In this document: positions 1 through 64,000 of the stretch, one piece after another
Numbering within the stretch: position 1 is the stretch's first letter
How the letters are laid out: the number at the start of each line of letters is the position of its first letter
Assembly: GCA_030429585.1 (NCBI GenBank)
Contig: JAUIEU010000001.1
Location: 353,982-417,981 of the forward strand
Source of the DNA: a bacterium
GTDB lineage: Bacteria > Cyanobacteriota > Vampirovibrionia > Vampirovibrionales > Vampirovibrionaceae
Reading direction: 5' to 3'
DNA length: 64,000 nucleotides
Notes under the pieces: generated by a model
Told to the model about the DNA's origin: nothing
Database searches by the model: none
What the model saw: only the letters and a program-made list of their open reading frames with translations
Position numbers and translations under genes: made by a program

Positions 1-101
1 CCTAGTACAATACCTACGGTTGGTTTTTGGTTGCATTTGCTCAAAATAGGGGCGGCAATATCGGCAAGTTGTTCGTGCAGGTGGTTGGGTAGTAGGGTCA
101 T
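1..101 (-). CDS. possible 5' end of a gene running off the window (start codon at 101..99)
   Basis: The reverse complement of 1..101 reads ATG then 33 sense codons with no stop (MTLLPNHLHEQLADIAAPILSKCNQKPTVGIVL). Codon usage matches neighbouring genes. No clear SD, and the fragment is too short to identify. Confidence 0.2.
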   Translation of the reverse strand, partial: MTLLPNHLHEQLADIAAPILSKCNQKPTVGIVL

Positions 102-245
102 AAGGCAAAAAATCCATACAGGGTGTAATGTTAAGGCCTAGCGGCCATCGTAAAGCGCGTTCGCTAGACATGGGTTATATATGGGTATTATGGTATAACC
201 AAACCCGCATTACTATTGTTGCCATTGTCTCGAAAGATCCTTACC

Positions 246-1595
246 ATGCCTGCTGATACCGTTACTGCTGCCCCCGATGCTGCCGCTGTGCAGGTGCAGG
301 AGGTTTTGCGAAAAAAACGACAGGGCCAAACCCTTACCACGGATGAAATTCAAGGGTTTATAGCAGGCGCCATGGCAGGCGATGTGAAAGATTACCACGT
401 GGCCGCGTTTTTAATGGCCGCCTGTATACAGGGTTTAACGCTAGATGAAACCGTGGCCCTGACGGAAGCTTTTGTAGATAGCGGCGATCGCTTAGATACC
501 AGCCGTATTGACGGCATTGTGGTGGATAAGCACAGTACTGGCGGCGTAGGCGATAAAACGACGCTTATTTTGGTGCCCTTGCTGGCTGCCTGCGGGTTAA
601 AGGTAGCTAAGCTTAGTGGCCGAGGCCTTGGCTTTACGGGTGGCACCATAGATAAACTAGAAGCCATCCCTGAGTTTAATACAGCTTTGCAGATGGACGC
701 GTTTATTGAGCAGGTAAACACGGTAGGGGCAGCCATTAGCAGCCAAACCGCCAACTTAGCCCCGGCAGATGGCAAGTTGTATGCCTTGCGCGATGTGACC
801 GCCACAGTAGATAACATCCCTATGATTGCGGCCTCGGTGGTTTCTAAAAAAATAGCTACCGGTGCGGATGTAGTGGTGCTGGATATTAAGGTAGGCCAAG
901 GCGCCTTTATGAAAACCATTGAGGAAGCCCAAGAGTTGGCCCAATGGTGCCGACAGATTGGTGAGCAGCTGGGCAAAATATTCAGTACCGTAATTTCTCG
1001 TATGGAAGAACCACTGGGCTGCGCGGTAGGCCACACGCTAGAAGTGCTAGAAAGTATAGATGTGCTAAAAGGCCAAGGCCCCAAAGATGTATGCGATTTG
1101 GTAGACGTGCTGGGCGGTGTGGCTTTATTTACAGCTGGCAAAGCGGATAGCCTAGAGGCGGCCACGGCCCTAATTAAACAAAAACGCCAAAATGGCGCTG
1201 GCTACGATGTGTTTAAGGCCATGGTGGCTGCTCAAGGTGGTGTGGTAGCGGCATTAGAACACACTGAAGCCATGCCGCAGCCGGATCGTATTCGGATTTT
1301 CCCCGCAGAGCGCAGCGGCGTGATTTGCGAAATTGACGCCTTAAAAGTGGCCCAAGCTACCAAAATGCTAGGCGCTGGCCGTAAAAGCAAAGAAGATGCT
1401 ATTCATCTGGGTGTAGGTGTGCGCTTGCTTCACCAAGTGGGTGATACGGTAGCAGCCGGCGACGGTATTGTAGAAATTCACACCACTGGCGAGGGTGAAA
1501 ACCAAGCAGTAGAATGGCTAAGCGATGCCATTACCATTAGCGATACGTGCCCCGATATCCAGCCCGTCGTGGTGGATATTCAATTAGCCAAATAA
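246..1595 (+). CDS. thymidine / pyrimidine-nucleoside phosphorylase (glycosyltransferase family 3)
   Basis: KHSTGGVGDKTT phosphate-binding motif and the SGRGLGFTGGTIDKLE block; the N-terminus VQVQEVLRKKRQG aligns with the DeoA N-terminus. The ORF track begins at a TTG at 216; the ATG at 246 is more likely. Confidence 0.9.
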   Translation: MPADTVTAAPDAAAVQVQEVLRKKRQGQTLTTDEIQGFIAGAMAGDVKDYHVAAFLMAACIQGLTLDETVALTEAFVDSGDRLDTSRIDGIVVDKHSTGGVGDKTTLILVPLLAACGLKVAKLSGRGLGFTGGTIDKLEAIPEFNTALQMDAFIEQVNTVGAAISSQTANLAPADGKLYALRDVTATVDNIPMIAASVVSKKIATGADVVVLDIKVGQGAFMKTIEEAQELAQWCRQIGEQLGKIFSTVISRMEEPLGCAVGHTLEVLESIDVLKGQGPKDVCDLVDVLGGVALFTAGKADSLEAATALIKQKRQNGAGYDVFKAMVAAQGGVVAALEHTEAMPQPDRIRIFPAERSGVICEIDALKVAQATKMLGAGRKSKEDAIHLGVGVRLLHQVGDTVAAGDGIVEIHTTGEGENQAVEWLSDAITISDTCPDIQPVVVDIQLAK

Positions 1596-1611
1596 ATTGT
1601 GCCCACTAGCA

Positions 1612-1827
1612 CTAAAAAAGCTTGCGTTGGACGGGTTCGGCTTCAAATAGCAGGCCAATGCCGCAGTCTAATATGTCGCATAGGCGGTCCATGTTTTCGT
1701 AGCTGGGTTGGGTGCGCCCGCTGGCCCAGCTGTACACGGTTTGTTGGGGCAGGGCCAATTCTTTGGCAAGCCGGTACAGGCTCCAATCTTTGGTTTCTTT
1801 GGCCACGTCTTTAATCTTAATTTTCAT
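1612..1827 (-). CDS. XRE-family (Cro/CI-type) helix-turn-helix transcriptional regulator, 71 aa
   Basis: The SLYRLAKELALPQQTVYSWASGRTQPSYENMDRLCDIL segment is a typical HTH_XRE pattern. Confidence 0.7.
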   Translation of the reverse strand: MKIKIKDVAKETKDWSLYRLAKELALPQQTVYSWASGRTQPSYENMDRLCDILDCGIGLLFEAEPVQRKLF

Positions 1828-2047
1828 ACCGAACCATACCTGTATGTATCTCTAACCCATAGCGTTATTGATTGTTTATGATGCAAGGTAGTGAACAAAT
1901 ACCACTGCACAACAAATAACTACGGGTATTATCTGTTGGGTTTTGCTTTTAGGGAAGCCCCGCCGGGGAGTTATCCTCCAAATACAGCACTTTTAGATAT
2001 TCAGTGCCTTTGCTTATAGTATAGAAAGCACCTTCAGGGATTACATA

Positions 2048-2689
2048 ATGACTATTAGACCTTTATCAGATAGACCTGTTTACCCATGGACGTCAGTGTC
2101 TAAACGATTGAATAAAATAGAGCAAAGATTACCGAAGAACGTTACTGATGAGCAAATTCGTCGGTATGGCACGGCAGTAGGTATGCGCCGTACAGTTTCT
2201 CGGGTTATGGGCGCTTTGAGGGCAGGGTATTTAGGGTTTGGTGTTGCCCCCATTGTTGAGCAGGCTATTAGTCATGGTATAGATCCTAAGCTAGCTATAC
2301 CTACGGCAATGTTAGGGCTCTTCTGGGGAACAAAAGAGATGATTGGTGCTCACCAAGCATCAAAAAACAAGAAGGAAATGCGAGTATTAGAACATCCTGA
2401 TGGTGTAAAATTGGATCAAACGAGAGAGAGCCTAATTAACCTGAACAGATTACTGCCTTTAGAAACTCAACGAGACCCGGTTGAACTAAATATAATTAAA
2501 AAGTTGTTGCACGCTAATGGCGCCATGGAATTATGCACAAAAATTGATAATCACTTGAAGACCTTGGGTAAAAAGAAAGCTAGAAAAAAACGCATTACCC
2601 CTACAGAAATGAATAAAATAAAAAGCATGCATAGTAAAATGTTAATCGCAATTAATAATAAAACAGGAAAATCTCATTTTGAAAATTAA
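2048..2689 (+). CDS. hypothetical Lys-rich protein (ORFan) in an AT-rich islet
   Basis: A 213-aa ORF at about 40% GC against about 52% for neighbours. It has an internal hydrophobic segment and a Lys-rich C-terminus, with no motif I recognise. Confidence 0.45.
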   Translation: MTIRPLSDRPVYPWTSVSKRLNKIEQRLPKNVTDEQIRRYGTAVGMRRTVSRVMGALRAGYLGFGVAPIVEQAISHGIDPKLAIPTAMLGLFWGTKEMIGAHQASKNKKEMRVLEHPDGVKLDQTRESLINLNRLLPLETQRDPVELNIIKKLLHANGAMELCTKIDNHLKTLGKKKARKKRITPTEMNKIKSMHSKMLIAINNKTGKSHFEN

Positions 2690-2749
2690 TCGGCCTGCTT
2701 ATTATTGATGCTATGATGGATTATTCGTATTTATTAGGTTATTTTTACT

Positions 2750-4159
2750 ATGCCCAAAACGATCATTGAACCGTTCCGCATTAAAACCGTGGAAGCTATT
2801 CCGCAAACCACGCTAAAAAAGCGTAAGGAATACTTGGCGGCGGCCAAGTTTAATCCGTTTAAGCTTCGGTCGGAACAGATTACTATCGACCTGTTAACGG
2901 ACTCGGGTACAGGGGCCATGTCCGCTAACCAGTGGGCGGCCGTGATGCAAGGCGATGAAACCTATGCCGGGTCGCGGTCGTTTTTTCAGTTAGAAGAGGT
3001 GGTGACAAAACTAACCGGTTTAAAACATGTACTACCCACCCACCAAGGCCGCAGTAGCGAGCACATTTTGCTGGCGGTGATGGGTACGGCTGGTAAAGTT
3101 GTATTGGCGAATAATCACTTTGATACCACCAAGGCCAATGTGGAATACCTAAAAGGCACCCCGGTAGACTTGGTGATTAAAGAGGCCCATGAGCCGGAAA
3201 CCAAGCACCCGTTTAAGGGTAATATTGATTTAGAAAAGTTGGAACAACACCTGCAAGAGCTGGGCGACCAAGTGGCCATGGTGCTGATGACGATTACCAA
3301 TAACACGGTGGGCGGTCAGCCGGTTAGCTTGGCAAATTTAAAAGCTGCCGCGGCATTGGCTAAACGGTTCAACAAGCCGTTTATTTTGGATGCGGCCCGT
3401 TTTGCTGAAAATGCCTGGTTTATTAAACAGCGAGAAGAGGGCCAGCAAAGCCGAAGTGTCCGTGAGATTGTGCGCGAAACGTTTGACCTGTGCGACGGCT
3501 TTACCATGAGCTGTAAAAAAGATGGCCTGGTAAACATTGGTGGCCTATTGTGCGTGAACGACGACACACTGGCGGAACAGGCCCGTAGCCTGCTGATTTT
3601 AACGGAAGGCTTCCCTACTTATGGTGGGTTGGCTGGGCGCGATTTAGCCGCCCTAGCCGTTGGCCTAGAAGAAGTATTGGAAGAAGATTACCTGCAATAT
3701 CGCATTGCCAGCGTGGCCTATTTACACAAGGCGCTGGATAAATTGGGCATCCCGCTGATGCATCCGGCGGGTGGCCATGCGGTGTATATTGATGCGACGG
3801 CGTTTTACCCGCATATTCCGGCGCACCAGTATCCGGGTTTGGCGCTAACCAATGCGCTGTATGTGGCAGGTGGTATCCGTGCTGTGGAAATTGGCACCCT
3901 GATGTTTGGCACACCAAACGAGGCAGGCGGCCCGGATAATACGGCGCCGATGGAGCTGGTTCGCATGACGATTCCGCGCCGCACCTATACCCAAAGCCAT
4001 ATGGATTACATTGCGGAAGTATTGGGCGATGTATACCAACAGCGCGATATGACGACAGGGTATGCCATAACCAAGCAAACATCGATTCTTAGGGCTTTTA
4101 CGGCGGAGTTACAGCCTGTAACAGGTGCGACGGAAAACCTTGCAGGCTCGGTGGTGTAG
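2750..4159 (+). CDS. tnaA: tryptophanase / tyrosine phenol-lyase family (beta-eliminating lyase, PLP-dependent)
   Basis: 469 aa. The SCKKDGLVNIGG PLP-lysine motif (S-x-KKD) is present, and the length and N-terminus are typical of TnaA/TPL. Confidence 0.85.
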   Translation: MPKTIIEPFRIKTVEAIPQTTLKKRKEYLAAAKFNPFKLRSEQITIDLLTDSGTGAMSANQWAAVMQGDETYAGSRSFFQLEEVVTKLTGLKHVLPTHQGRSSEHILLAVMGTAGKVVLANNHFDTTKANVEYLKGTPVDLVIKEAHEPETKHPFKGNIDLEKLEQHLQELGDQVAMVLMTITNNTVGGQPVSLANLKAAAALAKRFNKPFILDAARFAENAWFIKQREEGQQSRSVREIVRETFDLCDGFTMSCKKDGLVNIGGLLCVNDDTLAEQARSLLILTEGFPTYGGLAGRDLAALAVGLEEVLEEDYLQYRIASVAYLHKALDKLGIPLMHPAGGHAVYIDATAFYPHIPAHQYPGLALTNALYVAGGIRAVEIGTLMFGTPNEAGGPDNTAPMELVRMTIPRRTYTQSHMDYIAEVLGDVYQQRDMTTGYAITKQTSILRAFTAELQPVTGATENLAGSVV

Positions 4160-4190
4160 CTTGCTTGTAAGGCAACGTTGAGTGGGCTAT

Positions 4191-4378
4191 GCGCTACGGA
4201 TAAACGATTGATTCTGTGGCCGGGATGGTGCGTAGCTTGCGAGGAAAGCAAAATAGTTGCACGGAGTGTGCGCTACAGATAAACTATCGTTTCTGTGGCC
4301 GGGGTGGTGCGCGGCTTGCGAGGAAAGCAAAATAGTTGCACGGAGTGTGCGCTACAGATAAACTATCGTTTCTGTGGT
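4191..4378 (+). repeat. 2.4 tandem copies of a 79-bp unit (units start at 4191, 4270 and 4349) that run directly into tRNA-Pro
   Basis: Exact 79-bp periodicity. Each unit contains a degenerate copy of the tRNA 5' end (cgggatggtgcgtagcttg versus the true cgggatgtagcgcagcttgg) plus a TTGCAC-N17-TAAACT promoter-like pair (4257..4285 and 4336..4364). Confidence 0.85.
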
Positions 4379-4455
4379 CGGGATGTAGCGCAGCTTGGTA
4401 GCGCACGTCGTTCGGGACGACGGGGTCGCAGGTTCAAATCCTGTCATCCCGACCA
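4379..4455 (+). tRNA. tRNA-Pro (anticodon CGG), CCA encoded
   Basis: Hand-folded cloverleaf. Acceptor stem CGGGATG/CATCCCG, D-stem GCGC/GCGC, anticodon stem CGTCG/CGACG with loop TTCGGGA (CGG), T-arm GCAGG-TTCAAAT-CCTGT, discriminator A, then CCA. Confidence 0.9.
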
Positions 4456-4493
4456 ATTTTTATTGATAGACTTTTGCGGCGGCTAGAATTTTT

Positions 4494-5336
4494 ATGTCAT
4501 CCTTTTTTAGTGCTGAGGATTTGCATGAGTTAAATACAATTTATCAAAAAGTTAATTCTGATTATGAAAATTTATTACTCACTTATACTTATTATTTACA
4601 ACTAACAAATGAAAATGCGAATGAACATAAACAGCAGGGGTTTCTTAGGCGGTGTAGATTGTTAAAGAGAAGTATTGACAAAGTTTTTGAAATTTCTCCA
4701 TCTTAGTTAGATATGTATCTGGATGATGAACAATTGTCCGATATAAACATATATTTGCATTCTTTTATGATTAATTTGTATGGTTGTATAGAGAACTTGG
4801 CTTGGGTGTGGGTTAAGGAAAGTGGTTTTAAATACGAATATAAAGACTAATTTCGTTTTTATAATTCTAAAATTATTAATGGCTTTTCGGAGGAATTTCG
4901 AGACTATATTAATTCGGATGAATATAAAGACTGGAGAAGTCACATCGATAATTTTAGGCATGCTTTAGCTCATCGAATACCTTTGTATGTTCCACCAGCA
5001 ATATTTAATCGAGATGATAAAGTTAGATTTGATGAGATTGAGGCGAAAAAAGATGAACTTTTAAAAAATATTATGGTAATTGCTCGTAACGAAAATAATA
5101 ACTTGCTTTCGGATGTGCTGGCACAGCAGGATGTGGCTTTCAAAGAAATAAATGAGCTCGAAGCGGAAGGTCAAAATTTAGGACAATACACCCCAATAAT
5201 GACTCACTCTTATTCAGAAGGGTCTCCCAAGATTGTATTCCATGCACAGCTATTGGCGGACTGGTCTACTATTATTAAGATATCAAAGCTGTTTTTTAAT
5301 GAGCTGAATTATCAGAAAGGCATAAATGGTAATTGA
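4494..5336 (+). pseudogene. stop-disrupted ~280-codon reading frame with a HEPN-like Rx4H motif (possible decayed defence / abortive-infection-type gene) in a low-GC islet
   Basis: ORFs 4494..4706 and 4983..5336 and the open segment between them are all in the same frame. That frame is interrupted only by a TAG at 4704 and a TAA near 4849. The middle segment encodes ...DWRSHIDNFRHALAHRIPLYVP (R-x4-H). GC is about 33%. Confidence 0.45.
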
Positions 5337-5408
5337 TCTATAGTGTGTTTAACATAGCTGATATGAGTGGATAAAGAGCGAAATTGAAGTGATAAATTGC
5401 CACAATGC

Positions 5409-6914
5409 CTAAACATTGCCCAGGGTTAGTTGGTAATGCTTTTCAATTTCGTAGACTGAGTTTTTGTGCTCAATTAATTTTAATTCAGCATCTGCTGCGG
5501 AACGTTCGCGCTGGTTTACTAAAAACAAGGTGGTATCGCCTAGGCGGAACCGGATTCGTTCGCCCTCGGCTAGTTTTTTAGCGGTTTCATATTCTAGCTT
5601 AGCAGCTAAATATTGTTGGTGGCGGGCGGCCCATTCACTGGCCACGTCTTGTACTTCAATCCTAATTTGTTGGGTAATCTGTTGGGCCTCTATGGCAAGT
5701 TGGTCCATGCTTAATCGTGCCTGCCGCCGATCGCCTAATGGTTTGCGGTAGCGCAGGGGGATGTTCATCTGTATGCCGGCTTTAAATACAGGCCCAATAC
5801 TGTTGTTGCCTGTTTCCATACCATGGATAGCGCTGACATCCAGTTGGGGTAATAAATTATTAGTGGCCAGTGCTTTATCCACGGCAGCTAAGGTTTGTGC
5901 TAAACCAATCAGCTGGGGGGTGGGCCGTTGCTGTAAGGCGGTTACCGTATCACGCTCTTGTTGGTCAGCACCGGGTGGCGCAGGGGGGGTATTACCCGAG
6001 AGCCCAATTAGGCCCGGCGTTAATAGTCGCGCGTCTAATAGCATAGGGGTTTGCTGCGTTGCCACTAGCTCGCCTTTTTGTTGGGCAGGCTGCCAAAGGT
6101 ATAGCCCTAGGGCTAAGGCTTTCTCCTGCTGTGTTCGGTTTGTTTGTGCTTGCTGGCCTTGCCGTTTGGCTACCTCTCGTTTGGCTTCAGTGGCTACAAT
6201 GGCCGCTTCATCACCTAAGTCTACACGTTGCTGAATTTGATTTAACCGTAACGCCGCCAGATCGTTCAAATCGTCTACAACCGCAATACTTTGCCAGCTG
6301 GCCACCCACTGCCAATAGGTAATGTTCGCTTTGGTGAGTAGTTTTAAAGCGGATTGCCGGTACTTAATGCTTGCCATCAGTTCTTTTATTTTGGCTTGCT
6401 TTAGAGCGGCTACTTTTTCATTCATTAAAAAACCACGCAGCAAAGGTAGTTTTACCCCCCAGTAATATTCGCCGCCATCACCCGTAGGGGAGATGGGAGT
6501 TTTAATATCGCCAAGGGCTAATTTTCCTCCTGCTATAGCGGTTAAGCCAACAGAGGTAGGTAGGTTTAAGGTGACTTCATTTTCGCTTCCCAGTTGGGCT
6601 TTGCCTTCGACACTAGAGCTGTTGAATCGCTGGGTTTGGCTATTACCATTCACATAGGGGTCAAAAGCCCCTTGCTTGGATAAACGATTAGCGCCAGCAA
6701 TACCAATTTCTAAAGATGCCTGCTGCATATCGGGGTGATAGTTTAGAATACGTTCGATAAATGCATGGTAGGTTAAAGTATCAGGCGGTTTTTGTGTGAT
6801 TGGGTTTGGGCTGTTTGGTTGGGCAGCAGGCGAGTTGTTTTGGCAATACCCAATGGCGGTAATACCTATTAGGGAATAGGCCATTAAAAATAAGGTAAGC
6901 CAAAGCCGTTTCAT
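5409..6914 (-). CDS. TolC-family outer-membrane efflux protein (type I secretion OMF)
   Basis: 501 aa with an N-terminal signal peptide. It is the last gene of an ABC-HlyD-OMF operon. Confidence 0.8.
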   Translation of the reverse strand: MKRLWLTLFLMAYSLIGITAIGYCQNNSPAAQPNSPNPITQKPPDTLTYHAFIERILNYHPDMQQASLEIGIAGANRLSKQGAFDPYVNGNSQTQRFNSSSVEGKAQLGSENEVTLNLPTSVGLTAIAGGKLALGDIKTPISPTGDGGEYYWGVKLPLLRGFLMNEKVAALKQAKIKELMASIKYRQSALKLLTKANITYWQWVASWQSIAVVDDLNDLAALRLNQIQQRVDLGDEAAIVATEAKREVAKRQGQQAQTNRTQQEKALALGLYLWQPAQQKGELVATQQTPMLLDARLLTPGLIGLSGNTPPAPPGADQQERDTVTALQQRPTPQLIGLAQTLAAVDKALATNNLLPQLDVSAIHGMETGNNSIGPVFKAGIQMNIPLRYRKPLGDRRQARLSMDQLAIEAQQITQQIRIEVQDVASEWAARHQQYLAAKLEYETAKKLAEGERIRFRLGDTTLFLVNQRERSAADAELKLIEHKNSVYEIEKHYQLTLGNV

Positions 6915-6920
6915 TGCACG

Positions 6921-8348
6921 CTATTTCCGTTTTTTAACGGTTTTTAATAGTTTGGCGTCATCTTTAAAGGGGTCTTTATGGGGGCCAAAGCTAGTGGGCT
7001 TCATACCGTAATAATCTGGGGTGGGCGATACTGTTGGCGCGAACCCGTTAAACTGACGCCACAATTCAAACCAAATGGGCACGGTATCTAGCAATACCCA
7101 ACCAAGCGCCTGGCTTCCTGGCCGTAATACAGTGCTGTCGGGCCAAGGTTCTTCAGTGCCATTTTTAACGGCGTTTTTATCCGGTTTTACTAAAATGCGG
7201 TACATGCTGGCCCCATCATCGGTGGCATCTATCGCAACGATTGTTCCAGCAAACGTGCCCCGGCTTACACCGGGCCAACCCGCAAACTGAATAGCAGGGA
7301 ACCCGGCAAATTGTAGGCGCACTGGCCGCCCTACAGACAGCAACGGCGCGTTCCAATCAGCCACATAAAGTGCGGCCGCCAGGTCATTTGTTTGTGGGGT
7401 GATTTTAATAAGCGGTGTATCCGCCTTAACGGTTTCGCCTTTGCCTAGCTTAAACACCCGAGTTACTTGGCCGGATACTGTTGCGTGTATTTCTCGCTGC
7501 TCTTGGCGCTGTTTTAGGCTGGCCAGTTTGTTATTGAGTTTAGCGATATCCTGCGTTAGCTTAGCCGATTTTTCTGCCAAACTGGCCTGCTTTACCATCA
7601 CATCTTGCTGTTTAATATTGGTTTCGGCGGTTTTTTCGCCGGTGGCAAAACTAGCAATGCTGCGTTCTTGGTTGGCAATGTCTACACTGGATTTGGCTTC
7701 TTGTACATCGGCTTCTGCTTTGGCCACAGCCAATTGGGCTAATTCTAAATCGCGTTTACTGCGGAGCCCATTCGCGTACAATTCTTCTCGGCGGGATAGA
7801 TTGATTTGTGCCGTTGCTTGGGATTGTTCTGCGGCGGCTAGTTTTTGCTTAGAGGCGGCTATTTTTTGTTCTGCCTGACTAATTTTAAGTTGTGCTGCAG
7901 GAACAGCTGCTTGCTGTAGCGTTTGCTGGCTAACGAGTTGGCTCCCCATAATACCCAGTTGTTGCTGAATAGCTTGCTGTTGAGCCGTTAAAGCATCCCG
8001 TTCTTGTTGTAAACGCGCCAACTGATTAGGGTCTAAATAATCGGTTTTGACTTCTTCTAATGATAGTAACGCATCGCCCTGGTTGACCCATTCGCCTTCC
8101 GTAACGTGCCACTGGGCGATGCGGGCATCAATTTGGGCGTTAATGGTTTGGGGCCGCTCCATGGGTGAGAAAACAATGACCTCGCCTTTGCCCATAATGT
8201 TTTGTTGCCAGGGGGTTAGCCATAGGCCAAGCACCACGGCCAGTAATAAAAAACCAAGCACCCATGCCAACTGTTTGGCGTACCCATGGCTGCCAAGGCG
8301 GCTAAGGGCGGAGTTGGTAGATGACGATGCTAATTTAGCAAATGTCAT
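6921..8348 (-). CDS. HlyD-family membrane fusion protein (type I secretion)
   Basis: 475 aa with a single N-terminal TM (LAWVLGFLLLAVVLGLWL), a long Q/A-rich coiled coil and a C-terminal beta domain. Its start overlaps the ABC gene stop (TAATG at 8346..8350). Confidence 0.85.
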   Translation of the reverse strand: MTFAKLASSSTNSALSRLGSHGYAKQLAWVLGFLLLAVVLGLWLTPWQQNIMGKGEVIVFSPMERPQTINAQIDARIAQWHVTEGEWVNQGDALLSLEEVKTDYLDPNQLARLQQERDALTAQQQAIQQQLGIMGSQLVSQQTLQQAAVPAAQLKISQAEQKIAASKQKLAAAEQSQATAQINLSRREELYANGLRSKRDLELAQLAVAKAEADVQEAKSSVDIANQERSIASFATGEKTAETNIKQQDVMVKQASLAEKSAKLTQDIAKLNNKLASLKQRQEQREIHATVSGQVTRVFKLGKGETVKADTPLIKITPQTNDLAAALYVADWNAPLLSVGRPVRLQFAGFPAIQFAGWPGVSRGTFAGTIVAIDATDDGASMYRILVKPDKNAVKNGTEEPWPDSTVLRPGSQALGWVLLDTVPIWFELWRQFNGFAPTVSPTPDYYGMKPTSFGPHKDPFKDDAKLLKTVKKRK

Positions 8349-10105
8349 TAAAACCGCCCCCCATTACCGCTTAACCGTTCGGAGAGATCCGGGAACAGTA
8401 ATGAAAATTGGCCGCCAACATTTTTTGCTAATACTTCTGGCGGGCCGGATTCTGCAAAGTTTCCGTCGATTAAGACATGGGCCATATCGGTCCGTTGCAC
8501 AATTTCCGCATCGTGAGAAATATTTAGAATCGTCCACGGGTTTTCTGACGAAAAGAGCTTTTCCAAAATCCCCAGCTTGGTTTGCTCATCCATCCCTGTA
8601 AACGCTTCATCTAAAATAAGCAGTTTAGGTTGCTGCACAATGGCGCGGGCCATTAAAATTCGGTGGCGTTGCCCTAAGGATATATTGGTGCCCGCCGTTG
8701 TAATGCGGTGCTGCAAGCCATGCGGGTACTGTCGAAGATCGCGCGCCATCATTACCATATCTATGGCCCAGGCTAAGGCGCCTTGCGGCAGTTCATCTGC
8801 GGTTAAGCCCAGTAAAATATTATCTTCTACAGTGCCTTCAAACAGCTCGTATCCATCGCCTACCAACGCAATAGCCTTGCGTAGTTCCGGTAGTTTGTAT
8901 TGCCGAATATCGACGTCATTCAGGGTGATTTGGCCTGAGTGGGTATCGTGTAGCCCGCAAATAAGCCCAGCTAAGGTGGATTTGCCCATACCGCTGGGGC
9001 CGACAACGCTAGTGTGGCTTTGGGGCGGTAAATTTAAGCTAAGGTGCTGCACCACGTTTTTTTCTGGGCGGTACCCAAAGGTAATATTGTGGCACTTTAG
9101 GTGCAGCCCGTGGGTAATATCTGGTAGCGAGGTCCCATCCACGCGCTCTTGCTCAAAGCGGAGCACTTGGTGGACTTTATCTACAGCAGCCAGAAGGTCG
9201 TAACCGGATTCTAAATACTGTACTAACTTATCGGTGGCAGACAAGATGAGGAGGATAACAATTTCGCTAGCGACTAATTGCCCTAGGCTCAGTTGCCCGT
9301 TCATGACTAACCAGCCGCCAATCATCAGTACGCCGGCAGTAGCCATTGCTTCTAACATAAAATTAGCAAAGGATTGGCGAACGACGACGCGAAAGTGTCG
9401 TTGCCGAGCATCTAAAAATCGGTGCAATAAGCCATCTGTTTTGCCGAGTAAGGTGCTAGGGGCCCCATTCATTTTAAAGCTAATGCGGCTTTGCCCCATT
9501 TCTTCTAACCACTGGGCTACCCGGTACTTGGCCGCGGATTCGTCTAAGCTAGAGCTGTAGCCCCCGTAACCCAGCATAAAAATGGCGACCATACCCACTA
9601 AAAAAGTGATGTTAAACAGTAGAAACCATGGGCTGTAAAAGCTAATTAACAACATGCCAAGCATAATTTGTAATACAGAAGCGGGGCCATCTAATAATAG
9701 CTTGGCTAAGGTTTTTTGAATGGTGAGGACATCAAAAAATCGATTCAGTACCTCTGGGGCGTAGCGTTGTTTAAAGGCCACCTCGCTAACAGATAGCAGC
9801 TGGCTAGAAATAGACATGGCCGTTGTTAAAAACACTTTTTGCTGAATGAATTCCACAAGCTGAAGCTGAAGTACCCGTAACAGGCCCACAAGGATGAGCC
9901 CTGTTAATACGGCCACACCCAATACTAAAATGGGTTGGTTAAAAATGCCGCTGGCCAGGCTGCCAATAAGCCCTTGTGCTGTTAAAGGTACCGCCAGGAA
10001 GAAGACGCCAATAAATACAGTGTAGGCAGCTACAAGCCCTATATCCTTGTGGCTAGGTGTAAGCAGTGCCCAAAGGCGTTTTAAATTGGTCCACACGCTA
10101 TCCAA
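8348..10105 (-). CDS. type I secretion ABC transporter (N-terminal TMD, C-terminal NBD; no C39 peptidase domain)
   Basis: Walker A GPSGMGKST, signature ISLGQRHRILMARA and Walker B LLILDEAF. 585 aa, HlyB-like without a peptidase. Confidence 0.9.
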   Translation of the reverse strand: MDSVWTNLKRLWALLTPSHKDIGLVAAYTVFIGVFFLAVPLTAQGLIGSLASGIFNQPILVLGVAVLTGLILVGLLRVLQLQLVEFIQQKVFLTTAMSISSQLLSVSEVAFKQRYAPEVLNRFFDVLTIQKTLAKLLLDGPASVLQIMLGMLLISFYSPWFLLFNITFLVGMVAIFMLGYGGYSSSLDESAAKYRVAQWLEEMGQSRISFKMNGAPSTLLGKTDGLLHRFLDARQRHFRVVVRQSFANFMLEAMATAGVLMIGGWLVMNGQLSLGQLVASEIVILLILSATDKLVQYLESGYDLLAAVDKVHQVLRFEQERVDGTSLPDITHGLHLKCHNITFGYRPEKNVVQHLSLNLPPQSHTSVVGPSGMGKSTLAGLICGLHDTHSGQITLNDVDIRQYKLPELRKAIALVGDGYELFEGTVEDNILLGLTADELPQGALAWAIDMVMMARDLRQYPHGLQHRITTAGTNISLGQRHRILMARAIVQQPKLLILDEAFTGMDEQTKLGILEKLFSSENPWTILNISHDAEIVQRTDMAHVLIDGNFAESGPPEVLAKNVGGQFSLLFPDLSERLSGNGGRF

Positions 10106-10275
10106 AGTTTAGCCCTAAGTACTCAAAACGATGTGTATACTCTAGCTAAAACGGGTTACCAAATACAGGTAATGTTAATAGATTTAAAAACAATATAACG
10201 GTATGTTAATGTTGCGAATTTCGTCAATAAGTAGGTGTTTATTACTATTGGTGTAGAGGGTTTGGTTTTTTACGT

Positions 10276-11961
10276 TTACCACCCATTGCCCCAACTGGTG
10301 CCACTATTGTTTTGCCGGGCGGCGATAATATTTTTTTGTGCCGTTTGTGCAGCACTTGTTGCGTAGTCATAATACCCAGATGTTTTTGGTACCCGACGAT
10401 AATATACCTGCGCCATAGATAAATGATGGATGGCTTTTTTCCAATTCCACCAATGGAAGGCCTTAATCCCAAGCCGGTCTTCGTAAAAGGCATGGGCTAG
10501 TATGGTGATGGGGGCATTCGGCCTTGTATTGGTCCAGTGCTCCATTAGCTTTTTAATAGGTTTGGTTTTGTTTCTGTTTAGGTAACACATCATTAGGCCC
10601 AGGTGCACGGCAGAAATATCTGGTGTTTGCTTGTTTAGGGCTTCAAACGATTTGGTGGCCGTACGGTACTTTTTGTTTTTAAGTTGATCAAAGGCCAGTT
10701 CTAATTGCGTCGCTAGTTTTTGGCGGTTTTCTCTAATGCCGCTTAGGCTGCCTGTGCGAAGGACATGAGGTTGAGGCGATTGGTACTGGTTGACCAGCAT
10801 GGCGACATCGTTAGCGCTTAACCCGCGTGAGAGGATATCGATATCGTGAGATTGGAGTGGGTTCATAATATCGTTGCGGTTAGGGCTATGGTGGGTTAAA
10901 CCTAGGGCGTGGCCAAATTCGTGGAGGATGGTGGCGTATTGGGATACATCGGTAGGTTGTTCGCCCTGTGGCGTGTGGGTGGCAATAGTAATATCGACAG
11001 AAAGCAAGCTATCGCCAAGGAACATGGCATTGGTATTGCCAACGTCTTGGAAGGGTTTATCCGTTTTGTTTAATGTGTCGGCCCAGTCCACAGTAATATC
11101 CGCCTGTGCTGGGTCAGGCACTTGCTGAAAGGACACCATGTTGTTGGTTTTGCTAGACCATTCTAGTAGTGCCTTATCTACTAAGGCGGCCCATTGGGGC
11201 TGGTACCCTTCTACATTTTTACCATCCATAACCGCTATTTTAATGGGCATGGCTTGCTTCATCCACAAGTAATCCATGCGGCGATTTTGTCCCTGTCCGT
11301 TTAATTCGGCAATTTCTTTGGCAATTTGGTTGTTAATAAAGCCGGTTTGTTTTTGCTCATGTTCAATGGCGGAATCAATATTGCGTTGGTTGCTGTTTAG
11401 GTTTTGTTGATTGTGGGCCAGGTGCCGGCGGGCGTCATCGCCAAGTAAGGGGTGGTTTTGGAAAGATTCCATGATGGCACGAGCTTGTTGCAGGTATTGT
11501 TGGGTTTCTTCCAAGCGGTTGTTTTGAGATGCAACCACAGCTTGATGGGTTAGCCACGTGCCCTGGCGGTAACGTAAAATATCATCGTAGCCTGGGGTCC
11601 CTTTTTTGCTGACAAACCGGGTAAATAGGTGCTGAAACCCTTCCCAGTCTTCCATGCCGGAGTAGCACATAAACAAATGGTCAACACGGATAGGTGTGGG
11701 CCATAGTTGGTAAGCCTTTTCGTACAGTGCTAAGGCCGCTTTGTAATCCTTATTCCGGGCAAAGCTATTCGCTTCGTTGCCAGCCTTTACCATGGCATTG
11801 TATTGGTCAACCTCTGCCCGGGTGACAGGTTGCTTGGTTACGCGTTCGATGTAAGCGTCTTCTTCGGTTAGAGACTGACTAAATGCTGGGGGTAGCATAC
11901 TAGTGCCAAAGGCAATAAATAGTGCAATGGCGAGGAAGGCATGCTTCATAGTGATACTCAC
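10276..11961 (-). CDS. secreted zinc metalloprotease of the metzincin type (HExxHxxGxxH) with TPR-like repeats
   Basis: HEFGHALGLTHH zinc-binding motif, a Sec signal peptide (MKHAFLAIALFIAFGTSMLPPAFSQ) and TPR-like helical repeats in both halves. Confidence 0.8.
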   Translation of the reverse strand: MSITMKHAFLAIALFIAFGTSMLPPAFSQSLTEEDAYIERVTKQPVTRAEVDQYNAMVKAGNEANSFARNKDYKAALALYEKAYQLWPTPIRVDHLFMCYSGMEDWEGFQHLFTRFVSKKGTPGYDDILRYRQGTWLTHQAVVASQNNRLEETQQYLQQARAIMESFQNHPLLGDDARRHLAHNQQNLNSNQRNIDSAIEHEQKQTGFINNQIAKEIAELNGQGQNRRMDYLWMKQAMPIKIAVMDGKNVEGYQPQWAALVDKALLEWSSKTNNMVSFQQVPDPAQADITVDWADTLNKTDKPFQDVGNTNAMFLGDSLLSVDITIATHTPQGEQPTDVSQYATILHEFGHALGLTHHSPNRNDIMNPLQSHDIDILSRGLSANDVAMLVNQYQSPQPHVLRTGSLSGIRENRQKLATQLELAFDQLKNKKYRTATKSFEALNKQTPDISAVHLGLMMCYLNRNKTKPIKKLMEHWTNTRPNAPITILAHAFYEDRLGIKAFHWWNWKKAIHHLSMAQVYYRRVPKTSGYYDYATSAAQTAQKNIIAARQNNSGTSWGNGW

Positions 11962-12038
11962 TTTCCAGGGGGTGATGTGGCGCTTATCTGGGTAGTTTAA
12001 ATTAGGGTAGGCGTAGAACTCAACTACCCCTTAGTGGT

Positions 12039-12980
12039 TTATAAAGAAATAGTGGTAAAAATAGGGTAATGGTCGGAATTGACGCCCTTGCACCGCTCTT
12101 GTTCTAGGATGCGAATGGAATCTGACACTAGGCAGTGATCCAGGTTTAAGCACATTAGGGGCCCTAGCCATACAGGGAAGGTAAAACACAGCACGTTTAA
12201 CAACTCGTCATAGCAGTGGGGCAGGTACTTTACTAGCTTGCGGTAGTAATAATGCCATGGGGTTACATTAAAATCGCCACAAATGGCAATATGCTCACCT
12301 TGTATTGGTTCAATGGCAGCAAATAATCGCTGCCAATCCGCTTTTTGCTGGTTGTATTTGGTATAGCCCAGGCAGGCTTCTGGGTGGGTGTTTACCACGG
12401 TTAGCTCAGAATCCCTTACCTGAATGCGGGTAATAATATCGTAGGCGTTGGTTTGCTCAATGTATTCTGGGCGGCCAATAATGGGGTAACGGCTTAAGGT
12501 AACGCGTCCGGTATCCTTTTTACTGGTGCCCTCGCCGGCGGTAAACATGGCATAGTGGGATTGTTCAAAGTGATCCCTTAAATATTCAATCCACTTGGCG
12601 TTGGTTTCGCACAGTACCACCACGTCAGGCGAGTATCGTTGGATTTGCTGGGTTACGTTGGCCATTTCGTTATTGCTGTAGCAAACATTGAGCTGATAGA
12701 TGGTTAGAGTATGGGTGTTATCTTCGCCAATATGGAGTAACTCCTTGGTGATGGGGTTTCTAAACTCCAGCAATAAGATAGCCACGGGCAGCCCAAGCAA
12801 GGCCACCCCGATATACGAAAAAAATTGAGACACATACATACCGCCAACCACCATATACGCCGCCAGTATAGGGATGCGGGCATACCCCAATAGGGTGGTT
12901 AAGTAATAGGGTAGCCCTAATAGGTTAATAACCTCTAACAACAATAGGCCTAACCACACGTTTAGTAGTACCGTTTTCAT
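12039..12980 (-). CDS. endonuclease/exonuclease/phosphatase (EEP) family protein with N-terminal transmembrane anchor
   Basis: The C-terminal NSDHYPIFTTISL is an EEP hallmark. Two or three N-terminal hydrophobic helices. Confidence 0.7.
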   Translation of the reverse strand: MKTVLLNVWLGLLLLEVINLLGLPYYLTTLLGYARIPILAAYMVVGGMYVSQFFSYIGVALLGLPVAILLLEFRNPITKELLHIGEDNTHTLTIYQLNVCYSNNEMANVTQQIQRYSPDVVVLCETNAKWIEYLRDHFEQSHYAMFTAGEGTSKKDTGRVTLSRYPIIGRPEYIEQTNAYDIITRIQVRDSELTVVNTHPEACLGYTKYNQQKADWQRLFAAIEPIQGEHIAICGDFNVTPWHYYYRKLVKYLPHCYDELLNVLCFTFPVWLGPLMCLNLDHCLVSDSIRILEQERCKGVNSDHYPIFTTISL

Positions 12981-13209
12981 TTATCTCCTTGCTATTAAAC
13001 GCACCGTAGAGTATACCTGATGATAATACATCTAATCTTAAAACAGGTTGGGCGTTTAGGCCATTTGAGTTCAAGGCTTATCTCTCGTATACTAAGTGGT
13101 GAAAACGCCTTTAAAATCAGTAAAAAATGGTATTTTAATGGCAGGAAAATACAAACGGCTACGCCTGTAATAATTCTTTTTACACCCTACGATTAAAGAA
13201 CCCCACCCT

Positions 13210-14499
13210 ATGCCTACCCAACCTAACAACAATTCGACTTCCACTGTTGCCGTTCTTGGTTTCTGCATCCCTATGATGGAATCCTTGGATAAGGCCAATA
13301 AGCCCTTTGTGGCGGTGGTGCCATCTGAATTTGAAGCCTACATGGTAGAGCATGACATCCCCTATGTGTTGTGGGATTTCAATAAGTACAACGAAAAATC
13401 GGGGGATTTGTACGAACAGTTAAAGGCTAAACATGCCACAGTAGCGGTGCCGTTGTATGAAGAAACTGTGAATTGGGCTGGCGCGCTTAATTCCCACTTT
13501 CGGGATGACCCACGTTTGTTTAACCGTTACCACCTTTTCCGTGACAAGGCCATGATGAAGCGGAAGGCCCAGATGAGTGGCATCCAGGTGGGGGTGTTTG
13601 AAGAAGCCGATGATGCCGATGATGTGCGTCGCTTTTTAAGACGGGTAAACGAAGCGGAACTAAAACTGGAAGGCGAAGCGGAAGAGCCTATCCACATTAA
13701 ACCTAAAGATGCCGCCGGTTCCTTAGGGCATAAGCTTATCCGCAGCCTAAAAGATATTGATGAACTGACAGAAGAAGACTTCCCCACGTTGATGGAGAGC
13801 CACCTGGATGGGCAGGAGTTTTCCTGTGAAGTATTTATCCACAAGGGTAAAATTCGCTTCCTTAATATTACGGAATACATCCACTTGGGGTACACCAATT
13901 TTGTGCCCGCCTCGCCAGTATTAGAGGCAAAGCGCCCCTTAATTGAAGAAGCGGTGCAACAGTTAATTGATGCCTTTGGTATTGAATATGGCATGATTCA
14001 CCCCGAGTTTTTTATTAACTCTAAAGATAAAATTAGCTTTGGCGAAGTGGCGGCTCGCATCCCAGGGGGCCACATTTTTGAGCTGATTGAAAAAGGCTGG
14101 GGCTTTGACCCAATGTTGGCCTTTGTGTTGTGTAGCGACCCAAATACGTCGGAGGACGTGCTGGATAACTTCTTCCCCAAATCGTATGACGACCGGAAAA
14201 CCTTTGCTGGCTGTGTGATGGTGTACCCCCAACATAAGATGGTAACCAACATTAATGTGCCAGAAACCTTGCTGAACGACCCTTACTATGAAAAACACAA
14301 TTTGTTTGTGCCCGTTAGCCCTAAAGTGGCAGACCGGGTTGCCTTTGGCGACCATTACGGCACGGTGTTTTTTAATGGAGATGATTCTGAGCGCATGCGG
14401 GACTTATTAAATACGTATGAGAAAGTCGATTTTTATGTTGCCCCAACGCCTGAAAACAGCGCTCAAGAAGTGGTTCTTTCCGGCGGAGGAGCCCCTTAA
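13210..14499 (+). CDS. ATP-grasp family ligase
   Basis: 429 aa. The ATP-grasp core (FSCEVFIHKGKIRFLNITEY ... GMIHPEFFINSKDKISFGEVAARIPGG) has the E-x-N metal site and an R...G motif. Confidence 0.8.
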   Translation: MPTQPNNNSTSTVAVLGFCIPMMESLDKANKPFVAVVPSEFEAYMVEHDIPYVLWDFNKYNEKSGDLYEQLKAKHATVAVPLYEETVNWAGALNSHFRDDPRLFNRYHLFRDKAMMKRKAQMSGIQVGVFEEADDADDVRRFLRRVNEAELKLEGEAEEPIHIKPKDAAGSLGHKLIRSLKDIDELTEEDFPTLMESHLDGQEFSCEVFIHKGKIRFLNITEYIHLGYTNFVPASPVLEAKRPLIEEAVQQLIDAFGIEYGMIHPEFFINSKDKISFGEVAARIPGGHIFELIEKGWGFDPMLAFVLCSDPNTSEDVLDNFFPKSYDDRKTFAGCVMVYPQHKMVTNINVPETLLNDPYYEKHNLFVPVSPKVADRVAFGDHYGTVFFNGDDSERMRDLLNTYEKVDFYVAPTPENSAQEVVLSGGGAP

Positions 14500-16615
14500 C
14501 CCCTGCACTTTTATTGATGAGAGTCACTGTAAGAGCCCTACAACTAAAAAATCTACTGAAAGCACGCCCGTGATACCCACAGAACACCATACCGCTACCG
14601 TCGGTACCCCTACGCTTCCTAGCCCTGATGATACGGTAACCCCGCCAGAGCCCAATCGTGATACGGTGAAACGATTGGCAGAAAAACTGGATGTTGCCTT
14701 GGAGCGCCTAAAAAAAGCAAAGCCCTTTGCTAAAACAACGCACCAAACGGATGTCTTCCAAATGGCGGGCATGTTGCTAAAAACGGACGATGGGATAAAT
14801 GCCTTATGGAAGCGGGCCCACCGTTTTGATGAGGCAGGTGTATTTTACAGCGGCGCTTGGGAAACCCCAGGTACATTGCGGGCAGAGTTTATCAAAGGCA
14901 GCCTGCAAGCCAACGGTGTTTACCCTGTTGTGGAAATGCTGAGCGAGTTACGGGTGTTGGCCATTGCTAAAAAGCAAGCCACTAGCGATAGCATGACCGC
15001 GGACGATGCCACCACATTTTTAAACCAAGCGGTGGCGTTAAACCTAGAGTATTTATTCCCTGCAGAAACTGAAGCTGCCCGGGTGGAGGCCATCACTCAT
15101 CGGGATGAGGTGGAACGGTTGTTCCGCTTGATTAGCGAGCATTTATCTTTGGCTAGCATCCGCACGGATATTGTGGAAGAAATTGACCAAATTTGTGCTC
15201 AACGGCCTATTTTAACCAAACGCCTACGGAATATGATTGAAACCGCTGCCCGAATTCCTCATTCCACATCGTCGGATGATTCGGAAGATAAGCTGGCCCA
15301 ATATATCCAGGCCATTTCTGGGGCTAGTGCCCTTAGCCAACAGCACCGTAACTTTGCAGAATATAGAGAAGCCCTGAAAGACTTGGATGCGACTGCGTTG
15401 GAAGCAGAAGCCGACGTTTTTGCAGAAGCCATGCGCTCTACTGGTTTAGATAGTGCCCACCATGCTATTTTAATCCGTTACTTGGAGCGCCAACACCCTC
15501 AGTTGCTCAGTCGGGCCCTTGGCCTAAATTCTGCTGGCGAGGCAGAACTTAAGGATAACGAAGAGTTTGCCCGCCAATTGATTCGGGTGGCTATTTTGCC
15601 TTCTGCTTATCGGGCTATTTATGGCTTTGCCGGTGTGTTAGAGCGGTCCTTGCTCTCTCGTACGGATATTGAAGGGGGCCTTAAACGGCTTATCGAACTA
15701 GACCTATGTTCTAATGTGCGTAAAAATTTGCTTGCCCAACGAGAAAGTCATGATGGCGTGACGGCCAATTCCATATTGGTAGCTGGCGCACTTATGGTGT
15801 TGGGCCAGCCTTTGGGTGTGGGGCAAGGCAAAAACCCAACCTGCCAATCGGCGCGGGGCATTAGCTTTTGGAGCCAACATACCCCTAGTTACCTGCTTAA
15901 CCTGCTTATTTCTGCCGCTCGGGATGAATTTGTCGAGATTCCTTTAGAGGGCGTGGGAGTTAATTCCACTGGCCTGCAAGGCGGCTTGGTAACCGAGTTT
16001 GATATGGAACTCGACCCAGTATCCATTGTGCTGGTACCCCACTTGGATAAAATTTATGATGCCATGATGACCAAAGTGGCCTTGCGGCCAGAAGACGGCC
16101 ATAAATATGTAAACCCAGCGATGTATGGGCGTGTGGTACCGTCAGGCTTTGCCTCTTTGTTTGATAAAACCAGTTTGAATATTGTTAATTTTGAAGACTT
16201 TGTTCGCCGCTTTTATGCCACTCATCATCCGGCTTATAACCATGGCCACGAAATGATTCACCCGAATCCGGTGGGCTTAATGATCACCAATTCTCATGGC
16301 GAAAAGCTGGGCGCCCATGCTGTATTGCTACAACGTATCCAAGATGATACCCACGGTAAGTTGCGAACCTATTTTTATAACCCTAACAACGAAGGCAGGC
16401 AGGCCTGGGGCCAAGATATCCAACCAAGTGTTAGCGGCAACGGTGAACTAGAAGGCGAATCCTCCTTACCTTTCCATGAATTTGTTTCTCGCCTTTATGC
16501 CTTCCACTACAACCCCTATGAAGAAGGGGATGCCTTTGCCGTTCCAGACAGCAGTATCTCTGAAATTCGCACCCTGGTAGAAGAAAGTTGGGGCCGGTCT
16601 CACCAGTGGCAATAG
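14417..16615 (+). CDS. large hypothetical protein (732 aa) with Pro/Thr-rich N-terminal linker; start uncertain (ATG at 14417 or 14435); overlaps the ATP-grasp gene in the +1 frame
   Basis: Long ORF with coding-like composition. A P/T/S-rich low-complexity stretch is followed by a helical region and a C-terminal globular part with conserved-looking Cys/His (NPTCQSARG ... HGHEMIHP). No motif I can name. Confidence 0.6.
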   Translation: MRKSIFMLPQRLKTALKKWFFPAEEPLNPCTFIDESHCKSPTTKKSTESTPVIPTEHHTATVGTPTLPSPDDTVTPPEPNRDTVKRLAEKLDVALERLKKAKPFAKTTHQTDVFQMAGMLLKTDDGINALWKRAHRFDEAGVFYSGAWETPGTLRAEFIKGSLQANGVYPVVEMLSELRVLAIAKKQATSDSMTADDATTFLNQAVALNLEYLFPAETEAARVEAITHRDEVERLFRLISEHLSLASIRTDIVEEIDQICAQRPILTKRLRNMIETAARIPHSTSSDDSEDKLAQYIQAISGASALSQQHRNFAEYREALKDLDATALEAEADVFAEAMRSTGLDSAHHAILIRYLERQHPQLLSRALGLNSAGEAELKDNEEFARQLIRVAILPSAYRAIYGFAGVLERSLLSRTDIEGGLKRLIELDLCSNVRKNLLAQRESHDGVTANSILVAGALMVLGQPLGVGQGKNPTCQSARGISFWSQHTPSYLLNLLISAARDEFVEIPLEGVGVNSTGLQGGLVTEFDMELDPVSIVLVPHLDKIYDAMMTKVALRPEDGHKYVNPAMYGRVVPSGFASLFDKTSLNIVNFEDFVRRFYATHHPAYNHGHEMIHPNPVGLMITNSHGEKLGAHAVLLQRIQDDTHGKLRTYFYNPNNEGRQAWGQDIQPSVSGNGELEGESSLPFHEFVSRLYAFHYNPYEEGDAFAVPDSSISEIRTLVEESWGRSHQWQ

Positions 16616-16836
16616 GGTAAGGAATCTTTTGCCTTACTGTTATAAAGGCTAATTATTGGCTTTTATGGAGTGGGCATAATGCTTTATAATTAGCCATATG
16701 GGCAATAGGGATTGTGTTGTATTTTGGGTATAACCATACTGTGGTGGTGTAACCAAATGCACCCACTGTTATGGAACAAACCGCTTTGTTTGGCTCCATA
16801 AGCTTTTGTTGATTGTTATGAAGAGGACCCTTATAT

Positions 16837-18159
16837 ATGAGACTTGCGAAACGTTTACTAGCCGGTACCGTGCTTACTGCCGTTACCCTACAACTTGCCT
16901 TGCTTAGTGCACCTGCCAATGCGGCATTAGATACCCAGAACCACTGGGCCAATAGCCATATTGACCAATTAATGCAACATAATATTATTGGTGGCTACCC
17001 AGATGGTACTTTCCGTCCGCAAAATACCATTACCCGTGCGGAATTTGCGGCCATCCTGTCTAAGGCGTTGCAGTTAGATACGGCAAGTACCGTGGATACA
17101 GGCTTTAGTGACGTGCCTATCAGCCATTGGGCTGCCCCTGCTATTACATCGGCTAAAAATGCCCAATTGGTTTCAGGCTTCCCTACCGGCGATTTTCGTC
17201 CTAACGAGCCGGTTAATCGGGCTGCGGTAATGGCGGTATTGGCAAAGGCTATCCCTGGCCAACCCGATGCTAACCAAACCCAATCGACCCTTAACCAATT
17301 TACAGATGCTAACAGCATCCCGAATTGGGCTAAAACAGCCGCTGCTGAAACTATTTTGCAGCAGGTGTTTGCTAATGAACCAAGTGCGGCCAATCGTGTG
17401 GATGCTAACCTGCCCGCTACCCGTGCAGAAGTAGCCGCCATGATGGATAAGTACCTAATGCGTAAATCTGTGGCCTTTGCTGCCCCAGGAGCCACACCAA
17501 ATACTACTGACACAACGTATACGGCCAACAGTACTATCACGCCTCAAAGCAACACGGCTAACACCACGTTGCATGGCCACGTGGCGACTATTCCAGAAAA
17601 CACGACCTTTAGCGCCACTTTAAAAACGGCGGTTAATAGCGAAATGGCTCAGCAGGGCGATACGGTATCTTTAACCTTGGATATGCCGATTGCCACGGCT
17701 GATAACACCATTGCTATCCCTAGTGGCACCACCATTGTGGGCGAAATTGCGGAGGTAAAATCCGCTAAACGCTTTGAAAATAACGCGATGGTGCAACTCA
17801 AATTCAAAGAGTTTGTTTTAGCCAGTGGCGAACGGATTCCGATGAAAGCCAGCATTGCGACAGACGCAAAAGATAATACTATCCATGGTGGCAGCGTTGC
17901 CGGTAGTACGGGCAAGGTAGCGACCAAAACAGCGGTTGGCGCTGGCTTGGGTGCTGCGCTTGGTACGGCCATGGGCCCACTAAGTGGCGGTAAGGTGGGT
18001 AAAGGCGCTATTTACGGTACCGCTATTGGTGCTGGCTTAGGCGCATTAACCGGTGTAGCCAGTAAAGGTAATGCGGTAGAGCTGCCTGCAGGCCAATCCC
18101 TGGTACTTACCCTGGATGAAAGTGTACAAGTAGGGGGCACCCAACAACCTGGCCAATAA
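16837..18159 (+). CDS. S-layer-homology (SLH) domain protein with C-terminal glycine-zipper region
   Basis: Signal peptide, then three SLH-like repeats (HWANSHIDQL...GYPDGTFRPQNTITRAEFAAIL, then SDVPISHWAAPAI..GFPTGDFRPNEPVNRAAV, and a third). C-terminal GAGLGAALGTAMG...AIGAGLGALTG. Confidence 0.85.
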   Translation: MRLAKRLLAGTVLTAVTLQLALLSAPANAALDTQNHWANSHIDQLMQHNIIGGYPDGTFRPQNTITRAEFAAILSKALQLDTASTVDTGFSDVPISHWAAPAITSAKNAQLVSGFPTGDFRPNEPVNRAAVMAVLAKAIPGQPDANQTQSTLNQFTDANSIPNWAKTAAAETILQQVFANEPSAANRVDANLPATRAEVAAMMDKYLMRKSVAFAAPGATPNTTDTTYTANSTITPQSNTANTTLHGHVATIPENTTFSATLKTAVNSEMAQQGDTVSLTLDMPIATADNTIAIPSGTTIVGEIAEVKSAKRFENNAMVQLKFKEFVLASGERIPMKASIATDAKDNTIHGGSVAGSTGKVATKTAVGAGLGAALGTAMGPLSGGKVGKGAIYGTAIGAGLGALTGVASKGNAVELPAGQSLVLTLDESVQVGGTQQPGQ

Positions 18160-18183
18160 CCCCTAACGGCTGATTAAAAAATT

Positions 18184-18223
18184 ACCCCCTGTATTAACCA
18201 TTGTTAGTGCAGGGGGTATTTTT
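18184..18223. terminator. intrinsic terminator between the convergent SLH gene and typA
   Basis: ACCCCCTG-(loop)-CAGGGGGT followed by ATTTTTAT. Confidence 0.7.
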
Positions 18224-18255
18224 ATAGCTAAAAATGGAGAGGATGTTAGCGTGGA

Positions 18256-20073
18256 TTAATGTTTGCCAAACTGGGCTTTGCGTAGGCGAATGCTGTCTGG
18301 CGTTACTTCCATTAGCTCATCAACGGCAATGTAGTCCAAGCCAAACTCTAGGGTTACTTCAATTGGGGTAGAAAGTACTTCCATCACATCAGCGGTAGCG
18401 CTACGCATGTTGGTTAGTTTTTTGGGGCGGCATACATTAAGCTTTAAATCTTGCTGGCGGTTATTTTCGCCTACAATCATGCCGGGGTATACAGTGGTAC
18501 GTGGGGCCACAAAAAAGGTGCCACGGTCTTCTAGGTTTTTTAGGGCGTAGGCAGTGGTTTCACCTTGCTCTGCACTAACTAAAACCCCATTGCGGTGGGT
18601 GCCAATATCGCCTACCCAGGGTTGGTAATCCTGAAAGGCGGCTGTCATCATGCCCTGGCCGCGGGTTAAACGAATAAACTCGCTACGGAAGCCGAGTAAG
18701 CCACGGCTAGGGATAACAAAGCGAAGCATGGTGCGTCCGTGGCTGGCTTCCATGTGCTGCATATCTCCTTTTCGGGCGGCTAAACGTTCAATGCAAGCAC
18801 CGACACCATCATCGGGTACATCTAGCATCAGTTCTTCAAAGGGCTCGCACAGCTTGCCGTCTATCTCTTTGGTAAATACTTCTGGCTTACTAACCTGGAA
18901 CTCATACCCTTCGCGACGCATGGTTTCAATCAAAATGCTTAGGTGTAGTTCGCCACGGCCACTCACAATAAAGCTATCGGCGGTGGGGCCATCTTCTACC
19001 CGTAGGCTAATATTGCTACGGGTTTCTCGCTCTAGGCGGTCTTTAATTTGACGAGATGTGACAAATTTACCTTCGCGCCCTGCCAGTGGGCTGGTATTAA
19101 TCAGGAAGGTCATTTTGAGGGTAGGCTCTTCCAACAGGATTTTTGGCAACCCTTCCGGGGAGTCTAAGGCGCAGATGGTTTCGCCAATTTGAATTTCTGG
19201 CAACCCGGCGACGGCCACAATATCACCGGCCATGGCTTGCTCAATTTCGATACGCTTTTGGCCTTCAAAGCCAAACAGCTTGGTAACACGGTGTTGGGTG
19301 GTTTTGCCGTTGTTGCCTACCAGCGCTACGGTTTGGCCCACGTTAATGGTGCCACGGTAAATGCGGCCAATACAAATTCGGCCTAGGTAATCGTTATAAT
19401 CCAGGGTACTGGCTTGCAGCTGTAGGGGGGCGTTGGCATCGGCGCCACCGGCTACCACAGGGCTAGGGATATGTTTAATAATGCTATCAAATAAGGGGGT
19501 AAAATCGGTTAATTCGTCAGACATCTCCGCTTTGCTAGTGCCTTGTAAGCCGCACGCGTACACTACCGGAAAGTCTAATTGGTCTTCGTCGGCACCGAGT
19601 TCGATGAGTAGATCTACCACTTTATCTACAGCGCGGGCTGGGTTCGCCGCGTCGCGGTCAATTTTATTGACTACCACCACAATTTTTAGGTGGTGAGATA
19701 AGGCTTTGCGCAATACAAAGCGGGTTTGGGGCATAGGGCCTTCTACGGCATCCACAATTAGTAGGGCGCCTTGCACCATGGTCAGCACTCGCTCTACCTC
19801 GCCGCCAAAGTCAGCGTGGCCAGGGGTATCCAAAATATTAATTTTGGTATCGCCAACGGTCACCGCGCAGTTTTTGGATAGGATGGTAATGCCCCGCTCA
19901 CGCTCAAGGTCGTGGCTATCCATGGCGCGTTCTACCTTGGTTTCGTTTTCTCGGTACACGCCGCTTTGGTTAAACATACTATCGACTAGTGTGGTTTTAC
20001 CATGGTCTACGTGGGCAATAATCGCAATATTACGGATGTTATCGGCGGACGTTAGGGTAGAGATAGATGACAT
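18256..20073 (-). CDS. typA: translational GTPase TypA/BipA
   Basis: [16 protein letters not shown]1 motif, [13 protein letters not shown]; 605 aa. Confidence 0.95.
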
Positions 20074-20338
20074 GGTGTGCTTTCGGGTAAATTAGGTTAA
20101 TAAAAGTGGGTGAGGTAAATAGTTGTCAATTTAAGGCGTAGCCAGCCGTGCAATATGCATAATGAAGTGATTATGGCTTATTAGCAAGTATGGCGGCTAT
20201 TTTTCTTAGCCTGGCAGTATATCACTTAAATACGCTTGTAACCTTTTAACATTGCCCGTTGCTAGTTAAGTAAAATGTGACTGGGCACGTAACGAGATGA
20301 AACAAAAGGTATATTATTCGGATATGGCGCTGACAATC

Positions 20339-20392
20339 CGGACCTTTATATTGTTTTTATTATTTAAGAGATAAAATTAGGTGGAGACAACA
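20339..20392 (+). promoter_or_regulatory. copy C of a conserved upstream cis-element (ACAATCCGGACC-N7-TGTTTTTATTATTTAAGAG...AGGTGG)
   Basis: Near-identical 3' half to copy A at 24612..24660, with an 8/12 match to the GCAATCTGAATC 5' box. Confidence 0.6.
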
Positions 20393-20438
20393 ACCGTTGG
20401 TGTATTACTGCACCAACATAATTTGGGAGTATAAATAT

Positions 20439-20930
20439 ATGTTATTAGGATTAGCTTTAACAGCAGCCTCCGTTTTTGGTACCAAAAAAACGGCAGAAAA
20501 TGTTAAAAAAGAGATCGATAAAACTAACAAAACGGAAAGTGGGCAATCCTATTTAAATGCTAACCCATTTAACCAAGATGGCAATTTAAGTGTTAGAAAT
20601 ACAAAAGGGTTCCTGTTTTCTGCGTACGGTGATTACGCTGGTGAAGATGGGAAATACGATGTTACCGAACTTGAAGAATTAAGCCAAATCATTGAAGAAC
20701 GCTATGAAAAATTGGAAGGTAAGGAAGGGCGATTCGCTGAAAAGCTTGCCAAAAACCTTGGTAAGCAAATGGAGATGCTGGAAGCTTTGATAAACAACTT
20801 TAGCGAGATTAGTAGCGCGGATGATGATAGTGCAACACTAAGCAAAAAAGACATTAAAAAAACGGGCCGGCAACATAGTAACGGGTCTGGGTCCCAGCGA
20901 TATATAGATTTAAGCCGCCTTGGTGGCTAG
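20439..20930 (+). CDS. hypothetical secreted Lys/Glu-rich protein (~164 aa from the ATG at 20439)
   Basis: GGGAG is 9 nt upstream of the ATG at 20439. A signal-peptide-like MLLGLALTAASVFG follows. Low GC. The ORF track begins upstream at 20397. Confidence 0.5.
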   Translation: MLLGLALTAASVFGTKKTAENVKKEIDKTNKTESGQSYLNANPFNQDGNLSVRNTKGFLFSAYGDYAGEDGKYDVTELEELSQIIEERYEKLEGKEGRFAEKLAKNLGKQMEMLEALINNFSEISSADDDSATLSKKDIKKTGRQHSNGSGSQRYIDLSRLGG

Positions 20931-20953
20931 GCAGTTAATATAATTAGCAATAA

Positions 20954-20994
20954 CCCCAAGCCTGGAGTGTACTAGGCTTGGGGCGTTGCTTTTA
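20954..20994 (+). terminator. intrinsic terminator
   Basis: CCCCAAGCCT-(10-nt loop)-AGGCTTGGGG then CGTTGCTTTT. Confidence 0.6.
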
Positions 20995-21007
20995 AGTGGT
21001 TAAAAAC

Positions 21008-22171
21008 CTATAAGGCTAGTGTAATTGGTAATACCTTGCTCTTTGTGTGGCGTTCAATCTGTTTTAGGCTGCGCTTTTCGTGGGAGTTTATAAAGGTATA
21101 GGATTTACCCGATTGCTCTGCCCGGCCAGTACGGCCAATGCGGTGGACATAACTTTCAGAGGTTTTGGGCATGTCATAGTTGAAGACGGCATCTATATTC
21201 TTCACATCGATGCCGCGGGCGGCCACATCGGTTGCTACTAGGTATTGAACAGTGCCTTTACGGAATTTACCCATAATGCGGTTGCGCTGGGATTGGGATA
21301 ACCCACCGTGAAGACCGTCGGCCGGGAGCCCATCTTTTTGGAGCAGGTTGGTGAGTTTGTCTACCTGGCGTTTGGTATTACAAAAAATAACTGCTAAATG
21401 CAGGGATTCATCTGTAATGAGTTGATTAATGGCGCGGCGGCGTTTGGATGGGTCGATTTGTAGGTAATGCTGGGTAACGTTTCGGGCGCTGGCATTATCT
21501 TCCGATGTTTTTACAAAAGCGGGTTGCTGCAAGTGGGTTTTTGCTAGCTTTTTAATGGCATCCGACATGGTGGCAGAAAATAAAATGGTTTGCCGTTGGG
21601 GGGGGAGTTGTTCTAACACGTGCTCGATGTCTTTTCTAAAGCCCATGTCTAGCATTTCGTCTGCTTCATCCAATACCATAAAGCGTACCGCGCCTAGCCT
21701 TAAGTGGCCGCGGCTCATCATATCCATTACTCGGCCAGGGGTGCCCACTACAATTAAAGGCCGCTTTTGTAAGGCGCGTACTTGTTTGGGGATGGGCTCG
21801 CCGCCATAGATGGACACTGCGTTCACTTTAGGATGGTGCTCTAGCAGGGCGTTAATTTCGCCGGTAACTTGTTGGGCCAGTTCTCGGGTGGGGCACAGCA
21901 CTAACGCCTGTACTTTGCGGCTTGGTATATAGAGTTGTTCAATAATAGGGATGCCAAATGCCGCTGTTTTGCCGGTACCGGTTTCAGCTTGGCCAATCAT
22001 ATCGTTACCGTTTAACAATAGGGGGATGGCTTGGTGCTGAATGGTAGAGGGTGTTTTAAAGCCCATGCGGGCCAGGCTGGTGTGCATGCCTTCAGATAAG
22101 GATAATTGGGTAAAGCTAGGGGCACTGGGAGCCGTATTAGGGGCATCCACGTGTTGGGTGGTAAGGGTCAT
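21008..22171 (-). CDS. DEAD-box ATP-dependent RNA helicase
   Basis: Motifs AETGTGKT, PTRELA, DEAD, SAT and HRIGRTGR are all present. Confidence 0.9.
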   Translation of the reverse strand: MTLTTQHVDAPNTAPSAPSFTQLSLSEGMHTSLARMGFKTPSTIQHQAIPLLLNGNDMIGQAETGTGKTAAFGIPIIEQLYIPSRKVQALVLCPTRELAQQVTGEINALLEHHPKVNAVSIYGGEPIPKQVRALQKRPLIVVGTPGRVMDMMSRGHLRLGAVRFMVLDEADEMLDMGFRKDIEHVLEQLPPQRQTILFSATMSDAIKKLAKTHLQQPAFVKTSEDNASARNVTQHYLQIDPSKRRRAINQLITDESLHLAVIFCNTKRQVDKLTNLLQKDGLPADGLHGGLSQSQRNRIMGKFRKGTVQYLVATDVAARGIDVKNIDAVFNYDMPKTSESYVHRIGRTGRAEQSGKSYTFINSHEKRSLKQIERHTKSKVLPITLAL

Positions 22172-22629
22172 TAATACGTCTTTCGTAGAAAAGTAAAAAA
22201 AGTTAGGATTAAATGAATAGCCGCAGATAAATAAATTAGGTTTATGGACGCTTATTAGGTGCAGTACCTATGTAAAACCGCCTAAAAACCAAAACACGCC
22301 TTTTTGTACAAAAAGGCAGAATTATATGCGAAATAACCAATAAACAGGCAAGCAGCCTACTTATGCAGTGTTTGAATTTAAGAGCCTCATTTAAGTGTTT
22401 AAATGAAAGATTGTTGGATGAGGCTCGTATTAAGATAAATAAAAACCGTATCAAAAAATCTAGATACAGAGTATTGTGGCCCCGCGGCACTAAAATAACA
22501 ACCCTAGCCTGCAAATATTAATGATTGTAGGGGTGTGGGGCTTCGGTGCCGGGCAGGTGTTTAACTTACCGGTTATTGGTGGCACACTGGTACTATTCAT
22601 CGGGCAATAATAGGATATGCTGACTAGTT

Positions 22630-23484
22630 ATGACTAATACCCAGCCCCCGCTAGAGGATAGCTATATTTACATACTTGCCAAGGCCCAAAAAGGCTTGGG
22701 GCTTACGGATACACAGTTGACAGCGCATACCGAAATCTCGCCGGAGCTCCTTGAGGAGATTAAATCGGGTGGGTATAACGATAACGTGCCGGGGCATTCG
22801 CCGGCCTTGTTAAAACTGGCTTTTGCCCTGAATTTAAATGGCCCAGCTTTGGTAGCCATGGCAAAAAATTGCTACCAGCCTACAGCCACTTCTTTACCAA
22901 TAGGGTTGGCTATGTTTACCACCCCTTTTGGTGCTGGTATGACGGTAAATGCTTACCTGGTGTGGGATGAGGCCACCAAACGTGCCATTACGATTGATAC
23001 AGGCAGCAGTTGCCAGCCAATGCTTCAGTATGCCAGTAAGCACCACCTTACCTTTGCTAAGCATGTGGTTACCCACACCCATTTAGACCACTTGGCCGAT
23101 ATAGATACCTTGCTAGAAAAAGGCCAGGGCCTTGGCTATGGCCCTGCCATTGAAAATCCCCTTGGTTTAACGCCCATTAAGGGTGGGGATGGCTTGATTG
23201 TGGGCGAGCTGCACGTTCGTGTGCTGGGGACGCATGGCCACACCCCTGGCGGGTTAAGTTATTATATTACTGGGCTAGAAACCCCCATTGTGGTGGTGGG
23301 CGACGCCTTGTTTGCAGGGTCTATGGGGGGTGTGCCGTCACATGCTTATCAAACAGCCCTTCGTAATAATAGAGAGCACTTGTTAACGTTGCCTAAAAAC
23401 ACCATAATTTGCCCAGGCCATGGCCCCCTAACCACTGTTGGGCAAGAGCGCCAACATAACCCTTTTTTTAGTATTGATGCATAA
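22630..23484 (+). CDS. MBL-fold metallo-hydrolase (glyoxalase II-like) with N-terminal extension
   Basis: HTHLDH (HxHxDH) metal-binding motif and downstream His residues. Confidence 0.8.
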   Translation: MTNTQPPLEDSYIYILAKAQKGLGLTDTQLTAHTEISPELLEEIKSGGYNDNVPGHSPALLKLAFALNLNGPALVAMAKNCYQPTATSLPIGLAMFTTPFGAGMTVNAYLVWDEATKRAITIDTGSSCQPMLQYASKHHLTFAKHVVTHTHLDHLADIDTLLEKGQGLGYGPAIENPLGLTPIKGGDGLIVGELHVRVLGTHGHTPGGLSYYITGLETPIVVVGDALFAGSMGGVPSHAYQTALRNNREHLLTLPKNTIICPGHGPLTTVGQERQHNPFFSIDA

Positions 23485-23496
23485 GGTTTCCCCTCG

Positions 23497-24399
23497 ATGA
23501 TGAATATGACTAACAGTAGCCGCATTGGGTTTGTGGGGGTTGGCCGAATGGGGGCTAACATGGCCCGTTGCCTAAACGATGCCGGCTTCCCTGTTAGTGC
23601 TGTGTACGATGTTAATACGGATGAGGCTAAAGCCCTTTCGGAAGAGCTCAACACGCTGTTGGCGGCATCCTTGCATGAGGTGACCCAACACAGTGATGTG
23701 GTGATTACGGTGGTGACGGATGACAATGCCATGCAGGCAATTTACCTGGATGGGGATGACACGTTGTTGCAAGGTGCTGAGGGTACTTTGTTTATTAATT
23801 GTGCCACGGTTACCCCGGCGATTCATCAAACTATCCGCACAGCCTGCGATGCTGCTGGGGCAGAAGTGTTGGAATGCCCTATGGCGTCTAGTATTCCGCA
23901 GGCACGCAATGGCGAGTTATATTTGATGTGTGGCGGTAAAGCGTCTGTATTTAAGGCGGCCATGCCTATTATTGATGCGTTATCTTCTCAGGCGGTTTAT
24001 ATCGGTGAAGTGACGACAGCAGCCACCATGAAAGCCTTGGTTAATATGGTAATGAATATTAATACGGCAGGCGCAGCAGAAGGCTTAGGGTTAGCGGATG
24101 CCCTTGGGCTGGATTTAGACTTGGTTCGGCATATTTTTTCTCAAACAGGTGCTAACTCTCGTGCGTTGCAAACCGATGGCGAAGACATGCAACGTCGTGG
24201 TCATGAAGCGTATTTTTCTGCGGCCCATGCAGCAAAAGATAGTGGTATTGCGTTGAAGATGGGGAAAGACGAAGGCTTGCCGATGGTGCTTGCGGAGGCG
24301 ACTAAAAACCAATACGATACATTGGTAAAGCATAATCTGGGCCACTTGGATAAATCTGGCATTGCCGAATTAACCTTTAAAGACCGCATGCCCAAGTAA
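23497..24399 (+). CDS. NAD(P)-binding dehydrogenase of the 3-hydroxyisobutyrate dehydrogenase / 6-phosphogluconate dehydrogenase-like family
   Basis: N-terminal IGFVGVGRMGANMA Rossmann motif; about 300 aa. Confidence 0.8.
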   Translation: MMNMTNSSRIGFVGVGRMGANMARCLNDAGFPVSAVYDVNTDEAKALSEELNTLLAASLHEVTQHSDVVITVVTDDNAMQAIYLDGDDTLLQGAEGTLFINCATVTPAIHQTIRTACDAAGAEVLECPMASSIPQARNGELYLMCGGKASVFKAAMPIIDALSSQAVYIGEVTTAATMKALVNMVMNINTAGAAEGLGLADALGLDLDLVRHIFSQTGANSRALQTDGEDMQRRGHEAYFSAAHAAKDSGIALKMGKDEGLPMVLAEATKNQYDTLVKHNLGHLDKSGIAELTFKDRMPK

Positions 24400-24611
24400 T
24401 TATGAAGTGGGGGAGCTTAATTGCCTGTAGGGCCTAAAACGGTGTAAGGATGGATCGTTTCTACGCTGAAATGGTTGCGGGGTGGCTGTTTGGGTTGGTT
24501 TTGATGGGTATCCACGAACGCTTTAAACGCTGTGTATTAAGAAATATTGCAGATTTTGATATACAAGGCTGGGTGGGCTGGATATCTTACGTATTTTTTT
24601 ATGCTCACAGG

Positions 24612-24660
24612 AAGCAATCTGAATCTTAATATTGTTTTTATTATTTTAAGAGTGGTATTT
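24612..24660 (+). promoter_or_regulatory. copy A of the conserved upstream cis-element (GCAATCTGAATC-N7-TGTTTTTATTATTTTAAGAG...AGGTGG)
   Basis: The 12-mer GCAATCTGAATC is identical to copy B. The 3' half is near-identical to copy C. Confidence 0.65.
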
Positions 24661-24712
24661 AGGTGGTGCCGTGTGTGTAGGCAAGCCTAACAAGTGGAGT
24701 GGAGTGTGGATT

Positions 24713-27034
24713 ATGACGAGCATTAGTAGCTCGCAGGCGTTTTATACAGCCTTGCAACAGCAACAAACAATTAGCCGAAGTAAACTGGAAGCCAAAGCTG
24801 ACAAAACCGTTCAGGGCAATGATAACTTAGCGGATATGCTGGATGCCATTAGCCAGATTGAAATGGAGCTTTTGACAAGAGAAGCCAGTGAGGATGAAAT
24901 CCGTGTTTCTACCGATGAACTGTCGAGCACGGTAACCCTGGATACAGGCTTGATGGGTACGATTAAAAAGGCGATTACCAAGTTTGAGCATAACTTGGAA
25001 TTGACGACGACAGAAATGGCGGCAGTTAGCAAATTTGTTAGCACGCTAGAAGGCGGTAGCCAATCAGAGTTGGCGCTTATGGGTGCAACGGAAGAAGAGT
25101 ATGCCGCTACCAAGGATTCTAAAAAAATTAAATATGAAACAGGTGTAACGGATGATGGCGTGGAATACGCCATTATGACGGGGTTAAGTACTAACTTTTT
25201 AGAAACCTTGCGCGAAGAAGCGTCGAATAAGAAAAACCCGACAAAAGAAGATATCGTACACCATCTTAATAAATTAGAATCTGGTGATAATAAAAATAGG
25301 CTAGACCAGGAAAAAATCCTGGGGTATCGCTTTATTTTAGATAATTGGAATGAATTGACCAAATCGGGCGGTAATAAAAAACTAACCAAATCCAACCTTA
25401 AGCAAATAGGCAAACTAACGGAAGATAATGGCTACGTTACCTTGGATAATGTGTCTATTTCTTCCACCCTGAAGAAGAATTACCACCGTAGAAAAGTTTG
25501 GGGAACAGTTGCCGGTGCTGTGGTAGCCACAGTGGCAACCATTGCAACGGGCGGCGCATTAGGCCCCGTGGCTGCGGGTGCGATTGGTGGCGCTGCAGGT
25601 TCTATAACCGGTGGTGTGATTGAAGGTAAGCCTATAGAAAATATTGTTAAAGATGCGGCCCTAGGGGCTGCCTTGGGTGCTGCCGGTGGCGCAGCAGCTA
25701 AGGGTGCCAGTGCGGCGGCAAGCAAAATTACAAAAAAAATGGCAGATGCAGCAATAAAAGAAGGTGCCAGTGGTTTAACTAGGGCGCTAACCGGTAAGGC
25801 AGCCCAAGCGGCTGTAGAGGGTGCCGTAAAAGGCGCCGCACGAAGCGTTACAACCGCTACCTTGAGCGATTTAGCTGATGATGGCCGTATTAATAACGTG
25901 GGTGGTATTGCAACACAAGCTTGGCGCGGAGCTGTCTCTGGCGCGGTGGCGGGTACTGTAACCCAACCCCTGGGCGATAATATGCTTGGCAACTCCTTAG
26001 AACGAGGGGTGCAGCAAACGGTGCAACGGGCCGCTAATGGCGAAACAGATATTGGCGGGCTGGTAGCCGAATTTGCCGGTGGCACGGTTTCTGGTGCGGT
26101 AGAGCATGGCCTTGGTAACCTAGCCGGTACCCTTGCCCCGAATAATGATAATAAACTTTTGAATGCCAGTTTAACAGGCGGTACTATTGGTTTTGCCTCT
26201 GGCATGGCAGGCGAGCTAACAGAAAGTGCCTTTGAAGGTGAGTTTGATGGTATTGAAATCCTAGAGTCGTCATTAGCCAATATGCGGAGTGGTGCTACAT
26301 CCGCCAGTATAGACAGTAGGGTTGAGGCTGAAAAGCAGCAGCAATTACAGCGCGAACGAGCAAAGCAACAACAGCCTGTATCTAGGGAGACCAACTACAT
26401 TTTACATTCAAAATTTCCGACTGCGTCTAATTGGGATATTGATAAATATTTAAATAACCCTTGGATTAATGAGGCTGAGCAGGCACCGAGTGAGCCTGTA
26501 AGCCCTTATTACCAGAAATCCGCCCCCATGTTCCCTGGTCTAGATGAAAAAACCGTAGACCTGAAGTGGCTTACGGACCAAAGTAACCAGTCGAATTCAG
26601 CTCCTGTTTATACGCCCTCTATGCCGTTTGGTGCACCTAACAATATTCCATCCTTTAATCAAGCTTGGAGTACCCCTGCCAGCTCTCAGAAAAGTAGTTC
26701 ACCATCTACTTCTATTAATAGAGGAGCTTCGTTAAACTTGCCTGTTGGTAGCCATTGGCAATTACCGCCCCCCCAGGCATGGCAAACAAACCAAGCAAAC
26801 CCCTATGCTTCTAACGCTACTGGGTCAACCACTCGTCATGGCATTGAAGGAGCCTATGACCTGGCGAATGAAGCAAAAACACATTTCGATGACTGGAATG
26901 CAGACCCTACATATGAAGGGAATCCACCCTTGGATCTCAGTGAAGGGTATAATGGGTATGTTCAGGATCGACAAAAGTCACAACATCAGCGTGGTTTCTT
27001 CAATCGGGTATTCGGTGGCAACCGGAAGAACTAA
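24713..27034 (+). CDS. large hypothetical protein with central Gly/Ala-rich glycine-zipper region (start probably the ATG at 24713)
   Basis: N-terminal helical region, then about 250 aa of Gly/Ala-rich zipper-like sequence (AVVATVATIATGGALGPVAAGAIGGAAGSITGG...), then a Q/P/S-rich C-terminus. Confidence 0.6.
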   Translation: MTSISSSQAFYTALQQQQTISRSKLEAKADKTVQGNDNLADMLDAISQIEMELLTREASEDEIRVSTDELSSTVTLDTGLMGTIKKAITKFEHNLELTTTEMAAVSKFVSTLEGGSQSELALMGATEEEYAATKDSKKIKYETGVTDDGVEYAIMTGLSTNFLETLREEASNKKNPTKEDIVHHLNKLESGDNKNRLDQEKILGYRFILDNWNELTKSGGNKKLTKSNLKQIGKLTEDNGYVTLDNVSISSTLKKNYHRRKVWGTVAGAVVATVATIATGGALGPVAAGAIGGAAGSITGGVIEGKPIENIVKDAALGAALGAAGGAAAKGASAAASKITKKMADAAIKEGASGLTRALTGKAAQAAVEGAVKGAARSVTTATLSDLADDGRINNVGGIATQAWRGAVSGAVAGTVTQPLGDNMLGNSLERGVQQTVQRAANGETDIGGLVAEFAGGTVSGAVEHGLGNLAGTLAPNNDNKLLNASLTGGTIGFASGMAGELTESAFEGEFDGIEILESSLANMRSGATSASIDSRVEAEKQQQLQRERAKQQQPVSRETNYILHSKFPTASNWDIDKYLNNPWINEAEQAPSEPVSPYYQKSAPMFPGLDEKTVDLKWLTDQSNQSNSAPVYTPSMPFGAPNNIPSFNQAWSTPASSQKSSSPSTSINRGASLNLPVGSHWQLPPPQAWQTNQANPYASNATGSTTRHGIEGAYDLANEAKTHFDDWNADPTYEGNPPLDLSEGYNGYVQDRQKSQHQRGFFNRVFGGNRKN

Positions 27035-27066
27035 GCTAATCAAAGCTATCGCTTATTAAAAACACT

Positions 27067-27114
27067 AGCGGGGCCGTCGTCGGGTTTAATAATACCAGCT
27101 TGGCCCCGCTTTTA
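27067..27114 (+). terminator. intrinsic terminator
   Basis: AGCGGGGCC-(loop)-GGCCCCGCT followed by TTTTAG. Confidence 0.7.
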
Positions 27115-27233
27115 GTTGGTCGATGGCAATGAGTGTTAGGTGTATTGCTATTCAGTGGTAAAATCTAGGGGCACTGCTAGCGATGATGTAAGCGCGTTTG
27201 GTAGTGACTCTGTTTTTGCTGCAAGGCCCCTAA

Positions 27234-29480
27234 TTGATGGATACCGCTGTTGAGAAAACCGAACCCACTAAGCTGGGCACCTTTGGTGGGGTGTTTACCC
27301 CCACCACGCTAACCATTCTCGGCGTTATTATGTTTATGCGGGCCAACTTTGTGATTGGCCAGGCAGGCGTGTTGGATGCCATTGTTATCCTGTGTATCGC
27401 TAAAGCCATTACTTTTTTAACCAGCCTATCTATTAGCGCGATTGCCACGAATATTCAGGTGCGGGGTGGTGGCTCGTACTTTCTTATTTCTCGGGTGTTA
27501 GGGCCAGAATTTGGCGGCGCTGTTGGCGTGTCTTTGTTCACTGCTACCGCGCTTTCGGCGCCCTTTTATGTGATTGGTTTTATTGAAGCCCTGGTGTTGA
27601 CCTTTCCTGTGTTAGAAACTTACCAGTTGTGGATAGCACTGGGGGTTACCACGCTGATTGGTGTGGTGGCCTTTGTCGGGGCTAATTGGGCTATTAAAGT
27701 ACAATATTTTATTATGACGGTGCTATTTTTGGCCATTGTGGTGGCCCTAGGAGGAAGCGCCCTTAATTTTGACCCTGAACTGTTGCAGCAAAACTTAGTA
27801 AGTGGGTACACTAGCCTTACCAACGGCAGTATGGGCACGTACTCTTTTTGGCTGGTGTTTGCTATCTATTTCCCTGCGGTTACAGGCATTGATGCTGGGT
27901 TAAATATGTCTGGGGATTTGGAGAACCCTACTAAAAGCCTGCCGTGGGGTACGCTGACGGCAGTGACAGTTGGGTTTATCGTGTATCTTGGCCAAATTTT
28001 TCTGGCTGGGGGTAGCTTTAACCGCCTGGAGATGATTGAAGCGCCATTCCAAATATTGGTGGATAATGCCCTGTTTGGCACCGGGTTTTTGGTAATTTCT
28101 GGGGTGTTTGCGGCAACGTTGTCTAGCGCGCTGGGTAGTATTTTGGGGGCACCTAGGGTATTACAGGCATTGGCTCGCGACCCTATTTTGCTATGGTTGC
28201 GGCCTTTTTCTAAGGGCGAGGGAGAGAATGACGAGCCCCAACGTGCGCTAATACTGACGTATATACTGACCTGTATTATTTTAATTTGGGCTTATACAAT
28301 TGCTGGTGGCGATGCCTTAAACGCCATCGCCTCGCTGATTGCCATGTTCTTTTTGTATACCTATGGCACTATTAACCTGGCCGCCTTTATTGAGGCCTAC
28401 GGCAGGAACCCTTCTTTCCGGCCTCGGTTTAAGTTTTTCCATTGGATTAGTGCGCTCGTTGGCGGTATTGGCTCCATTTCAGCCGCCTTCTTAATCGATT
28501 CTGGTGCGGCGATTATTGCAGCGGTTTTAATTTGTGGCCTTATTTATTATCTGTTTACTAAAAAAACGGCGGCTTCTTTTGGTGATGCGCGGCGTGGGTT
28601 TGTGTACACCGCGGTTAGAAATAATCTGCTTCGCCTTCGGCAGATGAAGACGGATGCTAAAAATTGGCGCCCAACGTTGTTGGTGTTCTCTGGTAATCCC
28701 CAATCCAGAGAAGCTTTTGTGATGTATGCTATTTGGTTGTGCTCTGGCCGTGGCATTGTGTTGTTGGTTAATATTATTACCTCCCATGCCACTAATTTGG
28801 CGGATCGGCTGCGGGGCGCCACAAGGCAGTTGGATGACTTTTGTACCGAAGAAAAAATCCAAGCTTTCCCCATGGTGTTGGCGGCAGATGACTTGTCGTC
28901 TGGTGTGTCTTTTGCCCTTCAGTCGGCTCTTTCTGGCTTAGTAAAGCCTAATGTGGCGGTGTTTGGCTGGTGTGAAGATAGCGAAAAACTACCGGAATAC
29001 ATTCAGCAACTACGCTTTGCAGATGAATTAGGCTTGAATATTGTGATTATTGAAGCCAATGAAGTGCCCAACCCGGCTTGGCAAAAACGCGTTGATATTT
29101 GGTGGCGAGGTAGCACTAACGGTAACTTAATGATGTTACTGGGTTATTTGCTCCATGATAACTGGGAGTGGGGTAAAAGCACGATTCAAGTATTACGGTC
29201 GGTGAATGATAAGGCGGGTATGGCGCCTGCCTTAGAAAATTTGAATGAAATTATTCACGATTCTCGTATTAACGCCAAGGCCAAGGTGGTGCTGGAAGCC
29301 TCTTCGTTTAAAGAGACGTTTATGGGGCAATCCCACAATAGTGATTGTGTTTTCCTAGGGTTTGCGATTCCAAAAGAAGGCGAAGAGCAGGCCTGGTACC
29401 AAAATTATAGCCAGCTGATTGGTATTGCCAAAACCACTATCTTAATTCACTCTAATGACCAAACAAATATTCTGCAATAG
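27234..29480 (+). CDS. APC-superfamily transporter of the SLC12 / cation-chloride-cotransporter-like type with C-terminal cytoplasmic domain
   Basis: 748 aa. It has 12 predicted TM segments with an amino-acid-permease signature near the N-terminus, and a soluble C-terminal domain of about 270 aa. Confidence 0.75.
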   Translation: MMDTAVEKTEPTKLGTFGGVFTPTTLTILGVIMFMRANFVIGQAGVLDAIVILCIAKAITFLTSLSISAIATNIQVRGGGSYFLISRVLGPEFGGAVGVSLFTATALSAPFYVIGFIEALVLTFPVLETYQLWIALGVTTLIGVVAFVGANWAIKVQYFIMTVLFLAIVVALGGSALNFDPELLQQNLVSGYTSLTNGSMGTYSFWLVFAIYFPAVTGIDAGLNMSGDLENPTKSLPWGTLTAVTVGFIVYLGQIFLAGGSFNRLEMIEAPFQILVDNALFGTGFLVISGVFAATLSSALGSILGAPRVLQALARDPILLWLRPFSKGEGENDEPQRALILTYILTCIILIWAYTIAGGDALNAIASLIAMFFLYTYGTINLAAFIEAYGRNPSFRPRFKFFHWISALVGGIGSISAAFLIDSGAAIIAAVLICGLIYYLFTKKTAASFGDARRGFVYTAVRNNLLRLRQMKTDAKNWRPTLLVFSGNPQSREAFVMYAIWLCSGRGIVLLVNIITSHATNLADRLRGATRQLDDFCTEEKIQAFPMVLAADDLSSGVSFALQSALSGLVKPNVAVFGWCEDSEKLPEYIQQLRFADELGLNIVIIEANEVPNPAWQKRVDIWWRGSTNGNLMMLLGYLLHDNWEWGKSTIQVLRSVNDKAGMAPALENLNEIIHDSRINAKAKVVLEASSFKETFMGQSHNSDCVFLGFAIPKEGEEQAWYQNYSQLIGIAKTTILIHSNDQTNILQ

Positions 29481-29534
29481 GTGGTGTGGCACGGTATAAT
29501 ATTGTGGCTTCGGCTTTATCTTTAGAAAGATGGT

Positions 29535-31151
29535 TTGATTATGCAGGCTCATGCCCTTGGCGACATTAATGTCCACCAAATTACCTTACTGCTAACAATT
29601 TCCGCTTGTGTGGCGGCGGTAGTGCAACGTATTAAAATTCCATATACCGTTGCGCTTGTTGTTGTAGGGTTGGGTTTAAGTTTCTTCCACCTTATTACTC
29701 CCATTGAACTGAGCGAAGAGTTGGTACTGTTTATTTTTCTGCCCGCCTTGTTGTTTGAGGCGGCCTGGAATCTGAACGTCCACTATATTAAAGAAACATG
29801 GAAAAATATTGGTTTGATGGCCACGTTGGGTGTGGTTCTTGCCATTGCCTGTATTGGGTTTGGGTTACATGCCTTGCTGCATTTGCCGTTGTTGGTTTGC
29901 TTGTTGTTTGGTGCCGTTATTGCCCCTACCGACCCGGTTAGCGTTGTGGCCATTATGAAGAAACTCCACCTGGATCACCGCCTTTCTGCCCTGGTGGAAG
30001 GCGAAAGCTTATTTAATGATGGCACCTCTGTTGTGTTTTTTAAATTGATTTTGGCTATTTTGCTAACCTTTGGCTTAACCATGACCCAAGACCAAGCGAT
30101 ACCATACTTGGGTGGCAGTGTGCTTCAGTTTTTAGGCGTTGTAGGTGGCGGTAGCATTATTGGTGGTGTGTTTGGGTATGGCTTTTCTAAAATCACCCGC
30201 TTTTTTAACGACCATTTGCTAGAGCTAACCTTTACCACCATTGCGGCTTATGGCTCCTTTTTAACGGCCGAATTAATTGGCGTCCCCGGTATTGTAAACG
30301 GGATGCATTTTAGTGGCGTTATTGCGACAGTAACCGCCGGGCTGGTAATGGGTAATTTTGGTAGGCAAACCGGCATGTCGGCGTCTACTCAAATTGTTGT
30401 ATCCAGCTTTTGGGAGTACGCCGCCTTTGCCATGAACTCGCTACTCTTCCTGTTGGTTGGGTTGGAGATTCAGCTGAGTCAGTTGGTGCACTATTGGATG
30501 CCTATAACCGTGGCTATTGTGGTGGTGGTGCTTGCGCGGGCCATTGCGGTGTACGGTTTATCGTTGTTTGCTAAGGTTACCAACATTGGTAAAATCCCCT
30601 TCAATTGGCAGCATGTATTGGTGGCTGGCGGTTTGCGTGGGGCATTATCCATGGCGCTTATTTTAAGTATTCCGCGTGGCCTGCTAGGCGAGGAGTTGCG
30701 CGAGCTGCTAATTGTGATGACCTTTGGCGTGGTGTTGTTTACCCTGTTAGTACAAGGCCTTAGTATTGGTAAATTATTGCAATGGCTTAAGCTGGGTCGC
30801 CAAGCGAATGAGCAGCAACAACAGTATGAAAAAATTAGGGCTCAAATGGCCTGTGCTTTATCCGCCTTAAAAAAGCTGGCCCATTGGCAAGCCCAAGGCG
30901 AAGTTACGCCGTTGATTGCCAATGAACTTTCTGCCCAGTTAAACACGGAACTGACGGAGTATAAGGCTAGTATCGAGGCCATGCATTTGTCTCATGCCGA
31001 ATTGGTTGCGGAAGACCGTGAAGCGGTTGAAAAACAATTGCTGGTTGTTAAAAAAGCAACGGTTACGGATATGGTTAATAATGGTTTTATGGATGAAGAG
31101 ATTGGCCAGGAGCTAAAAACAGAGTTAGATGATCGTTTGTTATCCACGTAA
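29535..31151 (+). CDS. Na+/H+ antiporter (CPA1/NhaP type) with C-terminal regulatory domain
   Basis: IAPTDPVSV (TDP) and LFNDGTSVV motifs; 538 aa. Confidence 0.85.
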   Translation: MIMQAHALGDINVHQITLLLTISACVAAVVQRIKIPYTVALVVVGLGLSFFHLITPIELSEELVLFIFLPALLFEAAWNLNVHYIKETWKNIGLMATLGVVLAIACIGFGLHALLHLPLLVCLLFGAVIAPTDPVSVVAIMKKLHLDHRLSALVEGESLFNDGTSVVFFKLILAILLTFGLTMTQDQAIPYLGGSVLQFLGVVGGGSIIGGVFGYGFSKITRFFNDHLLELTFTTIAAYGSFLTAELIGVPGIVNGMHFSGVIATVTAGLVMGNFGRQTGMSASTQIVVSSFWEYAAFAMNSLLFLLVGLEIQLSQLVHYWMPITVAIVVVVLARAIAVYGLSLFAKVTNIGKIPFNWQHVLVAGGLRGALSMALILSIPRGLLGEELRELLIVMTFGVVLFTLLVQGLSIGKLLQWLKLGRQANEQQQQYEKIRAQMACALSALKKLAHWQAQGEVTPLIANELSAQLNTELTEYKASIEAMHLSHAELVAEDREAVEKQLLVVKKATVTDMVNNGFMDEEIGQELKTELDDRLLST

Positions 31152-31189
31152 GCTGTATGGGTGTACTAAGCAATAAAGGTGGCTTTTGT

Positions 31190-31495
31190 ATGTTGAATAA
31201 ATGCGCTTTATGTATGGTTTTATGCATGACAGGTTTGTTTGTTTTTTCGCTACCCACATGGGCCGATTGCCAATATGCGAGGGATACCTACCAAGATAGT
31301 GAATATGCGTTTCGATCGGCTAAATTCAATTTGGAAAGCAGCCTGTCTAGTTTCCAAGATTGTGTTAGTTTTTCTGATGGACAGGATGACTGTAGCTCGG
31401 AGTTGCATGATACCCAGTCATTACATAATGATTTTGAAAACGAAGTGAGCAGATTGCTTTATGCTGAGCAGGACGTGCAGTTGGAATGTTGGTAA
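31190..31495 (+). CDS. small secreted Cys-containing hypothetical protein
   Basis: Signal peptide (MLNKCALCMVLCMTGLFVFSLPTWA), then an acidic domain of about 75 aa with several Cys. Start uncertain between 31157 and 31190. Confidence 0.4.
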   Translation: MLNKCALCMVLCMTGLFVFSLPTWADCQYARDTYQDSEYAFRSAKFNLESSLSSFQDCVSFSDGQDDCSSELHDTQSLHNDFENEVSRLLYAEQDVQLECW

Positions 31496-31501
31496 ATCTG
31501 C

Positions 31502-32308
31502 TTAGTCCCCTGCGCGGGTAAACACGTAGTTTGCCTCGTCAGAGAGGGCTTTAGAAAATTGGTACCCACCGCTATCAAAGTCTTTTAGGGCTTCAGGGGT
31601 TTCTACCTTTTGCTGAATCATATAGCGGGCCATCATGCCTCTGGCGCGTTTGGCAAACAGGCCAATGGTTTTAGGGGTACCCTTTTTTATATCCTTAAAG
31701 TTGCAGGTTATAAACCCGTGGGTTAGCTGCTTGGGTTGGATGGCTTTAATGTATTCGTTGGAGGCGAGGGAAATAACAGTTTTGTTGTTGTGGTCTTTTA
31801 CCCGCGCATTGCACGCGTCTGTTAGGGTGCTGCCCCAAAACTGGTAAAGGTTTTTTCCGGTGGGGTTGGTAAGTGAGGTGCCCATTTCTAGCCGGTAGGG
31901 TTGCATTAAATCGAGTGGGCGAAGCAGGCCATACAAGCCAGAGAGGATGTTTACGTGTTGCTGGGCATAGGTTATGTCATCTGCGGAAAGGGTGTCAGCA
32001 TCTAGCCCGGTATAGGTATCCCCACGAAAGGTAAGGATGGCGGGCCGTGCGTTTTGGGGGGTGAATGGTGTGGTATAGGCTTGGTAGCGCTGCTGGTTAA
32101 GGGTGGCCAAGTTTTCAGAAATACCCATCAACTCTTGGAGTTCATCAGTGGTGAGGGTTTTGGCAGTGTTGATTAAAGTTTGGGCCTGCTCTAAAAAATC
32201 TGGCTGGCTATGGTTGGGTAAATCCCAATCAGGGCCTTCGTCTAGTTTTTTAGCCGGGGATAGTAATGCCAGCATAGCGGTCGTCCTTAAACAGTAGATA
32301 TCGACCAA
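31502..32308 (-). CDS. yaaA: YaaA-family (UPF0246) peroxide-stress protein
   Basis: N-terminal MLALLSPAKKLD signature and a length of about 260 aa. Confidence 0.85.
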   Translation of the reverse strand: MVDIYCLRTTAMLALLSPAKKLDEGPDWDLPNHSQPDFLEQAQTLINTAKTLTTDELQELMGISENLATLNQQRYQAYTTPFTPQNARPAILTFRGDTYTGLDADTLSADDITYAQQHVNILSGLYGLLRPLDLMQPYRLEMGTSLTNPTGKNLYQFWGSTLTDACNARVKDHNNKTVISLASNEYIKAIQPKQLTHGFITCNFKDIKKGTPKTIGLFAKRARGMMARYMIQQKVETPEALKDFDSGGYQFSKALSDEANYVFTRAGD

Positions 32309-32362
32309 AATATAACAGGTATGCCTATGGTAGGGCTAGTGCTTTATAAGGCGGATAGCACC

Positions 32363-32403
32363 ATAAAAAAATCCCTTGCAACCATGGCAGGCAGTTGCAA
32401 GGG
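32363..32403 (-). terminator. intrinsic terminator downstream of the PEP-utilizing enzyme gene
   Basis: 10-bp stem CCCTTGCAAC/GTTGCAAGGG followed on the minus strand by ATTTTTTTTA. Confidence 0.7.
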
Positions 32404-32546
32404 GGAAATCTTGAATAATGTGTGTGGGGGAGTAGGTGGTCTTGTATGTGGGGGCATGTACATTCTGTAAAGTGAGGGTATGTATAGTATCGACCACAAG
32501 GAGCTCTTCCCTAGTAGCCAGCCTTCTATAGTGGGGCCTTATAATG

Positions 32547-35006
32547 TTACTGTTTTGACATATTTTGGGCTGATGCCCGCTGGGATAGGCCGTTACCGCT
32601 AATAAGTTCGTCGCCAGCGTTAATGGTAATGGTGTTGGCTTTAATTAACCGCTGAAAGGTTTGTTGGCCGCAGCCGATGGCGGCAGGGATGGCAAATTCG
32701 GCACATCGAATTGTCATGTGCGAATTGCTACCGCCGTACATGGTAACTAACCCAGCTATGGGGTGGGTGAAAATCCAGTCAAAACCAGGGTCGGCATTTT
32801 CAATGCAGACAATGCGCCCTGTTAGGGATTCTCGGCAAGGTTGGCGATTGGTGAGCAAAATAGGAGTGGCGGTTATGGCCTTACGGGTAACAAAGTTGGG
32901 TTTGCCGCGTTGCAGCGGGGTTACATATAAATCCCCCACATGCCGAATAATATGGCTAAGCTGCAAAGAGCGTGTCACGGCAAGCTCTTGCTGGCCTTGT
33001 TGGGCTAAGGTTTGGTATGTTTCTGAAGGGTTGGTGAGCAAGGGGTGATTGAGTGTGTTGAGTAGGGGGCTAATATGAATAAAAGAAACATCGTTGCGGC
33101 TAAGGCCGTAGTGCTGCCCCCACTGGGCCAGTAGCTCTAAACTGTTAGAAACGGTTCGCGTAAAGATGAATTTGGCGTTTTCGCGTTCGGTAATCGCCAT
33201 TCGGCAATAGTTTAGCAGTGTGTCAGTGTCTACAGAAAGCTCGGCCTTGTGAAGGGCCTGCTGAACGCGTTGACTTTCGTCATGGGTAAAGCGAAAGGTA
33301 GGTATTGTGATACTTTCATGTGGGGTGATCGTATCTGGTTGGCCAAACAATTCGTCTGTCCGCTGATCGTACCGAGGGGATAAAATATCGTAGGTGCCGG
33401 GCCGCAAGTGGCCGTAAACAGCTAAAAATTCCTCTTGTTGGTGCTTATCCCCACGAGTGGCCACTGTTAAACCGGTAGACATGGTGCGGGTAATGGTGTG
33501 GAGGGATTGGCGAAAAGCCGTTAGCCGTTCTTCGTTTAGGGCGCCTACTGCCACTAGCGAGCGAAGCATGGATTCCGCCACAAACGCATGGCGGGCAATA
33601 ACGGCAAAGGGAAAGGTACCAAATTGACGGCACTGAGAGATCCACCGGCGCAGTGTATAGAGTAGGGTGTCTGGGTTGGCAGTTTGGCTTGCGTCAGCGT
33701 GCCAGGGGTCGGCCTGTTGCAGCTTGGTTAAGGTGGCAATATCTTGTAGCGCGGTAGCTAAACTACCCCCAAGGATGAGTTGGTGGGTAAGCTGGCTGAG
33801 TGTTTGGTAGTACTGATCTCTATCGTGCGGGCTTAGGTGGTGTTGGTAACGGGCCTCTATGGTGGCACGGGTAGTGCAATCTACTGCGGTCTGGGCAATG
33901 TTAAATTCAATTTTGTCATGCCATTCTGGGTGATTGCATAATTGGTCTAGCCACTCGGTAATCAGGGTTTCGCCAATCCTATCCGGTAAATTAGCCGGTA
34001 GAAAAGAGTTAAAACTGTTGCGCACATCGATATAGGGCTTGCCTGCAATCATCACCATCAGGGCTTCGCCATCGGGGTGGCGATAGCCTAAGCTAGCCCT
34101 GGATTTTCGCCAAATGCTATCCGTAATAAGGGTGCGATACAGAGACGCCGCCAAGGGCCGAGGCGTCGTGCCAATCATCTCAGCCGGGTTCCAGTCAGAC
34201 ATTTCCGTTAGAACAGTGTGGCTCCCCAGTAGGTTGCCGCGGCGGTGGCTTTGCCGGGCAAAAAATTGCTGAATATAGGGGTATTGCCGAGCAATGCTTT
34301 CCGCAACATGGGGGTGCCAGTGGTGTTGCACGGTAATGGGTCGTACTTGCAGTACCACCAATGCATCGCTGTGGGTGTGGGCAAATTCAATATCCAGTGG
34401 GGTATCGCCAAATAATGCGTATAGCTCTTGGGCCATGGCCCACCACTTGGCCACTCTTGGCGAATCCAGCATGGTGGGCTGGCAATGGTGGTGGATAAGT
34501 ACGGTTTTGTTTACCCCAATCCCCCCTGTTATGGTATCGGTGCGCCCGGATTCATCATCATAATTAATAACGTAATAGGGGGCCCCATCCGTTAGGGTGC
34601 AAGTCGTAATCACGCCGCTTACTGCCACATTGGCTAGCATGGGTTGTATTAATACTTGTTGCGGGTCGGTGCTTTCGGTTATTTTCTCGTCGTAAGAGTC
34701 AATAACCGTATCGATGGCCGGTGAGAGTGCCTCAGCGGTAGGGGTAACATCCAATACAGAGGCAAAGGCCCCTGCCTGGCTGTGGGTTTGAGTGTCTTCT
34801 GCAGTGCTGCTGCTGCGCACTACCACGTTGCCTGTGCCAAACTGTTGGGCTACTTGGTTCATAATAAGGCTTGGTTCAGTGCGCCATTGGGCTACGGTAA
34901 ATACATAGGCGGGCAATACGGTTGCACTGTGCAGCTTACCGGCAAGTTGTTGCAGGGTTTCGCCTTTAGTACCCCACGTGGGGGCGATGTGTTGAGTAGG
35001 GGCCAT
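32547..35006 (-). CDS. PEP-utilizing enzyme (PpsA-like ATP-grasp N-domain with C-terminal phosphohistidine swivel domain; rifampicin-phosphotransferase-like architecture)
   Basis: N-terminal VVVRSSSTAEDTQTHSQAGAFASVLDV matches the PpsA VRSSATAEDLPDASFAGQ block. The C-terminal GGSNSHMTIRCAEFAIPAAIG is the PEP-utilizers mobile-domain His motif. No TIM-barrel PEP-binding domain follows it. Confidence 0.8.
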   Translation of the reverse strand: MAPTQHIAPTWGTKGETLQQLAGKLHSATVLPAYVFTVAQWRTEPSLIMNQVAQQFGTGNVVVRSSSTAEDTQTHSQAGAFASVLDVTPTAEALSPAIDTVIDSYDEKITESTDPQQVLIQPMLANVAVSGVITTCTLTDGAPYYVINYDDESGRTDTITGGIGVNKTVLIHHHCQPTMLDSPRVAKWWAMAQELYALFGDTPLDIEFAHTHSDALVVLQVRPITVQHHWHPHVAESIARQYPYIQQFFARQSHRRGNLLGSHTVLTEMSDWNPAEMIGTTPRPLAASLYRTLITDSIWRKSRASLGYRHPDGEALMVMIAGKPYIDVRNSFNSFLPANLPDRIGETLITEWLDQLCNHPEWHDKIEFNIAQTAVDCTTRATIEARYQHHLSPHDRDQYYQTLSQLTHQLILGGSLATALQDIATLTKLQQADPWHADASQTANPDTLLYTLRRWISQCRQFGTFPFAVIARHAFVAESMLRSLVAVGALNEERLTAFRQSLHTITRTMSTGLTVATRGDKHQQEEFLAVYGHLRPGTYDILSPRYDQRTDELFGQPDTITPHESITIPTFRFTHDESQRVQQALHKAELSVDTDTLLNYCRMAITERENAKFIFTRTVSNSLELLAQWGQHYGLSRNDVSFIHISPLLNTLNHPLLTNPSETYQTLAQQGQQELAVTRSLQLSHIIRHVGDLYVTPLQRGKPNFVTRKAITATPILLTNRQPCRESLTGRIVCIENADPGFDWIFTHPIAGLVTMYGGSNSHMTIRCAEFAIPAAIGCGQQTFQRLIKANTITINAGDELISGNGLSQRASAQNMSKQ

Positions 35007-35346
35007 AAGGTGTGTGGTTGTAATAAATTGTAGAGAATAAGAGCCCTGGAGGGCCTGTACACCAGTATAACATTAGGGCATATAGAGGTTACGGTATTCT
35101 TTAGGGCTACGTTAGGTGGTGTAATTACAGGTAGGGGCGTCGTTGGCCGATACAAAACTCATTTAGAATTGAACTACCGAGTACGTTATTAATAAGTGTA
35201 CTTGGGGATACACCTAAGACCAGTTAGATAGTTAGAGCCCAACACCTCCGATTGAGATGAGTTATGCAGCGCATCGGGTTACCTGTATTTGCCACATGGT
35301 TACACCGCCTGGTTGCGGTGGCGGCTAGCTGCCAGGGTAGTTTCGC

Positions 35347-37599
35347 ATGGGTAAGGGGTGGCCTATGTTAGAAGGGTTTAATCTGCTAAACACCAATACC
35401 TTGTTACTAGGTGCTATTGCGGCTTTGTTATTAATTATTTTGCTGGTTAATGTAAAGCGAAACCGTGCTGTAGCCTTGGCTAATGAGACGGCTGTTAGGC
35501 TGGCCAATAATAATACCCTGCTAGAGCTCTTAAGCATTATTTCTAATGCCACCAGTACCGAAGCCAGCGCTGAAGAATATATTGAGTTTTCGTTAGAAAA
35601 AGTATGTGAGTATATGGGCTGGCCTATCGGCCATGTGTATAAACTGGATGAAGCTACCCAGCAACTAAGCCCAATGGCCCTGTGGAAGTTAAGCGACCCA
35701 GAGCAATGGCAACCCTTTACTCAAGCCACGATGGCACTATCCTTTAAAAAAGATAGATGCTTGATTTGCCATGAAATGGCCAGCGGTAAGGTTGTTTGGG
35801 CGGATAATATTAGTGATGACCCAGAGTTTAAACGGCGGGATGTTGCACGAGAGCTGGATTTAAAAACAGGGTGTATCTTGCCTATTGTCATTAACGGGCA
35901 CGTAGCCTACGTATTAGAGTTTTACACGGAAGAGGCGGTGGCTAAATCGCCCAGCGTTGTCGAAACGCTGACCCAAATTGCCAGCCATATTAGCCGCGCC
36001 GTTAGTAAGCGCCAGTTGGAACAAAAGCTTCAGGATACAGCCAGGCGCTTTGAAGCTATCTTTAATCAAACCTTCCAGTTTATTGGGGTATTGTCGCCAG
36101 AAGGGTTGTTGTTAGAGGCAAACCAAAGTTCTTTAAAGGCATCTGGTGTAGACCCGGCTGATGTGATTAATAAGCCCTTTTGGCAGGGGCCATGGTGGGC
36201 CCATTCGGTAGAATTACAGGCGAAGCTAAGGCGTTCTATTCAACAGGCCGCACAAGGCAAATTTGTTCGGTTTGAAGCCAACCACCCGACGCCTAGTGGC
36301 GAGCTGTTAACGGTGGATTTTTCGTTAAAGCCCGTATTGGATGATGACGGCCAGGTGGTGCTTATCATCCCGGAAGGGCGGGATATTACTTACACCAAAG
36401 AGGTGGAAAAAAGCCTTATTTCCGCTAGAGAAGAAGCACTAAGTGCCAGTAAGGCCAAAGGCCAATTTTTGGCCAACATGACCCATGAAATCCGAACCCC
36501 ACTCAACGCTATTATTGGCTTTACCCAGCTATTGCTGGATAAAGACCTAGCCCCGGATGTCTATGATGATGTGAAAGTGTTGGAATCTTCTGGCAAAACG
36601 TTGCTGACGCTGGTGAATGATATTCTGGATTTATCTAAAATTGAGTCCGGTAAGATGACGTTGGAAATGGTGCCCTTTAACCTAAGCCATGCCCTTACGG
36701 AGCTGGCCAGCTTGTTTGAATACCAAGGCAGTGACTCGTTGGCATTTAACTTGGATTTATCTGGTGTGGAAACAGAACGCTTGGTGGGGGATGTGGGGCG
36801 TATTCGCCAAGTACTAACCAATTTTTTATCCAATGCGTTTAAGTTTACCAAACAGGGTAGTATTACCTTAAAAGCGTCATCTACCTTGCCTAACGAAGGT
36901 ATCTCTCGGGTGATTATTGACGTGATTGATACAGGAAAAGGGATTGATGAGGGCAAGCTAGAAACTATTTTCGGCGAATTTCTGCAAGAGGATGTGTCTA
37001 CCACTCGTCAGTATGGGGGCACAGGGCTTGGGCTAAGCATTAGCAAGCAGCTTGCGGATTTAATGGATGGCAGGATTCGGGTTAAAAGTGGTGTGGGGCA
37101 AGGGTCAACTTTCACGTTTTCCATACCATTGGCGATAGATTTAACGGTAGAAGAGCCAGGAAAAGACGATTTATCCAACCCTACGGTGGATTATGAGAAC
37201 TTGCAGGTGTTGTTGGTAGAAGATAATATTTTGAACCAAAAAGTAGCCCAACGGTTATTAGAAAAATTTGGCGCTACGGTCACGATAGCGTCTAATGGGT
37301 TGGAGGCGTTGGCGGTAGAGGATTACCACGCTTACCAAATTATTTTTATGGATTGCCAAATGCCAGAAATGGATGGGTTTACTACCACCCGTGCACTGCG
37401 CCATCAGGGGGTTAAAACTCCTATTATTGCTTTAACGGCCAACACCACCTATGAAGAACGTGAGAAATGCATGATGGCGGGGATGGACGCCTTTATGACA
37501 AAGCCTATACAACAGAATGAGCTGGTTGCTATGATTAACCACTGGGTACAGCCAGAGGCTGTCACCCTTCAGCGTGATAGGAGTAGCAGCTCCGGTTAA
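35347..37599 (+). CDS. hybrid sensor histidine kinase / response regulator (TM, GAF, PAS, HisKA, HATPase, REC)
   Basis: H-box [11 protein letters not shown]2 box [13 protein letters not shown], and a C-terminal REC domain ([10 protein letters not shown] ... [11 protein letters not shown]). Confidence 0.9.
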
Positions 37600-37611
37600 A
37601 GCGTTAGGAGG

Positions 37612-38760
37612 TTACTGTGGTGTGTTACCCAGTTTTGCCAGCACTTTGTCAGGGATATCCAAGGTGCGAATAGGAAAGGGGATGTTAATCCCTTCTGCGT
37701 TAAAGCGTTTGTGGAGCCGCTTAATAAAGGTGTGTTTTAGCTCTAGGTGTTCAGCATACTCCCGAGAGGGTAACAGTAGGTCAAAGTTAATGCTGCTATC
37801 CCCAAAGCCGGTGTAGCGAATTTTAGGGACTTGGTTAAAGCTGCCGGTGTAAAAGGCCTCTAGGCATTGGGTGGCCTCATCCATGGCGGCGGCTTCAGCA
37901 GCGTCTAAATCGCTGGCATAGCTAACCCCTACAGTAATCGGGAAGTAAAATTGGTTGGTGGGCATTTGGTAGTTGGTAACAATGGCGTTGGCTAGTTTTG
38001 TGTTGGGCACAATAATCAGGTTTTGTGCAATTTGCCGTACAGTGGTATTTCGCCAAGAAATATCCACAACGGTGCCCTCTTCGCCAGAATCCAGCTGGAT
38101 GTAATCGCCCACATTAATTTGCCCGGCAATTACAATATGCAGCCCGGCAAAAAAGTTGGCCATGGTATCTTGCAAGGCTAAAGAAATGGCTAAACCACCC
38201 ACCCCTAGTGCGGTAATAATAGGCATAACCGATATGCCCATGGTTTGCAGTACGACGAGGCCGCCAATAAGGTAAATAAGCACACGTGTAAGAAGAACAA
38301 AAATGCTGGCAGACCCAACAACCTGCGGGTATTTGGCCAAGTACCATTGGAGCAGTTCGCCGACAATGCGAGAGGTAATTACCACAAAGGAGAACACAAA
38401 GAGGATAGTAACAGCCTGTTGAATATGTCCCTGAACCCCATCGCCAACGGGTAGGCTAAAGGCCACTTCGTATAGGGTGAATAGGGATACCCACAACCAC
38501 ACCATGCCGTTGCTAGCCAATGCCAGTGTGTTGGCAATGGTGGGGGGGATAACAGAAATCTTGGTGCGTACAATTTGCCGGAGGCGGCTGGCAAGGGCCT
38601 TTTCTAAAATAAGGCCTAGCAGTATGCCCAGCAGGGTTACCCCTAGTGGAATGGCCCAGCTAATAATGATGGGTAGCCATTCGTCTTTCATTTGTTCTAG
38701 TAATTCCATAAAGGAGCGCCTTTGCCCAATGAGGAGGTAACTTACCGGGCAGTATACCAA
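37612..38760 (-). CDS. mechanosensitive ion channel, MscS family
   Basis: Three or four TM helices, then an MscS beta domain (NVGDYIQLDSGEEGTVVDISWRNTTVRQ...IVPN). Confidence 0.85.
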   Translation of the reverse strand: MVYCPVSYLLIGQRRSFMELLEQMKDEWLPIIISWAIPLGVTLLGILLGLILEKALASRLRQIVRTKISVIPPTIANTLALASNGMVWLWVSLFTLYEVAFSLPVGDGVQGHIQQAVTILFVFSFVVITSRIVGELLQWYLAKYPQVVGSASIFVLLTRVLIYLIGGLVVLQTMGISVMPIITALGVGGLAISLALQDTMANFFAGLHIVIAGQINVGDYIQLDSGEEGTVVDISWRNTTVRQIAQNLIIVPNTKLANAIVTNYQMPTNQFYFPITVGVSYASDLDAAEAAAMDEATQCLEAFYTGSFNQVPKIRYTGFGDSSINFDLLLPSREYAEHLELKHTFIKRLHKRFNAEGINIPFPIRTLDIPDKVLAKLGNTPQ

Positions 38761-38836
38761 ATCGGCACCATGGATTCCATGATGCCGATATACATAGGTT
38801 GGGGCTGTTACTGTACTGTTGGGCGCTTAGGGAGGG

Positions 38837-40723
38837 TTACTTAGAGGAAAGGTCGTTCTTCTCAAGCTCATCGTCATCGCTAGCAAGCTGGAGTAAGAGA
38901 ATAGGGTCATCGTTTGTGGAAGTGGTGTTGCTGGTTTCCACCATCCGGTAATCTAGGTTGGGTTTAACGCTAGGGCGCTGGTTTATCACCTTAGCCTGGG
39001 TGGCATTGGCGTTGGTTGGCACGTTAGCGTTACCCACGCGGGTAAGTGCACCCGTTTGGGTGGTGCCGTTTTGTGGAGCGGTGCTGCCTGTGGTGCTATC
39101 GCGTCGGGTGGCGGTGTTAATGGCAGGTAATTCTGGGGCGGCTGGGCGCGCTACCCGGTTAAGGTATACCTTGCCGTTGTTGGCCTTGGCGGATTTTAGT
39201 ACATCCCCTTCTAACAGCTGTAGGGGCTGGTTACGCCGGCCAATGTGGCGGTTTTTTGTGCTGAGTTTAATGTGGCCGTCTGCCCCAATGGTACCGTTAC
39301 CGTTAATGCCGTTTTGGGCTTTAATAACCGTGTTTTTGCCTGCCGCCATGGTGCCATTATTCCGCACCGCATTGGCGGTTACCTTAATGTTACCAGTGGT
39401 GGTGCTTACATCACCCTGATTAACCACGTTGCGGCTGGCGTTTACGGTAACATTTCGGCCAGAAACAGCGGCCTTGTTAATAATATGGCCGTTACGGGTG
39501 GTTAGCTTTGCGGTTTTACCAGCGTTTACATCGCCTGCAATAATTAGGTTGCCGCGCTGTGTAGCAACGTTCACGTTGTTTTTAACGTCGGCGCTGGTTA
39601 GGGTTAAGTGGTTGGCTTCGTTGATGGTGGCGCTGCCGTTGCTGGCCAGTAGGGTTAGGTTTCGCACGTTGGTATTGGCTTTAATGTTGCCCTGTTTAGA
39701 GTCTAACGTGACATTACGGCCGTATAGGGTACCCGCACCTTTAATATGTTTTTTGGCGGTTAGTACCACGCTTTTGCTGCCACTTTGGCCAATTTGCCCT
39801 TGGTTTAGGATGTGCTTACCACTATCGATGGCAATGGTGTGGTTAGAGAGTACTTTACCACTGTTTTGGATGTTGCCATGGCTGGCAATCAGCTCTACCG
39901 TACCGTTTACATCTGCCACGGTGTTGGCCTGTATGCGGCCTGTGTTGTTAATAACCTTGCTGTACAGCTGTTTGCTTAGCTCGGCGTGTAGTTTTACCGT
40001 GTTACCATGGATGGTACCCGTGTTTAGGATGGCGTGGCGTAGGGCGCGTATCTTTTTGGCAATGCCGTCATCAATGGTGACTTCGGTTAGCAGGCCATCG
40101 TCGGTGGCCAAGGTTACGGTGTTGCCAACCACCAGTTGGGCAGCACCGCGCCGGGCCAGGATAGTACCGCTATTGCTAATCTGTTTACCAATAAGCGTGG
40201 CCCCGTTTTTAGCAATAATACGGCCTTCATTTACCACAGAGCCCGCTTGGTTGCCCCCGGTAAACTGCATATTACCAGAGAGGAAGCTATCGTTGGTGAT
40301 GTTGAGGGTGGAGGCCACTAGCCCAGATACGTTGACGCTAGCCGTAGGGCCAAACACAATACCGGCGGGGTTTACCAGTAAAATAGTGCCGTTACCCGTT
40401 AATCGACCGTGGATTTGGGTAGGGTTGCCATCCACAATGCGGTTCAGGGAAACACTATTGCTTTGGGCAAAACGAAAGTTGACTCGCTCGTTGCGGGCAA
40501 TATTAAAGTTGTCATGCTCTAAAATGGATTGACGGGTGGCTACATTGATTGTGGTGGTGTTGCCGCGCTGGCTTACGGTGGCATTGCCATTAACCACGGT
40601 GGTGCCGGTGGGTAGTGCCCAGCTGCTGCCCATAGTAAGTAGTACACCTAAGCTGCCCGCAAGTAGTTGGCGCGCCACTTTACCGTGGGGCTGGGGGGCT
40701 AGGGGAGCGTTTAGGTGAAACAT
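38837..40723 (-). CDS. short TpsA-like exoprotein (filamentous-haemagglutinin N-terminal TPS domain, 628 aa)
   Basis: Signal peptide, then a TPS domain with ...ILLVNPAGIVFGPTASVNVSGLVASTLNI, a paralog of the giant TpsA N-terminus. Beta-helical repeats and an acidic C-terminus. Confidence 0.8.
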   Translation of the reverse strand: MFHLNAPLAPQPHGKVARQLLAGSLGVLLTMGSSWALPTGTTVVNGNATVSQRGNTTTINVATRQSILEHDNFNIARNERVNFRFAQSNSVSLNRIVDGNPTQIHGRLTGNGTILLVNPAGIVFGPTASVNVSGLVASTLNITNDSFLSGNMQFTGGNQAGSVVNEGRIIAKNGATLIGKQISNSGTILARRGAAQLVVGNTVTLATDDGLLTEVTIDDGIAKKIRALRHAILNTGTIHGNTVKLHAELSKQLYSKVINNTGRIQANTVADVNGTVELIASHGNIQNSGKVLSNHTIAIDSGKHILNQGQIGQSGSKSVVLTAKKHIKGAGTLYGRNVTLDSKQGNIKANTNVRNLTLLASNGSATINEANHLTLTSADVKNNVNVATQRGNLIIAGDVNAGKTAKLTTRNGHIINKAAVSGRNVTVNASRNVVNQGDVSTTTGNIKVTANAVRNNGTMAAGKNTVIKAQNGINGNGTIGADGHIKLSTKNRHIGRRNQPLQLLEGDVLKSAKANNGKVYLNRVARPAAPELPAINTATRRDSTTGSTAPQNGTTQTGALTRVGNANVPTNANATQAKVINQRPSVKPNLDYRMVETSNTTSTNDDPILLLQLASDDDELEKNDLSSK

Positions 40724-40810
40724 ATCGTGTGGCTTCCTACTTAATAATAAATACTTAGTTATATCTTAAGTATATATTCTGTAGTGACCATTTTTCATCC
40801 ACCAGGCGGG

Positions 40811-40852
40811 TATAAAATAAAACCGGATGTATACCTAATGGTCTACACCCGG
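40811..40852 (-). terminator. intrinsic terminator after the TM-helix-repeat gene
   Basis: Stem CCGGGTGTA/TACATCCGG (one mismatch) followed on the minus strand by TTTTATTTTATA. Confidence 0.55.
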
Positions 40853-40907
40853 CTTATAGATTAAAGATTATGGTTTGTTTGCCGAAAATACTCAGAATTT
40901 ATGGTGG

Positions 40908-42407
40908 CTATTCGCGGAGGTTAGCCCGCGCCTCTTTGAGTACATCAGCAGCAATATCTCGCCCACCAATGCCAAAGGCAATGGCAGCAGCAACGCCCAC
41001 AGCACCTACCAAGGTGCCAAAGGCCAGGTTAATAATATCGTTGGCTAGGCCCATTTGTTGGATGCCCATTGCCGCAGAGATAATAATAATAGCGCTTTTG
41101 GCAAGTAAGGCCAGCAGTTGCCCGTTCTGTACGTTGGATTGCCGGATCATACGGGCTGTAAAGTTAGCCAAGAATAGGCCAACAGCCAGTACCAGTAAGC
41201 CCATTAAAATGTGGCCTGCCACCACCAGCAAATCCTGCAAAATCAGGGTAATGTTGGTCAACTTTAGGATATTGAGCACCTCGATACCAATAAAGTATAG
41301 GATGGCAATTTTAACTAGGTGGCCCGCTAATTGGGTAGGCGCTACCACATTGGGGTTTTGGGCCGTATCGTCTCCTTGTAGGCCTAACCAGCTCCATAGG
41401 TTTTCAAAGCCAAAGGTTTCTAACATGCTAACCACAAGCTTGGCAATGCCGTTGGCCAGCACAATGCCCAAGCCAAACAGCACCATGGCGCCTAATAGTA
41501 GTGGGATGTATTCGAAGATAACCGTTAGCATGGCTTTGGCTGGCTCGGCAATGGCAGCAATGGCCAGGGTATCCAAGGCAGAGATGATAACGGGGATAAG
41601 GATAATAAAGTACACCAACTGGCCAGCAATTTGGCTAGCGGTGTGGTTTTTAAAGATGTGGCCAATACCCACCTTGTTGGCAAAGGTATCTAAGCCTAAG
41701 GCTTGCAGTAGGCTGCTGGTTAAACGCTTAACCACGTTGCTAACAAACCAACCAATGGCAAAAATAAGGGCCGCCGATAGAATGTTAGGCAGGTAACTGA
41801 GTACTTCGTTCATCATGCCCATCACAGGGACAAGCATGCCGTGGAGTTCAAAGGCCGCTAAAATGCTGGGGATGAAGAGTAAGAAGATGAACCAGTAGGA
41901 AACATCGCCAATACTTTTGCTTAGCCCAATAGGGGCTGTGTCATCGCCCGGCATATGCTGGGTCATTTTTTCATCTAAGGTGGTTAGGCTTAGTAGTTTA
42001 ACAATTAGGCTACGCACGACGGTGGCCAGTATCCAGGCAAGGGCAATGAGTAAGCCGCCACCAAGTAAGCTGGGCATGTAGCTAAACACCTTGTTAAGCA
42101 AGGTGTTTAAGGGTTGGGTAACAATAGAAAGCCCCAATGTTTGGAACACCCCAACCAGTACAATGAGCATAAGCAGGTAGTACAGCAGGGTGGCAATTTT
42201 CTTTTCTGCCGGTACCAAAAAGGTGGCTTGGTTCCCAAGTAAGTCTGTGAGCATTCGGTTTAGCGGGGTTTTGGCAATAATGCTGCCAATAATCATGCTA
42301 ATAACCAGTGCTAGCATCCAGCCAACAATTAAAAACGCCCCTGCACCGAGCAAACTCGGCATATATTGGCTAACGGCGGTTACCATTTCGTTTATTGCGG
42401 GATTCAT
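40908..42407 (-). CDS. polytopic membrane protein built from four 'conserved TM helix' repeats (PF05552-like, as in the N-terminal part of MscK/YbiO-type channels) without an MscS domain
   Basis: A four-fold repeat of Y[MLI]P.LLG.....[IL].GW......... (YMPSLLGAGAFLIVGW, YMPSLLGGGLLIALAW, YLPNILSAALIFAIGW, YIPLLLGAMVLFGLG). Confidence 0.7.
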   Translation of the reverse strand: MNPAINEMVTAVSQYMPSLLGAGAFLIVGWMLALVISMIIGSIIAKTPLNRMLTDLLGNQATFLVPAEKKIATLLYYLLMLIVLVGVFQTLGLSIVTQPLNTLLNKVFSYMPSLLGGGLLIALAWILATVVRSLIVKLLSLTTLDEKMTQHMPGDDTAPIGLSKSIGDVSYWFIFLLFIPSILAAFELHGMLVPVMGMMNEVLSYLPNILSAALIFAIGWFVSNVVKRLTSSLLQALGLDTFANKVGIGHIFKNHTASQIAGQLVYFIILIPVIISALDTLAIAAIAEPAKAMLTVIFEYIPLLLGAMVLFGLGIVLANGIAKLVVSMLETFGFENLWSWLGLQGDDTAQNPNVVAPTQLAGHLVKIAILYFIGIEVLNILKLTNITLILQDLLVVAGHILMGLLVLAVGLFLANFTARMIRQSNVQNGQLLALLAKSAIIIISAAMGIQQMGLANDIINLAFGTLVGAVGVAAAIAFGIGGRDIAADVLKEARANLRE

Positions 42408-42597
42408 GCCCCTACCTCCTCACCTGTAAATACAAATAGTAGGCAACCGTATTAGATTGCTACCCAATACATGGTACCAAAAAGGCACCTGTTTCTATAC
42501 GGCAGGTAACGGTGGCGGTGGCCAAAAAGCCAACAACCCCCGGCCACAATGGATAGAGGGTTGTTGAGAACTATGAATTTTCGGGCAAATAGAAGGC

Positions 42598-45500
42598 TTA
42601 GTCTTCAGAAGATTCGTCTTCCACGGCCACGAAGCTAAAGCCACCATCGTCGCTCTCGCCGCCATCTTCCTCGATGAGACGTAAGTCGAAGGGTTGGCCA
42701 AAGTCGGTGCGCTCGTTAATAATTTGGGCTTCAACCGCGGTGGTTTCGCCATCGCCAATAACGCCGTCAACACTTTCAAAGGCTTTGTTGAACAGGTCAC
42801 GTAGGCGGTTGTAATCCACGGTTAGGTAAGGCAGGCCTTCTCGGTTTAAGGCATCGCCCAAGCTACCCAGCGCTAGGAAGTTACCGTTGAAGATAACGGC
42901 GCCAGGAGGGGTGCCAAGTACGTTGAGTGTGTTGCTTGGATTAACGACACCGTTAATAACAATACTAGTACCTGCCACTTGGCCATTCGCGCCAACGCTT
43001 AGGCTACCGTTACGAACCAGTACATCAAAGGGGTCGCCGATGGTACCAATAATACCGCCAGCCGTTAGGCGAGATGCACCATTGGCCACTAGGTTCACGG
43101 CACCACCATTACCATCTAGCAGGCTGCCAACCACATCAACAAACACTTGGTCGCCTTGCAGGCGTCCGGCCAGTACGGTACCGCTGCCTAGTGGGTCAAA
43201 CACACCCGGGGTATTGGTGCCGTTGCTAAAGCGTAGGTTACCGCCCGCTACCATAGAACGGATGATTACCGAGTTGGCATCGAAGATGCTGGTGGTACCG
43301 CCACTAGTGGTGGTTAAGAAGCTAGCGTTGGTATCTAGCGTAATGCCATCAGAGGCGTTCAGTACCATTTCTTCGCCGCTCACCAGGCCGGGGCCACTTA
43401 GGTTACCGTCTAGGGCGCTTAGGTTCACATTATCGTTGCCAAGCACATCAGCATTAACATCAATATCACCTTGGGCTGCCATGCTCACGCTGGAATCACC
43501 GGTAACCAGGTTGTTGATTTGAATGCTGCCGTCATCGTTGTTGATAGTAATGTCTGTGGCGGTTTGTTCGCCTTTAATATCAATATCACCGGCGCCAATA
43601 CTCGTTACTTGTAACGTGCCTTGGGCTTGGCCGCGGCGTAGTTTCACATCATCGGCTTCATCTACAAAAGCAGACCCGTTTTTAGCCGTAATGCGTAGTT
43701 TGTTAGCGTCTGTATTTAATGGGTCAGCCGCGCTACCAATATTACCATTTTTGGCTTTCAGTTTTACTAAATCGCCACCCACAGTGCCGGTGCCGCTAAT
43801 GCTGTTTTCAGCCGTCACGTCAGCCGTGTTGGTGGCGGTAACGGTGTTATTAACGATGATATCACCGCTTTTGTTATCGATAACGATATCAGTACCCGTT
43901 TGTTCGCCAGTAATTGTAATATCGCCAGCGTCTTTGCTGGTCACTTGCAAGTCATCTTGCGCATTAGACTTGCGCAGAATCACATCATCGGCTTCATTCA
44001 CAAAGGCAGAACCGTTGTTGGCGTTAATGCGCAGCTTATTGGCTTCCGTTTCAAACGGGGTGGCTTCGCTGCCCACATCGCCATTTTTGGCCTTTAGGCG
44101 GACTAAATCGCCGCGGGTTAAGCCAGTGCCGCTAATGTTATTCTCAGTGATTAGTCTCACGTCGCCTTCACCTGGGATAGCCTCGTGGCCTGGACGGCTA
44201 AATCCGCCGCCACCGTAGCTAAAGGTATCATCGGTTTCAACGCCCGCTTCGATAAGCCCATCGTTAATAATATCGTTGCCAGCGGTACCCGTCACATCAC
44301 CGGCAGCGCTTACACGGCCAGAGTCGTTCACGGTAATGTTTTTACCCGCAGTTAGTGTAATATCGCCGTGGGTGTCATCAATCAGTACTTTAGTAGTACG
44401 GCTAGGTTTAATAACGTCGCCGGATGAGGCCGAAGGGGTTTCTACAATACCATTGATGGTAATGTTTTTGCCCGCCGTGGCATCAATGGAGTGGCCAGCA
44501 CGAACTTCGCCTTTAGAGGTAACTTTAATGTTTTTGCCAGCATCTAACGCTACTCGGCCTTCGCTAAGGGCATCGCTGCCACCACCGTAGCTAAAGATAC
44601 CATCGTCTTCGTAGCCTGCTTGAACCAGTCCTTTAACGGTAATGTTGTTACCCGCGTCGCCACGAACGCGACGACTGGCGATAACCTCGCCGTTTTTGCC
44701 GACGGTAATATCACCATCAATGGCATCCAAGGTAACGACACCGGAGCGATCGCGGGGGCTAACAGGGCCACGACGACCGGGGCCACCACGGCCCATGGTT
44801 GGGTCATACGCTTCAACAAGCCCGTCGATGGTTATGTCATTTTGAGCGGTGGCATCAACGCGGCTTCCGGCAATAGCAGCGCCAGATTCGCTAACGTTAA
44901 TGTCGTTGCCTGCATCCAGTTCAATATTGCCGCCGAATAAAAGGCCAGGTACGGGCGAACCACCTCTTGTGGCAGGTCTGCTAAACAATAGCGGTTGGCC
45001 AGCAATTACGGTGCCATCGATTTGAATATTGTTACCGGCGTTACCGCTAACTAGGTTTTGGCCAATCACAATGCCGCCGTCGCTCACCGTAATATCGCCA
45101 TTGGTGGCGGTTAGGTTAACCGAACCGGGCGCAACCGGTGGGGGAACAGCTGCTGCGGTACGAACCGCAACCCGTGGGGATAAGTTTAAGGCACTAACAA
45201 TGCCATCCACATTAATGTTATTAACGGCTGTACCGGTAATAGAATTACCCGCAAAGATGCCGCCAGTGGCACTTACGGTAACATCGTTACCTGCGTTCAG
45301 GTCAACATCGCCGCCTTCCAGGGTGAAGGGTATTGGGCCACCAAGGGTACGTAGGGGAATACCGCCACCACCGTAGCTAAAGATATCATCGGGATGAACG
45401 CCAGCTTCTACCAAGCCATTCACCGTAATGTTGTTACCTGCATCCACATCAACGGTGTTATCCGCCAGGATAAGGCCATCGACGCCAACCGTCACGTTAT

Positions 45501-48500
45501 TGACGGCATCCAGCTTAACGGTGCCCGTGTGTGGGCCGCTGCCGCTGTAATCAAAACGGAAGTCAGACAGGCCTGATTCAACAGCGCCGTTTACCGTAAT
45601 GTTATTGCCTGCTTTGGCATCTACCATTTTGGCACCATGGACAACACCATTGACGCCAATCGTAACGTTATTACCCGCATCTAGCGTCACCGTATCACCT
45701 TCTAGCGGTATCTTGGTGGTTTTAGTGACTTTACTAATATCGCCAGGGCCGTGGTGGGTATCTACCAAGCCATTAATTAGGATGTCATCGGCCGCAGTAA
45801 TGGTAACGTTGGTGCCTAAAATGTCGCCAGGAACGCCAATCGTCACATCATCGTTACTGTTAATGGTGACATCACCACCTGCTTCAATGGAGCCGTTGTT
45901 AATAATGTCTTGGCCTTCGGCAAAGGCGACAGGGCCAAATTGGTCAAGGGTCACGTTATTATCGGCATGGATATGACCACCAACCTGGTTGGTAATGTCT
46001 TCTTTAACGCGAATTACGATGTTATTACCATGGATATCACCACCGTTGGCGACACTACCATTCGTCGCTTCAATCTTGGCTTTTTTAGCGGCGTCAATAT
46101 CGCCTTGGTTAATAATGTTGCTGGTATCCGCCGTTAGGGTCACTTTGCCCTCTTCAGCTTCAATACTACCCGTTTCGGTATTAAAGATGGTACCGACACT
46201 TGCATTGATGGTTAGGTCTTCGCGCTTAGCAAATAAGCGGCCATCGTTACGAACACTCTTGGCATCAATATCCAGGTTGCGACGACCTTTAATAAAGGCA
46301 TCTACTTTATTTTCAACACGGTGTGCCGCATCAATATCAACATCACGGCCACGAATATCACCGCTGTTTTCCACGTCATCGCCAGCGTTTAAAACAACAT
46401 CTCTACTGGCAAACAGGGTACCGGCTGTCGTGTTAATAATGTCATCACCTTCTTGGAAGGTGCCTGAATCTCCAGCGTTGATAATCAGGTCGTTTGCAGA
46501 ACTCATGGCCCCGCTGTTGGTGACTGTGCTACCAAGGGCATCAATGGTGATATCGCCGGTGGTGCTGGTAATGCTGCCGGGTGCTGTGTTGGTCACATCA
46601 TCCATGGTGGTGATGGCTACGCTCGCCCCTTGAACAGAACCGGTATTATCAAAATCATCGCGCGAGGTAATGGTCACCGCGCCGCCAGCATCAATGCCGC
46701 CATTGTTAATTATATCAGCGCCTTCCAGGTGAACGGTGCTGTTACCACGTGAACGAAGCTCTACCGTATCAGTGGCTTCAATCGTACCGCCGGTGCTGTT
46801 TTCCACGTTGTCAAACGCTAACATGACTACTCGACTGCCGCTTAGCGAACCGCTGTTAATTGCGGTGGTGTCAGCCATCAGGCGAGTCATGCGATTCGCC
46901 TCTACCGTGCCAGTGTTCTCTACTTCGCCCATATCAGAGGTGAGTAGTACGTGGCGGCTAACGGATTCAATGGTACCGTCGTTTTTCAGGTTGCCAACGG
47001 TGTCAATGGTCACATCGTTGTTGGTGGCGGTAATGGCGCCATCGGTATCTACGGTGTTGGCGTCAATATCTACGCCTTGGTTACCAGTAATGGCGCTATC
47101 GGCTTCTGATGTGAACTTATCAGCTGCGGTAATTTTTACTGTGCCGCCTGTGCTGGTAACGCTACCGGTACCGTTATTGGCAACCGAATCACCGGCGTTT
47201 AGGGTGACATCGCCAGCAGCCGCAATGCTGCCGGTGTTGGTAATGTTATCGTTGGTGCCGGGAGTGGCCGAATCGCCACTATTAATAGCAACCTTGGCGG
47301 CAGAGCTAATACTACCGTTATTGGTAACGTTGCTTTGTTGGCTGCCTACAGCAGAGGTAATGGTTACATCGCCAGTGGTGGAGGTTAATGAGCCGTTGTT
47401 GGTAATATCATCATCGCTAGTAACAGCAACGGTTGTACCGCTCACTGTCGCATCGTTGGTAACGTTATCGACACTATGTAGGGTAACGCCACCACCCGAA
47501 GAGGTGATCATACCATCGGTGGCTAGTTCATCGGCGGCATTAACGTTGACGTATTCACTGCCCGCTATGGTCGGCGTATTGCCAGATCTATCGCGAATAT
47601 CAATGTTATCGCCAGCGGTAATATCCACTTTGTTACCGTTACCAATAGTGCTGTTGCCTTCAATAATAATGTCATCGCCAGCGTTCAGGTTTACGCGATT
47701 AGCGGCGGTTACGCTGGCATCCGTAATGGTGATATCACGGAAGTTCTCTGGGCTAGCAGCGTCACCCGTAATAAAATTAACATTGGCGGTACCGTGGACG
47801 CTACCCCCATCTACTTTAATATCATCGGCGGCAAAGGCATCGACGGTTTGAGCTTGAATGGTGCCCCCCGTGTTTTCAATATCATCGGCGGCCTGCATGT
47901 TTAGACGGGTGGCTGCTGTAATGGTGCCTCTGTTAATAATATCGTTACCTTCAATCTTGGCGCTGTAGTTCCATGGGGCGCCAGTTTTCAGGTGGATTTG
48001 GTCCACATCCGATAGAATTTGGCCAGTCGCATCGTTGGTGATTTTGCGGGCATCAATGGTTACTCGGCCGTTGTTAGCTTGGATGGTGCCTTTGTTTAGC
48101 ACGTTACCGTTCTGGTTGTTATCCGAATCCGCCGTAATGTTGAGCGCGCCATTGGTAGCCGTTACGGAAGCACCCGTATTGATTTCGGTTTCGCCAGTGG
48201 CGGTAAAGTCAACGGTTTCACCAGTAACAGATACGCCGTTGGATACATCCAAGTTGCCATTGTTGTTGGTAATAGCAACATTTTTAGCCGTGGTGTTGCC
48301 AGTGACGATAACTTCACCCGCGCCGGTACTGGCCAACGCCAGCATGTTGGCAACGTTACTGGCGCCCAGGTCGATGTTATCTAAATCACTTACAAACGCA
48401 CTGTCGCCAGCATTCAGGGTGACGGTATCCGCGTCAATCATCAGCGGGTTAGCTGCATCGGTGCCGATGTTGCCATCAGTCGCCGTTAGGTTAAGGGTTT

Positions 48501-50061
48501 GGGCTAAAAACTGACCACTACCATGTATCCTGCTTTTAGCAGACACATTAGCGGTCGTTAGTCCGGTGTTCCCGATTCTGGATATGCCTTGATTCCGAAC
48601 ACGGTTGTTCGTCGAGGTAACGTTTAAGGTATCAGTTGCATCAATGGTGCTGTTACCCACGTTTTGTACCGCTCTAACACCTGTAACATCAACGGTTTTA
48701 CCAAAAATATCACCACTGCGGTTGTTTAAAATACCGTTAGCGGAATCGAGGCTAATATTGCCGTTATTGGCGGTAATGTTGCCGCCATAGTTTAAAATCT
48801 GATTCGATGCTGAAGAGCCATCGGTGGTTTCGATGCTGATATTGCCGTTGGTACTGGTGATATCACCACCCGTTGGGCCGGTTAGGCCACCCAAGGCAAC
48901 ACGCTTGGCGGCAGAAATAGTAATATCACCATCTGCTGTAATAACACCCGGCAATACAACGCCTACATCCTGGTTTAAAATATCATCATTGGTATTGGTA
49001 ATATCAATGGTGCCGGTTGAGGCAATGGTGCCTTGGTTAATGGTTTCGCCGCCAGAGGCTTTTAGTACGATAGCCCCATCTACAGACGCCACAGTGGTGG
49101 CTTCGATACGGCCCTTGTTGTTAATGGCACGATCGTAGAGGGAGGAATCCAGATCAGCCTGCATTTTAATCATGTTGCCGGTAATGGTGCCGGCAGTGTT
49201 GTTAAAAATAGCATCCTGCAGCCCGCCTACTTTTTGAGATAGGGCTTCATCCACGGTGACATCGACGAGAACGCCGCCGCTGGTGGCTAGGGTGACTTTA
49301 TTGCCCACGGCCAGGTGGACATTTCCTGTGGTGCTTTGAATAGTGCCATTGTTGCCAATGCGACTGGCAAGTAATACGACATCGCCAGCAGTGGCTTTAA
49401 TGTGCCCTAGGTTATTAATGGCAGATGAAAGCCCACCATTACGGTCAAAGGTTAAGTTACCGGTACCGTTATAGGCCATAAATTGTGCATCGGTCATATT
49501 TAGAGGCAATGTACTGGCAGTTAGGCTACCAACATTTACTGCACTGCTAGCGCCAAATATAATGCCACCGGGGTTAACTAATAACACGTTGCCATTAGAG
49601 AATAAATTACCTAGAAAATTCGTTGGCCCACCACTAATTTTACCGAGGAAATACCCATTACCGCTGGTATGCCTAATTCTGATGGTTTGACCGGCCAACG
49701 TATTGAAGTCGGTGGTAGTGGCAACCATGTTACCAGCCCCGATAAACTTAGCTTTGTTAGCATCGGGGTTGGTCAGGGTACCACCTTGTACCGTTGTGTT
49801 GGCATTGGTGGGTATGGCCCACGCACCACCACTACTAAGCATCATCCCGCCGACAAGCCCAAGAGCAACTAGTCGTTGAGCAAGCCCGCTAAAACTACTC
49901 ACGCCCCATTGGCCGAGTAAACTAGCGACCAAGGTTTCTACATCCTTTTTACTGGTAGCCATGGTGCGGATACCGCTGCTACCAAAGACGACGTAGCGGT
50001 GTTTGTTGACGGCGGTACGAAGGGCTTGCGGTAGGTCGGCAATAAGGGATGCGAGACTCAT
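42598..50061 (-). CDS. giant TpsA exoprotein / filamentous-haemagglutinin-like adhesin (2487 aa)
   Basis: Extended signal peptide; TPS secretion domain (NGNVLLVNPGGIIFGASSAVNVGSLTASTLPL); about 2000 aa of degenerate G/N/T/D-rich beta-helical repeats; acidic C-terminus. It lies immediately downstream of the TpsB gene. Confidence 0.9.
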   Translation of the reverse strand: MSLASLIADLPQALRTAVNKHRYVVFGSSGIRTMATSKKDVETLVASLLGQWGVSSFSGLAQRLVALGLVGGMMLSSGGAWAIPTNANTTVQGGTLTNPDANKAKFIGAGNMVATTTDFNTLAGQTIRIRHTSGNGYFLGKISGGPTNFLGNLFSNGNVLLVNPGGIIFGASSAVNVGSLTASTLPLNMTDAQFMAYNGTGNLTFDRNGGLSSAINNLGHIKATAGDVVLLASRIGNNGTIQSTTGNVHLAVGNKVTLATSGGVLVDVTVDEALSQKVGGLQDAIFNNTAGTITGNMIKMQADLDSSLYDRAINNKGRIEATTVASVDGAIVLKASGGETINQGTIASTGTIDITNTNDDILNQDVGVVLPGVITADGDITISAAKRVALGGLTGPTGGDITSTNGNISIETTDGSSASNQILNYGGNITANNGNISLDSANGILNNRSGDIFGKTVDVTGVRAVQNVGNSTIDATDTLNVTSTNNRVRNQGISRIGNTGLTTANVSAKSRIHGSGQFLAQTLNLTATDGNIGTDAANPLMIDADTVTLNAGDSAFVSDLDNIDLGASNVANMLALASTGAGEVIVTGNTTAKNVAITNNNGNLDVSNGVSVTGETVDFTATGETEINTGASVTATNGALNITADSDNNQNGNVLNKGTIQANNGRVTIDARKITNDATGQILSDVDQIHLKTGAPWNYSAKIEGNDIINRGTITAATRLNMQAADDIENTGGTIQAQTVDAFAADDIKVDGGSVHGTANVNFITGDAASPENFRDITITDASVTAANRVNLNAGDDIIIEGNSTIGNGNKVDITAGDNIDIRDRSGNTPTIAGSEYVNVNAADELATDGMITSSGGGVTLHSVDNVTNDATVSGTTVAVTSDDDITNNGSLTSTTGDVTITSAVGSQQSNVTNNGSISSAAKVAINSGDSATPGTNDNITNTGSIAAAGDVTLNAGDSVANNGTGSVTSTGGTVKITAADKFTSEADSAITGNQGVDIDANTVDTDGAITATNNDVTIDTVGNLKNDGTIESVSRHVLLTSDMGEVENTGTVEANRMTRLMADTTAINSGSLSGSRVVMLAFDNVENSTGGTIEATDTVELRSRGNSTVHLEGADIINNGGIDAGGAVTITSRDDFDNTGSVQGASVAITTMDDVTNTAPGSITSTTGDITIDALGSTVTNSGAMSSANDLIINAGDSGTFQEGDDIINTTAGTLFASRDVVLNAGDDVENSGDIRGRDVDIDAAHRVENKVDAFIKGRRNLDIDAKSVRNDGRLFAKREDLTINASVGTIFNTETGSIEAEEGKVTLTADTSNIINQGDIDAAKKAKIEATNGSVANGGDIHGNNIVIRVKEDITNQVGGHIHADNNVTLDQFGPVAFAEGQDIINNGSIEAGGDVTINSNDDVTIGVPGDILGTNVTITAADDILINGLVDTHHGPGDISKVTKTTKIPLEGDTVTLDAGNNVTIGVNGVVHGAKMVDAKAGNNITVNGAVESGLSDFRFDYSGSGPHTGTVKLDAVNNVTVGVDGLILADNTVDVDAGNNITVNGLVEAGVHPDDIFSYGGGGIPLRTLGGPIPFTLEGGDVDLNAGNDVTVSATGGIFAGNSITGTAVNNINVDGIVSALNLSPRVAVRTAAAVPPPVAPGSVNLTATNGDITVSDGGIVIGQNLVSGNAGNNIQIDGTVIAGQPLLFSRPATRGGSPVPGLLFGGNIELDAGNDINVSESGAAIAGSRVDATAQNDITIDGLVEAYDPTMGRGGPGRRGPVSPRDRSGVVTLDAIDGDITVGKNGEVIASRRVRGDAGNNITVKGLVQAGYEDDGIFSYGGGSDALSEGRVALDAGKNIKVTSKGEVRAGHSIDATAGKNITINGIVETPSASSGDVIKPSRTTKVLIDDTHGDITLTAGKNITVNDSGRVSAAGDVTGTAGNDIINDGLIEAGVETDDTFSYGGGGFSRPGHEAIPGEGDVRLITENNISGTGLTRGDLVRLKAKNGDVGSEATPFETEANKLRINANNGSAFVNEADDVILRKSNAQDDLQVTSKDAGDITITGEQTGTDIVIDNKSGDIIVNNTVTATNTADVTAENSISGTGTVGGDLVKLKAKNGNIGSAADPLNTDANKLRITAKNGSAFVDEADDVKLRRGQAQGTLQVTSIGAGDIDIKGEQTATDITINNDDGSIQINNLVTGDSSVSMAAQGDIDVNADVLGNDNVNLSALDGNLSGPGLVSGEEMVLNASDGITLDTNASFLTTTSGGTTSIFDANSVIIRSMVAGGNLRFSNGTNTPGVFDPLGSGTVLAGRLQGDQVFVDVVGSLLDGNGGAVNLVANGASRLTAGGIIGTIGDPFDVLVRNGSLSVGANGQVAGTSIVINGVVNPSNTLNVLGTPPGAVIFNGNFLALGSLGDALNREGLPYLTVDYNRLRDLFNKAFESVDGVIGDGETTAVEAQIINERTDFGQPFDLRLIEEDGGESDDGGFSFVAVEDESSED

Positions 50062-50212
50062 GAAGGGGTTTCCTTAAGAAAGTGCTATATAAGTGTGAAA
50101 TGGATAGGGTGACTGGCGCCAGTGTTACAAAATGTAAAGGCGGGGTTTCTCCCAAAAAGTTCGATGTGTGGCCATCATTATGGCGGGCTGTCTATAAACT
50201 AACACTAGTTGG

Positions 50213-52045
50213 TTAGAACAATTGCGTTTCTAGGCCAAAGTGTAAACGTGGATTGGCTTGGCGGTTTTTAGCCGGGTTGGAAAAGGCGGTAGGCTGCCGT
50301 AGCAGCGGGATGCCAAGATCTACCCGAGCGGTAAGTAACTTGGTAAGGCGGGCCCGTAAGCCAATGCCCATACCCCAGGCCACTTCGTCTTTTTGCTCCC
50401 CAATAATAGTACGGTGGGAGTATATCGCGCCGGCATCCATAAACGTTACAAGTTGGATATTATCGCGGAAGGAATAGCCGGTACCGGGGATATGCCACGA
50501 GCGAGGTAACACGAAGAAGGGCACATGCCATTCGCCGCTAACCATTAGGCCTTGGTCGCCAATTAGCTCGCCTTCGGTGTAGCCACGCACGGTAAAGGCA
50601 CCACCGAGTTGGAATTGCTCAATAGGGGGCAGTCTGTCTGGGGTGGCTTGGCCCATGGCCCGGAAGACACCAGTGGTGCCAAAGGGCATTTTTTGAACCC
50701 GTGTAGCGGCACCGGTGTAGCGCACAAATTGGCTACCGGCGCGGGCACGGCTAAGGGCAACATCGCCCGGCTCGGGGGTGCTATTGCGCCCACCTAGCCA
50801 GTCAAAGCCAAAGGCTACTTCGTTATTCCAGTAGGTACGGCCTAAACGGTCACTTTCCTCGTAGTTTAGGGCTGCCCGTAAGGTGCGTACCCGATCCACA
50901 AACTTAATGCCCCCGTTGGCGCCGTTGGTATTAACGTTTTTAAAATCCATCCCTAAATCTACCGACAATAGGTGATGGTCCGTATTAATCAGCTCTTGGC
51001 TGATATAGGGGGAGTAGATGTTCACGTCGCCCTTAATGTTTAAGGCAGCGATGCCATCTTCGCCAAGGCGTATGCGGCTGTGGGCGTAATCCATGTTTAG
51101 CTTGGTGCCCCACGGGCCAACAGGCACTTTGTATTGGGTAACGGTACTAAAGCTGCGGCGGCTAAAGCCCACCGTATTACTAATGGTATCGCCAAGGCCA
51201 AGCAGGTTGTTGTGGGTAACGGTGGCGCCTAAGCGTTTTTTACCAATTTGGTAGCGGCCCAAGTTATCCCAAAATAGGCTGGCATGGTAAGGGTGGTTTT
51301 CATACGTTGGGCGCAGCTCAATATCGGTTTCATCTGGGTTTTGGCCAGCTTGTAGCACGGCAGCCACGTTAAGGTCTGGGTTAGTGTTAATGCGGCGTAG
51401 CTGACGACGAAGGTTGGCATTGTTTAACACACCATGGCCCACACGGAAGCGAGGCTCGACGCTGCGATCGCGGAAGTGACGCCTTTCCATAAACTCAACA
51501 TCGCCAACGGTACCTTCTACCCCTTGTAGGGTAACGGTTCTATCTGCAATTTTTTGTGGCGGAATATACACACGGCTGGTAACAAAGCCTTTATCCCGAA
51601 TTCTATCGGTGAGGGCATCGGCCAGTTCTTGTAAGTCTAAAAAGTTAAGCAATCCTTGGGCGCGGTAGGGGGCTACTAAGGATTCTATTTCGTCTTCATC
51701 CAGCACTTTTAGGTCGGCAACAATAATCTCGTCTACCGGGAATTTTCGGCTTAGGCTGGGGTCTTGGGGTGGGGGCGCCTGCTCGTCAATAATTTCAGGT
51801 TCTGGGGGGGCCTCTGCATCAGGGGCTGTTTTCGTGGCTGTTGGGTTTTTTTGGAAATGTTGCTGAATGGCCCCAGCGTTTGAGCTGGGAGATGTTTGGT
51901 TAAGCCCTTGGGCATGGCTAACTAACGGTAACCACATGGAAAGCGCTACGGTGGTAGCCATAAGGTAGGTAGTGTATCGGGTTAAGTTGCGTGTCACAGT
52001 GTGGGTGCCCTTAAAAGAGATGGAAAAAGTGTTTAAATTATACAA
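50213..52045 (-). CDS. TpsB (ShlB/FhaC/HecB family) two-partner-secretion outer-membrane translocator
   Basis: 610 aa with a signal peptide, POTRA-like region, C-terminal beta-barrel ending in ...HFGLETQLF (C-terminal Phe), and position directly upstream of tpsA. Confidence 0.9.
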   Translation of the reverse strand: MYNLNTFSISFKGTHTVTRNLTRYTTYLMATTVALSMWLPLVSHAQGLNQTSPSSNAGAIQQHFQKNPTATKTAPDAEAPPEPEIIDEQAPPPQDPSLSRKFPVDEIIVADLKVLDEDEIESLVAPYRAQGLLNFLDLQELADALTDRIRDKGFVTSRVYIPPQKIADRTVTLQGVEGTVGDVEFMERRHFRDRSVEPRFRVGHGVLNNANLRRQLRRINTNPDLNVAAVLQAGQNPDETDIELRPTYENHPYHASLFWDNLGRYQIGKKRLGATVTHNNLLGLGDTISNTVGFSRRSFSTVTQYKVPVGPWGTKLNMDYAHSRIRLGEDGIAALNIKGDVNIYSPYISQELINTDHHLLSVDLGMDFKNVNTNGANGGIKFVDRVRTLRAALNYEESDRLGRTYWNNEVAFGFDWLGGRNSTPEPGDVALSRARAGSQFVRYTGAATRVQKMPFGTTGVFRAMGQATPDRLPPIEQFQLGGAFTVRGYTEGELIGDQGLMVSGEWHVPFFVLPRSWHIPGTGYSFRDNIQLVTFMDAGAIYSHRTIIGEQKDEVAWGMGIGLRARLTKLLTARVDLGIPLLRQPTAFSNPAKNRQANPRLHFGLETQLF

Positions 52046-52074
52046 TACATATAGATTCTGAAAATTACTGTCTC

Positions 52075-52821
52075 ATGAATGGGCCGTTTCGTCATGTACC
52101 AATCGGTAAATTAAAGGGGTGGGTATGGGGTGAATTTTATGTGGGAATGGCCGATACCTACTTATATATAGCTGCCGCAAGGCTGACGTTGAGGAGTTTG
52201 CCGTTTATGCCGAGTAATGGGCCATTCCAACTAGAACATGGCGGGTACCACCGCGCACCAGCGTTAATGGAGCTGGTTATTGTGCTGCTGGTGGGCCTGT
52301 TGGTGTTTTTAAGCGGCCCTGGTAAGGCTCAGGCCAGCCAGCGGGTGTTTAAAAGCGGGGCACAGTTTAACGAGCAGTATACGTTGCCTTTTGAGTTACA
52401 TGGCCGCTGGAAGCGAACCCGGTTTATCCAAAAGAGCAGCTCGCCTAATGTGTTTAAAACCATCGAAACTGGCGAATGGGATATTCGGCAGGTGGATGAC
52501 ATGGTGGCCCTAACCAACCCGGCCAATGGCATGCGGGCCATGGCCACCATTACCAATATAGACAAAGATACGGTGACCTTAAGCCTAAAGCGCCCGGTGG
52601 ATAGCCGCCGCTGGTGCCAGGAGACCTTGGCCCTGACGCCCCATAAATCTAGTGGGGGCCAGCACTTAACGGGCCAACAAACCAAGGCCTGCTATAAAGG
52701 CCAAAGCGATACCCCCTATTTTTATGCCAGCGCCTACGTGAAGGGCGAAAAAGCCTCTGCGTTGGACGATGGTACCGATACCCCAGTGAACGTGTATAAC
52801 TACCTATACTTAGGTGAGTAA
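52075..52821 (+). CDS. hypothetical protein (possible secreted; start uncertain)
   Basis: 248-aa ORF with an internal signal-like hydrophobic segment (LMELVIVLLVGLLVFLSGPGKAQA). Recognition is by ORF length only. Confidence 0.4.
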   Translation: MNGPFRHVPIGKLKGWVWGEFYVGMADTYLYIAAARLTLRSLPFMPSNGPFQLEHGGYHRAPALMELVIVLLVGLLVFLSGPGKAQASQRVFKSGAQFNEQYTLPFELHGRWKRTRFIQKSSSPNVFKTIETGEWDIRQVDDMVALTNPANGMRAMATITNIDKDTVTLSLKRPVDSRRWCQETLALTPHKSSGGQHLTGQQTKACYKGQSDTPYFYASAYVKGEKASALDDGTDTPVNVYNYLYLGE

Positions 52822-53044
52822 ACCGAAGTTAAGGTACTGACTAATTATACTTTAGCGGCTGAAGCCGGTGCGGGGTGTAACATACGAAGTATGACGCCCC
52901 AGCAGACCAATCAGCGGGTGAGCATTGCCTATGATACAAATTAACCGGCAAGCGCAGCCGCTGTTGGGAAGGCACACAGTATGCGTACCAATTACTAAAA
53001 GGCCCTTGGGAGGGTTTGGGAACACCACTGTTCCCAATGGGGGG

Positions 53045-53065
53045 GTTGGGGGCTAGCCCCCCAAC
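53045..53065. other. perfect GC-rich palindrome (GTTGGGGGCTAGCCCCCAAC) between convergent genes, with a second hairpin (GGGAACaccactGTTCCC) just upstream
   Basis: Inverted repeats read directly; no flanking U-run on either strand. Confidence 0.4.
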
Positions 53066-53093
53066 GAAAAAGAAAGCATTATAATTAATCTTG

Positions 53094-54350
53094 CTACAGC
53101 ACCATGCGCTTGCGCCACAGCAGGGCAGCGCCAATGGCGGCAATGGTCAGCACCGGCAACCAACTGCTTACCCCCAGCACGGGGGCCATGGGCAGGATGC
53201 CATCAAAGGCGGCCACCAGGTTTTTGCCAATGGCGGCCCCAAAGGCGCGCAGCATGTAAAACAAAAATAAGGCGGCAATGGCAAATATAATGCCACGGTT
53301 GGCGCTTTGGCGGGGGGCGGTAATGGCTAGGGGCACGGCCACTAAAATCATGGCCAGGCAGCTTAGGGGCAGGGTGAGTTTTTCCCACAGCCTTATATAG
53401 GTGCCCTTGTTGACGATCATCCCCAAGGATTCTCGTTTGTTAATGCGCCATAATAGCTGCCCAAAGCTAAGCTCGCTGCTATCCAGGGCCAGTTTGTCTT
53501 TTAACGAGGCCTTTTTAGTGGCCTTTTGGGTGGTTTTTAGCCCAGCGCTGTTTAATAAGTCTTTTACCCGCATCACCCCGCTGTTATTAAAGGTAAAGGT
53601 CTCACTTTTTTTAAAAAGGCTATACACATTGGCTTTATGGAACTCCCAATGGGTGGGGAACCACTTACCGCCCTGGGATTGCACCACTTGCATCACATCC
53701 GGGTCGCTCACATCCACAATGGTGCTGGGGCCCAGGTTGTCGCCATCATAGCCGCTCACGTACACCAGTTTGCGCAGGTGGCCGTCATCGTCAGAATCTC
53801 TAAAGGTGACGCTTTGGCGCCCCACAGGCAACGTGCCGTGGGTCAGCAGGTCATTTTTAATGGTATCCACCATGCTGTTGCACACGGGCACCACATAATC
53901 GCCCATGACATAGGTAAACATGGTGGCTAATAGGCCCACCACAATAGCGGGGCGCACCAGTCGCATTAGGGGGATGCCACACATGCGCATGGCCATAATC
54001 TCGTGCTTGCCGTTTAGGTTGCTGTATACCAACAGCACAGCTAAAAAGGCGCTGGCTGGTACAATCAGGGTCATGGTTTTAGGCAGTTGCAGGCCAATTA
54101 GCAGTAGTGCCGTATTAATAGGGATGCCGTATTTCTGGATATCGCGAATAAAATCCAAAAAGGTATCCGAGAAGAACACCAACAAGGTAAAAACGGATAG
54201 GGCAATCAGCAAACTATCCACAATTTGGCTGGTCAGGTACTTATCCAGTACCGTAATAGTTGCCCAGTCTTTAAGGCGGTGTAGGGCGCTGGTAGTGGCG
54301 GGTGTGGGGGTAGGCGATGAGGAAGGAGCCGACATAGGGGGAGTGGGCAA
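53094..54350 (-). CDS. LptF/LptG-family (YjgP/YjgQ) LPS-export permease with S/P/T-rich N-terminal extension
   Basis: 418 aa with six TM segments plus a periplasmic beta-jellyroll region. The family is typical of diderm bacteria. Confidence 0.8.
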   Translation of the reverse strand: MPTPPMSAPSSSPTPTPATTSALHRLKDWATITVLDKYLTSQIVDSLLIALSVFTLLVFFSDTFLDFIRDIQKYGIPINTALLLIGLQLPKTMTLIVPASAFLAVLLVYSNLNGKHEIMAMRMCGIPLMRLVRPAIVVGLLATMFTYVMGDYVVPVCNSMVDTIKNDLLTHGTLPVGRQSVTFRDSDDDGHLRKLVYVSGYDGDNLGPSTIVDVSDPDVMQVVQSQGGKWFPTHWEFHKANVYSLFKKSETFTFNNSGVMRVKDLLNSAGLKTTQKATKKASLKDKLALDSSELSFGQLLWRINKRESLGMIVNKGTYIRLWEKLTLPLSCLAMILVAVPLAITAPRQSANRGIIFAIAALFLFYMLRAFGAAIGKNLVAAFDGILPMAPVLGVSSWLPVLTIAAIGAALLWRKRMVL

Positions 54351-54442
54351 TCTTAAAAAAACGTGATGATGGGGGGAGTAAGCTCCAAATATGATACACT
54401 AACGGCGTTGGTTGACATAAATAAAGAAAGGCCCACCTTATT

Positions 54443-54772
54443 ATGGGTAATGTATTAGAAGTTACTAAAGATACGTTTGACAATGAAGTTAAAAATGCGG
54501 ATGTGCCCGTACTGGTAGATTTTTGGGCACCCTGGTGTGGCCCTTGCCGCGCCTTGGCCCCCGTGATTGATGAGCTGGCCGTTGAATTTGACGGGAAAGC
54601 TAAAATTGTAAAAATTAACACGGATGAAAACACGGAATTGGCTCAACAATACCGCATTAGTGGTATCCCTAGCCTGTTGTTTTTTAAAGGCGGCGAGCCT
54701 GTGGAGCAATTGGTGGGTGTTCAGCAAAAATCCGATTTAGCGAAGAAGCTAACCGAAATTACGAACAACTAA
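54443..54772 (+). CDS. trxA: thioredoxin
   Basis: WCGPC active site and a length of 109 aa. Confidence 0.95.
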   Translation: MGNVLEVTKDTFDNEVKNADVPVLVDFWAPWCGPCRALAPVIDELAVEFDGKAKIVKINTDENTELAQQYRISGIPSLLFFKGGEPVEQLVGVQQKSDLAKKLTEITNN

Positions 54773-54821
54773 GCACGGTAACGCCGAATTGGTAGCGTTA
54801 CAGCGATAGGTTCTACATATA

Positions 54822-54852
54822 AGCGCCCCTGGGATTCTGGGGGCGCTTTTTG
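54822..54852 (+). terminator. intrinsic terminator after trxA
   Basis: AGCGCCCC-(loop)-GGGGCGCT followed by TTTTTGTG. Confidence 0.75.
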
Positions 54853-54964
54853 TGTAGGCGCAACTGCTTAAGGGTGTTTGTGTTCCTATACTATAGTAGC
54901 CGTGTTATTCCGCGTAAGGATTCTTTCTGTGATTTATATTGCCGCCCGTGCCCCCTATGCTGCC

Positions 54965-55387
54965 ATGGCCACCCCAAAGCAGCCTGCTTTTGGTTGCGAA
55001 GGGTGCGCGCCAAGCTCTACCCCAGTGGCGGCGCTCTCTAAGGTGCTGAAGGTGGCTACCGACAATTTTGACCAGGATGTTTTGCAGAGTAAAACCCCAG
55101 TATTGGTGGATTTTTATGCGGATTGGTGCCCACCCTGCCAAAACTTAGCCCCCATATTGGAAGATTTGGCGGCTATTCACCATAACGGTTGGCCGAAAGG
55201 TACCCGTATTGCCAAGGTGGATGTAGAGGCTAGCCGAGACTTAATGCAGCGCTATAACGTTAAAAGTATGCCCACCTTGGTGCTGTTTAACCAAGGCAAG
55301 GAGATTACCCGTTGGACAGGCGCTAGCGATAAGACCACACTGATTGAGCGCGTAAGTAAGGCGCTGCCTACATTAGAGACGGTGTAA
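54965..55387 (+). CDS. thioredoxin-like protein with atypical WCPPC active site
   Basis: Thioredoxin fold (VLVDFYADWCPPCQNLAPILEDLA ... MPTLVLF). The ORF track starts at 54878, which overlaps the trxA terminator; the ATG at 54965 is preferred. Confidence 0.75.
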   Translation: MATPKQPAFGCEGCAPSSTPVAALSKVLKVATDNFDQDVLQSKTPVLVDFYADWCPPCQNLAPILEDLAAIHHNGWPKGTRIAKVDVEASRDLMQRYNVKSMPTLVLFNQGKEITRWTGASDKTTLIERVSKALPTLETV

Positions 55388-55811
55388 ACGTAACGGGGGC
55401 TTAACAATAGGGGGTGTTTAAGGGGTGTTTTGGCAACAAGCTGGCTTTAGGGGGCTTTGTGGGTATAATGAATCGTGTTGATTTTAAAGCTAGTTGGCTT
55501 TTCCAACCCTATTCAGACACTTCCCACCATTACCAGATGGTTTTTTAGATGACTGACGTGTTTTCCACCACAACCAACCTGTGCTTCACCTCCGCGCCAT
55601 TTCAGTGGCGTTGGCGTAGCCAAGCGTAAGGCCCATTTGTGGTTTTGTGGAATCGTCAATCATGCTTTTGTTTCAATTTTCAAGTGCTGATTTCCACTAG
55701 AGCAACTTTTATTTCCTTAATTGTTGGGAACGAACTGGACCTCGCGCAACCTCCTTTTTAGTGAGGTTTTTTAGTGGTTACTGTTTCTGTTGGAATCGAC
55801 ACCTGGTGTAT

Positions 55812-57158
55812 ATGACGCTCCCACCCCCTTCTACCCACACTTCATCTTTGTCTCCGAATGGCCAACCCACCTTTGGTAGGCCTTATTTTGGTCTTGGAGG
55901 AACGAGCTTTGCCATGAGGCGAGGTATGCTGCCACCCGCTATTCAGGGTAATACCCTGGCGAGGGGAGTTGCAAAACTAGAAACACGACGAAGCAATATG
56001 CGCGGTAGCGCTTTTGAATGGGGCAAAATGGTAGACGATACAATGAGCAGTACAGGTAGCCGCTTATTGGTAAGTAACAGTAAGGCAGAAGCTGTTGAAG
56101 TTACGGTTACTGAAACGATTGAAAGCTTAATTGTCTATTTTGGGGTGTCTGCCCTGGCTAATAAGTACCTGTTAAAACCCTTCGCCCGCTTGGCTAAACT
56201 GCCTAAAGCAGAATTTAAAAATTTAAAACAGGCGTTGGTGGATATGCCTAAGGCGAATTTAATTAAACATATCCCCGCCCGGTTGGGTACAATTGTTGCG
56301 GCCATGGGTACGACGCTGTTTTTTGGCGAATTTGCTATTCTATTTGGTAAAAATATTGGTAGTGCTAAGTTGTTTAATAGTGGTAGTTTTGCCCAGCTGT
56401 TAGATTTAAAACATAACCAACCGGTTAATGGCCAAGACCCAGAAGTGGCAGAAACCTTACGGCGCAGTAAAAAAGGCTTAAAGTATAGTATAGGCCTAGG
56501 GTTGGCCAGTATTGCAACAGCAATGGGTATTGCTCGTTTTGGCCCTAAGCTGCTGACGAATGTGGCAACTAAGCGGCTAGAACATTTTAGAAAAGTACTT
56601 AGTAATACCTTTGGCGGGTTGGATTTTAAGTCTGAAATTCGAAAATTAAAATCTGGGAAAGAGGTTAAACGGTTAGGGCTGAACTTGGGATTGATTCGTG
56701 CGTACATGGCTACGGCTGGGGTGGGGTATATGTTATCTGCACGGGATAAGTTAGAACGAATGGAGATATTACCTCGATTCACGGTTATCTTTTTGTATAT
56801 GGGTTGGTTTAATCATCATTTTGACCAAAAATTATTGCTTCCCTTCTTTAAAAAACGTTTGCCGGAATTGATTAGCGGCAATAAAAAGGATGGGTTTAAG
56901 GTGCGTAGCTTTGATACCTTAACCAAGGGCAAGGTGTTTAAAGCGGTTACGGATCCACGCCAACGCCGCTTAGCTGCTGGTAAGGCTACCTTGTTTTTGA
57001 CCCCTTATGTAGTGGGTATGGGGTTAGTTAGCTTTTTAAATGCAGCTATTAACCGTTATTTAACCTATCAACGGTTTGAGCATGGTGAAAAAGCCCAGGC
57101 TTTAAAAACATTTACTCGCCTTAGCCCGCTAAAACAAAAGCCACATTTAGTAGGGTAA
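55812..57158 (+). CDS. hypothetical protein (basic, several hydrophobic helices)
   Basis: Long ORF. The ORF-track GTG start at 55761 lies inside a hairpin/T-run, so the ATG at 55812 or a later one is preferred. No motif I recognise. Confidence 0.45.
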   Translation: MTLPPPSTHTSSLSPNGQPTFGRPYFGLGGTSFAMRRGMLPPAIQGNTLARGVAKLETRRSNMRGSAFEWGKMVDDTMSSTGSRLLVSNSKAEAVEVTVTETIESLIVYFGVSALANKYLLKPFARLAKLPKAEFKNLKQALVDMPKANLIKHIPARLGTIVAAMGTTLFFGEFAILFGKNIGSAKLFNSGSFAQLLDLKHNQPVNGQDPEVAETLRRSKKGLKYSIGLGLASIATAMGIARFGPKLLTNVATKRLEHFRKVLSNTFGGLDFKSEIRKLKSGKEVKRLGLNLGLIRAYMATAGVGYMLSARDKLERMEILPRFTVIFLYMGWFNHHFDQKLLLPFFKKRLPELISGNKKDGFKVRSFDTLTKGKVFKAVTDPRQRRLAAGKATLFLTPYVVGMGLVSFLNAAINRYLTYQRFEHGEKAQALKTFTRLSPLKQKPHLVG

Positions 57159-57266
57159 GGTAGGCTAAGTAAGGGGGAAGCACGCTGTATATCAAAGGTC
57201 TATCGCTTTTAGGCGGCAAATACTATCGGTTGGTAATATAACAAATTGTTAAAATAATGTCACAAA

Positions 57267-57310
57267 AGGCAATCTGAATCGTTTGAGTGTTTTTATTAAT
57301 TCAGAGAGTA
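57267..57310 (+). promoter_or_regulatory. copy B of the conserved upstream cis-element (GCAATCTGAATC-N8-TGTTTTTATTAATTCAGAGAG)
   Basis: 12-mer identical to copy A, with the same TGTTTTTATTA box and AGAG tail. Confidence 0.6.
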
Positions 57311-57463
57311 AAAAAATAATGGCTCATAAGCATTGCGCTTACCGCTATTTATTATGCATTACCAAGTTTTAATAACCCCGCATTGTTATCAATGCATTTA
57401 ATAAAGATTTTTTTCGAGCAGAGAACATAATTTATTTTAGAGAGAGAACAAGGAGCTTACACC

Positions 57464-59344
57464 ATGGGATGGTCCGTAAATAATGCAAAACATGCCGCTA
57501 CTAACCAGGATTTAAGTGGCAAAAGTATTAAAGGTGATCAAAAGAAACGATATAACACCTTTTTAGGGCGTCATGAGATTGACAACTCTGACCTTACGAT
57601 TAACCAACGCGGTAAAGGTAACCAGATAAAACTTAACGAAAGTGATACCAACAATATCACCGCAAAACAGGTATCAACTTCTGCGTATGGCCGTAACATT
57701 TTTGATGTTAATGGCGACGATAACACTATTGACTTAACTCACAAAGGTGGCCGTTCTAGAGTTCGCACTACCGGTGATGGTACCCATTTAGACCTTGATT
57801 CAACAGAAGCCAAAAATACAACGAATGTCTTTAAAGGGAATGACTTTTTATCATCTTTCTTAAGCCTATCCGAAACCGGCCCCAACAACTTACTGGTTCA
57901 AGGTGATGCCTTTAACATTGGCAACATTACCGGTGGCGAAGATGTGGACCAGTTCATCTTTGATGGTAACGGCAAGATTGATTCTATTGAAACCCACGAA
58001 GGTAACGATGAAGTAACCTTTACCGGCGATGGACAAACCACTGCCGATGTAGACCTGGGCAAAGGCGATGACGTTGTTCGGGCCAACGGCCTAAAAGGTA
58101 AAGTAGAAGGTGGCGCCGGTACCGATACCGCTCGTTTCCGTACTACCAAAGGTAACAACAAAGTACAAATCAGTAATGTTGAAAACATCGAAATTGACGG
58201 TGTTGACCTAGGTGCCAATTTTGACTTGGCCACCGCCACGAAAGCAGACTTGCCCAGCGGCATGAGTTTTGAAACCGATTCCGATGGTAACCGCGCCATT
58301 AAGATTGGTGACAGCACCTATAACTTAGATGATACTGATTCAAACATTACGATTGGTGGCAAAACCCAATTGGCAAGCGAGTGGTTTACCCAGTTTGGCA
58401 GTACTGCGGCTCCTGTAACCACCGACACCATTGATGGTACGGTTGGTGATGATACCCTGGATGCTCGTAACGGTGACTTTACCGTAAATGCCGATCATGG
58501 TGATGACACCATCTTCGTTGATGGCGACTCTAGCGGTATTGTTCATGGCGGACGCGGTAACGATACCCTGACGTCTGAAGTTAAGTTAGGAGACTACGAC
58601 AACATTGTGTACGACGAGACCGATGATAAGTTCACCCTAACCAAAGATGGTAACAAACTGGTGGTGTCTGGCGATGTTGAAAACTTTGATTTTGACGGCC
58701 AAGCGTTAACCAAGCAAGAGCTAGAAGACCACGCCAAAAACCTGAACATTTTAAATAGCCTAGCCTTAGTAGAAGGTAACGCCCACGACGAAACCATTAC
58801 CAAAAACGGCACCGACTTAATGGGCAAACTGATTGACGGTAAAGACGGCAACGACACCTTAAAAACCGATGTTAAGTTAGTGGATTTAGCTAACATTACA
58901 GAAGTTGATATTAACGGTGTTAAAGGCTTCGAGTTAACAGACGCGAATGGCGATATCTCTCGTGTTGTTAACATCGAAAACTTTGACTTCGATGGCCAAG
59001 TGGTTAGTGCAGCAGACCTAATTAATGAATTCAAAAACCCCACCCCCATTCTAACGGCTGTTGATGGTGATGCCGGTAATAATACATTTGGAAATGGAGC
59101 TGGCAACGGCAACTATAGAGGCAGTAACTTCTTCGGAAACTTGTACGATGGTAAAGCGGGTTCTGATAGCCTGTGGACTGACCACCGTGTAGCTGACCTG
59201 ACATTCTCGTTAGTTGATATTAACGGTACTGAAGGAATTGAAATTGCTGATGCGAATGGTAATATTTCCCGAGTTCTCAATATGGAACACTTTAACTTCG
59301 GTGGTGTATACCAATCATATGCTCAACTTAAAGCCCGTGTTTAA
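57464..59344 (+). CDS. RTX-like Asp/Gly/Asn-rich repeat protein (candidate type I secretion substrate)
   Basis: AAGGAG SD 8 nt upstream. No N-terminal signal peptide. It has GGxGxDxUx-type nonapeptides (HGGRGNDTL, GGAGTDTAR, GKDGNDTLK) and three ~65-aa C-terminal tandem modules (..DG.xGNDTL.TDVKL.DL ... NxENFDFDGQ..). Confidence 0.7.
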   Translation: MGWSVNNAKHAATNQDLSGKSIKGDQKKRYNTFLGRHEIDNSDLTINQRGKGNQIKLNESDTNNITAKQVSTSAYGRNIFDVNGDDNTIDLTHKGGRSRVRTTGDGTHLDLDSTEAKNTTNVFKGNDFLSSFLSLSETGPNNLLVQGDAFNIGNITGGEDVDQFIFDGNGKIDSIETHEGNDEVTFTGDGQTTADVDLGKGDDVVRANGLKGKVEGGAGTDTARFRTTKGNNKVQISNVENIEIDGVDLGANFDLATATKADLPSGMSFETDSDGNRAIKIGDSTYNLDDTDSNITIGGKTQLASEWFTQFGSTAAPVTTDTIDGTVGDDTLDARNGDFTVNADHGDDTIFVDGDSSGIVHGGRGNDTLTSEVKLGDYDNIVYDETDDKFTLTKDGNKLVVSGDVENFDFDGQALTKQELEDHAKNLNILNSLALVEGNAHDETITKNGTDLMGKLIDGKDGNDTLKTDVKLVDLANITEVDINGVKGFELTDANGDISRVVNIENFDFDGQVVSAADLINEFKNPTPILTAVDGDAGNNTFGNGAGNGNYRGSNFFGNLYDGKAGSDSLWTDHRVADLTFSLVDINGTEGIEIADANGNISRVLNMEHFNFGGVYQSYAQLKARV

Positions 59345-59387
59345 TAAATTCTAGCAAGCTATTAGTTTTGTAAAAAGCATCTAAGTT

Positions 59388-60797
59388 CTAACTCAACAAT
59401 GCACCGCTTGTGGCCTTTGGCTGGCAGGCGGTGTTTTTGTTAGCCACCCCAGTGCGGCTACAGTGGGCACTAATATCATCAGCCAAAGCCCATAACACTT
59501 GGCGGGCAATCAATTGTTTATCCGCCTTGGGTAGGTGGCGTAGCAGGTCGGGCTCGCTGGCCAGCAGTAAGGTTACTTCGTTTACATTGGTGCCAAAGCC
59601 AATATCGTTGCGGCTTATATCGTTTAAGCATAGGGCGTGTAGGTTTTTCCGAAGCATTTTTTGCCGGGCCAGGTCAATAATCGCATCCGTCTCGTGGTCA
59701 TCCGGGGCCATGGCAGGGCTGTTTCCGGGCGGCTCACTGGCCGTTTCCGCCGCAAAACCTAACGTGTACAGGTGGGGGTAGGCCTGGATAAGGCCTGCAA
59801 TAACATCTACGTTGGGGGTAAGGGCTAGGGTGACGGGTTTGGCGGTGCGTTTTAGTTTGGTTTGGCTGGCATTATCTACCGTAAAATCGCTAACGGCAGC
59901 GGCCATTACCACGCCATGGTGGCCAGGGGCCAGGTTGTGCAGGGTATCGTTAAGCTGGGCGCTGGTTTGCACGCGGGTAATGGCAAAGGTGTCGTCGTTG
60001 GTAGGGGTATTGGCGAGTAGGGCATCGCTAACGGTTTGGGTGGCTACCACATGCACACTGGCGCCCAGTTGCCACAGTTGGTGGGCAAAGGCTAGGCCCA
60101 TTTTACCGCTGCTGCGGTTGGTAATATGGCGCACGGGGTCCATGGGTTCTGCGGTGCCGCCGGCAGTAACCATAAACCGGTATCCGGTTAGCTTTTGGGG
60201 CTGCAAGCTTTTGGCTAGCCCATGCAGCAGGTGATGAAGGGGAGCCAGGTGGCCGGTGCCTTCTTCGCCGCAGGCCAGTACCCCGTGGGTGGGGGGAATA
60301 ATCGTAACATTGGGCCAAGATTGCAGTATATCAATATTCGCCTGAACGGCAGGGTGGGCCCACATGCGGGGGTTCATGGCCGGGGCAATAATTAGGGGTT
60401 TGTTTGCCCAGCACAGGGCGGTGGTGCTTAGCATATCGCTAGCATGGCCATGGGCCAGCTTGGCCAAGGTGTTGGCGGTGGCTGGCATAATGATTAAGGC
60501 ATCGGCCTGTTGGGCCAAGGCAATATGCCAGGGGGTGCCATCGGCATCCACGCCCAGTTCGTCCGTTAGTACTGGCTGCCGGGTCAGGGATTCAAAGGTT
60601 AGGGTGCCGATAAAGGCGTCGGTGCTGGGGGTGGTAATAACCTGCACGCTGCGGGCCCCTTGGCGCTGGCATTCTCGGATAAGCTCGCAGGCCTTGTAGG
60701 CGGCAATGCCACCGCACACGCCTATAACCAAGCGTTTGCCATCCAGTGGCTTACCGGTAATGGCCGCTAGTGTGGTGGTGGGTGCTGGGGTTGCCAT
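59388..60797 (-). CDS. coaBC: bifunctional phosphopantothenoylcysteine decarboxylase / phosphopantothenate-cysteine ligase
   Basis: N-terminal flavoprotein domain (LVIGVCGGIAAYKACELIR) and C-terminal CoaB ligase domain. Confidence 0.9.
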   Translation of the reverse strand: MATPAPTTTLAAITGKPLDGKRLVIGVCGGIAAYKACELIRECQRQGARSVQVITTPSTDAFIGTLTFESLTRQPVLTDELGVDADGTPWHIALAQQADALIIMPATANTLAKLAHGHASDMLSTTALCWANKPLIIAPAMNPRMWAHPAVQANIDILQSWPNVTIIPPTHGVLACGEEGTGHLAPLHHLLHGLAKSLQPQKLTGYRFMVTAGGTAEPMDPVRHITNRSSGKMGLAFAHQLWQLGASVHVVATQTVSDALLANTPTNDDTFAITRVQTSAQLNDTLHNLAPGHHGVVMAAAVSDFTVDNASQTKLKRTAKPVTLALTPNVDVIAGLIQAYPHLYTLGFAAETASEPPGNSPAMAPDDHETDAIIDLARQKMLRKNLHALCLNDISRNDIGFGTNVNEVTLLLASEPDLLRHLPKADKQLIARQVLWALADDISAHCSRTGVANKNTACQPKATSGALLS

Positions 60798-61012
60798 AAT
60801 AAATACCCTAGTTGTTGTGGGCGTAGAATAGTGGCCTTATTGTACCCCAGCCAGTGGTGGGCTTCATCTGTATGGCGTGGCAAGGGTAAAAATAGCGTCA
60901 GGAGAGGGTTTCACCCCGCTTGAATTACCCGAATGATAACAGAGTGTAACATTTTGTGTGTTAAGGACACTAAGTAGTTGACCCTTTACCCACAACAGCG
61001 TATATTACTACC

Positions 61013-61098
61013 CAAGGTTAGTAATACTAACCTCTTTAAATTATTCCCCTCACTCCCAACCTAATTTTTTATAAGCTCCGTTCTACGGGGCTTTTTTC
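61013..61098 (+). ncRNA. candidate small RNA, unit 1 (~86 nt)
   Basis: TTGACC-N17-TATATT promoter (60978..61006). 5' hairpin GGTTAGTAATACTAACC. C-rich single-stranded CCCCUCACUCCCAACCUAAU. Intrinsic terminator AGCTCCG-ttcta-CGGGGCT+T6 (61074..61098). Confidence 0.45.
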
Positions 61099-61209
61099 TT
61101 ATGTGGGGGGATTCAGTCCGAAGGGCACTATATTAAAATCCTGTTACAAAATTAAGGTGTTTTTAATACACTAACTTGACTCTCTCGGTTTCCGCCTTAT
61201 ACTACTACC

Positions 61210-61408
61210 TGTAGTTAGTAATACACGCTATGCGGTGTTGCTAGTTCAAAGACACACCTGTTACTTATTGCCTTAACTCATTTCAACTTATTTTCAAGTT
61301 ATATTCTCCCTCTTCAACCCCCTTACTCTCTTCTTAATTATTATACTCACTCCCAACCTAATACGATTCTAACCCCTGAGCGAAATTATGTTTCAGGGGC
61401 TTTTTTTT
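61210..61408 (+). ncRNA. candidate small RNA, unit 2 (~200 nt), paralog of unit 1
   Basis: TTGACT-N16-TATACT promoter (61176..61203). It shares ACTACC..GTTAGTAATAC at the 5' end and CACTCCCAACCTAAT before the terminator CCCCTG...CAGGGG+T8 (61373..61408), with a long CU-rich interior. Confidence 0.45.
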
Positions 61409-61569
61409 GCCTGAGTTTACCTTTTGGGTGGTTTGGGTATAGGGGCTATAAACGTGTGTATACTGCGATAATTAACAATTACTATAATTGTAATAAACAA
61501 AGGTTTTCTATGTGGTGTACAAAAGTTAGCCAGTTGGCCACTTAAATTTGGGAGCAAATAATCGATAAA

Positions 61570-61684
61570 CAATATATACACACTCACACACACGACTTTA
61601 AGATCACCCACTCCCTAAGAACACACGTACCCACGTTACAACAGTTCTCCCCAACAATGTCCCAGCGTTGTTGGGGTTTTTTTA
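61570..61684 (+). ncRNA. candidate small RNA, unit 3 (weaker)
   Basis: Possible TTGGCC-N17-AATAAT promoter (61534..61562). CACACTCACACACAC and CACCCACTCCCTAAG motifs. Strong terminator CCCCAACAA-(loop)-TTGTTGGGG+T7 (61649..61684). Confidence 0.3.
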
Positions 61685-62019
61685 TGCTTAAAAACCCCTG
61701 ATGTAGTGTTATAACCGGCTTTAACCCTTGTTTTTTCTATCTGGTAAGGAATATATGGCTACTTGGCCACTACACATTGGGTAACTATTAACGATAACTA
61801 AAGTATATCAAGCACCGCGACTTGAAGCCCTCTTCCCACTGCCCCGCCAAGCTGATGAGCTTGCCTACGCAGAACACCAACACCTTCCCTCTCTCTCCCT
61901 CAAGACGTCCACCCTACACAACAAATGGAGGAATAAGCGCCATCTGCCTTAGTTAGTCTATAACCGTAAGGTTTTTGTCTTTAGTAAGCCCCTATAGTGT
62001 TTCGCTATAGGGGCTTGCG

Positions 62020-63342
62020 CTATGTTGGCGTGGTTATGGGGCGCTGGTAGCGCAATTGGCCATTAATCCACACATGCTGGGCCTGGGTGGTGGGGGCCAG
62101 CCACTGGGCCAGGGCCTGGTAAGGGGTGTGGTGTCGGGGGCCAACAGTAGCATTGGTATGCCATGCCACCACATCGGCGGCCTTGCCGGGGGCTAGGGTG
62201 CCACAGCGGGTTTGCCACCCCAGTTGCTTGGCGCCGTGTTGGGTAAGCATGGCCAATAGGGTGGGTAGGGGCCACCCGTGGTGTTGGTGGCACCATCGGC
62301 CTTCGGCGCGTACATCCAGGGTATGGTTGCTTAGGGTGCTGTCCGTCCCTAAGGATAAACAGTCGGTGGGGGCGTTAGCGGCCAGGGTATGGCCGTGGAG
62401 CCACAGATTGCTACGGGGGCAGTGGCTTACCCCAATATGTGGGTGTTGGCTCATGTGGTGCCAGTCATCAGGGGTTAAGGTAACGCCGTGGGCCAGGATG
62501 ATAGGCCGTGTGGTATCGGTAAAACAGCCGTGTTGGCGTAGGTATTGGTAGGGCGAAGTAGCCTGCGGGTTGGCGGCTAGGGGTTGTGGGCCGATAGGGC
62601 TACCAAAAAAGCGTTTGTGGACATCACCTATGGGGGTGGGTTGGCCTAGCAGCCAGTGGGTTTCATCGGTGCTTTCGCCAGCATGGGTATGTAATAGGCC
62701 GGGTTGGCAAGTATCCACCATGGCCTGCCACGAGGTGGGCGACACGTTATACGGCGCATGGGGGGATAACCCGGCGGTTAATAAGGGGCTGGCTTTGCTG
62801 GCAAAATGCTGCCAATATCGTACTGGGTGGGCTGTCGGGGTGGGGGTATCCCATAAGGGCCAAAACCATTCCATGCTTACGGCCCCGCGCAAGCCACAGG
62901 CGGCTAGGGCGTGAAAACTCTCGCCAAAGGTGCTGATATCGTTGACGCCGGTGGTACCGCAGGCCAGTAAGGCCTGGGTGGCTGCCATACAGTGTTCTAA
63001 AGGGCTGTGGGGGCTGCTTTGCCGGTGGGTAATAACCTTGTTTAGCCAGTCGCCCATACTTTCATCAGCGTTAATGGGGATAGGCGTTGGGATGTGGGGC
63101 AGGGTTAGCTCTAGGTGGGTGTGGGTGTTAATCAGCCCTGGGGTTATAAACGTGGTGCCGTGGTTGGGTAGGGTGCCTAGTAACTCGCTGTGGAGGCTAG
63201 GGGCCAGCTCGTTAAGGCTACCCACGGCGGTAATAGTCTGGCCTTGCAATGCCACAAACCCGTGGGCAATAGGCGCTGCCCCGACTGGGAACACCCAATG
63301 GGCGGCGTGATAGTGTGGGGGCGAGGGTGAAGGAGGTGTCAT
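62020..63342 (-). CDS. amidohydrolase-superfamily deaminase-like enzyme (MTA/SAH or aminofutalosine deaminase-like), GC-rich and His/Pro/Trp-rich
   Basis: HxH metal site (GLINTHTHLELT) and a second HTHAGES motif. The likely start is the ATG at 63342; the ORF track extends to 63480. About 62% GC against about 50% locally. Confidence 0.7.
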   Translation of the reverse strand: MTPPSPSPPHYHAAHWVFPVGAAPIAHGFVALQGQTITAVGSLNELAPSLHSELLGTLPNHGTTFITPGLINTHTHLELTLPHIPTPIPINADESMGDWLNKVITHRQSSPHSPLEHCMAATQALLACGTTGVNDISTFGESFHALAACGLRGAVSMEWFWPLWDTPTPTAHPVRYWQHFASKASPLLTAGLSPHAPYNVSPTSWQAMVDTCQPGLLHTHAGESTDETHWLLGQPTPIGDVHKRFFGSPIGPQPLAANPQATSPYQYLRQHGCFTDTTRPIILAHGVTLTPDDWHHMSQHPHIGVSHCPRSNLWLHGHTLAANAPTDCLSLGTDSTLSNHTLDVRAEGRWCHQHHGWPLPTLLAMLTQHGAKQLGWQTRCGTLAPGKAADVVAWHTNATVGPRHHTPYQALAQWLAPTTQAQHVWINGQLRYQRPITTPT

Positions 63343-63540
63343 AAAAATGGTTGGTGGTGGAAGATGAGGAGGACGGAAACCGAATTTTGCTTTACAATAC
63401 CGTAAATGCCCGCCGTTTTGATGATGAACCGCTGGGCGGTGCCTGTAGATTTTAAAGGATAGCCCTTCGTTATGGCCCATACTGCCTCTGACGCTAAAAA
63501 AGACGGTTGCAAAGTAGCGGCAACCCTTGGTGATAAGTGG

Positions 63541-63639
63541 ATGATTGTTATCTTCCCTATGATCCCCCTGACCTTGTTTATGTTGGCCTTAATTGGCTTT
63601 TGGGTATTTGGTAGCTTTATTATTCCGCTATTTTTATAG
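63541..63639 (+). CDS. possible 32-aa single-TM hydrophobic peptide
   Basis: MIVIFPMIPLTLFMLALIGFWVFGSFIIPLFL. GGTGA lies 8 nt upstream of the ATG. A bidirectional intrinsic terminator follows 40 nt downstream. Confidence 0.25.
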   Translation: MIVIFPMIPLTLFMLALIGFWVFGSFIIPLFL

Positions 63640-63680
63640 TGGGTAACAATGCCCTTACGGCTAACGAAAACGTTAATTAA

Positions 63681-63716
63681 AAAAACGACCCTGTGGAAAG
63701 CCATAGGGTCGTTTTT
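63681..63716. terminator. bidirectional intrinsic terminator (serves rpsI on the minus strand)
   Basis: AAAAACGACCCT-(12-nt loop)-AGGGTCGTTTTT, symmetric with a U-run on both strands. Confidence 0.75.
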
Positions 63717-63760
63717 GGTAAGAGAGAAAAGAGAAGGGTGGCCGTAAGGGCCAGGTCGCT

Positions 63761-64000
63761 TTAGCGCTTGGAGAACTGGAAGGCTTTCCGGGCTTTTTTC
63801 AGGCCGTATTTCTTCCGTTCTTTTACTAGCGGGTTGCGGGTTAGGTAGCCGCCATCGCGCATTAATTTTTGGTACTCAGGGTTCACGTCTGCCAAAGCGC
63901 GGGCTAAACCAAGGCGAATAGCGCCAGCTTGGCCGCTTTTACCGCCGCCTTCGGTTTTTACCAATACATCGTACTGGGTTTCAACCTCAGCCACTTTTAA
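63761..64000 (-). CDS. rpsI: 30S ribosomal protein S9, C-terminal part (gene continues beyond the window end)
   Basis: ...[19 protein letters not shown]...[12 protein letters not shown] is the S9 C-terminal signature. Confidence 0.9.

Follow-up and report, generated by a model that had tools for sequence, protein, structure and literature searches.

Upstream of an intact gene for tRNA-Pro(CGG), the 64,000-nt stretch of DNA that was analyzed here (the window) carries tandem copies of the promoter region and the 5' end of this gene, which raises the question of how such an array came about and whether it has any consequence for the tRNA gene. The reading that we favor, with a probability of about three in four, is that the promoter and a stub of the tRNA 5' end were locally duplicated in tandem in the region 4157-4397, that this array originated by slippage or unequal exchange, and that it has placed two promoters in front of one tRNA gene. 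The features are listed in Table 1.

Table 1. Coordinates of features in the window and of the tRNA-Pro 5'-mimic units in other genomes
Feature	Sequence or locus	Position	Strand	Basis or remark
Tryptophanase-like gene tnaA (beta-eliminating lyase)	window	2750..4159	+	Pfam PF01212, E 6.5e-72; homologues named tryptophanase
Array left edge, GTAGCTTGC, includes the tnaA stop codon	window	4156..4164	+	sequence
Unit 1 (leader A1 + stub B1), most diverged	window	4160..4238	+	alignment
Decayed promoter copy TTGAGT-N17-TAAACG (unit 1)	window	4178..4206	+	sequence
Stub B1, CCGGGATGGTGCGTAGCTT, base before tRNA + degenerate tRNA positions 1-18	window	4220..4238	+	alignment
Exact 64-nt tract, first copy	window	4235..4298	+	exact-repeat comparison of units 2 and 3
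Unit 2 (leader A2 + stub B2), A2 identical to A3	window	4239..4317	+	alignment
Distal promoter-like pair TTGCAC-N17-TAAACT	window	4257..4285	+	TTGCAC 4257-4262, TAAACT 4280-4285
Stub B2, CCGGGGTGGTGCGCGGCTT	window	4299..4317	+	alignment
Exact 64-nt tract, second copy	window	4314..4377	+	exact-repeat comparison of units 2 and 3
Leader A3, directly 5' of the intact tRNA	window	4318..4378	+	sequence and alignment
Proximal promoter-like pair TTGCAC-N17-TAAACT	window	4336..4364	+	TTGCAC 4336-4341, TAAACT 4359-4364
tRNA-Pro, anticodon CGG, CCA encoded, intact	window	4379..4455	+	ARAGORN; Rfam RF00005, 63.9 bits
T-run right after the tRNA	window	4457..4461	+	sequence; missed by terminator scan
Mimic units, start CGGGATGTAGC like the tRNA	L052	6-353		
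Mimic units, start CGGGATGTAGC like the tRNA	L057	2096-2361		
Mimic units, start CGGGATGTAGC like the tRNA	L075	5060-5325		
Mimic unit	L082	4905-5001	-	model search
Mimic unit	L040	6802-6904		model search
Mimic unit	L036	1026-1128	-	model search
Mimic units	L129-L183			metagenome scan
Mimic units, six copies	L133	940-1754		metagenome scan

Tandem Repeats Finder reported the array at 4190-4397, with a period of 79, 2.6 copies, 90% matches, no indels, and a score of 346. A repeat search of the window revealed three 79-nt copies, which are arranged head to tail and in register. The in-register alignment gave the order A1-B1-A2-B2-A3-tRNA with unit boundaries at 4160, 4239, and 4318. Each 79-bp unit consists of a 60-nt leader (A) and 19 nt (B) that correspond to the base preceding the tRNA and to tRNA positions 1-18. 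The preliminary description had let the array start at 4191. The array itself was confirmed, but its left edge is further out, at 4157, in the stop codon of the upstream gene tnaA, and about 3.0 copies are present over 4157-4397. Of the copies, just the last one runs on into the intact tRNA gene, and its seamless transition into the tRNA at 4379, which had been described before, was verified by ARAGORN, Rfam, and alignment. The array had also been called exact. This is true for the period, which is exactly 79, but not for the copies, i.e., stub B2 differs from the real gene at 5 of 19 positions, and unit 1 and unit 2 are only about 70-84% alike.

An expansion of a single or a double unit during assembly would also produce such a copy number. 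The exact 64-nt repeat exceeds common k-mer sizes and would thus form a loop in a short-read graph at this site. The short-read contig Logan ERR3428548 (L001) indeed breaks at this repeat: it matches the window with 100% identity as far as 4264, where it stops, the run being maybe not independent of the deposited contig, and its sequence was found in a second sample too. The break is located where the next 31-mer turns two-copy in the window (4235 and 4314). This would fit a k=31 assembly graph if the B1-to-A and the B2-to-A junctions are both present in the reads, which argues against an artefact. Furthermore, as no two of the three units are the same, every junction has a sequence of its own that a 150-nt read can cover, and the array stands in a 2.2-Mb contig of the source record. 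Taken together, an assembly artefact is very unlikely. An exact-protein look-up for the tRNA-side continuation of the Logan contig retrieved nothing on record.

No further copy of the 79-bp unit was found within the 64-kb window, and the first 20 nt of the tRNA had no other match in it with up to three mismatches allowed. A degenerate 29-mer of the leader had no match in JGI metagenome contigs or in viral contigs. As far as the window and these contigs show, the unit is thus not a dispersed element, and the possibility of a widespread repeat unrelated to the tRNA, which had been raised in the preliminary description, was rejected.

The origin of the array is indicated by a short sequence that recurs at its edge and junctions. 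The left edge has AGCTTG in common with tRNA positions 14-19, and TAGCTTGC is common to the left edge and the junction of stub B1 and leader A2 at 4232-4239. Sites of the form (T)AGCTTG(C) are present at 4157-4164, at 4232-4239, at 4311-4318 (as GGCTTGC), and at tRNA positions 13/14-19, and the AGCTTG inside the tRNA is exactly 79 bp away from the corresponding upstream copy. Such a short direct repeat at the edge and the junctions and within the tRNA is typical of duplications that arise by slippage or unequal crossing-over, and it is probable that AGCTTG microhomology seeded the first duplication. An origin by slippage or unequal exchange, as had been suggested, also fits the constant period, the head-to-tail order, and the lack of foreign sequence between the copies.

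The following course of events is proposed. The first duplication would have occurred by replication slippage or unequal crossing-over between the AGCTTG at the tnaA stop codon and a second copy 79 bp away, which occupies tRNA positions 14-19. Once two 79-bp copies were present, homologous unequal exchange could have added or removed units. Unit 1 would have diverged for a long time before unequal exchange or gene conversion between the units gave rise to the third copy, and later exchange would have kept units 2 and 3 identical over 64 bp in their promoter and leader.

The divergence of the units is distributed as a mosaic. The leaders of units 2 and 3 are identical at 60 of 60 positions, whereas B2 matches the start of the real tRNA at only 14 of 19 (Fisher p = 5e-4). 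One recent whole-unit duplication is thus not sufficient as an explanation. Leaders A1 and A2 are identical at about 42 of 60 positions and differ by a 3-nt indel. The array therefore appears to be old at its left end, and units 2 and 3 may either represent a recent duplication of a B-A segment or have had their leaders homogenized by gene conversion. An additional process, either gene conversion confined to the leader or selection acting on the stubs, is needed to account for the mosaic pattern, which is not fully explained. A candidate for a fourth, older stub in the end of tnaA (4137-4165) was rejected, as 119 of 1000 shuffled sequences and 137 of 1813 window segments scored as well. The C-terminal tails of tryptophanase homologues were too variable to inform on it.

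The stubs were compared with the real gene and with each other. B1 has four differences in 19 nt, U8G and A9U among them, and the five of B2 are at position -1 and at A5G, U8G, A9U, and A14G. The two stubs are identical at 16 of 19 positions, and the three differences are all transitions. U8, A9, and A14 are positions that are conserved in tRNAs. The stubs are devoid of everything past position 19 and are mutated at U8, A9, and A14, and thus they cannot make a tRNA. Stub B1 was called neither by ARAGORN nor by Rfam. Judged by their sequences, the tRNA-like stubs are relics. In the whole array only the tRNA matched a known RNA family in Rfam. The folding energies of the unit RNA were no better than those of shuffled sequences (z -1.33 to +0.49), so that nothing points to a structured RNA, and this candidate was rejected.

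Two promoter-like pairs in front of the tRNA had been described before, and their positions and 17-nt spacers were found to be exact. The pairs are identical and lie on the strand of the gene, and the description of two tandem promoter copies upstream of one intact tRNA was thus verified. The further statement that every unit carries TTGCAC-N17-TAAACT holds for units 2 and 3, but not for unit 1, which has a decayed pair in register, 79 and 158 nt upstream of the two intact pairs. The final T of the -10 box has been lost in unit 1, and this promoter copy is therefore probably inactive. A generic sigma-70 consensus scan called neither of the two intact pairs, both of which were below the threshold, since TTGCAC matches the consensus TTGACA at only 3 of 6 positions. 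The same build was found 5' of tRNA-Pro(CGG) in seven Vampirovibrionales/Melainabacteria genomes (L008, L012, L015, L035, L037, L060, and L064). The form in these relatives is TTGC(C/A/T)N-N17/18-(C/T/G)ATA(A/T/C)T, with CATAAT, TATATT, TATACT, and GATAAT as -10 boxes. Their -10 box ends about 20 nt before the tRNA, compared with 14 nt for the proximal pair of the window. As the tRNA-Pro genes of relatives have the same promoter build, the two pairs are likely to be sigma-70-type promoters. The spacer of the promoters also holds GTGCGCTAC (4268-4276 and 4347-4355), which is the exact complement of GTAGCGCAC at tRNA positions 20-28 (4398-4406). The chance expectation for this complementarity is about 0.02, and TGCGCTAC is present in the promoter spacer of the Vampirovibrio relative L015 as well.

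From the positions of the boxes, transcription is predicted to start near 4370-4373 at the proximal promoter, with a leader of about 6-9 nt, and near 4291-4294 at the distal promoter, with a leader of about 86 nt. Both identical promoters, 79 bp apart, would read into the single tRNA gene, and the distal leader would be removed by RNase P. Directly after the gene, the T-run together with the acceptor stem is a possible transcription stop. It is plausible that the duplicated promoter yields extra tRNA-Pro(CGG). When the distal precursor of 163 nt was folded in silico (z = -1.97), stub B2 (CGGGGUG) was predicted to pair with the 3' acceptor strand of the tRNA, and thus long distal transcripts could misfold and might not add to the tRNA supply. 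Most likely, tRNA-Pro(CGG) transcription would on balance be raised modestly or not at all.

Promoters in series are known from stable RNA operons. The P1 and P2 promoters of rrn operons are two sigma-70-type promoters in series, and the longer transcript is trimmed by processing. The window resembles this arrangement in that serial sigma-70-type promoters lead into one stable RNA gene. In contrast to rrn P1 and P2, which differ from each other and are regulated separately, the promoters of the window are predicted only, and they are identical copies made by duplication.

A specific benefit of additional promoters could lie in the gene directly upstream. The stop codon TAG of tnaA (4157-4159) lies inside the short repeat at the left edge, and the gene is regarded as context and not as a part of the array. 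CCG makes up 16 of the 21 proline codons of tnaA, whereas 27 other long ORFs of the window have it as their rarest proline codon, with 92 of 664 (14%; Fisher p = 5e-10). In addition, the terminator scan revealed no terminator-like site between tnaA and the tRNA. The promoter amplification could thus be adaptive, i.e., extra promoters or read-through from tnaA would raise the level of tRNA-Pro(CGG) for the translation of a CCG-rich gene. Tandem duplication that raises tRNA gene dosage was reportedly described as an adaptive route by Ayan and co-authors in 2020, and the window would share with these cases that duplication is a quick route to an altered tRNA supply. However, those duplications are said to be large and to comprise whole tRNA genes, whereas only a promoter and a 19-nt stub were duplicated here. 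The 16 CCG codons of one gene are also a small share of the cellular demand. Furthermore, GCG, ACG, and TCG, i.e., codons for alanine, threonine, and serine, are likewise enriched in tnaA, which points to an atypical or foreign gene more than to co-adaptation. Relatives of tnaA at 68-70% nucleotide identity do not have such a preference for CCG. The gene may be either foreign or locally adapted. Adaptive amplification is thus an unlikely explanation of the array, and a functional link between tnaA and tRNA-Pro(CGG) is possible but speculative.

It had also been considered that the array might be a scar of a rearrangement at the edge of the adjoining low-GC islet. The stubs would then be 5' fragments that were displaced by the integrase-mediated insertion and subsequent loss of an element. 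tRNA genes are frequent integration sites, and in the Islander survey 159 islands (about 4%) were associated with upstream 5' fragments, compared with 3760 islands (96%) with 3' fragments (PMC4383910). The earlier statement that integrases usually leave 3' fragments is thus correct. In addition, the tRNA is followed by a low-GC stretch with small ORFs that have no assigned family. However, this stretch is on the 3' side of the tRNA, which is the wrong side for 5' fragments. The two stubs are separated by just 60 bp, which consist entirely of copied native leader, while the islands of the survey are at least 2 kb in size and bear an integrase (PMC4383910). Integrase or phage families were not matched in the ORFs from 216 to 11961 on either side of the array, and the 3' end of the tRNA is not repeated within the 64-kb window. 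The window has in common with island-displaced tRNA fragments (PMC4383910; PMC9897764) that a partial tRNA lies near an intact gene in the same orientation, but it differs from them in the 60-bp spacing by native leader, the missing integrase, and the 5' instead of the 3' end. An island scar is thus not supported and largely refuted, which makes this explanation extremely unlikely. A partial tRNA copy beside a tRNA gene is accordingly not always the footprint of an integrase, which sets a limit on annotation rules.

A local duplication, which remains the favored reading, is a familiar kind of event. A similar case is the tyrT gene of E. coli, downstream of which tandem repeats copy the end of the tRNA-Tyr gene. 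Both cases are local duplications that have led to a short tandem array, the unit of which contains about 19 nt of tRNA and flanking sequence. They differ in the part of the gene involved: in tyrT it is the 3' end and the repeats are downstream, while in the window the 5' end (tRNA positions 1-18/19) and the promoter were copied and the repeats are upstream. A unit with a tRNA 3' end downstream of the gene, as in the tyrT type, is thus not present in the array of the window. Descriptions of arrays that combine a promoter with a 5' stub at bacterial tRNA genes were not found in the full-text literature that was searched. The array is therefore best seen as a new variant of a familiar event, a small local duplication of modest interest alone.

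Related bacteria were searched for the same locus with a partly degenerate tRNA pattern, which turned out to be rather unspecific. The tRNA-Pro(CGG) sequence with 10 free positions was found in at least 119 species-level genomes, mostly Cyanobacteriota, and the source genome was not among the matches listed. The Cyanobacteriota among the matches listed included Vampirovibrio, Gastranaerophilales, and Sericytochromatia, and a few carriers were labelled Actinomycetota. Among these matches, none of the 119 loci had flanking DNA or proteins in common with the window. For the closest relatives of the tryptophanase (73-75% identity), the contigs had no tRNA nearby, and the same was true for the contigs of the thymidine phosphorylase relatives. 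The best matches of the thymidine phosphorylase encoded in the window had identities of only 66-67%, and those with a name were from Vampirovibrio, Vampirovibrionales, and Melainabacteria. The source lineage thus seems to be isolated and Vampirovibrionales-like.

Two of the at least 119 loci surveyed have repeats of the 3' end. In a Vampirovibrionales MAG (L049, about 3321-3127, minus strand) and in a Cyanobacteriota MAG (L059, about 808-1032), tandem repeats of 83-84 nt are located downstream of tRNA-Pro(CGG). These arrays, which are a 3'-side mirror of the array in the window, comprise 2.3-2.7 copies of a unit in which the tRNA 3' end (AAATCCTGTCATCCCGA) is combined with a T-run and with the T-arm in inverted form. 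About 40 nt past the tRNA of the window, at 4494-4512, the sequence ATGTCATCC and, after it, TTTTTTAG are similar to the tRNA 3' end and the T-run, with TGTCATCC as an exact 8-mer in common. This stretch also resembles the last repeat unit of the two MAGs. It could be a worn 3'-end repeat or, by chance, the start of the small ORF 4494-4706.

Upstream units of a different kind were detected in gut and rumen genomes that are Gastranaerophilales-like. A conserved unit of about 100 nt is present there in 1-6 tandem copies, with a period of 100-155, upstream of tRNA-Pro. A metagenome scan with CGGGATGTAGCACTCTGCCGA yielded 55 human gut and rumen loci with 1-6 copies and 73 distinct units, and the protein beside the array with six copies has named homologues in Gastranaerophilales. 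Where enough sequence was present, the units were located about 100-140 nt before tRNA-Pro genes of any anticodon (CGG, GGG, UGG). The order of elements in the unit is tRNA positions 1-11, the invariant ACTCTGCCGA, a variable hairpin, GAGAGG, GGTAGCGCAC (tRNA positions 18-28), and a second hairpin, which usually has a GNRA loop and is followed by an A/T-rich, TATAAT-like box. The hairpins covary, with 12 pairs changed on both sides and 63 such cells, a result that was reached by none of 500 shuffles and that was far lower in slid controls. The unit had no match in Rfam, and no description of it was found in the full-text literature searched. It is a candidate for a structured RNA or leader that has not been described previously. 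The preliminary description had called the amplification of a tRNA 5' end unusual. This is true in so far as integrase fragments are mostly from the 3' end, but upstream tandem units that start like tRNA-Pro recur in this bacterial class.

The window units might therefore have a function, as RNAs or as cis-regulatory leaders that imitate the 5' end of tRNA-Pro, and be a diverged or early-stage counterpart of the gut units. The layout is the same: the units are in tandem directly upstream of a tRNA-Pro gene, each starts like the tRNA and has a promoter-like box before it, and the final unit runs into the real gene. They are also found in the same bacterial class and at the same gene family as the gut units, which form 1-6 copies and covary strongly. 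Furthermore, the leader of the window was kept identical while the stubs drifted, and it contains the 9-mer complementary to tRNA positions 20-28. However, a covariance model of the gut family (R1, comprising invariant CGGGATGTAGC-ACTCTGCCGA, the two covarying hairpins, and GGTAGCGCAC) was searched against the whole window with cmsearch and hit only the real tRNA, with 11.8 bits and E = 1, while true members of the family score 50-100 bits. The array of the window thus stands outside this family, despite the same layout. The gut units are conserved across many genomes, with tRNA positions 1-11 and 18-28 unchanged and two covarying hairpins. The window units have none of these traits: the stubs number just two and carry 4-5 changes in 19 nt, and the unit folds no better than shuffled sequences. 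A function of this kind is therefore quite improbable, and a local duplication with relic stubs remains the preferred reading.

In a wider perspective, the tRNA-Pro genes of Vampirovibrionia (Melainabacteria) might repeatedly gain tRNA-like upstream units with an own promoter copy, which some lineages keep, the window showing the raw stage and the gut units an RNA that was co-opted. This generalization is unlikely. If it were true, the window would represent a recently reshaped raw stage and the units of Gastranaerophilales a stage that was put to use, the gut unit would be an undescribed RNA that acts on the expression or processing of tRNA-Pro, and the identical leaders and drifting stubs of the window would reflect selection and not accident. 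The array is a clean natural example of a promoter that was copied together with a stub of its gene, and it illustrates the role of microhomology, and of subsequent exchange among the copies, in shaping such repeats. With it, one could also examine in a simple way whether the supply of a single tRNA is tuned by the number of its promoter copies. Its wider value is that it led to the conserved structured 5'-mimic unit of related gut bacteria, which may matter more and deserves a separate study.

The ORFs that flank the array encode a thymidine phosphorylase, an HTH protein, the tryptophanase-like lyase, three small ORFs, and a type I secretion set. The three small ORFs are located in the low-GC stretch of about 950 bp (4456-5408) and have no family match. 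The type I secretion set is encoded on the minus strand (5409-11961); it comprises TolC-like, HlyD-like, and ABC proteins, followed by a TPR-containing M10 metallopeptidase, and it is convergent with the tRNA across the low-GC stretch. Farther away, an ORF of 2487 aa on the minus strand (42598-50061) has many internal repeats and no Pfam match. It adjoins a gene for a ShlB/FhaC-type outer-membrane transporter with a POTRA domain (50213-52045, minus strand), and thus the two genes probably form a two-partner secretion pair with an unclassified exoprotein.

Follow-up and report, generated by a model that had tools for sequence, protein, structure and literature searches.

A two-part promoter-like motif upstream of lineage-specific genes in the Vampirovibrionales

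Promoters of alternative sigma factors are bipartite and stringent, have a fixed spacing and lie a short distance 5' of otherwise unrelated genes. Examples are the sigma-28/FliA promoter (TAAA-N15-GCCGATAA) and that of the Synechocystis group-3 factor SigF, a stringent and unusual promoter with TAGGC and GGTAA elements (PMC2532724). They lack a sigma-70 -35 element and mark small sets of non-housekeeping genes related to the surface or to export. The motif described here resembles them in these respects. However, it fits no sigma-28, SigF, sigma-54 or ECF consensus, its conserved blocks are longer (12 and 11 nt), and its downstream block has a sigma-70-like TATTAT. The motif is also similar to class II activator-dependent sigma-70 promoters, in which a good -10 is combined with a conserved box around -38 to -27 and no -35. 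This similarity leaves an invariant TGTTTT between box and hexamer unexplained, and neither a clear dyad nor a repeat at the helical period is seen in the upstream box of our motif (box 1). The Agrobacterium vir box is TNCAATTGAAAY. Box 1 of our motif, as CAATCTGAATC, resembles CAATTGAAAY with one extra base, a weak likeness that does not amount to membership. A vir-type type IV secretion system has been reported for Vampirovibrio. Promoters of T7/SP6-type single-subunit RNA polymerases (about 23 nt, ending in ...TATAGNGAG) are comparable: the motif, too, is unusually rich in information, and its presumed start is a purine-rich AGAG. They are contiguous, whereas the motif is bipartite, has no copies in 2.9 million viral contigs and precedes genes that lie amid chromosomal housekeeping genes.

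The Vampirovibrionia (Melainabacteria) are the non-photosynthetic sister group of cyanobacteria. We found no published work on transcription signals in this group, and literature searches on the motif strings, the accessions and Vampirovibrio sigma factors or promoters returned nothing relevant. We regard the motif as a promoter signal not described before, from a lineage that has been little studied; the finding is solid, though modest.

Structure of the motif in the window

The window is a stretch of 64,000 nt from a Vampirovibrionaceae assembly (GCA_030429585.1, contig JAUIEU010000001.1, positions 353,982 to 417,981). It has a GC content of 0.48, encodes LptF/G and BipA, and is also present in the Logan assembly of run ERR3428548. 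The two-part motif, GCAATCYGRAYC-N7-TGTTTTTATTA, spans about 30 bases and occurs three times, at 20333, 24614 and 57269. All three copies are intergenic and on the + strand, with a start codon 68-164 nt downstream. They are listed below under the letters of the genes that they precede (C, A and B); the whole elements were delimited by pattern extraction and by reading of the sequence.

20333..20384, +, copy C, whole element
20333-20344, +, copy C, box 1, ACAATCCGGACC
between the boxes, +, copy C, spacer of 7 nt, TTTATAT
20352-20362, +, copy C, box 2, TGTTTTTATTA, including the -10-like TATTAT at 20358-20363
20367-20370, +, copy C, AGAG, candidate start
20377-20384, +, copy C, extra box, TTAGGTGG, otherwise only in copy A among the window copies
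24614..24666, +, copy A, whole element
24614-24625, +, copy A, box 1, GCAATCTGAATC
between the boxes, +, copy A, spacer of 7 nt, TTAATAT
24633-24643, +, copy A, box 2, TGTTTTTATTA, including TATTAT at 24639-24644
24649-24652, +, copy A, AGAG
24659-24666, +, copy A, extra box, TTAGGTGG
57269..57308, +, copy B, whole element
57269-57280, +, copy B, box 1, GCAATCTGAATC
between the boxes, +, copy B, spacer of 7 nt, GTTTGAG
57288-57298, +, copy B, box 2, TGTTTTTATTA, including TATTAA at 57294-57299
57303-57306, +, copy B, AGAG, inside CAGAGAG at 57302-57308

The first-pass annotation of this DNA had described a composite motif present three times, and we recovered all three copies upstream of the genes it named, whose products were as described (163, 773 and 626 aa). 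The sites were real but their positions had been off by 2-8 nt. An N8 spacer had been given for copy B, which was a miscount; the 7 nt found there make the spacing identical in all copies. The annotation also read the motif as a shared cis-regulatory element of the promoter or operator type tied to particular genes, and this idea is supported by the evidence below.

The hexamer AGGTGG, in its fuller form TTAGGTGG, occurred only in copies A and C, exactly 10 nt past the first base of AGAG. It was partly retained, as TTTTAGGATAGG, at L036, the locus of the homologue of gene A. Copies A and C were also alike in six of their seven spacer bases and, with TTAGGTGG in register, had about 50 nt in common. 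The similar spacer and the extra box suggest that the promoter of gene C may be a captured copy of that of gene A. Part of the similarity between A and C within this genome may likewise reflect a recent promoter duplication rather than selection.

The window was scanned with the pattern CAATCYGRAYC-N7-TGTTTTTATTA, which specifies 22 bases. There were three perfect matches, and the runner-up site had at least 5 mismatches in 22. We also used a weight matrix, GCAWTYYRRAYC-N7-TGTTTTTATTAW, which was derived from the seven known copies (three here and four described below) and is hence overfitted to its own sites. With this overfitted matrix, the seven true copies scored 42-50 bits, compared with 10.5 bits for the next best site in about 110 kb of DNA of the same lineage and a maximum of 14.4 in shuffled sequences. 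Scores of 42-50 bits against at most 10.5, together with the gap in the pattern scan, indicate that the element is discrete and far above chance. Motif scanning of the source genome covered about 76 kb. The information content, about 40 bits, is clearly more than would be required to single out a handful of sites in a genome of a few Mb. It is possible that more than one protein reads the element, that some of the copies are young, or that the matrix is overfitted to the seven sites.

Copy B had one more feature. A direct repeat, AAAATAATG(T/G)C(A/T)CA(A/T)AAG, lies on either side of it (57251-57268 and 57313-57330, 62 bp apart), and the promoter of the homologue of gene B at locus L037 has AAAATAAT on both flanks of the motif. 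The repeat around copy B may serve gene B alone as an additional pair of operators.

Copies in related genomes

When one genome per species was scanned with the exact pattern (185,579 species), nine loci were found, and two of them were genuine: L001 and L005, one copy each in a Vampirovibrionales MAG and in a MAG labelled 'Cyanobacteriota bacterium'. Six Flavobacterium matches represented one conserved coding segment and were rejected, and a match in Ureibacillus was rejected as chance. The copies at L001 and L005 read GCAATCTGAATC-N7-TGTTTTTATTAT and were intergenic, 72 and 90 nt 5' of ATG. Two more copies were present upstream of homologues of window genes: GCATTTTAAACC-N7-TGTTTTTATTATTAT at L036 (gene A) and GCAATCCGAACC-N7-TGTTTTTATTAATACAGAGAG at L037 (gene B). 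A slightly looser pattern gave 24 matches in the whole metagenome collection. None of them continued with TATTAW...AGAG and none had a Vampirovibrionales-like context, and they were rejected as chance, adding no further copies. The scan of 2.9 million viral contigs found no copy of the motif.

In total, seven copies were found across five genomes or assemblies, the four outside the window being in Vampirovibrionales and Cyanobacteriota MAGs. The motif is confined to a narrow, rarely sampled clade. With only seven copies in such a clade, the 'regulon' may be very small.

The consensus of the seven copies is gCAaTctgaAyC, an A/T-rich N7, TGTTTTTATTA(T/A), 3-4 nt and AGAG. Box 2 was invariant over 11 nt and the spacer was 7 nt in all of them. 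Box 1 varied among copies, mainly by transitions. AGAG was found 3-4 nt 3' of the -10 hexamer in six of the seven copies, and A/T tracts resembling UP elements were found 10-25 nt 5' of box 1, also in six of seven. Each copy was intergenic and oriented like the next gene, and the distance from the -10-like hexamer to ATG was 37-164 nt. Such a range of distances fits a promoter and not a translation-linked element.

We aligned the intergenic regions of gene A and L036, and of gene B and L037. In both alignments the motif was an island of conservation 5' of homologous genes in diverged intergenic DNA, as is expected of a regulon motif. In the comparison of gene B with L037, the motif was within a conserved block of about 85 nt (about 85-90% identical by eye), and the flanks were far less conserved. 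At L036, the homologue of gene A had unlike neighbours and the same motif 5' of it. Thus, the element tracks the gene and not the location. Between the window and L037, identity was 79% for CoaBC and 47-53% for protein B; given the CoaBC value, L037 belongs to a close relative and this comparison is not a deep one. The cargo protein B diverges fast and its putative promoter stays fixed, which makes this a tidy example of a constant promoter driving quickly diverging proteins. An essentially all-or-none signature of about 30 bp could also serve as a computational handle for listing co-regulated lineage-specific proteins, some of them possibly exported, in bacteria that are uncultured or hard to culture, and the motif could be used in phylogenetic profiling to search for its cognate regulator.

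Near-identical copies in one genome, two of which (A and C) share about 50 nt, might also be expected from a non-functional dispersed repeat, that is, the remnant of a small mobile element or a segmental duplication. The same annotation had named dispersal at random positions or inside genes, and loss from the promoters of relatives, as what would speak against a regulatory role. The motif was never intragenic, and its orientation to the next gene was constant. A and B each have a single detectable homologue (L036 and L037), and 5' of both the motif was conserved, standing out as a conservation island in other genomes. There were no terminal inverted or direct repeats common to the copies, their flanks were unrelated, and viral contigs were without copies. 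We therefore consider a non-functional repeat hardly credible.

Promoter reading and its alternatives

We compared the motif with the consensus sequences of known promoter classes. A sigma-70 -10 hexamer could be recognized: TATTAT, which agrees with TATAAT at 5 of 6 positions, was present in five copies, and TATTAA (4 of 6, without the final T) in copy B and L037. A -35 hexamer could not. At 16-18 nt upstream, six of the seven copies had hexamers (AATCTG, ATCTGA and similar) that match TTGACA at no more than 2 of 6 positions, and a consensus scan found no sigma-70 promoter at the motif or anywhere in the intergenic regions of A and C. The sigma-28/FliA consensus (TAAA-N14-16-GCCGATAA) was matched at 5-8 of 12 positions across the seven sites, in inconsistent registers. 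For sigma-54 (TGGCAC-N5-TTGCW, with GG at -24 and GC at -12) the agreement was 5-6 of 11, with GG/GC missing in most copies. For the cyanobacterial group-3 SigF (TAGGC at -32, GGTAA at -12) it was 5-6 of 10, again in inconsistent registers. The 3' half of box 1 (TGAAYC) resembles the -35 element of ECF promoters, which are GGAAC-like with a CGT-containing -10 at 15-18 nt, but no CGT was found 15-18 nt on. No ungapped vir box within 2 mismatches was found and the window showed no enrichment of such sites, so a vir-box reading was rejected. Box 2 as the -35 (TTGTTT) of a downstream sigma-70 promoter was rejected for want of a consistent -10 16-18 nt on, and a small ORF spanning the motif was rejected on account of stop codons and the unconserved spacer.

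Ordinary sigma-70 and sigma-28-like promoters occur elsewhere in this lineage, the latter in the form TAAA/TAGA-N15-(G)CCGATAA. As the housekeeping and flagellar consensuses are ordinary there, the motif would be a separate class and not the version of a known one used by this host. We propose it as a possible third promoter class in the lineage, beside the canonical sigma-70 and sigma-28 types.

Judging from sequence, the motif is most likely a specialised promoter that would switch on a small set of lineage-specific genes. The best reading seems to be a dedicated promoter class, read either by an alternative sigma factor or by sigma-70 with an activator. Our preferred version, to which we give a probability of about 0.45, is that box 1 is the -35-region contact and box 2 the extended -10 contact of an alternative sigma factor, with transcription starting at AGAG. 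Box 2 (TGTTTTTATTA plus T/A) would then be an extended -10 region with the hexamer TATTAT/TATTAA, and the start would be about 5-8 nt 3' of the hexamer, at the conserved AGAG. Box 1 (GCAATCYGRAYC), at the fixed distance of 7 bp, would cover about -38 to -27, the place of a sigma-70 -35 element, which it does not resemble. One dedicated alternative sigma factor of the Vampirovibrionales-like host might read both boxes, and the few genes that carry the element, which encode lineage-specific and fast-evolving proteins, would be switched on together. Several observations argue against this version. No gene for a sigma factor or regulator was found next to the copies in the window, and an invariant block of 11 nt plus a box of 12 nt exceeds the usual information need of a sigma factor. 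In addition, TATTAA in copy B and L037 is without the conserved final T of a sigma-70 -10.

Sigma-70 assisted by an activator is possible but on the unlikely side. TATTAT/TATTAA would be an ordinary -10, box 1 a class II activator site replacing the -35, and the T-rich stretch in box 2 would act as a spacer or an extended element. This would account for a good -10 hexamer with the -35 missing, and box 1 has the position of a class II activator site and resembles two (C/G)AAYC half-repeats separated by 6 bp. Its drift between lineages (for example GCATTTTAAACC at L036) beside a fixed -10 part is what a co-evolving activator would produce, and the window encodes a hybrid sensor kinase (35347-37599), adjoining no copy. 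However, an activator over the -35 leaves the invariant TGTTTT 5' of the hexamer unexplained; its TG sits 4 nt 5' of the hexamer and so is outside the extended -10 register. The missing final T of TATTAA is a difficulty here as well. Moreover, the halves of box 1 form neither a palindrome nor a clean direct repeat at the helical period, and no DNA-binding regulator is encoded nearby.

An improbable alternative is an operator, bound by a repressor or a nucleoid-type silencer over a weak promoter, which would silence AT-rich genes of recent acquisition as long as a signal is absent. Genes C and B do have a lower GC content (0.398 and 0.442) than the window (0.483), the element overlaps the -10 region, and the extra AAAATAATG repeat, 62 bp apart, flanks the motif in copy B and L037. 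But a symmetric operator for a dimer is not formed by the two boxes, whose sequences are unrelated; a silencer of AT-rich DNA would need no specific motif of 23 bases; and no other promoter was detectable in the intergenic regions of A and C.

The motif might also act after transcription, as a structured or protein-bound 5' UTR, and a structured leader RNA was among the possibilities suggested at first. Box 2 is U-rich as RNA and similar to Hfq/RNase E sites, and TTAGGTGG, which the leaders of A and C have in common, is, apart from one bulge, the complement of CCAACCTAA in candidate small RNAs (61013-61400). The predicted folds of the leaders nevertheless differed among copies and none was unusually stable (z-scores -1.6 to +0.1), and across the whole window only tRNA-Pro reached the gathering score in Rfam, leaving the leaders without a match. 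The conserved part lies 5' of the likely transcription start. An arrangement of two conserved boxes around an unconserved spacer of fixed length, with nothing that could pair, suggests protein-DNA contacts. In addition, the distance to ATG varies (37-164 nt), and no promoter was found upstream of the motif in A and C. An RNA-level element is thus very improbable and the structured leader is not upheld.

A more far-reaching version of the preferred dedicated promoter is speculative and rather unlikely. The motif might be the recognition sequence of an uncharacterised lineage-specific sigma (or sigma-like specificity) factor of the Vampirovibrionales and act as a switch for fast-evolving effector-like proteins (RTX-like, glycine-zipper membrane-active and glycine-rich), possibly as the attack-phase or predation programme of these bacteria, which prey on algae. 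Promoter capture would then bring in new genes, the orphan C among them.

Downstream genes and other features of the window

Three genes follow the motif in the window, each preceded by a Shine-Dalgarno sequence:

20439..20930, +, gene C, 163 aa, rich in K and E, with a hydrophobic N-terminus and a GC content of 0.398
24713..27034, +, gene A, 773 aa, with a glycine-zipper/hydrophobic core between a helical N-terminal part and a disordered C-terminus
57464..59344, +, gene B, 626 aa, an all-beta solenoid rich in D and G, with RTX-like Ca-binding repeats

Searches of Pfam and NCBIfam assigned no domain to any of the motif-preceded genes; the one exception was a marginal S-100 match (22.6 bits, cut-off 22) in a longer ORF containing gene C. 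Gene C itself is an orphan, with no homologue but itself in a collection of 5.8 billion proteins. Protein A, which had no Pfam or NCBIfam match, had a single homologue, P0002 (40% amino acid identity); its predicted structure was poor (pLDDT 36), and its one confidently folded domain had four matches among 1.84 billion representative proteins. Protein B also had a single homologue, P0004, with 47% identity in BLASTP and 53% in a MAFFT alignment; the two genes are syntenic, beside coaBC. It was modelled as an all-beta solenoid (AF2 mean pLDDT 70.7) with GGxGxD-like repeats. At the sequence level it was weakly similar to an RTX adhesin/antifreeze protein in the Ca-bound beta-helix of the latter (3p4g, E 1e-4), and a fold search gave weak RTX-type matches, including RTX block V of CyaA (target TM-score 0.71) and type-I-secreted lipases. 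Protein B is thus RTX-like by sequence and by predicted fold.

The products had been taken for secreted factors at first. This is partly supported, and best for protein B, which appears RTX-like and whose secretion would be plausible given a type I secretion operon in the window; it is the one of the three whose putative export has fold-level support. It fares less well for A and C, where export is suggested by the glycine-zipper/hydrophobic core and the hydrophobic N-terminus, respectively.

The products of the genes at L001 and L005 are rich in glycine and of low complexity, and the two may be related (pairwise E 0.02). The L001 gene (199 aa, glycine-rich) lies directly 3' of motA-motB-fliL-fliM-fliN, of which fliN was identified by Pfam and the rest by reading the translations. 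A near-perfect sigma-28 promoter, TAGA-N15-GCCGATAA, was seen at 2374-2348 (- strand) of L001, 25 nt 5' of ATG. As it is located between the motif copy and the ATG, the L001 gene would have two tandem promoters. This arrangement hints at a possible link between the motif regulon and motility.

The leader of gene C contains an 8-bp hairpin, CGTTGGTG...CACCAACA, at 20395-20418, about 20 nt 5' of the ribosome-binding site, which was absent from the other leaders.

Several secretion-related loci were observed in the window. On the - strand, 5409-11961 contains the type I secretion operon (5409-10105; TolC-like, HlyD-like and ABC transporter) and, adjoining it, a TPR plus matrixin-like metalloprotease. 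The operon is a candidate exporter of the RTX-like protein B. A two-partner secretion locus occupies 38837-52045 on the - strand:

50213-52045, -, ShlB/FhaC-type transporter
42598-50061, -, passenger of 2487 aa with no Pfam match
38837-40723, -, second TPS-domain protein

In pattern and matrix scans, neither of the two secretion systems, type I and two-partner, nor the metalloprotease had a copy of the motif. At 16837-18159, two N-terminal SLH domains were combined with a TrbI (VirB10-like) domain that scored below the Pfam cut-off (26.5 versus 35 bits). Such a protein would be an unusual cell-wall anchoring of a conjugation or type IV secretion component.

A gap of 1.2 kb with no ORF longer than 64 aa (60830-62020, + strand; 5250-5955 in L037) seemed to contain at least three to four candidate small-RNA genes conserved in L037; Rfam gave no match there. 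Two sigma-70 promoters that agree with the consensus at 10 of 12 positions, TTGACC-N17-TATATT and TTGACT-N16-TATACT, are at 60978-61006 and 61176-61203 and are conserved in L037. The first candidate RNA has a terminator found by scanning (61073-61093) and the second a hairpin with a T-run at about 61377-61400, read by eye. Both of these sigma-70-type candidates have the C-rich ACTCCCAACCTAA, which is anti-Shine-Dalgarno-like. Gene C has the ribosome-binding site TTGGGAGT (20423-20430), to which ACTCCCAA in the candidate small RNAs is exactly complementary. A calculation of small RNA-target duplexes was rejected, since it gave implausible structures and energies. In the same gap, sigma-28-like sequences, GCCACT-TAAA/TACA-N14-15-NTCGATAA / AACGATAA, occur at about 61541-61567 and 61770-61797 (about 5905-5931 in L037), and a strong terminator follows the first of them at 61649-61676. 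These sites could drive small RNAs dependent on the flagellar sigma factor.

Near the other end of the window, a 79-nt tandem repeat (4190-4397; 2.6 copies, 90% matches) extends into the 5' end of the tRNA-Pro(CGG) gene (4379-4455), and an AT-rich stretch (4460-5400, GC about 0.42) lies 3' of this tRNA gene. The repeat could be an integration remnant or could represent duplicated tRNA promoters.

Follow-up and report, generated by a model that had tools for sequence, protein, structure and literature searches.

Predicted tandem small RNA genes beside coaBC: a new family of CU-rich siblings

The enterobacterial small RNAs OmrA and OmrB are encoded by adjacent tandem genes, have conserved 5' and 3' ends around a divergent middle, and are controlled by the response regulator OmpR, which acts on direct repeats. 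Their seed, which is not rich in C, lies right at the 5' end. AbcR1 contains two modules, M1 and M2, and NgncR_162/163 fold into three stem-loops. RsaE/RoxS RNAs usually stem from a single gene and have C-rich motifs in hairpin loops. In cyanobacterial Yfr1, a 5' stem-loop is followed by a conserved C-rich box that is unpaired and then by the stem-loop of the terminator. GcvB uses the G/U-rich seed regions R1 and R2, and sponges of the CsrB/RsmZ type carry multiple GGA motifs in loops.

The LhrC1-5 RNAs of Listeria monocytogenes are multicopy siblings, four of which lie in tandem, each with its own promoter and terminator (PMC4132741). Their promoters need an upstream element (~-55 to -75, LisR-responsive), and redundant unpaired CU-rich (UCCC) motifs in the RNAs pair with the Shine-Dalgarno (SD) region of the targets (PMC4132741). 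For RsaE/RoxS and other Firmicute sRNAs with UCCC motifs, it is likewise assumed that C-rich motifs left unpaired in the RNA bind G-rich SD sequences (PMC4132741). In Rhizobiales, the related tandem sRNAs AbcR1 and AbcR2 share one intergenic region and have single-stranded anti-SD modules (PMC4152367; PMC3712013), and in Neisseria the tandem siblings NgncR_162/163 (NmsRs) act post-transcriptionally on many mRNAs (PMC9973317, PMC5362039).

The locus described here lies in a stretch of DNA of 64,000 nucleotides, which was analysed as a whole and is referred to as the window. As given in a preliminary description of this DNA, a non-coding gap separates coaBC from an amidohydrolase gene; both genes are on the strand opposite to that of three units within the gap. 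Judged by promoter consensus and conservation, from which their transcription and start sites are predicted, units 1 and 2 are real and related small RNA genes. With a probability of roughly 0.6, we read them as sibling trans-encoded regulatory RNAs that have their own sigma70-type promoters and probably pair antisense at ribosome-binding sites. The features of the two units and their surroundings are:

59388-60797, - strand: coaBC (Pfam Flavoprotein and DFP)
60798-62019: non-coding gap between coaBC and the amidohydrolase gene
62020-63480, - strand: amidohydrolase gene
60934-60964, + strand: box region upstream of the unit 1 promoter, a candidate transcription-factor site
60967-61006, + strand: unit 1 core promoter, with a ACACTAAG box, -35 TTGACC (60978-60983), N17 and -10 TATATT (61001-61006)
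61013-61098, + strand: predicted unit 1 sRNA, ~86 nt (~85), with a putative start site
61015-61033, + strand: unit 1 5' hairpin, in which GGTTAG pairs with the downstream CTAACC
61039-61045, + strand: unit 1 AAUUAUU box
61048-61065, + strand: unit 1 core CCUCACUCCCAACCUAAU, predicted to be unpaired
61073-61098, + strand: unit 1 terminator, stem 61073-61093 and U run to 61098
61142-61203, + strand: unit 2 promoter, -35 TTGACT (61176-61181), N16 and -10 TATACT (61198-61203)
61142-61147 and 61168-61175, + strand: unit 2 promoter boxes, a single inverted TGTTAC and ACACTAAC
61210-61408, + strand: predicted unit 2 sRNA, ~200 nt, with a putative start site
61214-61224, + strand: unit 2 5' block GUUAGUAAUAC
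61336-61342, + strand: unit 2 AAUUAUU box
61348-61362, + strand: unit 2 core CACUCCCAACCUAAU
61373-61408, + strand: unit 2 terminator, stem 61373-61399 and U8 at 61401-61408

Six promoter-like sites were found in the gap (2.2 +/- 1.3 in shuffled sequences), together with six terminator-like sites (1.7 +/- 1.3 in shuffles). All three promoter-like sites reported earlier, at 60978, 61176 and 61534, are present, and that of unit 1 matches the consensus at 10 of 12 positions. A terminator had also been assigned to each unit. The scan returned a hairpin followed by a T run for units 1 and 3; the terminator of unit 2 falls outside the scan because its loop is too long, but it still folds (stem 61373-61399, T8 61401-61408). 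Units 1 and 2 are intergenic, with no gene that they could regulate in cis, and a separate promoter and Rho-independent terminator belong to each copy. A 43-aa ORF on the - strand (60864-60995) overlaps the unit 1 promoter.

The 64 kb contain just two copies of CACTCCCAACCTAAT, the 15-mer that had been noted as common to both units, one at 61051 and the other at 61348. Blocks of 27 nt shared by the two units are 89% and 81% identical, and the local alignment of unit 1 with unit 2 scores 43, a value reached by 0/500 shuffles (19.5 +/- 2.7), which identifies the units as paralogous. The shared 5' block of the preliminary description is present, with a spacer of N4 rather than N3 (ACTACC-CAAG/TGTA-GTTAGTAATAC). 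The hairpin it proposed for unit 1 also exists, but is formed by GGTTAG and the downstream CTAACC, and ACTACC is not involved. Unit 1 folds with an MFE of -20.4 kcal/mol (z = -4.93), its core has a P(unpaired) of 1.00, and its body contains 0% G; the body of unit 2 is long and CU-rich, with 4% G.

The layout of units upstream of coaBC, pointing away from it, is kept in seven other genomes, while the identity of CoaBC to that of the window falls from 79% to 48% (L082, 79%; L083 and L084, 54%; L085, L087, L128, L129 and L130, 48%) and the gene on the far side of the units varies. Unit 1 has orthologues in the seven other genomes, and second units orthologous to unit 2 are found in L082, L083, L085, L087, L128 and L130. 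With the window counted, two tandem units are present in seven of eight genomes and one unit in the remaining genome. The resulting 15 units were delimited by us from the conserved -10 and terminator strings. Both the core ACTCCCAACC and the seed ACUCCCAACC are invariant in 13 of the 15 units, and the seed is accessible, with a P(unpaired) of 0.65-1.00. Conservation takes the form of short blocks parted by stretches of variable length, with no reading-frame pattern. The preliminary description had named relatives that lack this arrangement, and in which the region reads as a decayed protein-coding gene, as evidence that would speak against it. The relatives keep the layout of promoter, 5' hairpin, unpaired core and terminator and no decayed gene is read in them, and this concern is thus answered. 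Its proposal of tandem paralogous sRNA units holds for units 1 and 2, on the strength of the alignment, the 15-mer and the seven other genomes, but not for unit 3.

A scan of metagenomes for AATTN{5,9}CACTCCCAACCTAA gave 40 matches, which were all chance-like, none having a promoter or terminator context; nhmmer scored them at no more than 16 bits, compared with 25-35 bits for true members. Searching plasmid and phage collections with the units by blastn gave no match, a literature search for the motif returned only unrelated primers, and a CoaBC search of genome contigs yielded homologues of at most 40% identity among the matches listed.

Upstream of unit 1, the boxes TGATAAC, TGTAAC and TGTTAA are spaced at intervals of ~10-14 nt, ~60-75 nt upstream of the -10. 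L083, L085, L087, L128 and L130 have direct repeats of the type TGTAAC-N4-TGTAAA equally far upstream of the -10 of unit 1, and L128 and L130 have such repeats in the promoter of unit 2 as well, again at this distance. A box scan allowing at most one substitution gave 13 matches in 144 kb, seven of them in sRNA promoters, with ~2-3 estimated by chance. A TGTAAC-like box at 50123-50138 was considered as an extra box-controlled promoter and rejected, as it has no promoter or terminator support. In an alignment of unit promoters from five genomes (A2), TTGAC and the -10 line up and hardly vary, and the -35 in three later relatives reads TTGACC, TTGCGT, TTGCTT, TTGCAT or TTGCAG. The unit 2 promoter is almost identical in L082.

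The bodies of the 15 units contain 0-15% G (inter-unit spacers, 17-24%) and, being nearly G-free, are unstructured; their length varies from 91 to 229 nt, with short motifs conserved within them. The 5' hairpin is paired in 92.9% of cells, four of which are changed on both sides. Its covariation score of 0.421 compares with 0.226 in shuffles (0/500 reach it) and with at most 0.151 in slid controls. Compensatory pairs are GGTTGGT with ACCAACC in L129 and GGTAAGT with GCTTACC in L085. We built a covariance model (CM), R1, from seven units, with unit 2 outside the training set. Since the MAFFT alignment did not align the terminators structurally, the 5' hairpin is the only structure in R1. Unit 1 scores 83.6 bits and unit 2 32.4 bits (E = 5e-4); all core-carrying units outside the training set are recovered with 32-62 bits, and the diverged second units of L087 (21.5 bits, E 0.21) and L085 (15.8 bits, E 4.8) are marginal. 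Beyond the family, R1 found nothing in 80 distant coaBC loci or elsewhere in the window (1.09 Mb searched).

The third unit is made up as follows:

61534-61684, + strand: unit 3, a candidate independent transcription unit with the weak promoter TTGGCC-N17-AATAAT (9/12 consensus positions)
61569-61648, + strand: unit 3 body, 7% G and 35% C
61649-61676, + strand: strong unit 3 terminator, a 12-bp stem followed by U7

Going by its sequence and distribution, unit 3 (fold z = -2.85) is a separate element confined to the lineage of the window genome and not a third copy; it may be another C-rich sRNA. That all three units form one paralogous family, with unit 3 as a strongly diverged member, seems doubtful to us. 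Unit 3 does match units 1 and 2 in strand, order and layout, i.e. a promoter-like site, a G-poor, C-rich body and a strong terminator. It holds CACTCCC followed by TAAG, and a TGTAAT hexamer lies ~74 nt upstream of its -10, near the position of the family's boxes. However, the variant motif claimed for it earlier does not hold up, as its alignment scores of 17 with unit 1 and 20 with unit 2 are equalled by 349/500 and 164/500 shuffles, respectively. Neither the nhmmer core profile nor R1 matches unit 3, even at E <= 10, and its promoter agrees with the consensus at only nine positions. The region is window-specific: the window has extra sequence here that is missing from the closest relative, L082, and the gap of L083 ends after unit 2.

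According to the model that we propose for units 1 and 2, each sibling would have a sigma70-type promoter of its own and be transcribed in the direction leading away from coaBC, up to an intrinsic terminator. The promoter would probably be controlled by a transcription factor that binds the TGTAAC-type direct repeats ~60-75 nt upstream of the -10. The predicted RNA consists of a 5' hairpin (GGUUAGU/ACUAACC), a near G-free CU-rich body and a U-tailed terminator, and its body would present the invariant single-stranded (C)CUCACUCCCAACCUAA, often accompanied by extra CUCAC/CUCCC copies and AAUUAUU boxes. This C-rich seed could pair antisense to G-rich sequence at or near the ribosome-binding sites of several mRNAs and bring about a translation block or decay, and the presence of two siblings might provide redundancy or differential dosage.

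The DNA covered was 64 kb of the window genome and 5-13 kb per relative. Among the 34 translation initiation regions in the window, the seed has no significant target. The best pairing, with the initiation region of an MS-channel-like gene (40908-42407), has -22.7 kcal/mol and is equalled by 22/400 shuffled seeds. No consistent complementarity to the seed was found in the genes of the related loci or among the neighbouring genes, and coaBC is not a target. The 9-mer complements of the seed occur at chance level, and full-length duplexes did not rank the neighbouring RTX-like gene high. As this search covered a small part of one genome, its negative outcome weighs little against base pairing. 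Many genes of the window have no recognisable GGAG-type SD, and a general anti-SD action is thus not self-evident.

The RNAs could instead act as decoys that titrate a protein, as CsrB/RsmZ or CrcZ do, with the repeated single-stranded CUCAC, CUCCCAACC and AAUUAUU motifs bound by a CU-RNA-binding protein. Motifs are indeed repeated inside single RNAs (ACUCCCAACC twice in L085_u1, CCUCACUCCC twice in L087_u1, CCUCAC three times in L082_u2), and the bodies of 91-229 nt are long and unstructured with short conserved motifs. The target search in the available DNA, which found no mRNA, points the same way, and the invariance of a 13-17-nt stretch, kept even where CoaBC identity to the window is no more than 48%, fits one fixed partner. 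Decoy RNAs usually carry many sites, however, and unit 1 has one core copy. We are not aware of a bacterial protein recognising a CU-rich motif of this kind. Siblings that truly act by base pairing, LhrC among them, also typically have redundant motifs rich in C and U (PMC4132741). Overall, titration appears unlikely, and slightly more so in a specific form, in which the decoys would serve a novel CU-RNA-binding global regulator that recognises CUCACUCCCAACCUAA, in a TGTAAC-repeat regulon of an uncultured diderm lineage. Secreted exoproteins, RTX-like or of two-partner secretion, may also belong to such a regulon. That the host is a diderm is seen from its LptF/G, TolC-like and TpsB proteins. 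Compared with PDB sequences, its ribosomal protein L13 comes nearest to entries for the ribosomes of P. aeruginosa and E. coli, a weak hint at its affiliation, and S9 is ambiguous.

We consider it very improbable that the conserved blocks serve DNA-level control of coaBC, as operators of divergent promoters, palindromes and bidirectional terminators, with no functional RNAs. The linkage to coaBC is constant (8/8 genomes), ACTAAC-N4-GTTAGT palindromes overlap the predicted start, and the interval from coaBC to unit 1 contains TGTAAC boxes, as such control would have it. Yet the second unit, 200-350 nt farther from coaBC, has its own promoter, core and terminator, and conservation peaks in the G-free body of the predicted transcript, not in the promoter. 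The compensatory changes in L129 and L085 preserve the b-c RNA hairpin and not the a-b DNA palindrome, and the terminators differ in sequence, but each is a hairpin whose U run is found on the + strand alone. Readings as a decayed protein-coding gene or as genes of small proteins would account for the unusual gap length of 1.2 kb and for nothing more, and are hardly credible. Within units 1-3 no ORF of at least 30 aa was found on the + strand, where the almost G-free bodies allow few start codons; conservation runs in blocks, not in frame. On the - strand, the units contain a single ORF (61417-61611), which has a low-complexity translation and lies mostly in sequence missing from L082.

With Rfam 15 at gathering thresholds, the window gave a tRNA match only, and L082, L083, L085 and L087 gave none. 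Relaxing the cut-off to E <= 10 brought up GcvB in unit 1 (24.9 bits vs a threshold of 42), with 97 model positions deleted and only the hairpin and terminator covered; the other best-scoring matches in the gap were CopA (61955-62022, 28.8 vs 60) and NsiR1 (~15 vs 39), while L087 gave none and L130 noise only. The likenesses to RsaE/RoxS and Yfr1 that had been drawn earlier are analogies only. RsaE/RoxS does not reach the Rfam threshold and is not among the matches at E <= 10 either. In the gap, no match to the Yfr1 box ACTCCTCACAC was found within two mismatches, and Yfr1 has no Rfam match; the box as ACUCCUCACAC, likewise within two mismatches, occurs 0 times in the gap and six times in the whole window (9.0 expected), and with the Yfr1 CM neither the window nor L087 or L130 gave a match at E <= 10.

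If expressed, the sibling RNAs of units 1 and 2 would give a bacterial lineage that is known from metagenome assemblies alone an sRNA family with comparative validation. Its seed is defined, and together with the promoter architecture and the structural and covariance models it would offer an entry to post-transcriptional regulation in such organisms. Because the 17-nt seed is invariant even at 48% CoaBC identity, comparative target prediction should work well genome-wide. The current understanding of sRNA action is unchanged by these RNAs.

Several described RNAs resemble the family in part. GcvB differs from unit 1, whose body contains 0% G, and CsrB/RsmZ from the bodies of the family, which have 0-15% G and no GGA repeats. 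Yfr1 has the same general layout, and UCCUCACAC, which corresponds to 9/11 nt of the Yfr1 box, is found in the two diverged second units (L085 and L087), but the RNAs described here are longer and duplicated. Compared with NgncR_162/163, the fold is different and there is no sequence or CM similarity. No sequence similarity to OmrA/B exists either, and the putative regulator is suggested here by the conserved TGTAAC direct repeats only. Unlike AbcR, the family has no Rfam match, a linear CU-rich tract between 5' hairpin and terminator, a locus tied to coaBC and no LysR-type regulator gene nearby. Like LhrC1-5, units 1 and 2 are head-to-tail homologous genes that have their own promoters with an upstream element and unpaired CU-rich motifs. 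They differ from LhrC in lacking sequence or CM similarity, in their diderm rather than Firmicute host, and in presenting one long invariant single-stranded seed, CUCACUCCCAACCUAA, in a G-free body instead of short loop motifs. The statement that such a layout is not a textbook element was thus too strong, as tandem CU-rich anti-SD siblings are known (LhrC1-5, PMC4132741; AbcR1/2, PMC4152367; review, PMC4211561). Judged from their sequences, units 1 and 2 represent a family that is new but whose kind is known from LhrC1-5, AbcR1/2, NgncR_162/163 and OmrA/B.

Two minus-strand genes enclose a gap of 1,222 nt (60798-62019), in which a preliminary description had placed a family of three plus-strand, sRNA-like units:

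59388-60797, minus strand, coaBC (Pfam Flavoprotein and DFP)
about 61013-61098, plus strand, unit 1
about 61210-61408, plus strand, unit 2
61534-61684, plus strand, unit 3
62020-63480, minus strand, amidohydrolase gene

A consensus scan of the gap recovered the three plus-strand promoter-like sites that had been named, and hairpins with a T-run were found as terminators of units 1 and 3; the terminator of unit 2, with a longer loop and a T8 run, folds as well. The gap holds six promoter-like and six terminator-like sites, compared with 2.2 and 1.7 in shuffled sequences. The 15-mer CACTCCCAACCTAAT, reported as common to units 1 and 2, is found at 61051 and 61348 and nowhere else in the 64 kb, and the two units also have two 27-nt blocks in common. 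Their similarity is significant, with a local alignment score of 43 versus 19.5 +/- 2.7 in shuffles, none of which (0/500) attained 43. The spacer in the shared 5' block is 4 nt long, not 3 as stated, and the hairpin described for unit 1 is present, but its arms are GGUUAG and CUAACC (61015-61033). Coding regions near the locus have a G+C content of 55-63%, the sRNA gap one of 35-41%.

Comparative conservation, as judged from sequence, is the main result. Contigs encoding CoaBC homologues were retrieved from Logan and NCBI, and the gap upstream of coaBC was read on the strand pointing away from it. The CoaBC of the window is also present on one Logan contig and one NCBI contig. The gaps of relatives hold the same kind of unit.

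Loci with units upstream of coaBC (locus, source, CoaBC identity to the window)
L082, GCA_030430475.1, 79%, units present
L083 and L084, Logan, 54%, units present
L085, GCA_029866025.1, 48%, units present
L087, GCA_046328025.1, 48%, units present
L128, L129 and L130, Logan, 48%, units present

No such unit was found upstream of coaBC in L086 (CoaBC 46% identical). A tandem pair is present in seven of eight genomes, the window counted, and a single unit in L129. Since the far-side gene varies by genome (amidohydrolase, purH side, pyridoxal-dependent decarboxylase and others), coaBC is the constant neighbour. Using the conserved -10 and terminator strings, we delimited 15 units of 91-229 nt from the eight genomes. 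Each of the 15 has a sigma70-type promoter and the 5' block GGUUAGUAAUAC, which ACUAACC usually closes into a hairpin; the body is CU-rich (0-15% G), and the intrinsic terminator varies in sequence by genome. Thirteen of them keep the core ACUCCCAACC invariant as part of a longer, near-invariant stretch, (C)CUCACUCCCAACCUAA; divergence is seen in the second units of L085 and L087. In L085 (6001-6114), the 469-aa CoaBC call of GCA_029866025.1 (P0123) begins within that genome's unit 1 promoter, and the 431-aa version (P0005) probably has the true start.

The 5' hairpin is supported by compensatory changes, such as GGUUGGU with ACCAACC in L129 and GGUAAGU with GCUUACC in L085. In the alignment 92.9% of cells pair, and both sides are altered in four cells. 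The covariation score was 0.421 versus 0.226 in shuffles (0/500 attained 0.421), and slid controls reached at most 0.151. A covariance model trained on seven units, with this hairpin as its sole structure (R1), recovers every other core-bearing unit at 32-62 bits, including unit 2 of the window (E = 5e-4), and is marginal for the diverged second units (E 0.21 in L087, 4.8 in L085). Neither L086 nor 80 distant coaBC loci gave a match to the model, nor did the remainder of the window.

Of the proposed family of three, units 1 and 2 are real and related, but unit 3 is no member. Its promoter matches the consensus at 9/12 positions, its terminator is very good (12-bp stem, U7), and the entire unit folds with z = -2.85. 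The claimed kinship by a shared motif did not hold, as its scores against units 1 and 2 were equalled by 349/500 and 164/500 shuffles. Neither R1 nor an nhmmer profile of the conserved core reported it, even at E <= 10, and the matching stretch is absent from L082, the closest relative, where the window has additional sequence. Sequence comparison hence places unit 3 outside the family, and its status as a third copy is not supported. Because its body is G-poor and C-rich like those of units 1 and 2 (7% G vs 0-4%; inter-unit spacers 17-24%), it may be another RNA of similar style. A minus-strand ORF at 61417-61611 was dismissed as a gene, its translation being of low complexity.

Further along the plus strand lies a fourth C-rich block (61763-62016; 16% G and 38% C in 61800-61950), preceded by TTGGCCACTACA...CGATAACTAAAGTAT, a stretch that L082 keeps up to that contig's end. 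A perfect 12-bp hairpin (61986-62016) that lacks a U run closes the block just behind the amidohydrolase stop codon, and 61955-62022 gives a sub-threshold CopA-like Rfam match (28.8 bits vs 60). The block may represent a further sRNA, or else the amidohydrolase transcript may end here.

Apart from a tRNA in the window, no Rfam 15 family attained its threshold there or in four relatives. At E <= 10 there were no hits in L087 and only noise in L130. The match to GcvB in the gap was rejected: it scored 24.9 bits, below the 42 required, the alignment skips 97 positions of the model, and the body is free of G, unlike the G/U-rich seeds of GcvB. CopA-like and NsiR1 matches at this level were weak and terminator-driven. 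The suggested resemblance to RsaE/RoxS and Yfr1 found no match at E <= 10 either, and no copy of the Yfr1 box lies in the gap, even with two mismatches allowed; we regard both links to units 1 and 2 as analogy only. Plasmid and phage collections showed no similarity to the units, a pattern scan of JGI metagenomes gave chance matches only, and a literature search did not turn up the motif. Units 1 and 2 would represent a deeply conserved, uncatalogued family of sibling sRNAs tied to coaBC.

Promoter alignment revealed ACAC(T/G)AAC immediately 5' of the -35. Most first units, as well as the second units of L128 and L130, have TGTAAC-N4-TGTAAA-type direct repeats that start about 70 nt upstream of the -10 end; unit 2 of the window and of L082 has a single inverted copy, TGTTAC. 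A search of 144 kb that allowed <=1 substitution gave 13 double boxes, 7 of them in these sRNA promoters (about 2-3 expected by chance, by our estimate). Helically phased direct repeats at such a position are typical of response-regulator-type activators, and we infer that one may control the sRNA promoters. Directly after the -10, over the predicted start, lies an inverted repeat, ACTA(A/C)C-N4-GTTAGT (61007-61033 and 61204-61224 in the window, and in all relatives), which may serve as an operator or belong to the RNA 5' end. It is kept in unit 2 of the window and L082, where the downstream hairpin arm is lost; the compensatory changes maintain the downstream RNA hairpin, not the DNA palindrome ACTAAC-N4-GTTAGT.

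A one-mismatch copy of the box, TGTTACAAAATGTAAA (50123-50138), sits in a 151-nt gap, with neither promoter-like nor terminator-like sites found around it, between two genes:

42598-50061, minus strand, putative TpsA exoprotein gene (2487 aa, no Pfam hit)
50213-52045, minus strand, TpsB/ShlB gene

On the other side of coaBC, the gene at 57464-59344 encodes a D/G/N/T-rich protein of 626 aa with GDDTL/GNDTL repeats, without Pfam or NCBIfam hits and with an antifreeze protein (3p4g) as its sole weak PDB hit. Its promoter region (57237-57253), kept upstream of the orthologue in L082, L083, L085 and L087, has a TRTAAC-N4-TGTWAA box resembling those of the sRNAs, about 63-74 nt from the -10, then GCAATC, TGTTTTTATTAAT and CAGAGAG. 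The leader, to 57463, is about 150-200 nt long, with a conserved GAGAGAGAACAAGGAGC directly before the ATG. The gene may share its regulation with the sRNAs; in target scoring it did not stand out.

Elsewhere in the window, a second large gap (4160-5408) looks like a decayed element integrated at a tRNA gene: tRNA-Pro(CGG) (4379-4455) comes after about 2.5 tandem copies of a ~84-nt unit whose end mimics the tRNA 5' part, and beyond the tRNA the sequence is very AT-rich and holds broken ORF pieces. A 440-aa protein (16837-18159) with S-layer-homology (SLH) domains and a weak TrbI-like region is unusual beside LPS-export (LptF/G) and TolC-like genes and may point to the lineage of the host. The host is a diderm, given the genes in the window for LptF/G, a TolC-like protein, an ABC/HlyD pair of type I secretion and a two-partner secretion system. 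Among solved structures, ribosomal protein L13 of L083 comes nearest to ribosomes that are probably those of P. aeruginosa and E. coli, a weak hint at the lineage.

With their protective 5' hairpin, accessible conserved seed, AU-rich stretch and U-tailed terminator, the units would have the anatomy of trans-acting, base-pairing sRNAs. The core, a C-rich seed, is predicted to be unpaired (P = 0.65-1.00) and would find its partners in G-rich sequences; the complement of the seed, UUAGGUUGGGAGUGAGG, contains GGGAG and GGAG. The main rival is that the RNAs act as a protein decoy, which would fit the extreme conservation and the repetition of the motif within single RNAs; however, unit 1 has one core copy, and no protein partner is known. 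We consider base-pairing the most likely mechanism, with a probability of roughly 0.55-0.6. Among the translation initiation regions of the window, that of an MS-channel-like gene (40908-42407; -22.7 kcal/mol) scored best, but it is simply the most G-rich of them, and 22/400 shuffled seeds paired with it as well. Complements of the seed as 9-mers occur at chance level, and among the flanking genes in the relatives' loci, coaBC included, nothing emerged consistently as a target. In most of the 34 long ORFs, the 25 nt preceding the start codon contain no recognisable Shine-Dalgarno sequence of the GGAG type.

The layout had been presented as without textbook precedent, but tandem sibling sRNAs are already a known kind. 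Pairing of C-rich with G-rich sequences is documented for LhrC1-5 (PMC4132741) and AbcR1 (PMC4152367), both encoded as tandem siblings. Units 1 and 2 resemble them in their tandem sibling genes and may share the C-rich pairing logic.
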